NCBI RefSeq assembly: GCF_006345805.1
Contig: NC_043014.1
Coordinates: 33,914,001 to 33,978,000, forward strand
Direction of reading: 5' to 3'
Source of the DNA: Octopus sinensis
Lineage: Eukaryota
Length of the DNA stretch: 64,000 nt
In this document: positions 1 through 64,000 of the stretch, piece after piece
How positions within the stretch are numbered: position 1 is the stretch's first letter
Layout: each line of letters opens with the position of its first letter
Translations under genes and position numbers: made by a program
Notes under the pieces: model-generated
What the model was told of the DNA's origin: nothing
Databases searched by the model: none
The model's input: the letters and a program-made list of their open reading frames with translations, nothing else

Positions 1-66
1 TGTCTGTCACCTGTTTCCAAGCAAGTTTAATATTCCCCCATGGCCAGACATTGTTTTTAACAGAAG

Positions 67-712
67 ACTAGCTTAAGGTGACCCGCTCTACGCGCGGGTA
101 AGAGTGTGGTATATATATATATAAATGTATACAAATTATATATATATATATAAATACAGATATATACACTTTGTATATATACATTATATATACATATTTA
201 TATATAGAACACACACATATAAATTAACCCAATAAATATCTGATTCATAATATTTATTCTCATGATTGTGTGGTGGTGGTGGCGATGATAATTCTCTCTA
301 TGAATGCAGACAGACGTAGAGAGAGAGTGTGTGAAAGCGCTGTCGAAGGCGGTGGGGGAGGATATAGGACGCTGTGAAACGACGTTATAGAGAGAAAGTG
401 AAGGGAATGGAGGTAGACGCTGTGAAACGACGTTATAGAGAGAAAGTGAAGGGAAGGGAGGAAAGAGAGAGAAACGGAGAAAGACAGATACATAAAAGAA
501 TGAGAGGAGACTTGTCAAAGTGTGCGTTTTTTGCCCTAGTAGCCACACCTTTTAAGATAGGGATTTCTAACCTAGCCAACTCTCATCTTCACCTCATTTT
601 ACATATCCCTGTAAATTTTGGAGTCAATCCGACAGGATCTAGTGGCCTTTAACCCGTTCCAATGCCAAAACCAGACAAACAAACTATTTGCATTTCAGAT
701 TTATAGATATTG
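67..712 (+). mobile_element. Helentron-associated (DINE-1/HINE-like) non-autonomous element
   Basis: Starts actagc...acccgc-tctac-gcgcgggt hairpin; internal microsatellite and 48-bp tandem pair (368, 416); 3' block gtaaattttgg...catttcagatttatagat shared with the 42 kb copy. Confidence 0.55.
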
Positions 713-1233
713 ATTGGAAACAATTAACATTGCTTGCATGACAGAATACTTGCTTACAAACATCATGTGATATCAAGTTAAGGGTACACATCAACACACA
801 CACACACAACAGGTTTCTGTTAGTTACTGTCCACCACATTCACTCACAGGGCTTTAGTCAGCCTTGGACAACAAATAATAGAAGATACTTTCCCAAGGTG
901 TCACACTGTGGGACTGAACCCAGAACCACATGATTCAGAAATAAGCTTCTTAACTACACAGTCATATCTGCATTTATGCTTTTAACTTTATTTGTTTATC
1001 TTTTCTATTCTTTTATCCTTTTACTTGTTTCAGTCACTTGACTGTGGCCAGGTTGGAGCACCACCTTGAAGGGTTTTAGTCAAACAAATTGACTCCAGGA
1101 CTTATTTCATAAGTCTATTGATCTGTTTTGCCCAACCACTAAGTTATGGAGGCCTAAATACACCAACACCAGTTGTCAAGTGGTGACAGGGGGGCAAACA
1201 CAGACACAAAGACAAACAAACATAGATGTATAC

Positions 1234-1291
<58 letters not shown>

Positions 1292-1302
1292 AATATATAT
1301 AT

Positions 1303-1350
<48 letters not shown>

Positions 1351-1359
1351 TATATATAT

Positions 1360-1390
<31 letters not shown>

Positions 1391-1584
1391 GGCTTCTTTC
1401 AGTTTCCCTTTACCAAATCCACTCACGAGGTGTTGGTTGGCCCAAGGCTATAGTAGAAGGTGCCAAACAGTGGGATTGAACTTGAACCCATGTGGTTGAG
1501 AAGCAAGCTTCTTACCACACAGCCACATCTTTATTTTTTTTATTTTTGCTATTTATTGATGACCTAACTAACATTGCTGAATCT

Positions 1585-1830
1585 ATTCAAGAATTAGAGA
1601 AATAATTCCACAAATAGAAGCAAAGTTTAGACTTGAGGGATTTTAAAGTAAACCTACCAAAATCAAAAGTTTTCTTTAGCAGAATAAAGGACAAGGCTCT
1701 AGTGCCATCAGAAAGATGGGCATGCTCAGTATGTAGAGAAGAAGTTGGTAGGATTCCATATAGTGTACCCAGAGTAAACTATGGATGCATAAGATGTTGT
1801 AGTGGAAAAACAGAATGGCTTTACATATCA
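1585..1830 (+). mobile_element. Degenerate RTE LINE fragment including the PHD-finger region
   Basis: KVNLPKSKV...RWACSVCREEVGR aligns to the intact LINE ORF (RVNLAKTKV...RWPCSICRKGVGR). Confidence 0.75.
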
Positions 1831-1849
1831 CAGATTACAGGAAGGAAAG

Positions 1850-2090
1850 TTGTAGGTAGATAGGTAGGTGAGTGTGTAGGTACACTCGTAGGTATGTATA
1901 CAGCTATGTATGTATATAAATGGGTAGGTAGGTAAGTAGGTATGTATGAATGTAAACATAGGTATATATGTAGGTAAGTGAGTAAGTAGGTAAGTACATA
2001 CATACATAAGCAGATACAAACATCGGTAGGTGGATAGGTAAGTAGCTGAAAACATTGGTAGGTTTAGATATGTAGATATGTAGGTAAACT
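1850..2090. repeat. Degenerate (AGGT)n microsatellite
   Basis: Repeated aggt/aagt/atgt units. Confidence 0.85.
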
Positions 2091-2248
2091 GACACTGCAA
2101 GACAGAGATATAGTCACAAACTCACACATAAATAAACAAACACAAACACATGCTACACACATCAGTTCTATAACCATTCTCCAAGCAATAATATTGGTGA
2201 CATTGTTGTAATACAGACAGAATAAACAAAAACTATGGTGGTACTAAC

Positions 2249-2992
2249 CTTGACTTCTAACATTGTCTGTGGTTCCAAAGAACTTTGCTGTGGAGCCAGG
2301 GACAAATTTGGAATGTTTTTGTCTGTAGAATCAATATCTTCATCTTCTATAAGGTACTCTCTCTCTTTGTTAGCTGGTATTTTATAAAGATTACTTTCTG
2401 AAGTTTTTGTCACCTGAGAAGTATCAGTCAAACCCACACCAATTGCATGTGGAGTAGTAGTCAAAACCTCACTAGATCCATGAGGAGTAGTAACCAAAAC
2501 CTCTCCAGATACATAGAAAGTACCTACACTAGGTCCATGAGGAGTACCATTCAAACGCGCACTAGGTTCATGAGGAGTACCATTCAAACGTGCACTAGGT
2601 CCATGCGGAGGCCTTCTGTTACATTTCCCCTTTTTTTTGTCTGTTCTTGATGTCTTCTTTTCCTTTCCTGAATCTTGTCTTTGATTTTGGTCAACACTTG
2701 CATTTACTGCAGGTTTCAGGCAGTGGTGTGGTTTCTCAGCAACTAGATATTTCCGGTACTCAGTTGGTTCAAGATTAACAGGTTTGTCTGGGTCCAAAGC
2801 CACATCAGAGCTTGTGTTTTTGTGTAAGCAATGCATACAGGGCAGAATGTCACACTCCATGTGGACATGTGCTGGTACAGTTTTACTACAAGAATTACAT
2901 TGCTGCAGTTGAGGGCTCGCAATTGGTATTGTCTGAGTAGTTGTTACTTTGGGAAGGTTTGAATCAGGGTAAGTTTGAACTTCAACGTTCAC
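2249..2992 (-). CDS. PROSER3: PROSER3-like large exon (VNVEVQT...PAHVHMECDILPC...MLEVK); gene continues beyond the left edge
   Basis: Acceptor ttgcttag|, donor AAG|gttagt, 744 nt, phase 0 to 0. HVHMECDILPC resembles a recalled conserved block of PROSER3 homologues. No stop codon is reached in the window. Confidence 0.8.
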
Positions 2993-3459
2993 CTAAGCAA
3001 CAACAAATGTAAAAATATACTTACGACAAATTACATAAACAAAATATAATTCAGACACTTCACGACAATAAAATATAACCGAAACACATTGTAGCAATTA
3101 AATACATCTAAGAGACCCCACAACAACAAAATATAATTAAGACATATTACACAATGTAGCTTGTATTTTTGTTTCAACATCTTGTTTGTTTGCTTTCGCA
3201 TGACAAAGTATCATCCCCATCATCAATCACCATTATTTTAATGTCCACTTTTCCATACTTGCATGGATTGGACTGAGAATGTGTTGAGGCAAATTTTCTA
3301 CAGTTAGATACCCTTCCTGTCAACAACCCATACTTGTTTCCAAGCGAGGCAATATCTTCCAATGGCCAGATATGTTTTCACAGAATACTGAAAATGAATG
3401 ACATTCATTTATGGCAACCACACATTGTCAAGACAAGGTGAAACAAACAAACAAACAAA

Positions 3460-3508
<49 letters not shown>

Positions 3509-3842
3509 GTCAGTGGATAAGCAAGAGAAAGTGGCATCCAACACATTTGATAGAAGTACATATATCATTTAATAACTGTTTGATTCAACTCCATGCAACT
3601 AAAAGTTTTGTGGGCTAGCTTCATTTTATGAGCTAAGTTGCATAGAGCCAAACCAAACTGCCATTAAATAATACACACACACACAAACAAACAACAGGCT
3701 TCTTTTAGTTTCCTTCTAACAAATCCACTCACAAGTCTGGTCAATCTGAGGCGGCAGTAGAAGACACTTATCCAAGATGCCATATAGTGAGACTAAACCT
3801 ATAACCATATGATTAAGAAGAAAACCCACATGACCTCACAGC

Positions 3843-4600
3843 CACACCTGTATATATAAATTATTATATATATTTCAAATTTTGAACAATGCCAGCAATT
3901 TCTAGGAAGTGGGTAACTTTATTATATCAACCCCAGTGTTCAACTGTTATTTATTTTATCAACCCCGAAAGGATGAAAAGTAAAGTCGACCTTGGTGGAA
4001 TTTGAACGTAAAGATAGACGATTCTGCCAGCTTTATATAAATTAACATTGATTTCAAATTTTGGCACAATTAAATCAATTGTGTGGAGATCTCCTGAACA
4101 ATTCTGAATAGTACTTATTTTATCAACCCTGGAAAGATGAAAGGCAAAATCACCTCAGCAAAATTTGAACTCAGAATGTAAAGGCAGATGAAATGCCACA
4201 CCTGTATATATAAATTATTATATATTTCAAATTTTGGCACAATGCCAGCAATTTCTAGGAAGTGAGTAAGAGTATTACATCAACCCCAATGATCAACTGG
4301 AACTTATTTTATCAACCCCAAAAGGACGAAAAGTAAAGTCGACCTTGGTGGAATTTGAACATAAAGATAGAAAAAATGCCATAAAGCATTTTGTCTGGCA
4401 TGCTGATGATTCTGCCAGCTTTATATAAATAATATTGGTTTCAAATTTTGGCAAAAGGCCAACAGGATTGGGAGAGGAGCTAAGTCAATTAAATCAACCC
4501 CAGTGTTCAACTGGTACTTATTTTATCAACCCCGGAAGAATGAAAGGCAAAATCACCTCAGCAAAATTTGAACTCAGAATGTAAAGGCAGACGAAATGCC
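3843..4600. repeat. About 354-bp tandem duplication of a double-SINE unit
   Basis: cacacctgtatatataaattatt at 3843 and 4197; copy 1 carries deletions and one foreign insert. Confidence 0.85.
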
Positions 4601-6611
4601 ATTAAACATTTTGCCTGGCATGCTAGCGATTCAGCCAGGTTGCTGCCTTATATAAATTAATACCGATTTCTAAACTAGTACAAGGTCTTTAATATTTGGA
4701 GGGGGTATAATCAATGAAATTGACCCCTAGGATGAAAAACAAAGTTGGTCTCGACATGAGTTGAACTCAAAAAATAAAAAGCATAACTAAATTGTAGCAA
4801 GATATTATATTTCATATGATGATTGTCATTTCACCCCGTCCCCTTGCTTATATGAGTATTAGTGTTACAAAGTCTATACTTTTAATTTTGTAGATAGAAT
4901 TTAATTTTGTATTTGATTCAAAAATAATCTGTACTTCCCAGTAACAATTCCAATTCAGAATAAGTACACACACACACACACACACACACACCACACACAT
5001 ATATATATATATATCTATATATATATATATACATACATACATACACACACCAACATTATATATATATATATATAAAATTGAATAGTGTTCACTTCCGATT
5101 CTCTCATTCTGTGAAAGTTTCTAGTTCGAATCACACGTGTCTCGAGATGTGCCGAAGATTTTCTATTTTGGATATATTTGGGGTACTTAGGTCTGCTCAG
5201 GACTTAGTGCTTGCTTTTCCATGGGTATGAGTAAGTATTTCACTTATATCTCGCATATTTGCCACTGAAGAGGAAAAAATTCTTATGAAATAACTCCGAA
5301 ATTGGACCAATACAGTAATAACGAATTTTTTAGAAATTTCTATCGGTTTGTTTCGAGACACATAAATTATAATGGTTATTGACAATTTTTGTTTCGGCAT
5401 ATTTGGCATTAGAATTTTTCTTTTGCCCTTATCTTGTAAATTATATATATATACATACATACATACATACATGCACACACCAACACTATATATGTGTGTA
5501 TATATATATATATTATATGTATGTATATGTATATATATATATATGTGTATGTATGTATGTATGTATTGATGTATGTATATTCATTTCTTCTTTTTATATC
5601 CACTTTTTTCATTCTAATATGGGTTGGTGAATTAAATATATATTACTGAGGAATTGTTTCCTAGCCAGTTGCTCTTTTCTGTCACTAACCTATACCTGCC
5701 TTTCAAATAAGGAATTTTCCTCTTCACTCGTCTTCAAAAATTCAGAGCTTGTGGCCAATTTACTGACAGGAAATGTTAAACTACACATAAGAAACAATAA
5801 AATATAAACATTCACACAGACACACACACACACACACATTCACACCCACACACATGCATGTGCACAGATACAACATTATATTCATAACACACATATACAC
5901 ACACATATCATCATTATTACTAATTTAATTCCACTTTTCCATGCTCTTGTGGGTCAGATGGAATTTACTAAGACAGGCTTTCAGTGGCCAGATATCCTTC
6001 TTGTTGCCAACCCTCACTGCTCCCAAGCTTTGAAGGAAGGTAATATTTTCCCATGACCAAACTTGTTTTCATAGAAGTCTGGAAATAAATGACACTGCTT
6101 GCAATGACAGTGACACTCATTTTCAATTGCTATGTGAGGACAAGACAAGGCAGCACACACACACACACAGACACACACACACACACCACACACACATATA
6201 CACACACACACACACATTTTCAACAGGATCCTTTCAGTTTTCATCAACCAAATCCAGACACAAAATTATGACAATAATTAATGGTTTCACACTTTGGCAC
6301 AAGGCCAGCAAGTTCAGGGGAGGGGATAAGACAATTACATCGACCCCAGTATTCAATTGGTCCTTATTTTATCGGCCCCCTAAAGAATGAAAGGCAAAGT
6401 CAACCTCAGCGGGATAGATACTCTTTTACTTGTTTCAGTCATTTGACTGCGGCCATGCTGGAGCACCGCCTTTAGTCAAGCAAATCAACCCCAGGACTTA
6501 TTCTTTAGAAGCCTAGTACTTATTCTATTGGTCTCTTTTGCCGAACTGCTAAGTTACGGGGACGTAGACACACTACCATTGGTTGTCAAGTGATGTTGGG
6601 AGGAGAAACAC

Positions 6612-6658
<47 letters not shown>

Positions 6659-6933
6659 AACATATATACGATGAGCTTCTTTCAGTCTCCATCTACCAAA
6701 TCCACTCACAAGGCTTTGGTCGGCCCGAGGCTATAGTAGAAGACACTTGCCCAATTTGCCACGCAGTGGGAATGAACCCAGAACCATGTGGTTGGTAAGC
6801 CAGCTACTTACCACACAACCACTCCTGCGCCTATGATAATAATTATTAACAACAATTATTTCCAATATTTAGACACTTCATAAGAGAGAGCTTTGGGGAT
6901 AAAAAAAATTTAAACTCAGAAATTTTGACCTAC

Positions 6934-7143
6934 CTTAGACTGAACATTGGCATCTTGCAACTGTCTCTTTATTTCTTCTTGTGTTTGGGCCAAAACTGTG
7001 GCTGGGTTCTGAACCAAATTTGTGTGGAGATCTCCTGAACAATTCTGAATACTCCAGTTTGCGTCATGCTCCTCAGTTTCTAAAGATTCTTCAACAAGAT
7101 TCACTTTGCCAGCTCTAGGATGTAATGTACCAATTCCATGAAG
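6934..7143 (-). CDS. PROSER3: PROSER3-like exon (LHGIGTLHPRAGKVNLVEES...DANVQSK)
   Basis: Acceptor catttcag| at 7143, donor AAG|gtaggt, 210 nt, phase 0 to 0, open throughout. Confidence 0.7.
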
Positions 7144-8297
7144 CTGAAATGTTTAATAACAGAAATTGATACATTTCTTACAGTTCAAGATTTACTTTTG
7201 ATTTTATTACATGTCAAAGCAAGTGAATGAATGAATGAGTGTGTGTGTGTGTTTGTATGCATGTGCATGCAAGAGAGAGAGAGGAGCAGCATATGTGTGA
7301 GATATACATAGACAGGCAGAGGGTAAAGATAATGTGGTAAATATGTATAGAGAGGGGAAAGGCATAAAAGAGTGATCTAAAAGCCGAGTTATTTCTTGTA
7401 GCAAATTAAATTTTTTGATTAATTATAACCGAAATATCTTGTCACTGGAATGCAGATATCAAAAATCAAGTCCATTTTTTGAGAGGATGCAACATTTGGG
7501 AGGCTGTCTGTGAGATATTCACATACATACACACATACACTCTGCATTATTTTGAGGGACTTTTGTATTTTACATTGAGGCAGGCATGTAAGTAATTTAT
7601 TTATTATCAACTCTAATAATATAAATTATTTAGATACTTTTAAGTTACCAAACAATTTGTCATGACTATATAATATTACATATATTATTATCATTGTTGA
7701 TATATATATATATGGGAGACCCCCTTTGGTCATGAATGACCATGGGATTGCACCTAGAAAGTTACCCTCCGAGGCACAAGTCCGGGCAAGGTTGTTTATG
7801 GAAGACCAGCAGTCACCCATGCATACCAGCCTCCCCTCTCCACACCACTGATGTTATCCAAGGGAAAGACAAAAGCTGACACAGCTTGGCACCAGTGATG
7901 TCGCAGCTCATTTCTACAGCTGAGTTAACTGGAGTAACGTGAAATAAAGCTTCTTGCTCAAGAACACAACACGCAGCCCGGTCCGGGAATCAAACTCACA
8001 ACCTCACGATCATAAACTTGACGCTCTAACCACTGAGCCATGCACTTTCACTATATATATATATATATATATCTTAGAAGGGTACCCTGTGTTGCTAAGG
8101 AAATGATGTCTTCATTTGTGGATCAATTAGCTAATTTATTTCTGGGCAAATTCTGGATAAAATCATTATTTCAAAGACCTAAGGAATAAGTACCTGGTTT
8201 AGAAAAACAAAAATAAGTACTGGGGATGTTTTATTTGACTAAACCCTTCAAGGCAGTTTCATGACTGAAACAAGTAGAAAATAAAAGATATTATTCT

Positions 8298-8347
<50 letters not shown>

Positions 8348-9725
8348 AAACAGAAAATGGAGAAATATTGATCAGCAACAACTGACTAACATCTATTATT
8401 ACTTTTTAATACAGACTTATATTGAAAAGTAATAATTGATATTAGACAATTGTTGTCGATCAATATTTCTCCATTTTTCTGCTTACTTTAAATTTGATTC
8501 CTGATAAACTCATGTTTATCTTTATCATTGCCTGTAACCTATGAGCATAATATGCTTCTATATGTATGTCCAGGGTTAAGATAGGTAATTATACTGGTAG
8601 TTAAATGGATATTTTTATCCCTTAGACAGTTATTCCAACCTCTAACTCTACTAACCTTTATATATATGTATACAGGGGTTGGACAAAATAATGGAAACAC
8701 CTAGCATCATAGCTTCATAATTTTGAAATATCTATAAAACCATTTATTTTTATGTTTTTTTTTTTATTTATTAGTAGTGTTGCTTAATGTGTTTTGCTAA
8801 AACTGCTGTTTCTTTTCAGATATCATCAGAAAAAAGTAATTAAAATTCATTACAATGACAGATCTAGCGGACTTTCAAAGAGATCAAATTGTTGGTGTTC
8901 GTATGACAGGTGCTATCATAACAAAAACAGCAAAAATGTTTGGTGTATCAAGAAGTAATGACTGCCTTCCAGAAAGAGGGAAAAACCTCCTCATTGAAAC
9001 AAAACTCTGAAAGGAAACCAAAACTTTCAGATAGGGACCATCGGACTATTACGTAAATTGTTAGAAAGATAACAAAAGTACAGCTCCCAAAATTACTGCA
9101 AAACTTAATGACCACCTTGAGGACCCGATTTCCAAAAAAACTGTTTGCCAGGAGCTGCACAAAACCAGATTTCATGGGAGGGTTGCAATCAGAAAACCAC
9201 GACTTCCAAAAAGAAACATTGCAAGGCATTTAGAGGGGAGTAAAAACCTACAGAATCGCTCCCTAGAACAGTGTTATTTTCTCAGACGAGTCATCCTTTA
9301 CCTTATTTCCAACCACCGGCTGAGTATACGTGTAGAGACAGCCAAAAGAAGCATTTGACCCAGACTGCCTTCTTCCAACTGTTAAACACGGAGGAGAATT
9401 TGTGATGATCTGGGGGCTATATCTTGGAAATCAGCCGGCCCAATGGTTTCCTTTCATGGCAGAATTAAAAGCCAAGACTATTTAAACATTTTATCTGATC
9501 AAATTCATCCTATGGTTGCAGAACTGTTTCCGGAGGGAAATGCAATCTTTCAGGATGATAATACACCAATTCACACAGCTAAAGTTGTTACTGAATGGCA
9601 TGAGGAATATTCTAGTGAAGTTGAACATCTCATCTAGCCACCACAGTCCCCAGATCTCAATATTATTGAACATTTATGGTGCATTTTAGAAAAACAAGTA
9701 AGGAGTCAATATCCTCCAGCATCAT

Positions 9726-12069
9726 AGAATGTACCCCACAACATAGACTGGTAGTTAGTGACTTTAGGATCAGGACTAGGAGGACAACCAGAAGACGACA
9801 AATATGGAGAAGAAGGATCTGGAAGCTTAAAGATCCTGCAAATGGACAGAGATTTAGGGACATATTACTTGAAGCCTCTGACGAAGTAGAAGGGGATAGA
9901 GCATCACAGGGGGTAGAAGACAGCTGGACGTTTCTAAGGGACAACCTGCTGAGAGCCACTGACCAGATCTGTGGCTGGTGCAAAGTCCCCTCTCGACCTA
10001 GAATAACGTGGTGGTGGAACAATATTGTAGACAGGGCTATTAGAGAAAAGAGACAGGCTTGGAAGGTCTGGAAAAATGGGGGTAGCAGGGGATTGTATCA
10101 GACTGCCAAAAGAGAAGCTAGGAGACAGGTTTATTTAGCCAGAGGGGAAGCAGATAAGAAAAAATTTGCCAATGTTCTGCGCCGTGAGGACCAAAGACTG
10201 GAGGTGTTTCGTGTTGCAAGACAGTGTGTGAGAGAGAATCGTGATGTGGTAGGAGAGAAGTGTGTTCGCATGGAAGATGGTTCACTTGCGCTAAATGAGG
10301 ATGCAAAGAGAGAGGTTTGGAGATGCCACTATGAAAGGTTGCTGAATGAAGAAAATGAATGGGATAAAGAGAGTCTGCCGAATGTTGACCCAACAGAGGG
10401 ACCAGCTATCCGAGTTGATAGTTCCGTGGTAGCTAAGGCAATTAGAAGCATGAAGACAGGGAAAGCCCCAGGCCCATCAGGAATCACTGCAGAGATGCTC
10501 AAAATGTCTGGTAGTGTCGGCTATAGCCTAGTCACCCGTATAGTTAATCAGGTGATACACAAAGGGGTCATACCCAATGACTGGTGTAGCAGTATAATAG
10601 TCAACTGCTACAAAGGTAAAGGTGATGCCCTAGATACAAATAACTACAGAGGTATCAAGCTGTTGGACCAGGTGATGAAGGTTACGGAGAGGGTCATAGC
10701 CCAACTAATTAGAGAGAGAGTTAGTTTAGATGAGATGCAGTTTGGGTTTGTGCCAGGGAAAAGTACCACTGATGCTATATTCCTGGTAAGGCAGCTGCAG
10801 GAGAAATACCTAGCCAAAGATAAGCCCCTGTACCTGGCTTCCGTTGACATGGAGAAAGCCTTTGACAGGGTCCCCCGATCCCTTATCTGGTGGTCAATGA
10901 GGAAACTAGGGATAGATGAAAGGCTGGTGAGGGCTGTGCAAGCCATGTACAGAGATGCCGTAAGTAAGGTTAGGGTTGGCAACATGTACACAGAAGAATT
11001 CAAAGTAGAGGTTGGGGTCCACCAGGGTTCAGTACTCAGCCCCCTCCTATTTATCATAGTCCTCCAGGCAATAACGGAGGAATTCAAGACAGGATGCCCT
11101 TGGGAGCTCCTCTATGCTGATGACCTTGCTCTAATTGCTGAGTCGCTATCAGAACTGGAGGAGAAGTTTCAGGTGTGGAAACAAGGATTAGAATCGAAGG
11201 GCCTCAGAGTCAATCTAGCTAAAACCAAAGTCGTAATCAGTAGGAAGGTAGACAAATCACAAACACCTTCAGGTAGATGGCCCTGCTCGATCTGTAGAAA
11301 AGGTGTAGGTAGAAACTCTATAAGATGCACCAAGTGTAAGCTATGGACACATAAGAGATGCAGCAATGTCAAAGGAAGGCTAACTAGGAAGATGGTTTTT
11401 GTATGTGGCAGATGCTCAGGAACAATAAACACTGAAAATGCTCTGAGACCAACTTCCGTCACTTTCCAGGGAGAAAAACTAGAAATAGTTGATAGTTTCC
11501 GTTACCTAGGTGACCAAGTCAGCAGCGGGGGCGGGTGTGCTGAAAGTGTAACTGCTAGAGTAAGAATAGCTTGGGCAAAGTTCAGAGAGCTCTTACCTCT
11601 ACTGGTGACAAAAGGCCTCTCGCACAGAGTGAAAGGCAGACTGTATGATGCGTGTGTACGAACAGCCATGCTACATGGCAGTGAAACATGGGCCGTGACT
11701 GCTGAGGATATGCGTAAGCTTGCTAGAAATGAAGCCAGTATGCTCCGATGGATGTGTAATGCCGGTACTCACACTCGGCAGAGTGTAAGTACCTTGAGAG
11801 AAAAGCTGGACCTAAGAAGCATCAGTTGTGGTGTGCAAGAGAGATGTTTGCGCTGGTATGGTCATGTGGCGAGAATGGATGAAGATAGTTGTGTGAAAAA
11901 GTGCCACACCCTAGCGGTTGAGGGAACCTGTGGAAGAGGCAGACCCAGGAAAACCTGGGACGAGGTGGTGAAGCACGACCTTCGAACTTTAGGTCTCACT
12001 GAGGAAATGACTAGAGACCGAGACCTCTGGAAGTGTGCTGTGCGCGAGAAGACCCGGCAGGACAAGTGA
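9726..12069 (+). CDS. RTE reverse transcriptase ORF, 5'-truncated (RT domain, PHD-type finger, C-terminal region)
   Basis: RT motifs KAPGPSG, NYRGIKLL, QFGF, DMEKAFDRV, GVHQGSVLSP, YADD (11113), FRYLG. The ORF-track start at 9676 is transposon sequence fused in frame. Confidence 0.92.
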
Positions 12070-12675
12070 GTCCATAACCCGTGGCCTTCTACATGGGATG
12101 GAGCCAGCCTACGTATGCATACCTTCCCTTCTTGGGACACAAAACTCTACTTGTGAAGACGTGATGAGGCAAGTGAGGATCAGAATCGAAATCGATCAAT
12201 GGAAATTGCGGATGTGCTACCAGTGCCGGTGGCATGTCAAAACTCTGCTTGTGAAGACCCGTTGAGGCAAGTGACGATCAGAATCGAAATCGATCAATGG
12301 AAATCGATCAATGGAAATTGCAGATGTGTTACCAGTGCCGGTGGCATGTAAGAGAACTTTCCGTTTCGCGACCGTTGCCAGCACCGCCCCGTTTCGTGTC
12401 CGTTGCCAGCCTCGCCTGGCCCTCGTGCCGGTGGCACATAAAAAGCACCATCCGTTCGTGGCCGTTTGCCAGCTCTGTCTGGCACCAGTGTGGGTGGCAC
12501 GTAAAAAGCACCCACTACACTCACGGAGTGGTTGGCGTTAGGAAGGGCATCCAGCCGTAGAAACACTGCCAGATTTGACTGGGCCTGATGAAGCCTTCTG
12601 GCTTCACAGACCCCAGTAGAACCGTCCAACCCATGCTAGCATGGAAAACGGACGCTAAACGATGATGATGATGAT
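9726..12675 (+). mobile_element. RTE-clade LINE, 5'-truncated, with 3' UTR and (GAT)n tail
   Basis: Begins at the end of the APE endonuclease (ECTPQHRLVVSDF); uninterrupted ORF to 12069; long 3' UTR with tandem units; (GAT)5 tail; candidate TSD catcat (9720-9725 / 12679-12684). The Tc1 frame resumes exactly after it. Confidence 0.95.
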
Positions 12676-13752
12676 CATCATCATCACTACAAGAACTAGA
12701 GACTGTTTTAGCTGAAGAATGGACAAAAAGTTATTTTGGAAACAATTCAAACTTTGTACAAGTCAATACCTCGTAGAATTCAAGCTGTAATTACCGCCAA
12801 AGGTGGTCCTACCACATATTAAAATAAATTTGTTCGAAATTTTAAGGTGTTTCCATTATTTTGTCCAACCCCTGTATATATATCATTCACCATGCTGGAC
12901 CGCTGAAATCTACAAGTTTTTCTCATTCCCTCTCTCTTTATTTTCTCTTATTCCTTTCTGTTGAAGACTTTTTCATTTTGCTGCAGGTCAAACTAATACA
13001 CTCGCTTGTTGTTCATACCCCCTTCTTCATCTTTTGTTTTTCTATATAAATATATATATATATTATATATATATATATCATTTTACTTCTTAAAAATTTA
13101 ATTGTGGTTCAATAATGTTTATAAAAGGATCATGCACAACAGAGTGGAGTTGAAGTGTTGATATGCTGGGGCCAGGTTGTGGAAAATATTTGACTCAGAT
13201 GAGTAGAATTTCACTGAGCAGGTTCATGTTTGAAATTAAATGATTGTCTAGGTATGGCTGTATGGTTAACGAGTTTGCTTTGCAAACATGTGGTTTCAAG
13301 TTCAGACTCACTGCACAGCACCCTGGGAAAGTGTTTTCTACTATAGCTCCAAGCCAACAAATAACTTATCAGTGGGTTTTGTTAGTGGAAACTGTATGGA
13401 AGTCTGTCACATGTTTATGTATACCTTACATGGAAGGGTTTGGCAACAGGAAGGTCATCCAGCCATAGAAAATCTGCTACAGCAGATTCCATCTGACCCG
13501 TAGAAGCATGGAAAAGTGAATGTAAAAATGATGATATAAATATATATAGACAGATAGATACACACACATACATGCACAATATATAGCTGAGTTGAGCAGT
13601 AAACAACCCTACCCATACCATTTCATTTTTCCTTTATTTAGAAACTATTTTCATAATTCTTTGATTTGTACATTAGACATTATATGTATAAAAAGAAAAT
13701 AAATTCATAAATTCAATCCTTTTCACTTTATTTCCCTTCTCCTCGTAATCCA

Positions 13753-13838
13753 CTAACCCTAAACTCTATACCATAAACCTAAAAACCTAACCTTAAACCC
13801 TAACCATAAACTCTAACCCTAAAATCCTAACCTTAACT
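13753..13838. repeat. Degenerate telomere-like (CCCTAA)n tract
   Basis: ctaaccctaaa / cctaacctt / ccctaacc units over about 85 bp. Confidence 0.65.
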
Positions 13839-15164
13839 GCAAACCTGATATTTTCATGCATGACAGTAATCTCCTAAGTTTAATAATGTAATTATGAAAA
13901 CCATTTGAGAACAAGCTGTCAAAAACAGAAATATTACTTGATGCAAACACTGAAATGGGGAATTTAAAAGTTGATAATGAATTTTTTTAAAATAGTATTA
14001 AACATTTACTTTTTTTATGTTTTTCAGAATCATAAAGACATTTTTCTCCAAGTGCAACACCAGTGATTTGTTAATCACTGTTTTTCTATATCAGTAGAGG
14101 TTAAATTTATCTAAGCATGCAGTTGATATTGGATACTTGCTATTGACTTGTTAAGGTTATCGCTACAGTATCTTCATTTAAAATGAGGGTGAAAAATTGG
14201 ATATTAATTTGATTAACATCAATTTAAAACCAGTGGTCTAGCATATTAAAATCTGAAGGTTCAGTAAATTGTATTACATACATATGAGAGGGATGACCAC
14301 TATGTGGACAACCCTTATGCTAGAAGTAGATCCGCTATGGTCTTACCACTAAGATATGTTCTCAAGAAAATTTAGCAAACACCAGAACGTAAGCAAGCAA
14401 GACAAATGAAAAGTAATAGATATATAAATTAATCACAAACATGTTTCACTATCAACAGATTATGTAATTTTACTTATGCAATTTGTCCATAGATCTTCAG
14501 TATGATCGTCAATGCAAATATAATTTGCAGAACTATACACAAAACGTCCGCACGAGGTCAGACATGTATCTAGTTCTACCTATTACACTTGTAGTTATTT
14601 TTCAAAAGTCCTCGTTTTGGCACACTAAATTACTGGAAATAGTACTGCAGAAAATAATTCATTGCAGTAGCTTTTATACAGTATTTTCTATAGAAATTAT
14701 AGCCACCACTAATTCATAACAACATAACAAATCAGTGCTGGCTATAATTTCCATAGAAAATCTGTACAGATAACCTTAACAAGTGATGTAAAGCACACTG
14801 CTAAACCAGGAGAACAGTACTGACTTTAAAGTGTTTGATATACTTTGTAGTATATTATGGTTGCATAATGAAATAGTGTCCCTACACATTATTAATTTGC
14901 TATTGATGACACTCAAAGAATCAGAAATCTAGATCAAGCAATTCCACTGCTGGACACTTTACGTCTGCTACTGATATTCTTCTGTGCTTTTTAGCACTAT
15001 ACATCTACAGCAGATGCTTTCTCAAGACAAATACTGCAGTTTTGTGGTTTTCTACAGTGTATCCACATTAAATAAGATATACAGAATATTACAGATAATA
15101 GAAAATGTTAGGTAGCTGGGGTTCATATTGCACAACTCTGCTAAGACACATTCATCATCATCAT

Positions 15165-15820
15165 CAGTGTCTGCTTTCCATGCTGGCATGGGTTGGACAA
15201 TTTGACTGAAACTGGTAAGCTGGAAGGCTGTACCAGGTTCCAATCTGATTTGGCATGGTTTCTACAGCTGGATGCCCTCCCTAATGCCAACCACTCCAAG
15301 AGTGTAATGGGTGCTTTTAATGTGCCACCAGCAAGAGGTGCCAGTTATGTGGCACCAGCATTAGCCACAACTACAATTTCATTTGGCTTGACAAATCTTC
15401 TCAAGCATGGCATATTGTCCAAGGTCTGTCACTTATCACTTCTGTGAGGCCCAATGTTCAAAGGGTGCTTTCTACATTCCACCAGCATGGGTGCCTGTTA
15501 CGTGACACCAGCATTGGCTACAACTACGGTTTTACTTGGCTTGACAGATATTCTCAAGCATAGCATATCACCAAAGGTCTCAGTCACTTGTGATTGCCTC
15601 TGTGGGACCCAACATTCAAAGATCATGCTTCCCCACCATGTCTTCTTGGGTCAACCTCTTCCACAGGTTCTCTCCTCAGTTAGAGATCAGCACTTTTTTA
15701 CACAGCTACCCTCATCCATAAACATCACATAACATACCAGTGTAGTCATCTCTCTTGCACACCACATTTGAGGCCTCTTATGCCCAGCTTTTCTCTCAAG
15801 ACGTTTACACTCTGTCTTAT
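15165..15820 (-). mobile_element. Degenerate RTE LINE 3' end
   Basis: Reverse complement matches the ORF C-terminus (LREKLG..CGVQER) plus the 3' UTR ending at the (cat)n tail. Confidence 0.75.
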
Positions 15821-18160
15821 ATATTAATTTGAAATATATATTCCATTTAACAATAGGTACAGACATGGTTAAGCGATAAATATCACTTCAGATATTGAAA
15901 GGCGGTGAACTGGCAGAAAAGTTAGCACGCTGGGCAAAATGCTTAGCGGTATTTTGTCTGTCTTTACATTCTGAGTTCAAATTCTGCCAAGGTTGACTTT
16001 GCCCTTCATCCTTTCAGGGTTGATAAATTAAGTACTAGTTACATACTGGGGTCGATCTAATCAACTGGCCCCCTCCCCAAAAATTTCAGGCCTTGTGCCT
16101 AGAGTAGAAATGAATATCATTTCAGATATCAACTGCTTTGGGGTTCATTCTACTCAACACCATCTTAAAAGCATTTCATTTTTTTACTTATATCAGTCAC
16201 TGAACTGCAGCCATGCTGGGGAAACAACCCAAGTACTTACTTTCTTTCTCCTTTTTTTTTTTCAGCCTGGTACTTATTCTATTGGTCTCTTCTGCCAAGC
16301 CTCTAAATTACAGGGACTGTAACACTAGTTGTCAAATGGTAGGAGAGACAAACACAAAGACATACACACATATACATAGATGTATATATACATATTTTCT
16401 TAGATGTATATATATATATATCATCATCATCATTTAGCGTCCGCTTTCCATGCTAGCATGGGTTGGACGGTTCAACTGGGGTCTATGAAGCCAGAAGGCT
16501 GCATCAGGCCCAGTCTGATCTGGCAGTGTTTCTACGGCTGGATGCCCTTCCTAACGCCAACCACTCCGTGAGTGTAGTGGGTGCTTTTTATGTGCCACCC
16601 GCACAGGTGCCAGACGGAGCTGGCAAACGGCCACGGACGGATGGTGCTTTTTACGTGCCACCGCACCATCACATCTTTCTTTAGATGTATATACATATAT
16701 AATTTTTAAAGAAAGATCTTTTTTGAAGCTATTAACTATTTTTTTTTTATTATTTAATTACATAACGTTTCTTTAGATAGTTAACAACTTCAAAAAATTT
16801 ATTTCTTTAAATATTATGGCAGTGACTGTCTCAGATGATATCATGTGTTTTTGCAAAAACTATATATAGGAAGGGCTCTCACATCATTTCCATCCACCAA
16901 ACTCACTAGGTATTAATCAGCCAAGGGACTGAACTTGAAACTACATAGTTTCAAGTGAGCTTCTTAACTATACAGCCATGCTTACTAACATACTAAGTAG
17001 AGTTGTTGAAAATAATATATTTCAGTGCCTTGTCATGTCCAAGGTCACATGAAAATGAAAATGTTTATTTTGTCAACAATAAATGGTTTCTGGGTCAAAA
17101 AGTGAGTTTTCTCCAACAAAGCAAAACTAAAGTAAAACAATTAACAGGAAAATTCCAGGGAGGAATACTATAAAACATCCAGTGTAATATCATTAATAGT
17201 TTCAGATTTTGCCACAAAGCCAGCAAGTTCAGGTGGGGGTAAGTTAATTACATCAGCCCCAGTGCCCAACTGGTACTTATTTTATTAACCCCCAAAAGGA
17301 TGAAAGGCAAAGATGACCTCCGTGGAATTTAAACTCAGAAAATAAAGACGGACAAAATGTTACTAAGCATTTAGCCCGGCTTGCTAATGATTCTGCAAGC
17401 TCACCACCTTGGAGATAACATCTTTATTCCTAGAAAATTACTATTTTTAAATCTCACAATGTGAGATATTCAGCAACAGTACTTTGGAGTAAAGATTGTT
17501 TGCCAACATACCATGGCAATCCTGGTTTAGGACGAATGTTGCTGTAATTTAGCCCCAGGAGACATCACATATATATATGTGTGTATGTGTGTGTGTGTAT
17601 ATGTTTGTGTGTGTATATGTTTGTGTTCCCCACCCTAACATCGCTTGACAACCGATGCTGTGTGTTTACGTCCCTGTAACTTAGCAGTTCGGCAAAAGAG
17701 ACCGATAGAATAAGTACTAGGCTTACAAAGAATAAGTCCTGGTGTCGATTTGCTCGACTAAAAGGCGGTGCTCCAGCATGGCCACAGTTATATGACTGAA
17801 ACAAGTAAAAGAGTAAACAAGACAACAGAGATCATAATCCTAATAATGTGTACATCAAAAGTTATTTCAAACTAGAATTTAAGTTTAAGATCAGAAATTT
17901 TAAGGAGAGAGGATAGAAAATATCATTGACACAGTTACCTGATTGGCACTGTGTATTTTTATCAACCTCACAATCATGAAAAGCAAAATTGGCTTTAGCA
18001 GGATTTGAACTAAGAACACAAAGAACTAGAACAGTTACTGCAAGGCATTTTGTCTGATGTTCTAAAGTTTCTGCCAATCTAATCTCTGCAAAGGGAAGAA
18101 GAAAAATAATGTCTAAATAACAATGGAAAACAACAAAGGTAAAATAAATGACTATATTAC

Positions 18161-18348
18161 CCGTGCCTGATTTGATGGGTGTGACACCTGGTAGCCCTGC
18201 TTGTACTGAGCCTGTTCACGAGCCAACTGAATCCGTCGTTTCACACGCCATTGATAGAGAAGGTCATTATCAAGGTTGTCTTTCCAGTACTGACTGAATG
18301 GTAGCCCACAGTTGTATTTGTCTACATCAGAGTCTTTCTTTGTTGAAT
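18161..18348 (-). CDS. PROSER3: PROSER3-like exon (STKKDSDV...DNDLLYQWRVKRRIQLAREQA...QAR)
   Basis: Acceptor gatacag|, donor CGG|gtaata, 188 nt, phase 1 to 0. DLLYQWRxxRxxxxAR is the recalled hallmark of PROSER3 (DILYQWRLRRKLEQAR). Confidence 0.85.
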
Positions 18349-18367
18349 CTGTATCACAAACATAATA

Positions 18368-18401
<34 letters not shown>

Positions 18402-19896
18402 CATACATACATATATATTGAAAAATACAAATAAGATGATAATTTATTTTCAAACACGGAAACGCTGTTAGAACAGCAGAAATATTGGGTAAATTGCCCT
18501 TACAAAGAGGAAAAATTTGTCAACAACCAGCCATGAGACTTGAACCCACATTCCTTGAAGACTCTGGCCAAGTGCTTTACCATTAAGCTAAACTGCCAGC
18601 TGACAAATCAATCTGCAATTTTAGATGCTATATAGACAAATGTACAACTACATGTATATAAATATAAACAAACTAACTTTTTTTATAAGCAGGCAGTTTG
18701 GCTTAATGGTAAAGCACTTGATCAGCGTTTTCAAGGAGTGTGGGTTCAAGTCCAATGGCTGGTTGTTGACAAATTTTTCTGCAAATTTTAGTAGGAATTT
18801 TATGGCTAGATACCCTTCCTATATACACACACACGTATGTATGTATACACACATATATATATATGTATACACATATATGCATATACATATATATTTTTAT
18901 ATCCTGGTGTTGGATAAATAATTTAATGAAGCAGGGGAAAGAAGTATTTATACGAGGCACTGTTACTGGTACACAAGGTTAAATTAAACACTTTCTGCCA
19001 ACAGCTCACAGTGAACTGCTTACCCCTGAACTTCTGACAGTGCTTTATTTTATAGCAATGTGCCAGTCCTCTTTCAATCATTTGTGGGTGGTCAGAATCT
19101 TTCCACATCTCCCCTTTTGAGAATTAAACTCCACTCAAAGTTTTAATATCTCTTACACTTAGGGTTCAATTCCAGTGTTTCCATTCTTTTCTGTTTTCTG
19201 GTGCTAAAATGTATAGTTTCAAACTATTTGGATGTTGGTACCTCAAACATGTCATGCAATACTTCCATAGGGATTTCATATCTCATGACTGATTTTTCTG
19301 TGAATCTTTTTTCAAGTTGGTTAATGTCTTTTATGTTTGACATTTTTTTCCTTTTACCAGGAATAACATTCTTCCAATTTATTAAATAAATATATTGTCC
19401 TCCCAGCTTTCTTTACCATACTTATAGGTTTTAAGAAAAATTTTGTCACCTAACTTGAAGCATTTTGAAATATTTTTATTGTTCACCAGGGAGAGAAAAT
19501 AGAAAAAGGTATAGTGGCTAGCGATCTATCATAGCAATCTAACCACTTTACAGCAATATGTATACTGGTACTTAGTATGGACCAACATTAGTGAGGTTGC
19601 CTTACACCACTAGACTCGCTTTCCATCAACATGCGCTATTGCTTGGATGGTGGACTCTTCATATATATATATGCATGTATATCCTCATCACCATATTGTG
19701 TCTGTGTGAGTGTAAAAGAGTTTATATATAAATATGACTAAATGCATATATCTGATTCTACACATGCATGTGTGTGTTTGTGTGTGTGTAGTATTTAAAA
19801 AAAATCATATCAGAGGTTCACAACACATATAAAGGATACAGCAGAATTGAAACCTTTTCTAAAATGCATATGTCATAAAATATATGTGGAAAAAAT

Positions 19897-20303
19897 GCAC
19901 AGGAGTGGCTGTGTGGTAAGTAGCTTGCTTACCAACCACATGGTTCTGGGTTCAGTCCCACTGTGTAGCACCTTGGGCAAGTGCCTTCTACTATAGCCTC
20001 AGGCCGACCAAAGCCTTGTGAATGGATTTGGTAGACAGAAACTGAAAAGAAGCCCGTCGTATATATGTATATGTATATATATGTGTGTGCATGTTTGTGT
20101 GTCTGTGTTTGTCCCTCCAACATCGCTTGACAACTGATACTGTTGTGTTTACGACCCCGTAACTTAGCGGTTCGGCGTAAGAGACCAATAGAATAAGTAC
20201 TAGGCTTACAAAGAATAAGTCGTGGGGTCGATTTGCTCGACTAAAGGCGGTGCCCCAGCATGGCCGCAGTCAAATGACTGAAACAAGTAAGAGAGTAAAG
20301 AGT
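19897..20303 (+). mobile_element. tRNA-derived SINE family B, CORE-like (other copies about 6415-6832, 21558-21971, 46136-46537)
   Basis: Head gtggctgtgtggtaag...ggttcagtccc, CORE-like accttgggcaagtgtctt, internal (TA/TG)n, tail gactgaaacaagtaaaagag. Confidence 0.85.
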
Positions 20304-20580
20304 ATATAGACAAATGCTTATAGAGACAAAAGACATTATTCTAAGCATTATTTTATATCAAACAGACTCCTGATGTGAGAAGCCTATTCCACAGATGCAG
20401 ATGTATGGGAATGTGTTATGAACCACCGATATGAATTTTTAAATACTCTACACACACACACACGTGCACACACACATACACACATATATACACACACACA
20501 TACATATAGTGCATGCATCTATGGGTATGTATGTGAATGATCAAATAAATGTGCATGTTTTAATGTTTTAGTACAACCAC

Positions 20581-20940
20581 ATGTTTTTGTATATATGTAT
20601 TTATATACATATGTATGTATGTATGTATGTTTGTATGTATGTATGTATGTTTGTATGTGTGTGTGTATGTATGTGTGTATGTATGTATGTATGTATGTAT
20701 GTGTGTATGTGTGTGTGTATGTGTGTATGCATGTATGTGTATGTGTGTGTGTATGTGTGTATGTATGTATGTGTGTGTATGTGTGTGTGTATGTGTGTAC
20801 GTATGTGTGTATGTATGTATGTATGTATGTATGTATGTATGTATGCATGAATGCATGTATATAGGTATGTATGTATGTAAAAAAAAAGTATGTATGTATG
20901 TATGTATGCATGAATGCATGTATATAAGTAAGCATGTATG

Positions 20941-20972
<32 letters not shown>

Positions 20973-21096
20973 CATGTATATAAGTATGCATGTATGTATA
21001 TATGTATGTATGAATGTATGTATGTATGCATGAATGCATGTATATAGGTATGTATGTATATATGTATGTATGTATGAATGTATGTATGTATGTATT
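20581..21096. repeat. Long (ATGT)n/(GT)n compound microsatellite
   Basis: About 500 bp of tatg/tgtg units. Confidence 0.95.
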
Positions 21097-23049
21097 CGTG
21101 TCCCCTTTCCCCTTCCTCCCTTCTGTTATGTACACCAAATGGTGATCTGTGATAAAACATACATTAAACTCAAGTTTAATTTAACTGAATCCCATTTTCA
21201 TTAATAATACCCTTAAACTTCCTTCACTTCTCCTTCCTTCCTTCTAAATCTCTTCAACTAATCTCAAGATGTGTTTATCCTCGTTAAGTGCAGGCCAACA
21301 GCTGCAATTAATTATGTTCAGTCTTAATACTACTTAGATTAGTGTATATGAAGTGTATGTCTGCATGCGTGTGTGTGTGTGTGTCTGCATAAATTTTACT
21401 TTGTGTGCGTGTGTGTCGTGTGTACTAGTGGTTTCTATTGATGTTGTTGCTGTTGTTGTTTTAACCCCAGGTCAACCCTTAATGCGCAAGCCTATGATCA
21501 AAGGCACTGCAACCATGACCATCTCATTTTTTTAAGGTATCTCAGGCTATATTATCTAACTCTTTACTCTTTTACTCTTTTACTTGTTTCAGTCATTTGA
21601 CTGCGGCCATGCTGGAGCACTGCCCTTAGTCGAGCAAATCGACCCCAAGACTTATTCTTTGTAAGCCTAGTACTTATTCTATCGGTCTCTTCAACCAAAC
21701 CGCTAAGTTACGGAGACGTAAACACACCAGTATTGATTGTCAAGCGATGTTGTGGGGACAAACACAGACACACAAACACACACACACATATATATATATG
21801 CACATATACAACAGGCTTCTTTTCAGTTTCTGTCAACCAAATCCACTCACAAGGCTTTGGTCGGCCCGAGGCTATAGTAGAAGACACTTGCCCAAGGTGC
21901 CATGCAGTGGGACCGAACTCGGAACCATGTGGTTGGTAAGCAAGCTACTTACCACACAGCCACTCCTGTGCCCTTATTTTCCTTACTTTTTTATGATGAT
22001 AGATTGTGAGTTGAAGATTTGGCTGCTATTGCTAGCAGATCAAGCAAACACAGAGATTCTTCACACTTCGTTATTGATGATGGTGACAGTGATGATGAGG
22101 GGGTAGAGGTGGTGGTGGTGGTATAGACAGTTGTATTCTTGTTTATCCCCGATCAAGCAGACCTACTCTTATCAAAAAATCCTAGACTTGATCATATTGT
22201 GATGTTGTATATCAAGTATTACATTATCCAGTTTGTCTAGTCGTTTCTTTTATTAAGATAGCAGGGTGCAATCTGATGAAATTTAACTGTTATTTCTGCC
22301 AGGCCAAGTGACTTAGTGGTGTTATGTTAGGAAACATGGGAAAATACTCAATATATCAAACTGAAATTAATAAGTATCTGTGTGGTTGCAAAGACTGCTT
22401 CCAACCATATGGTCATAGGTTCAGTCCCACTGTGTAGCACCTTGAGCAAGTGTCTTCTGGGATGACAAGTGTGCCGGCTGATTCAATAAACAAAACAATC
22501 TGCTCAAAAAATTAATGTGCAAGTGGCTGAGCACTCCATGGACATGCATATCCTTAATGTAGTTCTTAAGGATATTCAGCATGATACAGCAAATGGATTA
22601 AGGCTGGCCCTTTGAATTACACGTACAACTCGTTTTTGACAGCTACGTGAACTGGAGCAATGAGAAATAAAGTGTCTTGCACAATGTGCTGCCGCGAATT
22701 GAACCTACGACCTATCGATCATGAGCCGAATACCCTCACCATTAAGCCACATACCTTCTCATAATATACCTTGGACTTATTGGATGTATCTTATTCTTAC
22801 TGAAAGACAGTAGGGTGTGACTTACGACAGGTTTGGCTGCTATTTCTGGCAGGTCAAGCAACTACTGTAGAAATACTTCTGTTTGTTGTAGTGGTAATGA
22901 TGGTGACGGTGGTGACTGTGGGTGTTGTTGGTGCTGGTGGTGTACTTGTGTTGGCGATGATGTTTGCTGAGATGGTGGCGGGCATTGCTGCATTGGGTGA
23001 GTTATTCAATTTGATTTTTGATGGTGATAGTAATGGTGGTGGTGGTGAA

Positions 23050-23262
23050 GGCGGCGAACTGGCAGAAATGTTAGCACGCCGGGCGAAAAGCATAGCTGTA
23101 TTTCGTCTGCCGTTATGTTCTGAGTTCAAATTCCGCCGAGGTCGACTTTGCCTTTCATCCTTTCGGGGTCGATAAATTAAGTACCAGTTACGCACTGGGG
23201 TTGATGTAATCGACTTAATCCCTTTGTCTGTCTTTCTTTGTCCCCTCTATGTTTAGCCCCTT
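23050..23262 (+). mobile_element. tRNA-derived SINE family A (other copies about 15899, 30230, 48745, 52533-52892, 54232, 60904)
   Basis: Head ggcggcgaactggcagaa...gagttcaaattcc (A/B-box-like), central gtcgactttgcctttcatcctttcggggtcgataaattaagtaccag; many copies on both strands. Confidence 0.85.
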
Positions 23263-23281
23263 GTGGGTAGTAAAGAAATAG

Positions 23282-23321
<40 letters not shown>

Positions 23322-23398
23322 CATTATTATTATTGTTGTTGTTGTTGTTATTATTATTATCATTATTATTATTATTGTTATTATTATTATTATTATTA

Positions 23399-23452
<54 letters not shown>
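23262..23452. repeat. (ATT)n microsatellite
   Basis: About 60 att/gtt/atc units. Confidence 0.95.
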
Positions 23453-23453
<1 letters not shown>

Positions 23454-23929
23454 AGGCAGCAAGCTGGCAGAATCGTTAGCATGCTGGATGGAATGCTTAG
23501 CGGTATTTTGCCCGTCGCTATGTTCTGAGTTCAAATTCCGTCGAGGTCAACTTTGCCTTTCATCCTCGATAATTTAAGTACCATTGAAACACTGGGATCA
23601 ATGTAATTGACTAGTCCCCTCCCCAAGAATTTCAGACCTTGTGTTTATAGTAGAAAGGATTAATATTATTATTATTGCTGACATAATGTGGTAGAGTGTT
23701 GGATTCCTAGCTTCAGGGTCAATGGTTCTTGTACATTTGTCTGTTAGAAAGCTATGTTCCAAGAACTATGTTAATACTAATAAAGTTGGTTATTTTACTA
23801 AATCAGCCTTCCCTTTTAAAAATTCTTGACTATCTTCAAAATTCATTGAAAAACATATACACATATCAGTGTACTTTCAATAGAAAAGACTATGAAAAGG
23901 ATAACATCAACATCCAGTGATTCCATGTA

Positions 23930-24238
23930 GCCAATAACAAAGATTACTCCACTGACATGTGTACCCTTAACATAGTTCTTGAGGAGATTCAGTGTGACAC
24001 AGAGTGTGACAAGGCTGACCCTTTGTATTGCAGGTACAACAGAAACAAGAAGAAAGAGTGAGAGAAAGTTGTGGTGAAAGAGTACAGCAGGGTTCACCAC
24101 CACCCCCTGCCAGAGAACTTGTGGAGCTTTTAGGTGTTTTCGCTCAATAAACACTCACAATTTCCAGTCTGGGAATCGAAACTGCGATCATATGATCGCG
24201 AGTCCGCTGCCCTAACCACTGGGCCATTGTGCCTCCAC
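23930..24238 (-). mobile_element. tRNA-derived SINE family D (related copy about 22460-22750)
   Basis: Minus head ggaggcacaatggcccagtggttagg...gtttcgattccc; body shared with the 22.5 kb copy. Confidence 0.7.
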
Positions 24239-24474
24239 AATAATAATAATAATAATAATAACTGTTTCTAATTTAGGCACTAAGTCAGCAATTTCTTTTA
24301 GACATAGGGGTTAGTCACTTACTCCAACTCTAGTGCATAACTTTATTGAGACACCAGAAGCATGTAAATGAAAGATGACCTCGGTAAGATTTGAACTCAG
24401 GATGCAAAAAAGCAAAGAATAAATACAGCTAGGTATTTTGTCCAGCACTCTAATGATTCAGCTAATCCAACCAC

Positions 24475-24526
<52 letters not shown>

Positions 24527-25169
24527 GGCCCTAATCCCTAATTACAATTGAATTATATGTTTTATATGATTACATCATTAAGACAAGAAATACATAAAAA
24601 GAAAGTGAATAAGCAAAAAGAAAAAAAAATGAATGTAGTAGAAGTGAGTTGGGGGGGGGAAGGATATAGTCAACTAACTGGTTGACCTTTCCTAACTCCT
24701 GTTAGGGAGGTGGGAAGGAATGAATGAAAGGTAAAGAGTAATCTGGATTTGAACACAACAGGGAGCTAACACACCTTTGGTTACTTCATAAAGCATCTGA
24801 TAAAGTTCTCCGTCACCAACACCCTTGCTGTTACCCTGCACGGGGGTGGGGAAAAAAAATCTGCCCACATTGCTCAATCTCCACACCCTCTCCTCCTCTC
24901 TACCGTCTTCTATGATGACAGTGCTTACAACGATGATGATGATTAATATTAGGGACGATGAGATTGGATGTGGCAGTTATGTTGGTGGTGGTGGTGGTGG
25001 TGACGATGATGATGATGATGACGGTGGTGGTGGCAATGAAGAAAACAGAAAACAAGAAGGAGGAGGAGGAGGAAATAAAAGCTAAATCCCTAATTATAGT
25101 TGAATTAAATATTTTATATGATTTACATCCTTAAATCAGTGGAAAACAAGAAATATATACAACATTCCC

Positions 25170-25236
25170 TTTCTCACACACTCACATACACACACACACA
25201 GAAACTCTCTTACACTCACATATACACAAGTACATG

Positions 25237-25277
<41 letters not shown>

Positions 25278-25385
25278 TATATAATGTACATGTATATATA
25301 TATATATATATGTATATATATAAAATGTATGTGTATATATATACATACATACATACATAAATATATAATGTATATGTGTTTATAA

Positions 25386-25418
<33 letters not shown>

Positions 25419-25425
25419 ATGCATA

Positions 25426-25471
<46 letters not shown>

Positions 25472-25486
25472 GTATGAGTATATATA

Positions 25487-25526
<40 letters not shown>

Positions 25527-26482
25527 ATGTATATATCATCATCATCATCATGCACATACACAAACACAAACACAACACACACACACACATATATGTATTA
25601 TGTGCATATAAATATATATATATACATTATATAACATTTATATGCAATATATATATATATATATATATTGCATATAAATGTTATATAATATATATATATA
25701 TTATATATATATATATTTATATACACATAATACATATATATGTGTGTGTGTGTGTTTGTGCTTGTGTATGTAAATATACCCCTTTTTTTCCAAAAATCTC
25801 ATCTCCTCATTATATAACCATGAAATTAATTAACTGTCGGTCTCATGAGGTTTTGATTGTATAGCTGGTCTTGTTGTTGCTGTTGTTGTTGTGTGGGGTG
25901 GGGGTCATGGATTAAATAGACATAGAAAGAAAAAAAAAGAAAGAAAGTAAGAACAAGAGTTTAACATATCACATGAAATCAAATATCTTTAAGGGTTGCC
26001 AATTATGTATATATATTCCTCATAACAAGTTTATTAGGGCTAAAATTTATTAGGGCTAAAATTGTGCTCATGATGCATTGCTGGAGTTGGTGTGGTACCA
26101 TGTTCGTTGTGGGGGTGGCTGATTCAGCCGGGGTTAAGCGCAAGTAATATAGGTCAGTTTATAACTGTTTGTGTTTTATTTTGTTTTATTTTGCTTTATT
26201 TTGATTTAATATATACTTGCTTTTATTTCCTTTAAGTTCATTAAAAAAACTTGTTTTTTTTTATTTTTACTGTATAAATTTTATTGTGAGTTTTTAAAGA
26301 CAGCAGGGGTTGGTAACAGTTAAAAAAAGGAGCTTAACACTTTAGCACTCAATGGATAACTCAGTTCAACCAAACCTGACCCCTATACAAAAAGAACACC
26401 TGTTTGATCAATCAAGTCCTACCTGGCCTTGTTGGCATGTTACCTTGATCAATCTCTCTCTCATATTCTCTCTCACTCTCTT

Positions 26483-26513
<31 letters not shown>

Positions 26514-26609
26514 GAGAAACTCTCTTACACTCACATATACACAAGTGCATGTTATAATATATATTATATATATATATATATGTATGTATATGTATATATA
26601 TAAAATGTA

Positions 26610-26669
<60 letters not shown>

Positions 26670-27580
26670 AATATATAATGTATATGTGTGTATAAATATA
26701 TATATATTTATATATATGTAATGTATGTGTATATAATGTATATATATACACACATAATGTATATATATGTATATAATGCATATAAATGTTATATAATGTA
26801 TATATATAAATATATTTATATACACATAATACATATATGCGTGTGTGTGTGTGTGTTTGTGTATGTGCATATACCCCTTTTTTTCCCAAAAATCTCATCT
26901 CCTCATTATATAACCATGAAATTAATTAACTGTCGGTCTCATGAGGTTTTGATTGTATAGCTGGTCTTGTTGTTGCTGTTGTTGTTGCGTGGGGTGGGGG
27001 TCATGGATTAAATAGACATAGAAAGAAAAAAAAAGAAAGAAAGTAAGAACAAGAGTTTAACATATCACATGAAATCAAATATCTTTAAGGGTTGCCAATT
27101 ATGTATATATATTCCTCATAACAAGTTTATTAGGGCTAAAATTTATTAGGGCTAAAATTGTGCTCACGATGCATTGCTGGAGTTGGTGTGGTACCATGTT
27201 CGTTGTGGGGGTGGCTGATTCAGCCGGGGTTAAGCACAAGTAATATAGGTCAGTTTATAACTGTTTTATGTTTTATTTTTTTTTATTTTGATTTAATATA
27301 TACTTGCTTTTATTTCTTTTTAGTTCATTTAAAAACATTGTTTTTTTTTTATTTTTACTGCATAAATTTTTTTTGTGAGTTTTTAAAGACAGCAGGAGGT
27401 AGTAACAGTTAAAAAAAGGAGCTTAACTCTTTAGCACTTAATGGATAACTCAGTTCAGCCAAACCTGACCCCTATACAAAAAGAACACCTGTTTGATCAA
27501 TCAAGTCCTACCTGGCCTTGTTGGCATGTTACCTTGATCAGTCTCTCTCTCATATTCTCTCTCTCACACACACACACAAA
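25170..27580. repeat. About 1.1-1.3 kb tandem duplication (two diverged copies)
   Basis: gaaactctcttacac at 25201 and 26517; ggataactcagttca at 26355 and 27444; the same unique sequence between microsatellites of different length. Confidence 0.9.
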
Positions 27581-27828
27581 TTACACAGTAATTCCATGTT
27601 TTATTTTAATTCCATTACAGTCAAGTATTTATGTGAATTCATCAATACACCTCAAACCATCATCATCAGCATTTAACATGCTCCTTAACATGCTTTGCAT
27701 GGGTCAGACAGAATTTATTGAAACAAATTTTGTATACTGCTAAGTATTTTGCCCATCAGGCTAACGATTCTGCCAACCTGCTGTCTTAGTGCTTAGCTAT
27801 GAATGCTGAGGGGAGGAAAATAACTTAC

Positions 27829-27947
27829 TCAAGAACTGGATAAAGTTGGGTTTGACACTGACATCATCGGTGCTTGAACCTCCAGCTGTGGAACTTCCAA
27901 TACCTTCTGAGCTGATTACAGGATCACATGAGGAATCATGACTTAGC
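27829..27947 (-). CDS. PROSER3: PROSER3-like exon (LSHDSSCDPVISSEGIGSSTAGG...FIQFL-N)
   Basis: Acceptor tttttgcag|, donor TGA|gtaagt, 119 nt, phase 2 to 1. SSxPVISSEGxGS resembles a recalled PROSER3 block. Confidence 0.75.
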
Positions 27948-28293
27948 CTGCAAAAATACACAGGCACAAGCACAAAATATACACACGGAAAAAATAAACA
28001 AATTATAGAGGCATGAGATACAAATACGAAATATACAAATCATCATCATCATCATGAGGAAGAGGAGGAGGAGAATGTGGAGAAGGAGGTGGAGGAGGGG
28101 GTAGAAGAAGAAGAAGATCCCACAAAATATGCAGGCACAAAACAAAATCTACAGCTTATGGATCAAACATCCAAACCTGTAATGGTTCCAGGCTTAGTCC
28201 CACTGCATGGCACCTTGGGCAAGTGTATTCTACTATAGCCTCAGGCCAACCAAAGCCTTGTGAGTGGATTTGGTAGACGGAAACTGAAAGAAG

Positions 28294-28327
<34 letters not shown>

Positions 28328-28971
28328 GCCTTGAATAGTCCTTTTACATACTGAACACTACTTGGTGAAATTAATTAATAATTAATTGATTTTACCCTTA
28401 ATCATTGATAATACAATTCCTTTCTCCCTGTTCTTTTACTGCGGTTCTCACCGTTATAATCTGTTTACTCAATAACTCACGTGGATGGAAGCAGGAAGAA
28501 CATGAATCTTCACTCGTACTGTTTGAATTTGCTGGCACTGGCAGCTTGGAGATGTTTGTCTGAGGTGATTCATGTCGGACAGGTATGTTCAGTATTTTAG
28601 TGCTTTCAAATCCAAATTAAGAAATGTTGAGCTGACAAAAGAAATGTCGAGTTTTAATTCGACTAATCTAGAAACGTGAGCGTTCTCAAATAATCTTTGT
28701 ACATGTGATATTTTAGTGTTTTCCCTCCATATCTACGTGAAATATTTTTGAGTAAACACTATCTGGGAGACTCTTCTTAAAGTAGTAGAAATGGCTAAAA
28801 AAACTTTTTGGCTGCTATTTCTAAAAATTTCAGTATGTGGCAAAGTAAATTATTTTACTGAGCACTAATTATATAATGTAATATTTTGAATACACCTTGA
28901 ATGGTCCTTTTACATACTGAACACTACTTGGTGAAATTATTTAATAATTAATTGATTTTACCCTTAATCAT

Positions 28972-29024
<53 letters not shown>

Positions 29025-31014
29025 ATATATTATTTGTACGTATTTGTGCATTTGTGCCTGTGTTTGTCCCCCTACCATAGCTTAGCGGTTCAGCAAAAGA
29101 GACCGATAGAATAAGTACTAGGCTTACAAAGAATAAGTCCTAGGGTTGATTTGTTTGACCAAGAGCCAGTGCTCCAGCATGGCTGCAGTCAAAATGACTG
29201 AAATGAGTAAAAACTGTGTTTGACAAGTCTCTTAACCCCTTGGGGGTTGTTGAGGCACTACAGCCATACGGCGTATCTAGTGTGAGAAAGCCTGGTGGAG
29301 CCCACCCTTCTCCAAACTAAACTTATTTCTACTGCTGAGTGGATATGAAATGAAGAGTTTGTTCAAGAACACAATGGATTGCCTGTCCAAGGATTGAAAC
29401 TACAATCTTATGGTCATGAATCCAACACCCTAACCACTAAGCAATGCGCCTCCACTAGTAGTACTCGTTTCTACAGCTAAGTGGACTGGAGCAACATGAA
29501 GTGAAGTGTTTTCGCTCAAGAACACAATGCATTGCTCGGTCCAGGAATCAATATCCCAATCTTATGACTTTGAGGCCAATACCTCTGACCATTAAGCCAA
29601 GCACCTCCACAAACTGTGCCATCTATATGTTAATCCTTTCACAGGACGGCCAGCTGTGTTTGCCTTGGATCATAGGGTGATCCGCTGTGCTTGAGGAGAC
29701 CTATTGAATCAAGTACATCAACATCAAAAATCAAATAGAAATTGTAGTTGTGATACCTGTACCGGTGGCATGTAAAAAGCACCATTCGAATGTGGCCGAT
29801 GCCAGCGCCACCTTGACTGGCTTCCGTGCCGGTGGCACATAAAAAGCACCAACCGATCGATATATGATAGAAGTATCCTATATTACTGGTAACCACTACC
29901 ACATATAACTATTCTAATGATAAACCCTATAGTTTGATACACTGACCCTTTCATAGGCATTTTTTATTTGTTCTTTTATTTATTGCCTCCTTCTCCCTGA
30001 TCCACCCCTATTTCCTTCCCCTTCCTCTCTCAAACTGATATTCATCACTGACCATGCTTCTCTCCCTTTTTTGCCATTTACTGCATCACGTATATCCCTA
30101 AATCCTTACCTTGAACCGTCTTACCTCACCTCACACTCTTGTGAACTTGCTAGATCCTATGTCTCTATTCTTACCACCTATTCTTATTCCCCACCACCCT
30201 CACATTCACCGTCTTATTTCTTATTTCTTTACTGCCCACAAGGGGCTAAACATAGAGGGGACAAACAAGGACAGATAAACAGATTAAGTTGATTACATCG
30301 ACCCTTAATTTATCGACCCAGAAAGGATGAAAGGCAAAGTCAACCTTGGTGGAATCGGAACTCAGAACATAACAGCAGACGAAATACCACTAAGCATGTC
30401 GCCTGGCATGCTAACGTTTCTGCCAGCTCACCGCCTTGTACTATGCACATCCACCCTCTTGTACCATGAGAGAATATCTTGACACCTCATCACTACAATC
30501 TTCTCTCCTTTTCCAGCTGGGATAGCCATGTATCTCCCCTACAGCAAGACACCTGTTCCCATTCCTGTATCATGTTCTTGTCTTTCAATATCAGGCATAA
30601 ACCACTTACCTGAATATTACACCTGCTCAATCAAGGGATTTTGTTTCAACTTGTGGAGCACTTGGTGAGCTCACTAAAGCCAGTGACACAAAAAAAAGTA
30701 CCAAGTACACTCTATAAAATGGTTGGCATTAGGAAGGGCATTCAGCTTTAGAAACCATGCTGAAACAGACTGAATGCAATCCTCTAACTTGTCGAATTCT
30801 TTCAAATCATCCAACCCAGGCCAGCATGGAAAGAGATGTTACATGATGATGATGGGGGAGGGGGGAGTGAGGGGTGATGAAGAAGATGATGATGATGATG
30901 TCAGTGGATGTAAGATGGATGAAAGCTGAGCAATAGCAGCCAAAGTGTGGACCAATGAAATAGGAAATCAAGAAAAAAACAAATATATAAATTTATAAAT
31001 TTTTTAAGACTTAC

Positions 31015-31058
31015 TCAACAGAAGGAGTAGGAGATGCTGGCCTCTCATAGTCAAGGGC
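31015..31058 (-). CDS. PROSER3: PROSER3-like small exon (ALDYERPASPTPSV-E)
   Basis: Acceptor tattttgcag|, donor GA|gtaagt, 44 nt, phase 0 to 2. Supplies the phase needed between the flanking exons. Confidence 0.7.
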
Positions 31059-31448
31059 CTGCAAAATAATAGGAATTAGGCTCTAAATGAAGAACAATGA
31101 CAGGAGGAGAAGGAAGAGGATATCAACATTACAACCAAAAGGAACCTCTACATGACTGTTCAACCTACCATGAATAGCAACCAAATTTCCCTCAAATCAC
31201 ATACTACCATCTTTAAAAAAAAATGAAAGATATATCGGATGATCTAACTATAGATTTACTAATAAGCTCACTGCTGGAATAATTTTGATCACACATCCAC
31301 TCGATCAGGCTGAACTGGTTGTTAAGTGCTGTTTGAGGAAGATTAGGAAGATATTTCCAGCAGGTTGGGCAACTACATAGAGTCCACCCATACTTTATAA
31401 ACTGTTTTATGGTTGCTTTGTTTTGTTACAGAAATCATAAGAACATAC

Positions 31449-31603
31449 CATTCCAGTTGGTGAAATCAGATTATCATCAGAGCTGTCTTTAAGACCGTTC
31501 CGTTTTTGCCTCCTCCAGTCTGCAAGCAGATCCTCTCTGTTGCTGTGCTCATGGAATGGCCTTTCTGGTGTTTCCAATTGTTCAAACTGAAACTGGTCTT
31601 GCT
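31449..31603 (-). CDS. PROSER3: PROSER3-like exon (QDQFQFEQ...EDLLADWRRQKR...SPTGM)
   Basis: Acceptor ttgccattcag|, donor ATG|gtatgt, 155 nt, phase 1 to 0. Contains a DLLxxWRxxxR motif. Confidence 0.75.
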
Positions 31604-32911
31604 CTGAATGGCAACAAGCAAAGAAATAAACCATTAATATTATAAACACTTTTTATTGACAAGTTCTTGATAAAACACCACCCTATTCCATCTTTATCAT
31701 GGTTATTTGTGTTGCTGAAACATTATTTTTTTCAGAGACGATGGTACACTTCAGTGACAAAATGCAGGAATTTGTGAAAATCTAAATAGTGGTACAAAAT
31801 GCGTAAGCAGAGAGTAAATTTAATAATTGTACTCTACAATATATATCATCATCATCATCATCATCGTCGTTTAACGTCTGTTTTCCATACTAGCATAGGT
31901 TGGACAGTTTGACTGTGGGCTGGCAAACCAGATGGCTGCACCAGGCTCCAGTCTTGATCTGGCAGAGTTTCTACAGTTGGATGCCCTTCCTAATGCCAAC
32001 CACTCCGAGAGTGTAATGGATGCTTTTACATGGGAGGGGGGGGGTGCCCCAGGAAATCATGGGATAAAGTACTTAAGAACGACCTCAGGACATTGAACCT
32101 TTCAGACAAGATGACAAAGGACCAAAATGTCTGGATCCTTACTGTACCCAAGAAGACCCGTATCCCACAGCAGAAGTGATAAGGTCGTTCCCTCTGGTGA
32201 AGATGACTGGCATCCAGCCGTAGAAACCCTGCCAAATCAGACTGAAGCTGGGGTGCAGCTCTCCAGCTTGCCAGCTCTGGTCAAACTGTCCAACTCATGC
32301 CAGCATGGACAATGGACATTTAATGACAATGATGATGATATATATATATGTATAGGTGCAGGCAGTAGTAACAGGCAACCAAGACCTTTGGCGATATGCC
32401 ATGGTTGTGTAGATCTTTCAAACCAAGTGAGACCGTAGTCATGGCCGCTGCTGGTGTCAGGTCATTAGCACCCATCCCAGTGGCATGTAAAAAGACACCC
32501 ACTACACTCTTGGGGTGGTTGACATTAGGTAGGGCATCTGGCCATAGAAACCTTGCCAAATCAGACTGGAACCTGGTGCAGACTCCTGGCTTAGCAGTTT
32601 TCAGTCAAACCATCCAACCCATGCCAACATAGAAAGCAGACATGTGATGATGATGATGATGATGATGGATGTGTGTGTGTGTCTTTTGTGTCTCTGTTTG
32701 TTCCAATACTACTGCCTGACAACCAGTGTTGGTATGTTTACATCCCCATAACTTAGCAGTTTGACAAAAGAGACCAGTGAAATAAATACTAGGTTTTAAA
32801 AATAAGTCCTGGGGTCGATTTGTTTGGCTAAAAACCCTTCAATCAGACTGCATGCCCAGTCAAATGACTGAAACAAATAACAGATAAAAGACATATGCAC
32901 ACACACACATA

Positions 32912-32943
<32 letters not shown>

Positions 32944-32947
32944 CATA

Positions 32948-32976
<29 letters not shown>

Positions 32977-32979
<3 letters not shown>

Positions 32980-33308
32980 AAGGTGCATGGCTCAGTGGTT
33001 AGAGTGTCGAGCTTACGATCGTGAGGTTGTGAGTCTGAATCCCGGACCGGGCTGTGTGTTGTGTTCTTGAGCAAGACACTTTATTTCACGTTGCTCCAGT
33101 TCACTCAGCTGTAGAGTTGCAACGTCACAGGTGCCAAGCTGTATCGGCCCCTTAGCCTTTCTCTAGGATAAAATCAGTGGTGTGGAGAGGGGAGGCCGGT
33201 ATGCATGGGCGACTGCTGATCTTCCATAACAACCTCACCCGGACTTGTGCCTGAGAGGGTAACTTTCAAGGTGCAATCCCATGGTCAGTCATGACCAAAG
33301 GGGGTCTC
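32977..33308 (+). mobile_element. tRNA-derived SINE family C (second copy about 7716-8050, minus)
   Basis: Head ggctcagtggttagag...gagtctgaatcccgg, CORE-like ttcttgagcaagacacttt, near-identical inverse copy at 7.7-8.05 kb. Confidence 0.8.
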
Positions 33309-33514
33309 AGCATATATATATATATAATATAATTAGAGGATAAAATCATTAAAATTAATGAATTTCATCAGTGGTTACTGTATAAAAACCTTTCAAGTAA
33401 AATACATTTATGAAGATATATAATTATGTAGTGGGAATATATATTCAGTACCAGGTGTTGATATGGCTGCGTGTATATTATTACAAGAGTACATACAGAG
33501 ATGAAGAATAAATT

Positions 33515-33772
33515 CTAAACTTTGCCCAAGCAATTCTTATTCTAATGGTAACACTCTCTGAGCATCTACCTCCACTACTAACTTGGTCACCTAGGTAGCA
33601 GAAGCTATCAACTACTTCTAGTTTCTTCCCCTGGAGTGTGATCGAATCTGTTTTCTGAGCACCTGTGGTGTTTATTGCCCCTGTGCATCTGCCGCACATG
33701 AAAGCTATCTTCCCAACTAATCTTCTTTTGATATTGCTGCACCTCTTATGTGTCCATAGCTTAAACTGGGTA
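33515..33772 (-). mobile_element. Degenerate RTE LINE fragment
   Basis: CGRCTGAIN...LEVVDSFCYLGDQVSSGG...RIAWAKFR, highly similar to the ORF at 11400-11585. Confidence 0.85.
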
Positions 33773-34244
33773 ATATATTCATACTATATATACATATATA
33801 TACACACACACAAGTGGTCAAGGGTCTTTTAATATAACCCCACACCAACTAATGCCTTTCAAGTGGAATTGGTATACAGAAACTGTACAGAAGCCTGTGG
33901 CATGCGTGTGTGTGGAGGGTATGATAGGTTACCTTCGGTTTCTGCCTATAAATCCTCTCACAAGGCTTTGGTCAGCCCAGCTCTGTAGTAGAAGACACAT
34001 GCCAATGGGGCCATGCCATGAGACTGAAATCGAAATGATATGGTTGGGAGAGAAACTTTTTAACCACACAGCTCACACACACAAACACACTTATTCTTTT
34101 ACTGGTTTCATTCACTCAACTGTGATCACACTGAGGTGCTGTTACTGTTTTTTTTTTTAAATCTATTTTTTTTATTCCTTATAGCATGGTTCAGATGAAA
34201 CTTTGTTACACCAATGGATTATATTTTTCTGGTAATCTCCCTTC

Positions 34245-34703
34245 CAGCGCTGCGACTTCTTGTGCAGTTTTCAACCTCTTATTTGTGTGAATTTGGATTT
34301 TCAGCCCTGACAATCATCAAGCACAATTGCTGTCTGTGGAAGATGAACTTCGTGTGTGTCTATCAAAAACACGACCCAATCTTAAAAAGTATTGCAAGAA
34401 ACACCAGGCTCAAGTTTCTCATTGAGTTTTTGATGAGAATAAATGTAATCTATTCAAACTAAAGTTTTTTTAATACATGTTTTAATAATAACTGTAGAGG
34501 CAAGAATAAAATTGCATATGTACGTGACAATTTTTTTTACAGTTTGTGTTTTTATTGTAGATAAATCTGAACATGAGTATTTTCATTGCATTAATTAAAT
34601 GCTGTTTTTTGCATAAGACAATTAAATTATTGCACAGGGGTTCCTCGATCCAGTGGCATGTTTCCTTGGGGTTCCGCTCCAGCAAAAAGGTTGCAAAGCA
34701 CTG
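34245..34703 (+). mobile_element. hAT (Buster/Charlie-like) transposon 3' fragment
   Basis: Encodes ALRLLVQFSTSYLCEFGFSAL...VEDELRVCLSKTRP...HQAQVSH* (hAT C-terminal dimerisation region, frameshifted). Ends in aggttgcaaagcactg followed by gactataa (NNNTANNN-type site). Confidence 0.8.
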
Positions 34704-36052
34704 GACTATAAATCCTCTCCCAAGGCTTTGTTCAGCCCAGCTCTGTTGTAGAAGGCACATGCCAAGGGGCCATGCAGTGAGACTGAAACCAAAACGATAT
34801 GGTTGGGAGAGAAACTTTTTAACCACGCAGCTCACACACACAAACACACTTATTCTTTTACTGGTTTCATTCACTCAACTGTAATCACACTGAGGTGCTG
34901 TTACTGATTTTTTTTTAATCTATTTTTTTTTTATTCCTTATAGCATGGTTCAGATGAAACTTTGTTACACCAATAGATTACATTTTTCTGGTAATCTCCC
35001 TTCCAACCACAAGTCATTAAAACAGGAAGTTCGAACATAGCCAGACTATGAAAATTAATTTATAAAATTTATAAAAAATGAATTTAAATAAGTAAAAAAA
35101 AATGCTTCCAAACTAATGTTTCTCTCATTGATATTTAATAGTGCACCTGGTGTGAAGCTGAACCAAAACTGTACTTGTTGACTCATATTGCTTAACACAG
35201 CACAGCATGAAAGTTCTATGGGTCTTTTTTTTATTTCTCTTTTACTGGAGCAGCGATGTAAGAAGTCATAAGGAATTCCTATTGCAAGGTGGTGAAATCT
35301 AATTGAAAAAGTGGTGCTAATATTGATGTGGGAGCTCCTCCTCCTTTACAATGATTTTTGTCATCAAATCTCACCGCATGCTTTATTTAAAAGCAATTTT
35401 AAACTTCCTGTGATTTCAGATTTTAAAAAGGACATTTTCAATGCAGTTTGTGAGCAAATTTCAGAACATTTTTCACTTTGAAACACCCACAACCATGCTC
35501 ACACCATCACATACAGAGTTCAAATAGGTTGTGTATAGGGTGAGAGTGAGGACATGAGTGAACGTGAGACATAATTGTGTAGTTAAAAATTTGCTTCACA
35601 ATCATGAGATTCATGGTTCAATCCCACTACACAACACATTGGGTAAGTGTCTTTTACTATAGCCCTAAGCAGACCAATGCCTTATCAGTGAATATGATAG
35701 ACGGAATCAGCTGAAAATTGTATGGATACACTTTGCCAACCTTCACCTGTTTCTAAGCAAGGTCGTATATCCTAGTAGTCAGTCATATTTTCCATGAAAG
35801 ACTAGAAACAAACATCATCACTTGCACAATGCCATGCACATTTACATCTATTACATGATCTCAAAGCAAAAGTTACACACGCAAACACACATAATGGGCT
35901 TCTCTCCGGAGATATTAGCCTAAGAAGCCTTACTGTGGGACTGAACTCAAAATACTGAAGTTGGAAAGCAAAGTTTTAATCACATGGACATGCCTGCACC
36001 TATAGCTATGACTGCGATAAATATATATATATGTATATATATATATATAGAT

Positions 36053-36094
<42 letters not shown>

Positions 36095-36195
36095 ACAAAG
36101 GGTAAAATTAATTAATTAAGAAGTAATCAATAATTTCACCAAGTAGAGTTCAGCATGAAAAAAGACCATTTACGGAATATATATATAATAAAAAG

Positions 36196-36446
36196 AAATG
36201 CACCCTCTTAAACCCTAGCCAGGCTCATGGGTCCGGTTTCCCGGTTTCTATGGTGTATGTGTTTCCCAGCTGGACGGGACGCCAGTCCATCGCAGCGTTA
36301 CTCATTTTTGCCAGCTGAGTGGACTGGAGCAACATAAAATGAAGTGTTTTGCTCAAGAACACAACGCGTCGCCTGGTCCAGGAATTGAAACCGCAATCTT
36401 ACGATCATGGTGCTAACACCCTAACCACTGAGCCACGCGCCTCCAC
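36196..36446 (-). mobile_element. tRNA-derived SINE family E with CORE-like and V-domain-like blocks
   Basis: Minus strand: gtggaggcgcgtggctcagtggttagg head, ttcttgagcaaaacactt, then gcgatggactggcgtcccgtccag (V-SINE-like, recalled). Confidence 0.7.
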
Positions 36447-37245
36447 TTATATACATATATATATTATATTATATTATATATATTCATCATCATCATCATT
36501 GTTTAACATCTGTTTTCCCTGCTAGCATGGGTTGGACGGTTCGACCGGGTTCTGGGAAGCCAGGAGGCTGCACCAGGTTCCAGTAGATATATATATAATA
36601 TTATATATATATTATATTAGTATATTATATTAGTAAATACTAAGAGATTACTCCAAAACATTTACAAGTTCACTCTCAGTTAGGTATTTAAAATAGGTTA
36701 TTCAACAGTTAATATATAAATCCAATAATGTTCTTATAAGATAAGAATTTAGAGATATATTCTGTTGGATAATTCTGAATATATTACTTTGAATAATATA
36801 AATACAATAATAACGAGCACTCAGAGAGTACAAACCTCCGCCAAGACAACACCAACGTCCTCTCAATGATTAGCCGGAAATGATTTTTAAAATGAGAATA
36901 TATGAAATAAACTCGACTGCTCTCACAAATGAGAATGAACCTGACTGCTCTCAAAAATTAAGTAAAAAAAACTAGAAAAATAATCTAGAATCCTTGTCCA
37001 GTACTGGATTGATCCCAAAATCTAATCAGATTGTGCCAGTTATGAGGCCAAACATCCCTGAAAGTTATATATATATATATGCAGCTGGGCTGCTACTGGT
37101 CAATACTGATCAATATCAACAACACCATGTGATCTGCCTTGACCTATAGCAACCCAATTTCCAGCAGTCATCTTGAACTTCTCCAGCTAGGTTTGTTTGA
37201 CAAACCCACAAAACTTTAATTGCATGGAAGCAAATCAAAGTGTTC

Positions 37246-37292
<47 letters not shown>

Positions 37293-37534
37293 TACGGAGA
37301 TGTACTTGCATAGCAAGTAACCTGATCTGAGGTCGTGTGCTGGAACGAAAACAATTGCAGCGTGGAAGGTGTTTATAAGCCATTTAAAAAACACACAAAA
37401 ACCGTTAGATTCACTTCAACATTTAAATTTAATTTGTCAAAATATTTTAGTCGCTTTGAGACTGAGACCTGCTCACTGATAAAATTCTGTGTTTTTTTTT
37501 ATAAACACCTTCCATGCTGCAATTGTGTATATAT

Positions 37535-37908
37535 ATCATCATCATCATCATCATCATCGTTTAACGTCCGTTTCCCACGCTAGCATGGGTTGGACGGTTC
37601 GACCAGGGTCTGGGAAGCCAGGGGCTGCACCAGGCTCCACTCTGATCTGGCAGTGTTTCTACAGCTGGATGCCCTTCCTAACACCAACCACTCTGCGAGT
37701 GTAGTGGGTGCTTTTTATGTGCCACCGGCACAGGTGCCAGGGGAGTCTGGCATCGGCCACGACTGGTTGGTGCTTTTAACTTGCCACCGGCACGGAAGCC
37801 AGTCAAGGCGGCGCTGGCATCAGCCACGTTCGGATGGTGCTTTTTATGTGCCACCAGCACAGAAGCCAGTCGAGGCGACGCTGGTATCGGCCAGGTTCGG
37901 ATGGTGCT
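37535..37908 (-). mobile_element. RTE 3'-UTR-derived short copy (representative of many, e.g. 16424, 29650, 32030, 36485, 39210, 44880, 47158)
   Basis: Reverse complement of the LINE 3' UTR and (GAT)n tail. Confidence 0.8.
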
Positions 37909-37933
37909 TTATATATATATAATATATATATAT

Positions 37934-37971
<38 letters not shown>

Positions 37972-38535
37972 TATATATATACACACACACATACACAAGC
38001 TCAGTATGGCTGTGTGGTTAAAAAGTTTGCTTCCCAGCCATGTAGTTCCAAGTTCAGATTAACTGTACAGCATTTTGTGCATGTTGTCTACACCAGCCCT
38101 GGGCCAACCAAAGCCAGATACTGAAAAATGTGTATGTATGTAGGTGTGCGTGCATATGTACACACATGTTTGTATGTGTTTATGTGTTTCCACATTTGTG
38201 CTTCTGCTAAATTCACCAAATTACAAGCAGTGACAACTGCTAACAAATTGTTCACTGGCACTGCACCTTCTAAAGGCCTGTAGAATAAGAGATACCTTAC
38301 TTGAAAAATGTGATAGAGCTAATAGGAAGAAAGATGTACACCTGTAAAACAATGCCTCACTTACAGGTTCATCTAACCCATGTTAACATGAAGACACGGA
38401 CAAAAAAATAGGCACAGAAAATGGACACAAAAATGGACACAGAAAGAAAAATGGATAGACAGATAGATATAAATATACAGAACTACGTGCACAAACATAT
38501 TTTCTGCTAACCATTGACACAGCCATTCAACTAAC

Positions 38536-38615
38536 CTGGTGAGTCCCTTCCAGAGTAGCTTCTAACAAGAGCGGAGTTGTTTCTTGAAATATACTTTGGT
38601 GGTTTGGCATAAAGT
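38536..38615 (-). CDS. PROSER3: PROSER3-like exon (LYAKPPKYISRNNSALVRSYSGRDSP-E)
   Basis: Acceptor gctttcag|, donor CAG|gttagt, 80 nt, phase 2 to 1, completing the frame chain. No family motif in it. Confidence 0.6.
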
Positions 38616-38832
38616 CTGAAAGCATGTACAATAAATAAATAAATAAATAACTGGTCAATCGTTAGTGAAATCTGAGGATGTTGATCATTTCATGAAAAAT
38701 ATTCATGCAATCTTGTATTACATATTGTGAATGGAAAATAATATATATCTCGCTTTCATAATTGGTTTGCAAGATTCTTATGTGAACTCAAATGTTGAAA
38801 CAGATTTTGTTGTAGCTTAAGAGAGTCACTGT

Positions 38833-38864
<32 letters not shown>

Positions 38865-39111
38865 TTTAATGTTCACTTTCCACGCTAGCATGGATTGAAT
38901 GGTCTGACAGGATCCAGCGAGCCAGAGGACTGTGCCAAGTTCTACTAATTATGACAACACTAAACACATGCAATAGTTTAATTTCACTTCTTTCATCATT
39001 ATTAATCAATTTGTTAACATTTAATCAATTAACTAATCAAATACCCCATTCTACTATAGGTACAAGGTTTGAAAGTTTGGGAAAAGGGGCTAGTCAATTA
39101 TATTAAACCCT

Positions 39112-39206
39112 ACCGCATATGGCGTAGTGTTTAAGAGCGAGGGCTACTAACCCCAAGATTCCGAGTTCGATTCCAAGCAGTTACCTGAACAACAACAACA
39201 ACAACG
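39112..39206 (+). mobile_element. Short tRNA-like SINE with (AAC)n tail
   Basis: tggcgtagtgtttaag (A box) ... gagttcgattcc (B box), then a caa repeat. Confidence 0.6.
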
Positions 39207-40761
39207 GTGGCGGCGGCAGAGGGAACCTGTGAAAAAGTTAGGCCCAGGAAGACATAAGATGTGGTGAAGCATGATCTTCAAGTGTTTGCCTCAAGGAGGC
39301 AACAACTAGTGACCGAGACCTAGCGATATGCTGTGCTTGAGAAGACCCGTCAAGCCAAGTGAAATGATAGTTGTGGCCGATGCCAGTGTCATGTAGCTGG
39401 TACCCATGCCAATGGCACATAAAAAGCACCCTTTGAGCACTGGGCCTTATGGAGGCAATGTGGCTGATGCTGGAGTTGGGTAACTAGCACTTGCGCCAGT
39501 GTCACCTAACTAGCACCTTTCAAGTGATGGGCCTCACAGAGGCAATGACAAATGACCAAGACCTTTGGCAATATGCCATGCTTGAGTAGAAGCCCCATCA
39601 AGCCAAGTGAAATCATAACCGTGGCAGATACTGGTGTCATGCCAGTGGCACATAAAAGCACCCATTACACTCTCAGAGTGGTTGGTGTTAGGAAGTGCAT
39701 CCAGCTATAGAAACCATGCCAAATCAGACAGGAGTCTGTGCAGCCCATCAGCTTGTCAGCACTGGTCAAACCGTCCAAGAGATGTTAAATGATGATGATG
39801 ATTGATACACACACACACACAAATCATCATCATCAGCAGCAGCAGCAGCATTTGATATCCTCTTTCTATGCTAGCATAAACTGGAGGGTTCCACTGGAAC
39901 TGGCAAGCCAGAAGACTACACCACTCCCTGCTGTCTGCTTTAGATATGGTCTCTATCGTTGGATGCCCTTCTTAATGCCAGCCACTTTACTGAGTGTACT
40001 GGGTGCTTTTTTACGTGGCACCAGCAACGGTGAGTGAGGTCACCAAGTAATTTACAAAACAAGATCCCTCGATGGAAGGGGAGAGAAGTAGTATTGACAG
40101 ACAGAAAAAAAGTGTCTTGCATTAGAGGGGTAACATAGCTGCCTCAGGTGGAGAGAGAGAGAAGATGGGATGGGAAGGTGGGTGGGAGGGAGGGAGGGAG
40201 TGGACTGGGGATTGGGGAGGGTGAGCTTATAAGATTGCAAAAGGGGAGTGGTAGATGGAGGGAGCAGGGAACATCTACCAAATCATCTAACAAGGCTCTG
40301 GTCAGCCCAACACTAAAGCAGAAGACAATTGTCCAAATTACTGCACAATGGAATTGAACCTGAGACCACACAGTTGGAAAGCAAGCATCTCAACCAAAGA
40401 TCCACAGCTGCACTTCTGGCCATGCTTGATTTTTTTTTTTTCCAGCAGGTTAAGCAATAACCCAATTTACAGCATGTGCTTACCAAATGTTGTCTGAAGG
40501 AATGTTTGGTATTAGGAATAGCTGCATTATTTACATAACTATATAGATTTTAGACAAATCTAGAATGTGGAAAAGAACAGTGGAAAATTGTATAAAAGCA
40601 AAACAAATTTATTATGAATATTTTGAATTTCTTTTCTATTTGGAACGAGGTTCTCCTTTAGCTATTATTTAACCTATTTTGCTTTGGTATACTTTAGTAA
40701 AATATCTTCATTTTGATGACAGTAAGTATACTTCAACAAATTATGAAGCCATTTGCTAAAA

Positions 40762-40833
40762 CCCGAATTAGCTTAGTTGAGAGAGTACAAGACTGAGATC
40801 TAAAGGTTCCTGGTTCAATCTTGGATTTCAGCA
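40762..40833 (+). pseudogene. tRNA-Phe pseudogene
   Basis: Colinear with eukaryotic tRNA-Phe(GAA): ccgaa.tagct.agttg.gagag...agactga-gatctaaaggt.cctggttc.atc...tttc.gca. One base is missing from the anticodon loop and the stems carry mismatches. Confidence 0.8.
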
Positions 40834-41097
40834 TACTGAAGAAGATCTGTTTTGTTCTTGAAATTATCTTTTACTTGTTTCTGCCATTGGACTGTGGCCA
40901 TGCTGGAGTACTGCCTTCGAGTGTTTTAAGTGAACAGATTGATCCCAGTACTTATTTTTTAAGTCTGATACTTATGCTATTGTTCTCTTCTGCCAAACTG
41001 TTAAACTACAAGAATGTAAGCAAAACAACACTGGCTCCCAAGCAGTGGAGAGTAGGACAAACACAGTCACAAACACACATGCATATATATATATATA

Positions 41098-41713
41098 CGG
41101 TAACACGTAAAAGCACCGTCCGTTCGAGGCCGTTTGTCAGCTCTGTCTGGCAACCGTGTCGGTGGCACGTAAAAGCACCATCCGTTCGCGTCCGTTGCCA
41201 GCCTCAGCTGGCCCCCGTGCCGGTGACACGTAAAAGCACCGTCCATTCGTGGCCGTTTGCCAGCTCTGTCTGGCCCCGTGTCGGTGGCACGTAAAAGCAC
41301 CATCCGTTCGTGTTCGTTGTCAGCCTCGGCTGGCCCCCGTGCCGGTGACACGTAAAAGCACCGTCCGTTCGTGGCCGTTTGCCAGCTCTGTCTGGCCCCG
41401 TGTCGGTGGCACATAAAAGCACCATCCGTTTGTGTCCGTTGCCAGCATCGCCTGGCCCCGTGCCGGTGACACATAAAAGCACCATCCGTTCGTGGCCATT
41501 CGCCAGCTCTGTCTGGCACCTGTGCAGGTGGCACGTAAAAAACACCCACTACACTCGCGGAGTGGTTGGCGTTAGGAAGGGCATCCAGCCGTAGAAATAC
41601 TGCCAGATCTGACTGAGCCTGACGAAGCCTTCCAGCTTCACAGACCCCAGTTGACCCGTCCAACCCATGCTAGCATGGAAAGCGGACGCTAAATGATGAT
41701 GATGATGATGATG
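41098..41713 (+). mobile_element. RTE 3'-UTR copy with an expanded 61-bp tandem array
   Basis: aaaagcacc units at 41109, 41171, 41232, 41293, 41354, 41415, 41475, then the common ...ccatgctagcatggaaagcggacgctaaa(tga)n end. Confidence 0.85.
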
Positions 41714-41734
41714 ATATATATATATATGTATGTA

Positions 41735-41765
<31 letters not shown>

Positions 41766-42045
41766 ACATATACACATGACTGGCTTCCACATAGTTTCCA
41801 ATCTACGAAATTCACTCTCAAGGCATTGGCTGGCAATCCAGAGCCACAGTAGACATTTGCCCAAGGTGCCAAACAGTGGGACTGAAGCCAAAACCATGTA
41901 GCTGCAAAGCAAGCGTCTTAACCACACAGCCAAGCCTACACAAAAATTTCTATAGTTTCACTTACTTACTTAGGAAAGCTGATAGAAGGGGAAGATTTTC
42001 AGTTACATGTATACATATCACTGCATACTCATCAATATAAAAAGA

Positions 42046-42455
42046 CTAGCTATTTTGACCCATGCTTCGCTCGAGTTTTGGTGGTGGTGTTGTTTTGTGC
42101 GTGTTGTCTCCTTTTCCCTTTCTTTTGTTTGTCTTCTTTGCTTGGTTCTTTTTATTGCCCTCTTCTTTTTCTTATTCTTATTTTTTCTTCGTCTTTATCT
42201 TCTTTTTCTTCTTTCTCTTCTCCCACTCTTTCTTTTCTCCTTTTCCCATATTCCTCACCATGGCAACCAAACGGTAGCCCTGAGCGACTTGCAACCCTCC
42301 TTACACCATTGCCCACCCCATTTTACACCCTCCCTCCCGTGTAAATTTTGGCGCCAATTCGACCCTATCTACTGCTCCTTAAACCGTTCCTATCCGAAAA
42401 TGAGACAAATAACCAAGAAATCAAACAACTTTTTCGCATTTCAGCTTTATAGATG
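42046..42455 (+). mobile_element. Helentron-associated (DINE-1/HINE-like) non-autonomous element
   Basis: Starts actagctattttgacccatgcttcgctcg and ends gcatttcagctttatagat, typical DINE-1-like ends; pyrimidine-rich middle. Confidence 0.6.
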
Positions 42456-42573
42456 ATGCAATTCTCCAATTTGAATATTTAAATCTTTCAAAGATTTGCT
42501 TAAGAAACAAACAGTTTAAAATCAAGGAATGCTTTCAGAAAGTAAAATGGATAGAAAACATAACAATATAAAC

Positions 42574-42638
42574 CTTTTCGTAGACTGATTTAGCAGAGTC
42601 TTTTGAGTCAACCTGTCCCGCTTCTGCTGTTTCTGGTA
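42574..42638 (-). CDS. PROSER3: PROSER3-like exon (YQKQQKRDRLTQKTLLNQSTK-R)
   Basis: Acceptor tttttatttgcag|, donor AAG|gtttat, 65 nt. Phase 0 to 2 fits both neighbours; another open frame (VPETAEAG...) also exists. Confidence 0.6.
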
Positions 42639-42947
42639 CTGCAAATAAAAATTGTATCTGTATAAAAATATATACATGTGTAGGTCTATCTGCATGTGTG
42701 TGTGTGTGTGTGTGTATACATACAAAGACACGTATCTGTACAATATTCTTGTGATACTGTGTATATGTGTGTGTGTGTGTGCATGTACATACACACACAT
42801 ACACATTTTTATGCATACTATATGTTTGTGATTGTGTGTGCATGTACACATACAAACACATGCATGTGTACTATATTTTTGTGATATTGTGTGTGTGTGT
42901 GTGTGTGTGCATGCGTGCGTGCGTGCGTGCATGCGTGCATGCATATA

Positions 42948-43677
42948 CAGTAATACCTCACTTTACAAGGACCCGCTTTATGAGACCTCAGATTTACAAG
43001 TTTTATTTTTCAAACACAAGATCCAAATTTTGAACGGAGTGCAAAAGTTTCTACAACCATAAGAAATGCTTGTGTGTGTTACTGAGAAATTTATAGAGAG
43101 TGAAAAAAAGCTTCTTCAAAGCAAGCAATTCTAGACTTATTTCATTTTGGGATTTGGTTTGCAAGATTCTTTATATGAGTCTGTGTGTTGAAGCATATTC
43201 TGTTGTGTCTGGGGAGGGTCATTTTCTTTTTTTGTGAACTTATAATTTAACGCACTCACCGGTAAAATTACCACTTATTTCTTATTTTTATTTTCCTAAA
43301 ATTTTTGTTGTGTCTTGCAACCTTTTCAATAATTCTAAACTTGTTTTTTAAAAGAAGTCTACAAGTCTGTCTACGAGTGCTTGTGAATCAGCGATCGCAA
43401 CTACAGGTGATGGTGTGTGGCAAGTCTAGTGCGAGTGAAAGTGATTCAGAAAACGATTATAATAATAATATTTTTCATTATAAATCATCTTGACATTCTT
43501 TTTACTTTACATAAAATATTCTTTACATTCTACTGTTGTTTTATTGGCATTTATTTATGAGTATTATGAATTTTATAGGTAAAATATTTTTCTGGGAACA
43601 AATTATAATTTCTGACTATGGGAAATTGTTGCTCTGATTTACAAGGTTTACGAGACTTGCATATAGAGGCATTACTG
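42948..43677. mobile_element. Tigger/pogo-like non-autonomous TIR element
   Basis: TIRs cagtaatacctc / gaggcattactg, TA on the left, tg on the right; no coding capacity. Confidence 0.65.
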
Positions 43678-43854
43678 TGTATATACAAACATACAAAATG
43701 CACACATCTGAATGCATGCTATATATTTATGATTGTGTGTGTGTATGTAAACAGAAAGAAGACTGCAGTATTGGTATGCATGCATCAACCACTCATCATA
43801 CGTACGTGTGTGCACATGCATGTGTGAGTGTGTATGTCTGCATGTCTTTCTGTA

Positions 43855-44346
43855 CCGTAAATCTTCGAGTATAGTCCGCCCTTGAGTATAATACACAGGG
43901 GATTTTTAGGAGGTTATACCTCTGAAAAACCTAAACCTTGTGTATAATACGCACCCCTTCTCTAACTTGAGTTGTGCGTAATTAAGCCAGCAGCACCTAG
44001 TTGAACAAACACTTCCGCGCATGCGTAATACAATAATGGTAATGTTCTTAACTGTTATATGGGAATGTAAATATGTTTGCAAATTGTTTTTGTTACATGT
44101 TATTCTGTGTTCTGAATACTTTTATTTTAATAAATGTTGCTTACTGCAAGTTATTGATGATTCTTCATTAGCTTAAGGTATTTTTGCACCTAACATCACA
44201 AAATGCGTCTGAATAAACATTGCAAATAGAGACTCGGACATTGCTTAGAAAATATTTTTCATTTTTAACCTCCTATATAGTACGCTTTTAAATTTTGACC
44301 TTTAAATTTTGGGGAAAAAATGCGAATTATACTCAAAGATTTACGG
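43855..44346. mobile_element. pogo-like MITE
   Basis: TIRs ccgtaaatcttcgagtata / tatactcaaagatttacgg, TA on both sides. Confidence 0.8.
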
Positions 44347-47300
44347 TATGCATGTGTTCAAAATGATATGTTTATACAAAACAAATTCCATAAAAACAAT
44401 GTGTTGACATTTTTTTTTTCCTTTTTTAATAAGTATGCATGCTTGTCAATTTTGTTACAAATACCAACCATATTCTGCAATATTTTTACTCTTTCTTCCT
44501 CCACCACCCTCTCACTTCTCTCACTCTGGTTTGCCTCTGCCTACTCTCCTCTCTATTACCCTCTTGCTCTAGTTCTCTTTCTTCACTCTCTCTTGTCACA
44601 GATGAGACAACCCGCTATTAATGGTGAGCAACAAATGGAGACAACACAGGCAAGAAAGAAGTCTTTAATCTTACAGCAGATTAAACAGCCTTTCTAGTAT
44701 TGGTACCATAATAAACTGCACCCAGTACACTCTGTAAACTGTGTACTGACAAATGAACAAACTAGTGTAGAAAAGGCTTTTAGCCTTGCTCAGAATATGA
44801 TAATCTCCCTGGTTTTGGTGCTGCAATAAACTGCGCCCAGTATACTTAGTATTTCAGTTGGCAATAGAAAGATGTGCCAGAAAGGGAATGTATAAACAAG
44901 ATGCATTCCCTAGGAGACCTATTGAGTCAAGTACATCAACATCTAAATAAATACCAAATGGAAATTGTAGTTGTGATACCTGTGCTGGTGGCACTTAAAA
45001 AGCACCATCCAAACATAGCCGATGCCAGCGCAGCCTTGACTGGCTTCTGTGCTGGTGGCACGTAAAAAGCACCAACTGATCGTGGCCGCTGCCAGCCTTC
45101 CCTGGCACCTATGCCGGTGGCACATAAAGAGCACCCACTACACTCACAGAGTGGCTGACGTTAGAAAGGGTATCCAGCTGTAGAAACACTGCCAGATCAG
45201 ACTGGAGCCTGGTGCAGCCTCCTGGCTTCCCAGACCCCGGTCGAACCGTCCAACCCATGCTAGCACAGAAAACGGATGTTAAACGATGATGATGATGATG
45301 ACCATAATAACCTAGTCAACCCATTGCCAGCATGGAAAAAAACAACATGGAACGAGGATGAGGACAACAATGATACACATCATCATCATCATTATTTTAA
45401 TATCTACTTTTCCATGCTTGCATGAATCAGATAAGAGTACACTGGAGCAGAGTTTTCTATGGCTGGATACCCTTCCTGTTGCCAACCCCACCCAACTGTT
45501 TCCAAGCAAGTACCAATACTAGAAAGGCTGTTTTGTCTGCTGTAAGATTAAAGACTTCTTTCTTGTCTGTGTTGTCTCCATTTGTTGCTCACCATTACTA
45601 GAGGATTGTCTCATCTGTGACAAGAGAGATGAGTTTGAGTGGAGAACTAGAGACACATGGCATCTTTATGAAGAAGCTTTTTGTTTACAAAGATTGTAAA
45701 ATATGTCAAGACATGTCAAGAAGCCCAGATATGCTTTGACAGCTGCCTGCAAGCAGATGACACCATCAGCTAAGCTATTAAGTGCAACCAGCAAGTGAAT
45801 GCATGTGTGAAGTTGAGAAAAGTACAAACTTCTCTCTCAACACACTTCTCACACAAACACACTTCTTTCTCTCTCACACACACACAGTCACAAACACACA
45901 CATGATTTCATGTTCAATCTCTGTGGGATTGTACCTGAAATCGTGTGGTTGGGAAATGAACTTCTTAACCACTCAGCCATGCCTATACATAGTCTCCAAC
46001 ATAATATGCCAGAAAAGAAGACAAATCGTTCATGCACAAAAGTGGTTGCACCAAACAGTGACATGACTCAGCTTTTTTCATTCTATCAAACAGAGAATTA
46101 GCAGAATTGAAGACAACACTACACTTACAATCAAAAGGCGTAGGAGTGGCTATGTGGTAAGTAGCTTGCTTACCAACCACATAGTTCCAGGTTCAGTCCC
46201 ACTGCATGGCTCCTTGGGCAAGTGTTTTCCACTATAGCCTCGGGCCAACCAAAGTCTTGTGAGTGGATTTGGTAGACGGAAACTGAAAGAAGCCCACCGT
46301 ATATATGTATATATGTGTGTGTGTGTGTGTGTGTGTTTTTGTCTGTGTTTGTCCCCACAAAATCGCTTGACAACCGATGGTGATGTGTTTACGTCCCCGT
46401 AACTTTGCAGTTCAGCGAAAGAGGCCGATAGAATAAGTACTAGGCTTACAAAGAATAAGTCCTGGGGTCGATTTGCTCGACTAAAGGCGGTGCTCCAGCA
46501 TGGCCACAGTCACACGACTGAAACAAGTAAAAGAGTACTTTCATCTTCAATTCTGCCCACCTCTGACACCAGCAGGAATAAGGTAATCATCATCATCATG
46601 GTTTTAATGTACACTCTTCCATACTTGCATGGTCCAGACAGAGTTTACTGAGGCAGAGGTTGTATATAGCTGGATGTCCTTCCAGTCACCAACACTCACC
46701 TGTTTCCAAGCAAGGTAATATTTTCCCTATGCCCAGACATGGATGCCCTTCCAAGAGTATAGTGGGTGCTTTTACATGCCACTGGCATGAGGGCCAGTCA
46801 GACGGTACTGGCAATAGCCACGCTCAAAAGATGTTTTTTTATGTGCCACCTGCACAGGAGCCACTCCAGCAGCACTGGCAATGACTTCACTTAAATGTTG
46901 TCTTTCACGTGCCACCAGCACAAGTGCCAGTAAGGTGACACTGGTAACAATCACGCTCAAATGGTGCTTTTTACGTGCCATCGGCATGGGAGCCAGTCAG
47001 CGGCCCTGGCAGTGATCATGTTTGGATGGTGTTCTTAGCGTTCCACTAGCACGCCAGTCTGATTTATAGACAATACATATCCATATATACAAGTCTCTTC
47101 AAGGTTTTGGTTCAAAAGACAGATGAAATTTCATATAAAAGGAATACATATATATCAACATCATCATCATCATTTAGCGTCCGCTTTCCATGCTAGCATG
47201 GGTTGGACGGTTCAACTGGGGTCTGGGAAGCCAGAAGGCTGCACCAGGCCCAGTCTGATATAGCAATGTTTCTACGGCTGGATGCCCTTCCTAACGCCAA

Positions 47301-47593
47301 CCACTCCATGAGTGTAGTGGGTGCTTTTTACGTGCCACCAGCACAGGTGCCAGACAGGGCTGATGAACGGCCTATATATATATATATATGATGAGCTTCT
47401 TTCGGTTTCTATTTACCAAGTTTACATGCAAGGGTTTGGTCAGCCCAGGGCTATAATAGAAGACACTTGCCCAAAATGTCATACAGCGAGACTGAACTTG
47501 AAACCATGTGGTCAGGAAGCAAACTTCTTAGCCACACAGCGACACCTGCACTTATAGATGCAAAAATAAGAAAAAAGAAACTAAATTTAATAC

Positions 47594-47783
47594 CTGAGGA
47601 ACAGAAGATTCTTGAGCCAAACCAACAATCTGACCTATGTTGTCATCTGAAGAACTGTCAGCCTGCCTTGGAGATGCAACCTCACTGTCAGAATCTAGCC
47701 ACCAAAATTCCTTCCCTCTGGATGTGTGACTGACGCGTTGTGTTCTGCTCTGTGGTTCACCATAGCGGAACCGAGAAATATAT
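47594..47783 (-). CDS. PROSER3: PROSER3-like exon (YISRFRYGEPQSRTQR...EFWWLDSDS...SSVPQ)
   Basis: Acceptor ttttcccccccag|A, donor CAG|gtatta, 190 nt, phase 2 to 0. RFRYGEPQSR plus FWWL is the recalled PROSER3 N-terminal signature. Confidence 0.85.
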
Positions 47784-47919
47784 CTGGGGGGGAAAATAAA
47801 AAGGCACAAACTCACATACAGGTATATAAACTGCTAAGAAAAAACAAAACTGCTGAAACAAATTTTGGTTCCTTATACTACTATTTGATGATGATAATGA
47901 TGATGATGATGAGGCGTGG

Positions 47920-48100
47920 GAGGGGGAGGATGCGGACGAGGAGGAGGAAGTGAGGAGTAGAAGGGGGTAGGAAGTGAGGAGGAGTAGAAGGGGGAGGAAG
48001 TGAGGAGGAGTAGAAGAGGGAGGAAGTGAGGGGGAGGAAGTAAGGAGGAGGAAGTGAGGAGGAGGGGAGGAGGAGGAGGAGGACAGGGGTGAAAGTGGAA
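47920..48100. repeat. Polypurine (GAG/GAA-rich) repeat tract
   Basis: Repeated gaggaagtgaggaggagtagaaggg units in the intron between the first two coding exons. Confidence 0.85.
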
Positions 48101-48316
48101 AGTGGTAAATGAGATAGCATAAGACCCAATAGCTTTTCACTATAAGATGACACAGTAAGACCATGAAGTAAAATAGAGTTAGACCTGAGAGTAAGATACA
48201 TTAAGACTAAAGAGAATTACATCATTAGACCAAATGGTAAGAGAGTGTTAAACCAGAAAATAAGATAATAAGACTGTTAGAACAGAGACTAAGACAAATT
48301 AAGACCAAGAAGTTAC

Positions 48317-48393
48317 CTTGACAAAACAGAACCACGCAAAACGGTATCTTCATCATCAAGAGCAGATTCTTCATCTTTTTCTTCATCAAACAT
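48317..48393 (-). CDS. PROSER3: PROSER3-like gene, putative first coding exon (MFDEEKDEESALDDEDTVLRGSVLS-R)
   Basis: Minus strand ...ctaat...ttaag/cag|G ATG TTT (tandem NAGNAG acceptor at 48397/48394); donor TCAAG|gtaact at 48317, phase 2. Splicing to the next exon gives SVLSRYISRFRYGEPQSR, matching the recalled PROSER3 N-terminal motif (SVxAKYIxRFR). ATG as the true start is inference. Confidence 0.75.
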
Positions 48394-49471
48394 CCTGCTT
48401 AAATGTCCGGTTTGATTAGATCATCTGGAGCATGTTCTCAAATGTCTGTAAAGAAAATTACCAACAGGATCACACATACAAAGTAGAGTCAAACCAAAGT
48501 AGAGATAACCACAAGCGCGTACAAAGCAATCGGTATGTAGGAGGAGCTGGTTCAAAACCAGTTTGATACAAAAGTTTCTAACACCAGATGAAAATGTCCT
48601 TGAATAAAACAGATAAATCAATTTCAACAAAGCATCAATAAGTGATATTGTTAAAACACTATCATTCTGACAAAAGGGAAACAGGACATAGCTAACTAAC
48701 TGGCACTCTGTCAATTATGACAATGAGTGTTCCAGCTGATCCAATCAATGGAACGGGCTTTACGTTCTTAGTTCAAATTCCGCCGAGGTCGACTTTGCCT
48801 TTCATCCTTTCAGGGTCGATAAATTAAGTACCAGTTACACACTGGGGTCGATGTGATCGACTTAATCCCTTTGTCTGTCTTTCTTTGTCCCCTCTATGTT
48901 TAGCCCCTTGTGGGTAATAAAGAAATAAGAAACTGTGGGACCACATGGAGCAGCACCCTGTGACTCCTATAGTAGGCACAACCAAAAGCCCTAGGGGACG
49001 ACCTAGATAGATAGATACAATATTTAGTTTTTGGTAAATGAAGGAGTTTGATGGTAAGTTCAATTCCATGGCATGGCATCTTAGGCAGGTGTGTTCTGTT
49101 CTAGATATGGGCTGGCCATAGCCTTGAGAGTAGATTTGGTAAACAGAAACTGAAAAATGCCCATTGTCTGTGTGTGTGTGTGCATGCGCACATGTGTGTT
49201 TGTGTATCACTGTCTTTTTGCCTTGATATCATTTGATAATTGTAAATGAATGTCTCCATCATGCAAGCAGTGTTCTTCATTCCCAACTCTTCTGTTTCTC
49301 ACCATGGGGAAATATTACCTTATTTGGAAACAGGTGAGGGCTGGTGGCTAGATTGGTATCTGGCAGCACAAAACCCATCTCAACAAAATTCTGTCTGACC
49401 CATAGAAAAATGAATGCTAAAATGATGATGATGATGATAATGATATATACATCCATCCATACATACATTAT

Positions 49472-49513
<42 letters not shown>

Positions 49514-49561
49514 TATACAGATATGTAAACATGTATATATAAACAAATATATATATGTGTT

Positions 49562-49596
<35 letters not shown>

Positions 49597-49612
49597 ACAG
49601 ATATGTATACAC

Positions 49613-49668
<56 letters not shown>

Positions 49669-50870
49669 CATACATAGAGAGAGAGAGCTATATATAGGTA
49701 AATATAAACATATATACATATATACATACACATATATGTATATAGATATACACACATACATATATATGTACATATATTTTTATCTTTTATGCTGGAGTAC
49801 TAGCTTGAAGGCTTTTAATCAAATGAATTGAACCCAGTACTTATTTATAAGCTTGGTACTTATAACCAACACCTGTTATCAAACGGTGGTGTCGTCGACC
49901 CAGGGCTAAAGTAGAAGACACTTGTTTAAGGCGCCACTCAATGGAAATGAACCTGGAACCATGTGATTATAAACACATTCAACCCAAGCAAATTGTGTAA
50001 AATAGACAAAATGTTTTTAAAATCTTGACTGTAACAATCGGAAGGAAAACGTAAAAACGCGAAAAGCAACTGATATCAGAAAGTGAACGAAACAGTGCAA
50101 GGGAGATAACTCTAAATAACTGATCGAGATCTTTTGGAAATGATACTATTACGAGATCACACATTTACAGGACATCGTACGATGAACCAACGATAGAACC
50201 TTTGCATGGACGATCGAGTTGCTAGAAATAGCAGCTAAAACACCTTTTAATCACACCCCACCATCTAAAATATGGAAGAGAACGCACTGGCTGACATAGT
50301 TTTATATATACACACGCAAGCATGTATCTGTCTTATACACTGTTCGCTGTCCAGACATTTGTACATTACTGCACATACTTTATATGCACTTTTTGACAAG
50401 TTGTGGTGCACCTGAGCACTGTATACAATAATTTCATTATTATTTTTTTTTTTTTTTAAAGTACAATTGCTCTTGGCTGAAATGTCTTTACAAAAAGGTT
50501 TGCTTAATCAAGTTTGATCCAACAACTATGTGACATTAAATATTTCTTTCAAATATTACAATATTTAATTCCGTAATATTGTCGACATGTATATTGCATT
50601 GATTACGATACCAATGAAGAGCAGATTCTTCACATTCTCCCCCAATCTTCATTCAAAATGTTAAGACAAAAGGAAGGAGAAACAAAATATAGATTCTCCT
50701 TCTCAAGTCTTTGCCAGCTTCTTAAAGTTTTCCATGCAACTGCCTTGAAATTAAACTCTCATTTTCAGTAAATCTGAACACCCCCCCCCCACAGACACAC
50801 ACACACACATACACCCAATGAGTCAGGCATATTACACTGTGTAATACAATTTTTGTTCATGAGTGGCAAC

Positions 50871-51245
50871 TGTTATTTCCTTTTTGTTTACCCCCAGAAA
50901 GGATGAAAAATGGCTAATATTTCCTTCAAACTTTGCTTACCTCCAACTTTTCTCCACTTGGACAGCAAGAAGTAAAATGAATAGTTGAGCATATGGTCCC
51001 TGTATTTATACAGCCAGCTATGTTGCCAGAATGTTCTAGAAATTCTTGAAACTTTTCGAAAGTTCTTGAAACTTCTAGAAAGTCCTAGAAAATTCTGCTT
51101 CAGCAACTGAGAGCTGAATCTGTCTGAAATGTAATGGAAACTAATTCAGTTTGAAAACATTGATGTACAGGTCACAAAAGCATAGTTTGAAGGGAATAGC
51201 AGTCATTTCCTTTGATTTCTACATAGAAGCAAAGAGGAAATAACA
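50871..51245 (-). mobile_element. Solo-LTR-like element (375 bp, TGTT...AACA)
   Basis: Ends are an 11-bp inverted repeat (tgttatttcct / aggaaataaca) and there is an internal TATA, as expected of an LTR. No target-site duplication (flanks gcaac / tttac) and no canonical AATAAA. Confidence 0.5.
50941..51096 (-). promoter_or_regulatory. Heat-shock-type core promoter: HSE array, TATAAATA, Inr and a 38-nt candidate non-coding first exon
   Basis: Alternating nGAAn/nTTCn pentamers at 51028-51096; TATAAATA on minus at 51010-51003; TCATTT Inr with A at 50978 (32 nt from the first T of the TATA); donor GGAG|gtaagc at 50941. Confidence 0.6.
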
Positions 51246-54200
51246 TTTACTGACCAAAGACAAAAAATTTTAATTTTTTTACACGGTGTTATTAATCTAA
51301 CTTAATTTCTGTTTGGTCGTTTCAATAGCTCAAAATAACAGCCAAATCTTTCTCAAACCACACCCTGTGATCTTTAAAAAGGAATGATACGTTAGATGTA
51401 GTTTTAGACAAAGTTTGAATGAAGCAAAAATTGATGAGCTGAAACCTCTTTGATCAGTCTGTTGGATAAGAGCTGAGTTGGGGTTAAACACCACCAACTA
51501 CCATTTACATGGTTGCTTGTCCTGTTAGCAGCCAAATTTTTCTCAATTACACCTTACCATACCGTTAGATCTGAAAATTTAAAAAAAAATCAGGATGCTC
51601 ACAAATGGAATGTTAGTGTGTTTAGGTTCCCGTAACTTAGCGGTTCAGCAAAAGAAACTGATGGAATAAGTACTAGGCTTACAAAAAATAAGTCCGGGAA
51701 TCGATTTGATGTTCCAGCATGGTCGCAGTCAAATGACTGAAACAAATAAAAGAATAGAAGAAAAAATACAGAACTGAAAGTAAAATAACTCAAAATCTAT
51801 ATTCATTACAGACCATTTATCGTTTCTTCAACATTGAAATTATGTCCATCTTCGTCGAAATTAGAATTCAGAATATAATCCATTTTCACTTAACAAAACA
51901 CACTGAAATAGATAATTAAAAATATTTTGTACCAATTAGAATATATGGAGGTTTTTGTTGGGGTGGGGTATGTGTAAAAATACCTCATTTTATACTGACT
52001 TTTAAAATTAATCTAGAAATTTACGTGGGAAGGGAGACAACTTGTAATACGAGACATTTCTGATCAGTTTTTTTTTTTTTTGTTCTTCCCTTTTTCCAAG
52101 CAATAAATGAACATACTTATACAGCTAATTATATTAGACGTTTATCATTACTTCGACAAATGCGATGATGGTTGTGTTTTGTTAATTATGAAGGAGTTGC
52201 TGAAAGACAAAAATCATTAACTAATATTGGCTTTGTTTTTCTTTCCTTCTCAAAATATACTTTTATTATTAATTCCAGTTCATATCCTTTAATGTCCCAT
52301 GCATTAAAGTGTGCTAATAACAAACCTAAAATATAATAGATATCTACAGTATGAAAGAGAAAGTCAACGTCATAGGATCAACGGTACTCGAGTTGTCTCC
52401 CTTGAATCAGACCTCGCTCCTTCATATCATGGTTGATGAATTTCCCTTTGGCTTACTAACATTTAAATTTAAGAAAACAAAAACCATTCCAGGAAGAAGT
52501 AGCATGTAGATAATCTTTTCTACTCTAAGCACAAGGTCCGAAATTTTGGGGAAGGAGGCTAGTCGATTAGATCGAGCCAGTATGCAACTGGTACTTAATT
52601 TATCGACCCTGAAAGGATGAAAGGCAAAGTTGACCTCTGCGGAATTTGAACTCAGAACGTAAAGATAGACGAAATACCTATTTCTATTTCTTTACTACCC
52701 ACAAGGGGCTAAACACAGAGAGGACAAACGGATTAAGTCGATTATATCGACCCCAGTGCGTAACTGGTACTTAATTAACCCCGAAAGTATGAAAGGCAAA
52801 GTCGACATCGGCAGAATTTGAACATAACGGCAGACGAAATACAGCTACGCATTTCGCCCGGCGTGCCAACGTTTCTGCCAGCTCGCCACCTTAAGTAGTA
52901 TGTAAATAATGTAAAAATAATGTACTGAATGTTTTTGAACTGAAGATTTCAAAGCTAGTAATCCAATAGGGACTCCACTCAGCCATTGTATAATATATTC
53001 ATTCTGTTTTTTTGCTGTCTTAATTAACTTTAGAAAATGATGATGATGATTATGTGTATCTGTTATTTATCTGTGTTCAAATCACTATCAATTTCTAGAG
53101 TCTTAAATACCGAATGTATCTCTTTCTTTAAATGCGTAGTCTTCTGCCCTAATACCAAATTAGCATCATTGACTGTCCAATATTTCTTAGTATTATTGAC
53201 TGTCCAATGTTTCTTAAATGTCAAAATGACACAGGAGAAAGGAGATTCACACCTTAAATGTCAAAATGACATCAGGGGAAGAGGGACTCAAATCAAATTC
53301 ATTAATATTAGCATAATAATCACATTACTGAATACTGGGCCTTTGAATTCACTTGTTTTAATTTCTTGTTCATAATATCCACTATTTTCCTCCAAACTTC
53401 CATATTCTGCTGTGATATTAAACTTATATGCAGACTGATATTTGTTTCAAGTTTTAGCACAAGGCCGGCAATTTTAGGGAGAGGGGATAAATCAATTACA
53501 TAGTTGCTAGTGCTCAACTGATATTAATTTTATCAACCCTGAGAGGATTAAAGGCAAAAACCTCAGTGGGATTTGAACCCAGAATGTAAAGAACCAGAAG
53601 AAATGCTGTTAAGCATTTGGTCCTACATGCTAACACTTCTACCAGCTTGCTGCCTTACAGGTACACTGGTGTTAAACTGCATACACTACATTGATATCAA
53701 ACCAAATATGCCACACATTGATATCAAATGGCATATCCAACCATATACAACAGACTAGTATTAAACCATCTATGGCCATATTGATATTAAAATATATCGT
53801 GTGATCACATGACTGATCAGGCAGTCAGATGTTGTTACACATCACTGAGTACAATGCGTTTATGCATTGTTTTAGCTTTCAAATGATGCTACCCCACTTG
53901 CTAGGCAAGCAGGCCAACATTCCCCACTGACCGAAAGGAGGACTAGAGCAAAGTAAAATCAAGTGTCTTGGTCAACAATACAACACACCACCCAATCAGG
54001 GAATTGAACCCACAATCTAGCAATCATGAGTGCAACAGCCTAACCACTAGGCAATGTGCCTTCACTATATACCATACTAATATTAACTAAATATGAATAC
54101 ACAGATATGTCCCAAGCACATAATTTCAGGTTCAGTCCCACAGCATGGCACTGTGAACAAGTGTCTTCTACAATAGCCCCAGGCCAACCAAAGCCTTGTG

Positions 54201-56102
54201 AGTGGATCTGGTAGGCAGAAACTGAAAGAAGGCGGCGAGCTGGCAGAAATGTTAGCACGCCAGGTGAAATGCCGTTACATTCTGAGTTCAAATTTCACCG
54301 ACGTCGACTTTGCCTTTCATCCCTTCATGGTCAATAAATTAAGTACCAGTTATGCACTGGGGTCAATGTAATCGACTTAATCCATTTGTCTGTCCTTGTT
54401 TGTCCTCTCTGTGTTTAGCCCCTTGTGGGTAGTAAAGAAATAGGTACTTCGTCTGTCTTTATGTTCTAAGTTCAAATTCTGCCGAGGTCGACTTTGCCTT
54501 TCATCCTTTCAGGGTCGATAAATTAAGTACCAGTTGCATATTGGGGTCGATCTAATCGACTCAATCCCTTTATCTGTCCTTGTTTGTCCCCTCTATGTCT
54601 AGCCTCTTGTGGGCAATAAAGAAATAAGAAACTGAAAGAACCCTGTCATATGTGTGTGTGTATGTGTGTGTGTGCATGCGTGTGTTACTATCTCCAGGCC
54701 TTGATATCATGTGATAGTCATAAGCAGAGTGTCACCAACATACAAGCAATGTCATTCATTTCCAATCTGCAACAGAAATATATCTGAGCCATGAGCCATG
54801 GGGAAATATTACCTGGCTTGGAAATAGGTGAGTGTTGGCAACAGGAAGGGCATCCAGCCATAAAAAATCTATCTCAACAAATTCTATCTGATCCATGAAA
54901 GCATGAAAAAATGGATGTGAAAATAATATTGCTGCTGATGATGATGACGATGAATGTAAAAACATAATAGTAAATATTACCCAGATACATAGTGTGATGC
55001 TGAAGAGAACTTCAAGAAACTAGATATCCTCAAAAATTCTTTCAGTTGCCAACAAGAAGTCTTTCGTAGACATTCCATAACTGAAGAAAACTTTGTAATA
55101 ACTTTTGAGTTTGCATGCCTTAGTACATTGCTAACTGGAATTGGTTACTAAATAATACTGCCAAATCACAGACAACTAATTATTGCAAGAACAGACATAA
55201 TACTACCTATTTCTTTACTACCCACAAGGGGCTAAACACAGAGAGGACAAACAAGGACAGACAAACGGATTAAGTCGATTATATCAACCCCAGTGCACAA
55301 CTGAATACTACCATCATCATCAACATCATCTGCCTTTCATCCTTTCAGGGTCAATAAATTGAGGAGTACCAGTTCAGTACTGGGGTCGATGTACTCAAGT
55401 ATCTCCCTCCCCCAAATTTCAGGCCTTGTGCCTATAGTAAAAAGGATTATCATTATTATTATTATTACTGTGACAGTGAGCTGGCAGAATTGTTGGCACA
55501 CTCGATGAAATGCTTAGTGGTATTTCACCTGTCACAATGTTCAGAGTTCAAATTCTGCCAGAGGTGACTTTGTATTTCATCCTTTCAGAGTTGATAAATT
55601 AAGTACGAGTGAAACACTGGGGTCAATGTAATCGACTGGTCCCCTCCTCCTAAATTTCAGGCTTTGTGCCTATTATTATGGCAGTAAGCTGGGAGAATCA
55701 ACACACTAGACTAAACAGTATTTAACCAGTTTTACCATTTTGAGTTCCAATTCCACCGAAGTCGACTTTGCTTCTCATCCTTTTGAGGTCAATGAAATAA
55801 GTACCAGATGAGTACTCGGGGATCAATGTAATTGACTTGCTCTCCCCCTTGAAATTGCTGGCCTTGTGCCAAAATCTGAAACTAATAATATAAAGTAACT
55901 GTCAAGTATTGGGGTTGATGATAATAAGTTACCCTTTCCCCTCAAAAATTGCTGGCTTTTTCCTAAATTAGAAACAATCATAACTATCATTATTATTATT
56001 ATTATTGGGGGAGAGAACAGTGCATGCCATCAAAGTGACATTGGGGTACAAATATACAAAGCCCAATATACTAACCTGTCTGATAAGGGTACACCAGGCA
56101 CA

Positions 56103-56270
56103 ATCTGGCTGATGACAGTCAAGGCTGATCTGGAACCCAACCTAGGCCCCCATATCTACGGCGTTCGCCGCTGGAATAAGGAGTGGTTGGAGATCACGCG
56201 TTCGTGCAGCACTGAGGATGAAGGAAGCCAGCTCAACCCATCCCAGGTGAATGCTGTCTCAAGACAAGAC
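56103..56270 (+). mobile_element. Short 3' end of a second RTE-type LINE inserted into a longer repeat (about 56006-56640)
   Basis: Encodes WLMTVKADLEPNLGPHIYGVRRWNKEWL and ends ...caacccatcccaggtgaatgctgtctcaagacaagac, resembling recalled RTE C-termini with CAAGTA-like tails. Confidence 0.5.
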
Positions 56271-58899
56271 GACACATGCATCACAATCATATGTGTGCAA
56301 CATGGTGAGCTCATATCAAGATAAACAATGCATGACCTTGCATGTGGGGCCCAGTTCAAATTTTGTTCAGGTTGAGTTGCCTATCCTGCTCAAAAGGTCC
56401 CAGAATAAGGTTTGTTTAAGGATGATGAACAAAACATCCTTGTTACCTGAAATGAATTATTCAAACCCCAAAGAATTCCTCTCTACGCATGGCTATGATA
56501 CTCCTCCACTACTTCTACTCATGATCAGAGATGCACATATTGCCAGCCACTAAGAGACATGCTCAAGTGGTTAAGGTCAAGCAACTGACAAGCAAATCTG
56601 TGGTACTGAGCAGAATATTTGCTGTAGCCCATCTTTTATATGAAAATAAAACATGTTTATTATTATCATTGTTATTAAGGTGGTGGATAACAGAATCAGG
56701 GGAACAATGGGAAAATGCCTTCCATTTCTTCCACCACTTTATGTTCTGGTTTCAAATCATACCAAGGCCAACTTTATTTATTATCCCTCCAAGGTTGATA
56801 AAATAAAGTACCAGTCAAGTACTGGGATCAATGACATATTCCTTTAATTTGCTGGTTTTGTGCCTAAATTAGAAACAATTACTGTCATTATTATTAGGAT
56901 GATGTAAGATGGTGAGCTATTAAAATCATTAGAACACTGGACAAAATGCTTAGTGGCATATCATTCATCTTTATGTTATGAATTGAAATTTCACTGATGT
57001 CAACCTTGCTTTCATCCTTGTGAGATCAAAAAACAAGTACCAGCTGAGCACTGGAATCAATGTAGTCAACTTCCCTACACCTCAAAATTGCTGAAATTGT
57101 ACCAAAATAAGAATAGATTATTTGGTGCTACATAACAGACAACTAGCACACTGAAAAGTGGTTGGTGTTAGGAAGGGCATCAAGCCATAGAAATTATACT
57201 AAAACTGATGGCTGGAGCCTGGTGTAGCCCTCTTGCTTTGCTAGCTCCTGTCAACCCATCCAACCCATGCTAGCATGGAAAACAGATGTTAAATTAAAAT
57301 GATGATGATGATGATGGATGGAGTAGCAGAATAGTTGGAGCACAGAAACAAAATGCCCTGTAGCATTTGCCTTAACTTTTTGCATTCTGAGTTCAAATTA
57401 GAACGAATTTACACTCCTCAAAATCATTATTGGCCTTGTGTCTACATCCAAAACAAATTATTGATAAAATGAATTACCAAACAAGTATTGGAGTCAATGG
57501 AAACAACTAAACCCCTCCTCTCAAAATTTCTTGCTCTGTGCCTAAATCAGAAACAACAAAAACAACCACCACCTCCAACATTTGATAAAATAAAGTACTC
57601 AAGTACTGTGACTGATAAAGCCCTCCCTCTAAAATTGCTGGCTTTGTACCAAAATTTGAAAGAATTATTATTTCACTAATTCAAAGGGTGTTAGTGGTAT
57701 CAACTCTCCTCAAAATTGTTGGCCTTAGCCAAAGATATGCTAGTCATTCCTTTCACATCTTATTTCTTGACATAGTGTATCTATACATTATCCCTTGTAT
57801 CCTTCCTTTTTCAAAACAGGGTATTATTTGAGGATAATTTAGCTGCTATTTCTAGCAAGCTGAGAGACCACATAATTATAATGATGATGATAATCCTTTC
57901 TACTATAGACACAAGACCTGAAATTTTGGGGAAGGAGTTAAGTCGATTACATTGACCCCAGTACTCAACTGGTACTAATCCTGAATGGATGAAAGGCAAA
58001 GTCAACCTTGGCAGAATTTGAAGTCAGAACATAAAGACGGACGAAATACCACTAAGCATTTTGCCCAGCATGCTAATGTTTCTCAGTTTGCTAGAAACAG
58101 CAGCCAAATTATCAGTTCAGTCAAAGCTGAACAAGTATACTAGTACACTACTATCAATAATATCACCTCTACTCTATTAATATTAGTATCAGTGCATTTA
58201 CTCTGTTCTGAACTCAATAACATCTTAGCATATGTCACATGTATGTAGGAATTTAAACATTCCATATGTAAAAATTAATAACCATAATTGAAAAATGGGT
58301 TTGTCATCAACATTCCTTAATTAGCATAACTATAACAAAAGAAAACTTACTATACTATGATTAGTAAATGTGCAAAACAAGTGGAGGACAGGGTGGTAGG
58401 TGATGATAATGATGATGATGACAATGATTGCAATAATTATAATGAGGTTGAAGAGGAGAAAAAATAAAAAGGAAAAAAGTTGTTTTTTTTACTTTTCAGT
58501 AGGTAGCTGGAAATTTTATAAGGGTGCAAGTATAGACAATTGAAATGACCGCTATACATTCAAAATTACTAATTTTTTTAATTCAGAACACTGAAACACA
58601 AAAGAATGAAACTAAATTCTGTGCCTCACTATATATCTGCCAAATCTCATTGGACCTCTACATTTCTATAACAAATACTGACCAATCATCTCTCTGTATC
58701 TCTATAATAATACTGACTAATTACCTCTCTGTACATCTATATGTTAATACTAAACAACTACCTCTCCCTATTTACATTTTTGTATTACTTTTCTCTATTA
58801 GCATCATTAACTGATCATCTCTTTCACAATAACCCTTTCGATTATTGAGTATAAAGACACATTACTTCATCCACTGCCAATGACTAACCCTCTATAAAA

Positions 58900-59345
58900 C
58901 TCAAAAAAGACATACAATGGAGTACTTACTTCACATACATCTGGAATGGTGCTGCAACAACACTCAAACAGGCATCCTAGATTGCATCTCAAAAAGCAGC
59001 CACCTGACTAACTGGCATCAAATCACTCACCAACACACTCCAACCTCTAGCCTACAATTATGCTGTCCCCTTTTCTACTGCTACTAAATGACCACTATTC
59101 CTAACAGCTGAGTAGTCATGCAACTACCTCCACTCAGGTATACCCATCTCAATCATCTCTTTTCCTTATCACTTATATTGTATCCCCTCTCCATCTCCAG
59201 AGCCCTCACTAACCAGTATGGCCAGTATATTCTCTCTCAAGATCATCCCTTTGAAATTCTCTTTGACTTTTTTTCCCCTTTTTTTCTTGCAGCTATCAAT
59301 TCACAACTATTGAAGAGGATTATTAACAGCATTATCACCAGTTTC
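58900..59345 (+). mobile_element. Highly degenerate CR1-group LINE 3' fragment
   Basis: Frameshifted MEY/SHIWNGAATTL...SLTNTLQPLA, like recalled CR1 C-terminal blocks. Confidence 0.5.
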
Positions 59346-62300
59346 TGAAGAACATAAAAGCCACATTCATACTAGTAGTCATCTCTGCAACACACATCAA
59401 TTGAAAACCTTCACATCCAGCTGCTCTCTCAACTCAACTGGACATGGTGCCCAGTTCTCCCAACCATGTTAAACTACACTTCTTCAACATGATTTACAAA
59501 CAGGGATTCAGTTCCCTGAATTTCTTCCATCTTTTATTTTAACCAAACTTTCTTCTACTTTCAAGCCTGGTCTATCTGTTTGAGCATTTGTGAACGTTTA
59601 TCAGATGTGGTGGTTGTAGTATTCAGTTTTCCATTCCAGTTTACAATTCTTTTAATACTTTCTGATCATTAATAATTTGTCTTTGCTGGTTAATTTGATT
59701 ACTTTTTCCTGCAAGAGGACAAACTTGTTTATCTGGGTAAAAGCTGAATTATTTGATTCACTGTCATACCAACGTTAAGTATATTTTATAGAGTAAAAAA
59801 CCCACTAGAGCTGTAGTTTAGCCAGTTCGAATTTATATGGAACCAATGGACTAAGATGAGTAGCAGAAACCTTGTATGTACCCAGCATTTATTTGTCCTT
59901 TCCCCCATTCGATAAGCTCAGAATTCAGCATCCTAAAGTGACAAGATTTTAAGAATGAATGCTTGTATTCTTTATTACTTTAGCATCAAACATGCACCTG
60001 ATACAGCTACCAAGTAACCTTACTTTGGAACCATCCAGACCGCTGGTAGAGGGTTGTTACTGCCTAAATGCCATTTAGACCATTCTTGGTCTAAATGCTA
60101 TTTTAGAAATTTCAGAAACAGCTGATACCTCTAACACTGAACCTTGAGATCACTCTACCTACACACTCAGACTAACCGCTATTGATGAAGGAATACACAA
60201 ACAAGCACCTATACATCCTTAATAGTAAGACAAAAATGTACTTAAAGGCATTTTTTAAAGCTTACGATTAACAGATGCGTTCTCTATGCTTGACGGTCCA
60301 TACACACTCCACCTAACTTCCCTTACAAGAATGAATGAAGAATGTCAACAAACTTTTGAAGCCACTTCGAAGAGTGGGTGAGAGTAAAGCTTTACTTAAG
60401 CTGCACATCCATGAAAACGAGTTTTGGTACTTAACGAGTTGAATGTGTACGTTCTGAAACTGCATGTGTACACTTTGAAGTCCAGCATTACATTTCCAAG
60501 TGGCATGTCTACACTCTGAAGTTGAGTATGTATCTACTGAAGCAGCATGTGTACACACCTGTAGTCGCATGTGTACGTATTGAAATCGAGTATGCACACT
60601 AATGTTGCTTCTGTATATTTTGATTTGTCCCAGGCGCATTCTAAAATCGAGAGTTCATACTCTATATTCGATTGTTTTCACAAAAAAGTCCATCTCATTA
60701 TTTATCTTTTAAAATGTGTTTCTATAATTCTTTTTTAAATACTCATTAGTAGCGTGATCTCTGCAGATTAGAGATGAATCAACAAGTTTCTGATGCATTC
60801 AATTAGCTACTTTCGTTTATTTACCCAGTATGATTAATACATCTAGCTTTAAAAATTCGGCTATCTAAATGTGTATTCATTTGTTTTGTTTTACGGCAGA
60901 GTCTAGCTGGCAGAAACGTTAGCGCGCCGGGCGAAATGCTTAGCAGTATTTCGTCTGTTGTTACGTTCTGAGTTCAAATTCCGCCGAGGTCGACTTTGCC
61001 TTCCATAAATAAAGTACCCGTTTCGCACTGGGGTCTATGTAATCGACTTAATCCCTTTGTCTGTCCTTGTTTGTCCTCTTTTATGTTTAGCTCCTTGTGG
61101 GCAGTAAAGAAATATATCTTAATCATTCTGATGTGTATATTTGTTAATTAGCATTATATGAAAACTCGTTGTTAAAATACAATACAGCAGAAGTTATGGA
61201 ATTCCCTTATCCGTATCGGATCGTACTAATGCGATATAATCATTCATGCTTTAATAAACTCTTTAACATGGAAATTCCACCACAATATTCCGTGATCTAG
61301 CTTCACCAAGCACGCAACTAACAAGTTAAAACATGTTTACTGTTGCTAAAAGAAATAAAAGAAAAAGGAATCTTTTTTTATATATTAATTTAGCGATTAT
61401 AAGAACTTACTTATAAAAATTTTGTTCCTTTTCTCTCTTAACTGATCGATTGACCGTGCTTAGAAAGTAATCTTATCAAATCAGTACAAATATATACAGT
61501 CAGAAATATTTTTAAATTCGCGTATTTCGTGCGCCATGAACTTTTCTTGGAGAAAGTAGTAGTTACAAAAGTCGAAATGTGAGCGCTGGAAAAAAAAACA
61601 TAAAGCAGTACAGGAACGATACGAAACGAAAGATTTTTTTATTTTTTAGGTAATATCGTTTCTGAAATAGCAATGTAAACAGCGTTGTTATTATTATTAT
61701 TTAACCCCAGATATGTTCTAACAGAGCAAACCTATAATCAAAATAATTCCAGTTATAATCATTCCATCTTTTTAAGAGTATCTAAAACTAATACAGTCTA
61801 AAGTATATATTTTTTATAAGACGATAGGGCATGATTTGAGGGAGATTTGGCTTCTATTTCTGACAGGGCGAGTAATCATGTAAAGGTTCCCTCATTGTCA
61901 TTGTTAAATAAGCTACTGAGATCTCGACGAGCTGAAAATGCGACCTGACTTAAGAATGAAGCTAATTAACTAATGCTCTTCAGAAAGGATTGATGGTTAA
62001 TTCATTGATTCATTCACATTTTTATACATTTGTAGTTTTTTTATAAGTCGAAATATTGATTTTGTGATTTGTTTCCAGAAACATAATATCTAAGGTTTAA
62101 AACATGTAATTCAGAAAGAAAATCTTTTCGAAAAATATCAGAAAATGTTACGCATAATTTAAACAAAAGTGAGCTGAGAGTGGCCAGTGGCATGTATTTG
62201 AACAACATAGACAAATGCGGGTATATCAAATACCATACAACATAAATTCTTGATTTTTTTTTTTTTTATGTTTCAATTACCTCCAACTTGACATTTATCA

Positions 62301-64000
62301 CAGTTAGCAAATGGCAATTAAGACCAGCTCCACTTGAGAAAGGGGGATAATCTCAAGAGTCAAGAATTTTCTCCAAAATTGACATGCCATTAAGGAAAAA
62401 GACAAGCGTATTGTCTGCAAGTAAGAGGACAGTCGTGGATCCGTGTTTCTACCTCAATAAATGTCATCATCATGACAGCTGTCCAAACCTATCTCCAGCA
62501 GCCAAAGGACGTAGACATACGCAAAAAGAGTTGAAGACATTTACGACCAAGGTAATTTACATAAATTAAGCAAAAATGAGCTAAGAGAAATTACAAACAC
62601 ATCATTTTCTGGAGCTACAGTATATACATTACATCTCATCTAAAACGCCACGCCTTTGCTATCAAGTAACTGGAGATAGCTACTAAATATCTGATCAATA
62701 AAAGAGATAAGGACGCATCTGGACCTCCATGTTGTGATAGAAAATGTCGACTGTCACAAACCAGAGTAAATATCAAAAGAGTCCACATCGTCTCTGAAAA
62801 CATTTACCATGTTATACACAAGAAGGATTGTCATGATGGTTATACTAAAGGCCATACCAGAACCGGAATGTATTCCCACTTTTAAAAATAAATAATAGCG
62901 GTGAAATATTCCAATAAAAGTAGAAACTCTATATTCTTCAAAGGGACAAGAAGAAAAAGCCATACATTATTGTAGAGATCAGCCGCCCGCCGAATGATAA
63001 ATATTTTATCGAAAATTAGTGACAAAAAGAAATATCTATGGATAATTATGTAACGGCAAAAATTGATTAGTTACTCAATATTATGATATGTTGTGGTCAG
63101 CAGATGCAACGATAAAAAGTTTGTTGTTATAATTGAATACTGTTGGATGTGAAAGATGAACAAGGCATGAAGTTTTAAGAAAGTATTTATTTACCGTTAC
63201 GTTACAAATACCATGCCTCGACGAGCAGGTTTTGATACATCCAAAAGCATGCGAAGTAAAGTTTCTGTTTGTGTTCTCTTCATTGTTTAGTAGTAATTAC
63301 AGAGAGAGATAGAATGATGTTGTAAGAGAACAGAATTGAAGCTAGTGTGTGGGACATTGTCTTTCTTTTCCCCTCAGGCCGTTTTGTCTGCCTGCCCCCA
63401 TGATTCTAGAGGTCGGTTCACTAACTGATGTTAGCTCTCTCTCAACTCACGAGTTTGTCACCAAGGTGACTAACTGATTTTTGCTTGGGGTGTGCTTGCT
63501 TATATAAAGATCCAGAAGGATAGATATATCATTGAGAACAATAGATTTAGTTGGTGGTCTTGTTATCTCTATTCTAGCTTTTGGTGAAGTAGAAGAGGTT
63601 AGAAAGGGTCAAGTGGCGAAGACATTATTTCGGCCAAGCTAAAGACATCTGGAAAATGTAAAACTGCTGTCAGAGAAAAACCTTTTATACCCAGGTTATA
63701 GACTTTCATTCAGGCTTCTTATCATAAGAGAACAGAGCTACGAAAGAGATTTGCATAAAATCCTAGAAATTATGAGTTTCTCAAAAAAAGACAAAAAGAT
63801 ATGATTTACATTCTCCAAATACAGTCGATTAGTGGTACTGCGAAAATTTACAAAGCATTCGGGGCATTTGTAGTTTGAGTATGGAATATACACACGAAGA
63901 TTCACATTCACAAATACACAAGCAGACGTACATTTACAAAATACAACATAACTAGCAATGAAGCATACACTCTTTTGTACCAAAGTAACATTCACTATCT

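What the first reader, a model, noticed from the sequence alone, without database searches (positions are those of the whole stretch)
50871..51245. Complete heat-shock promoter module inside a solo-LTR-like element, aimed at the PROSER3-like gene
Read on the minus strand the sequence gives, in order: 11 in-phase alternating nGAAn/nTTCn pentamers (51042-51096, 9 perfect) plus 3 more after a 1-bp shift; a 17-bp spacer; TATAAATA; a TCATTT initiator 32 nt on; 38 ATG-free nt; and a strong GGAG|gtaagc donor. Alternating nGAAn arrays are the established HSF1 site, and HSE-TATA-Inr is the hsp70-type layout. The next strong acceptor found precedes the putative start (cag|G ATG at 48394). The module sits within 375 bp bounded by 11-bp TGTT...AACA inverted repeats. 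Inference: a retrotransposon LTR co-opted as a heat-inducible first exon for a non-chaperone gene, and possibly a dispersed HSF-responsive element family.
Basis: partly seen in the sequence, partly recalled or inferred. Interest (0 to 1): 0.85.

Follow-up and report, generated by a model that had tools for sequence, protein, structure and literature searches.

The report
Heat-shock promoter inside octopus gene intron
A textbook-looking heat-shock promoter sits inside the first intron of an octopus PROSER3-family gene and points at it, so it may switch on an extra heat-induced transcript, but nothing shows that it came from a retrotransposon and its use is untested.

Summary
On the minus strand: 11 in-phase nGAAn/nTTCn units (9 perfect) plus 3 after a 1-bp deletion, a 17-nt spacer, TATAAATA, an initiator 32 nt on, a 38-nt ATG-free leader and GGAG|GTAAGC. 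This is far beyond chance.

The window is Octopus sinensis.

The solo-LTR reading is not supported:
- There is no target-site duplication and no poly(A) signal.
- There is no second copy in about 94 kb of local sequence.
- The inverted repeat (really about 71 bp at 72%) is matched or beaten in 16% of control chunks.

The array is 3.2 copies of a 20-bp unit, so local tandem duplication explains it.

The module is absent from the orthologous Argonauta hians locus. A unique non-coding block conserved with Argonauta, ending in a conserved GTAAGT donor at 61411, is probably the gene's ancestral first exon and promoter. The module therefore lies 10.4 kb inside a 13-kb 5'UTR intron.

Best reading: a lineage-specific, HSF-driven alternative promoter or intronic enhancer. 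Its function is untested.

The parts
51042..51096 (-). Main HSE array: 11 in-phase alternating nGAAn/nTTCn pentamers, 9 perfect
   Evidence: Read. The run finder gives (51042, 51096, 11 units, 9 perfect). Trimer hits.
51028..51042 (-). Three more perfect HSE units, shifted by a 1-bp deletion
   Evidence: One search gives (51028, 51042, 3, 3). TRF array 51028-51096, period 10 x 7.0 and period 20 x 3.2.
51003..51010 (-). TATA box TATAAATA, 17 nt downstream of the last HSE unit
   Evidence: TATAAATA occurs 0.20 times per kb per strand in the window.
50975..50980 (-). Initiator-like TCATTT (fits YYANWYY); putative +1 A at 50978, 32 nt from the start of the TATA box
   Evidence: Inferred transcription start, not measured.
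50941..50978 (-). Putative non-coding alternative first exon: 38 nt, no ATG
   Evidence: One search prints the 38-nt leader with no ATG. Inferred.
50935..50943 (-). 5' splice site GAG|GTAAGC (GT at 50940-50939)
   Evidence: It sits at the inner edge of the right inverted-repeat arm.
51178..51248 (.).
   Evidence: 71 bp, 72% to the other arm. 1 of 300 simulations reach the score, but 28 of 177 real chunks do.
50868..50938 (.). Right arm of the imperfect inverted repeat; 50867-50909 also resembles part of a SINE family that is frequent in the window
   Evidence: The SINE resemblance is 81% over 43 bp to 3941-3979 and 17267-17305 (family D18). Marginal.
48445..48445 (-). Best candidate acceptor for the first coding exon (ttttctttacag|ACATTTG); gives a 52-nt 5'UTR containing a 5-codon uORF
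   Evidence: score 18.75, rank 7 of 126. Sequence.
48394..48394 (-).
   Evidence: score 10, rank 77 of 126.
48317..48393 (-). First coding exon of LOC115221445 (ATG at 48393-48391; MFDEEKDEES...)
   Evidence: tblastn of XP_036366753.1 is 100%. The protein was found and named.
47594..47783 (-). Second coding exon (residues 26/27-89, YISRFRYGEPQ...EFWWLDSDSE...)
   Evidence: 100% identity.
61411..61590 (-). Unique non-coding block conserved with Argonauta hians, ending in a conserved |GTAAGT donor: probable ancestral 5'UTR exon 1 and core promoter of the gene
   Evidence: blastn gives 68% over about 190-210 bp. The block is collinear and single-copy in both loci. Alignment, sequence.

Best explanation
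The module is a lineage-specific heat-shock-type promoter. It lies, in sense orientation, in the roughly 13-kb first (5'UTR) intron of the Octopus sinensis PROSER3-family gene LOC115221445, 2.6 kb upstream of the start codon.

Its 14-unit HSE array grew by local tandem duplication of a 20-bp (four-pentamer) unit. The array could hold several HSF trimers 17 bp upstream of a TATA box.

On heat or proteotoxic stress, HSF would recruit the transcription machinery to start at about 50978. The 38-nt ATG-free leader would be spliced from GAG|GTAAGC to the acceptor of the first coding exon, most likely 48445. The result would be a heat-inducible mRNA with an alternative 5'UTR and the same protein. The array could equally act as an intronic heat-responsive enhancer on the conserved upstream promoter near 61.5 kb.

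Shown: the sequence anatomy, its statistical rarity, the identity and exon structure of the gene, absence from Argonauta, and the conserved upstream exon candidate.

Inferred: HSF binding, the start site, use of the donor and acceptor, and heat induction.

A transposon origin is neither needed nor supported.
For: - HSE array of 11+3 units, against a maximum of 6 in 200 simulations. It is a 20-bp unit repeated 3.2 times.
- TATA, initiator, ATG-free leader and donor co-occur only once in 128 kb of strand, and that is next to the array.
- Gene identity, orientation and ATG at 48393. PROSER3 Pfam hit.
- No protein-domain remnant between the donor and the first coding exon, so there is no nested chaperone gene or pseudogene to serve instead (ORFs).
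- Strong acceptor at 48445 just upstream of the ATG.
- The Argonauta ortholog locus has no HSE trimer in 26 kb, so the module is a derived feature.
- NCBI lists four accessions for isoform X1 alone, which is compatible with alternative UTR exons.
- Established knowledge: HSF trimers bind three or more inverted nGAAn units, and multimerised HSEs in front of a minimal TATA promoter are sufficient for heat induction. The artificial HSE promoters used in fish are recalled from memory, not from a tool.
Against: - There are no expression, CAGE or HSF-binding data.
- A conserved candidate first exon and promoter lies 10.4 kb further upstream, so the gene does not need this module.
- Six cryptic acceptors that score higher than 48445 on the same crude score lie between the donor and the coding exon, so transcripts from the module may end in non-productive products.
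- Conservation in close relatives (O. vulgaris, O. bimaculoides) could not be checked.
- The array is a minisatellite in a genome full of tandem repeats, so it may be young and neutral.
Confidence: 0.45

Rival explanations
1. One reading: the 375 bp is a solo LTR (or another mobile cassette, such as a MITE with ~70-bp terminal inverted repeats). It carried its own HSF-responsive promoter and was co-opted, and may be one of a dispersed family.
For: - TG...CA termini with an 11-bp perfect inverted repeat, which extends to 71 bp at 72%.
- The donor lies exactly at the inner edge of the right arm.
- The module is absent from Argonauta.
- TE-borne HSEs are a known phenomenon: Helitrons in Caenorhabditis (PMC6927752); ONSEN in Arabidopsis (from memory).
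Against: - No target-site duplication of 3-10 bp at or within 12 bp of either end.
- No AATAAA or ATTAAA in the element.
- No other copy of the element or its termini in the window plus L003, about 94 kb, where the common SINE families have 5-8 copies each.
- The surrounding 1.6 kb is uniformly single-copy, with no break at the proposed ends.
- An inverted repeat this strong occurs in 16% of control chunks.
- A pseudo-protein search for other copies found nothing, and a metagenome scan for the arms found nothing. Both are weak negatives.
Confidence: 0.12
2. A non-functional accident: a palindromic 10/20-bp minisatellite that happens to spell HSEs, next to an AT-rich stretch that happens to look like a core promoter. 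It is either not transcribed, or it gives only unstable intronic transcripts that never join the gene.
For: - The array is a tandem repeat in a genome dense with micro- and minisatellites.
- It is not conserved in Argonauta.
- The gene has a conserved upstream first-exon candidate.
- Many cryptic acceptors lie downstream.
- The features were selected post hoc by a reader.
Against: - The joint core-promoter and donor pattern occurs once in 128 kb of strand, and it sits 17 nt from the only long HSE array, in the sense orientation of the host gene.
- 12 of 14 units keep a perfect GAA/TTC core despite unit-to-unit differences elsewhere.
- HSE multimers in front of a TATA box are known to be sufficient for heat induction (established knowledge).
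Confidence: 0.3
3. A relic of a duplicated heat-shock-gene 5' end (promoter, non-coding exon 1 and donor of an hsp70- or hsp90-type gene). It landed in this intron and its coding part is lost or was never copied.
For: The HSE-TATA-initiator layout with a short non-coding exon and donor is the layout of chaperone genes that have 5'UTR introns (general knowledge). The module is absent from Argonauta.
Against: - No chaperone or other Pfam remnant in the three sense frames of 48400-50945.
- No long ORFs there.
- Octopus HSP gene promoters could not be fetched for comparison.
Confidence: 0.08

Closest known systems
Canonical HSF-dependent heat-shock promoters (hsp70 type) and synthetic multimerised-HSE/minimal-TATA promoters
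   Same: Contiguous inverted nGAAn units directly (17 bp) upstream of a TATA box, with an initiator about 30 nt further on and a short leader.
   Different: - It has 14 contiguous units in one uninterrupted array, built from a 20-bp tandem repeat. Natural promoters usually have several separate 3-6-unit HSEs.
- It sits inside an intron of a non-chaperone gene.
- Activity is untested.
Transposon-borne HSEs that rewire heat-shock regulons: Helitrons in Caenorhabditis (PMC6927752); ONSEN/Copia78 LTRs in Arabidopsis (from memory); HSF sites in Drosophila TEs (PMC6649756)
   Same: A lineage-specific HSE cluster placed next to a non-chaperone gene, potentially conferring heat inducibility.
   Different: No hallmark of a mobile element was met here: no target-site duplication, no other copy in about 94 kb, no coding or LTR partner. 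Local tandem duplication accounts for the array.
Vertebrate PROSER3, which shares a promoter region with the small heat-shock gene HSPB6 (PMC10876707)
   Same: A PROSER3-family gene physically coupled to heat-shock-type regulatory DNA.
   Different: - In octopods the divergent neighbour is porphobilinogen deaminase, not a small HSP (Argonauta).
- No small-HSP ORF was found in the 12.7 kb upstream of the module.
- The coupling is probably coincidental.

Membership tests
HSF-dependent heat-shock promoter | At least three contiguous, alternately oriented nGAAn units | tested here: met
   11 in-phase units (9 perfect) plus 3 perfect units.
HSF-dependent heat-shock promoter | Core promoter (TATA at about -30, initiator) immediately downstream of the HSEs | tested here: met
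   TATAAATA 17 nt after the array and an initiator A 32 nt after the start of the TATA box. The joint pattern is unique in the window.
HSF-dependent heat-shock promoter | HSF occupancy and heat-induced transcription initiation | not testable with these tools
   No expression or binding data are reachable. The literature search for the locus found nothing.
Solo LTR of an LTR retrotransposon | TG...CA termini with a short inverted repeat | tested here: met
   TGTTATTTCCT ... AGGAAATAACA. However, these are part of a 71-bp imperfect inverted repeat.
Solo LTR of an LTR retrotransposon | 4-6 bp target-site duplication flanking the element | tested here: not met
   No direct repeat at the ends. Only trivial 3-4-mers appear at shifted offsets.
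Solo LTR of an LTR retrotransposon | Polyadenylation signal downstream of the start site within the LTR (R/U5) | tested here: not met
   No AATAAA or ATTAAA anywhere in 50871-51245 on the minus strand.
Solo LTR of an LTR retrotransposon | Other copies, including full-length elements with two LTRs and gag-pol | tested here: inconclusive
   None in the window or in L003, about 94 kb together. A genome-wide search is not possible with these tools.
MITE / TIR DNA transposon | Terminal inverted repeats clearly above genome background | tested here: inconclusive
   71 bp at 72%. 1 of 300 simulations reach the score, but 28 of 177 real chunks have one as strong.
MITE / TIR DNA transposon | Target-site duplication and multiple copies | tested here: not met
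   No target-site duplication. Single copy in about 94 kb.
PROSER3 protein family (downstream gene) | Significant match to Pfam PF27936 | tested here: met
   A precomputed unmarked hit (E at most 1e-5) is on record for both the O. sinensis and the A. hians products. The local Pfam copy returned no family, possibly because it does not hold that model; I did not check this. NCBI names the protein 'uncharacterized'.

The most novel reading that the evidence does not exclude
The module is one copy of a low-copy, mobile promoter cassette in Octopus genomes: HSE array, TATA box and splice donor between ~70-bp inverted repeats. Such a cassette would hand heat inducibility, complete with a ready-made first exon, to whatever gene it lands in. 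The PROSER3-family gene would be one recruit to an octopus-specific extension of the heat-shock regulon.
Probability: 0.08. Interest if true: 0.7.

Novelty: new member of a known kind. Interest (0 to 1): 0.35.

Why it matters
If it is active, this is a clean natural example of a complete heat-shock promoter and first exon arising inside an intron, apparently by tandem duplication of a four-pentamer seed. It would put a poorly understood non-chaperone gene (PROSER3 family) under stress control in octopuses, animals whose thermal tolerance is of ecological interest.

It would also be a compact (~160 bp) endogenous heat-inducible promoter candidate for cephalopod transgenesis.

If it is inactive, it is a useful caution that perfect-looking promoter modules can arise as minisatellite by-products.

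Tried and rejected
1. Second copies in the window. blastn of 50700-51400 against the window gave only microsatellite hits, a marginal SINE-like hit and the internal inverted repeat. A tile scan shows 50000-51600 is single-copy.

2. Pseudo-protein trick. I searched the 72-aa ORF that spans the array, TATA box and exon for called ORFs in other assemblies. There were no candidates. This is a weak negative.

3. Protein searches. The 274-aa exon found only one Logan contig, a genomic orthologous exon from a relative at 83% nucleotide identity. The spliced N-terminus found nothing in the word-indexed search. The exhaustive HMMER search did find the annotated protein.

4. O. vulgaris (P0005) and isoform X2 (P0002) loci are not on record, so close-relative conservation could not be tested.

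5. Metagenome scan for the two-arm pattern: 0 hits.

6. Small HSP or other chaperone nearby. None in ORFs of 51-64 kb on either strand. None as a Pfam remnant in the sense frames of 48.4-50.9 kb. HMBS, the divergent neighbour in Argonauta, was not found in the window by tblastx.

7. Literature. There is nothing on this locus or on cephalopod HSEs.

8. The idea that the array derives from the SINE segment GGAATTTGAACTCAGAAC was considered and dropped. The only SINE similarity the search supported is the 43 bp in the right arm. I compared the array to that SINE segment only by eye.

9. Rfam found only two borderline tRNA-like hits elsewhere. ARAGORN did not confirm them.

Full report
**What is in the sequence**

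- Positions 51096-51042 hold 11 in-phase alternating nGAAn/nTTCn pentamers. Nine have a perfect GAA/TTC core; the exceptions are aGGAc and aAAAg.
- A 1-bp deletion is followed by three more perfect units down to 51028.
- A 17-nt spacer (51027-51011) comes next, then TATAAATA (51010-51003).
- TCATTT follows, with its A at 50978, 32 nt from the first T of the TATA box.
- After that come a 38-nt leader without ATG (50978-50941) and GGAG|GTAAGC (GT at 50940-50939).
- The 375-bp interval begins with TGTTATTTCCT and ends with AGGAAATAACA.

**Is it more than chance?**

A run finder recovers exactly (51042-51096, 11 units, 9 perfect) and (51028-51042, 3 units). The next-best run in the real window has 4 units. 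The maximum over 200 first-order Markov simulations of 64 kb is 6.

I then scanned both strands of the window for a joint pattern: TATAAA, an initiator (YYANWYY) with its A 28-34 nt downstream, an ATG-free leader, and a GGTRAG donor within 20-125 nt. It occurs once, at 51010(-), 17 nt from the only long HSE array. The pattern was defined after seeing the case. Even so, co-location by accident is unlikely.

Tandem Repeats Finder shows the array is 3.2 copies of a 20-bp unit, or 7 copies of a 10-bp unit. The array therefore most simply grew by local tandem duplication of a four-pentamer seed.

**Organism and gene**

The window has the look of a cephalopod genome: GC about 36%, dense SINEs and many microsatellites.

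The candidate exon at 47782-47594 was searched against 1.84 billion representative proteins. It hit a 698-aa protein at 100% identity over residues 27-89. That protein is XP_036366753.1, 'uncharacterized protein LOC115221445 isoform X2' of Octopus sinensis. The cluster also holds isoform X1 (709 aa, four accessions) and an O. vulgaris protein.

The N-terminus I had spliced by hand equals residues 1-89 of that protein. It uses the ATG at 48393, a donor after 48317 and an acceptor before 47783. tblastn places ten coding exons in the window, from 48393 down to 2249 on the minus strand.

The O. sinensis locus fetched by protein look-up (L003) is identical to the window where I compared them. That covers the first coding exon region, the HSE hits and the core-promoter 32-mer.

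Both the Octopus product and its Argonauta hians ortholog carry a precomputed Pfam PF27936 'PROSER3' hit. The ortholog is GAB1601939.1, 43% identical over 566 residues, E = 3e-113. The local Pfam copy returned no family, possibly because it does not hold that model; I did not check this.

**Is it a solo LTR or another mobile element?**

The tests I could run do not support this.
- No direct repeat of 3-10 bp flanks the proposed ends, even allowing ±12 bp of slack.
- The element has no AATAAA or ATTAAA.
- The 11-bp termini are the best-preserved part of an ungapped 71-bp inverted repeat at 72% identity, 51178-51248 against 50868-50938. That is a TIR-like feature, not an LTR-like one.
- The repeat is also not exceptional. 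Only 1 of 300 simulations reach its score, but 28 of 177 real 701-bp chunks of the same window hold a dust-masked inverted repeat at least as strong.
- Part of the right arm (50867-50909) resembles a SINE segment common in the window, at 81% over 43 bp. The arms may therefore be old repeat debris.
- The 1.6 kb from 50000 to 51600 is uniformly single-copy in the window, with no change at the proposed ends. Flanking SINE fragments have 5-8 matches each.
- Neither the core promoter nor the terminal motif occurs a second time in the 88-kb L003 locus, which adds about 30 kb beyond the window.
- A search with the pseudo-protein spanning the module and a metagenome scan for the two arms found nothing. 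Both are weak negatives.
- A genome-wide copy count, which is the decisive test, cannot be made with these tools.

**Comparative evidence**

The Argonauta hians locus (L002, 26 kb) holds the orthologous gene in 6.3 kb, against 68 kb in Octopus. Porphobilinogen deaminase lies divergently 2 kb upstream. The locus has no GAAnnTTCnnGAA trimer anywhere, so the module is a derived feature of the Octopus lineage, or was lost in Argonauta.

Outside coding exons and SINEs, one block aligns between the two loci. L002 8863-9053 matches window 61380-61590 at 68% identity, and the block is collinear and single-copy in both. The alignment ends in a conserved AA|GTAAGTTCT in the orientation of the gene, and the block contains conserved CpG-bearing motifs such as TGGCGCAC. 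It has no conserved ORF.

I read this block as the ancestral non-coding first exon and core promoter, with the exon ending at 61411 in Octopus and at 9040 in Argonauta. On that reading:
- The 5'UTR intron is about 950 bp in Argonauta and about 13 kb in Octopus.
- The HSE module lies 10.4 kb inside it.

This is inference from conservation, not from transcripts.

**What the module would drive**

There is no long ORF and no Pfam remnant in the three sense frames between the donor and the first coding exon. A nested or decayed chaperone gene is therefore unlikely. No small HSP is visible in the 12.7 kb upstream.

I scored acceptors by polypyrimidine content, YAG and an AG-exclusion penalty.
- The gene's authenticated acceptors score 14.5-22.5.
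- The site ttttctttacag|A at 48445 scores 18.75. It would give a 52-nt 5'UTR with a five-codon uORF.
- Six cryptic sites between the module and 48445 score higher than it.

The statement that the 48394 site is 'the next strong acceptor' is therefore not right. A good acceptor for the coding exon does exist.

**Mechanism proposed**

HSF trimers bind three or more inverted nGAAn units. Multimerised HSEs in front of a minimal TATA promoter are sufficient for tight heat induction. Both points are established knowledge, recalled rather than retrieved.

The module has that architecture in the sense orientation of a real gene, with a consensus donor 38 nt after the putative start. The most likely function is a heat-inducible alternative promoter and first exon that does not change the protein. 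Failing that, it could be an intronic heat-responsive enhancer for the conserved upstream promoter.

My probabilities for the readings:

| Reading | Probability |
|---|---|
| Heat-inducible alternative promoter or intronic enhancer | 0.45 |
| Non-functional minisatellite accident, or a source of dead-end intronic transcripts | 0.30 |
| Mobile-element origin (LTR or MITE) | 0.12 |
| Relic of a duplicated HSP gene 5' end | 0.08 |

**Comparison with what is known**

- The module works like an hsp70-type promoter and like synthetic HSE multimers.
- As a lineage-specific HSE cluster beside a non-chaperone gene, it parallels the Helitron-borne HSEs of Caenorhabditis (PMC6927752), HSF sites in Drosophila TEs (PMC6649756) and ONSEN in Arabidopsis (from memory). 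It fails the tests for being inside a mobile element.
- In humans, PROSER3 shares its promoter region with the small heat-shock gene HSPB6 (PMC10876707). In octopods the divergent neighbour is HMBS, so I treat this as coincidence.

**Verdict**

It is a new member of a known kind. Interest is moderate to low until transcripts or HSF binding are shown.

Noticed in passing
window 61380-61590 (-); L002 8863-9053: A unique non-coding block conserved at 68% between Octopus sinensis and Argonauta hians. It ends in a conserved GTAAGT donor in the gene's orientation and holds CpG-bearing motifs (TGGCGCAC, E2F-like). It is probably the ancestral 5'UTR exon and promoter of the PROSER3-family gene.
   Followed up: partly
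window 2249-48393 (-) and beyond the window start; L002 10001-16278: The same gene spans about 68 kb in O. sinensis and 6.3 kb in Argonauta hians. In the window its introns are dense with SINEs, microsatellites and a LINE.
   Followed up: partly
window 9676-12069 (+): An intact 797-aa ORF with a reverse-transcriptase domain (RVT_1, E = 5e-32) followed by a weak PHD/C1-like zinc-finger match. It is a LINE-type retroelement copy inside an intron of the gene, antisense to it. A degraded relative lies at 33484-33783.
   Followed up: partly
window 18525-18597 (-) and 18692-18764 (+): Two borderline Rfam tRNA hits (32 and 31 bits) in inverted orientation, within a ~270-bp palindrome just upstream of the coding exon at 18349-18158. 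ARAGORN calls no tRNA there. They are probably tRNA-derived SINE heads.
   Followed up: partly
window 48393-48445 (-): If the strong acceptor at 48445 is used, the 5'UTR holds a five-codon upstream ORF (ATG CTC CAG ATG ATC TAA) ending 26 nt before the main ATG.
   Followed up: no
window ~2600-2700 (-), exon at 2992-2249: The genomic exon encodes a tandem 11-residue duplication (…ARLNGTPHEPSARLNGTPHGPS…). It is present in isoform X1 (709 aa) and skipped in X2 (698 aa). The isoform difference is therefore an in-exon repeat unit, not a separate exon.
   Followed up: partly
L001 (Logan SRR11869391, 932 bp) against window 2224-3137: A genomic contig from an unidentified relative is 83% identical across the large exon and also its flanking intron. 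Coding and non-coding parts look similarly diverged there.
   Followed up: no
window 40975-41669 (-) and 12297-12635, 37590-37922, 47203-47391: Copies of one abundant repeat family give long spurious ORFs (…DGSTGVCEARRLHQAQSDLAVFLRLDALPNANHS…). The 41-kb copy carries an internal tandem expansion that raises local GC to 45%.
   Followed up: no
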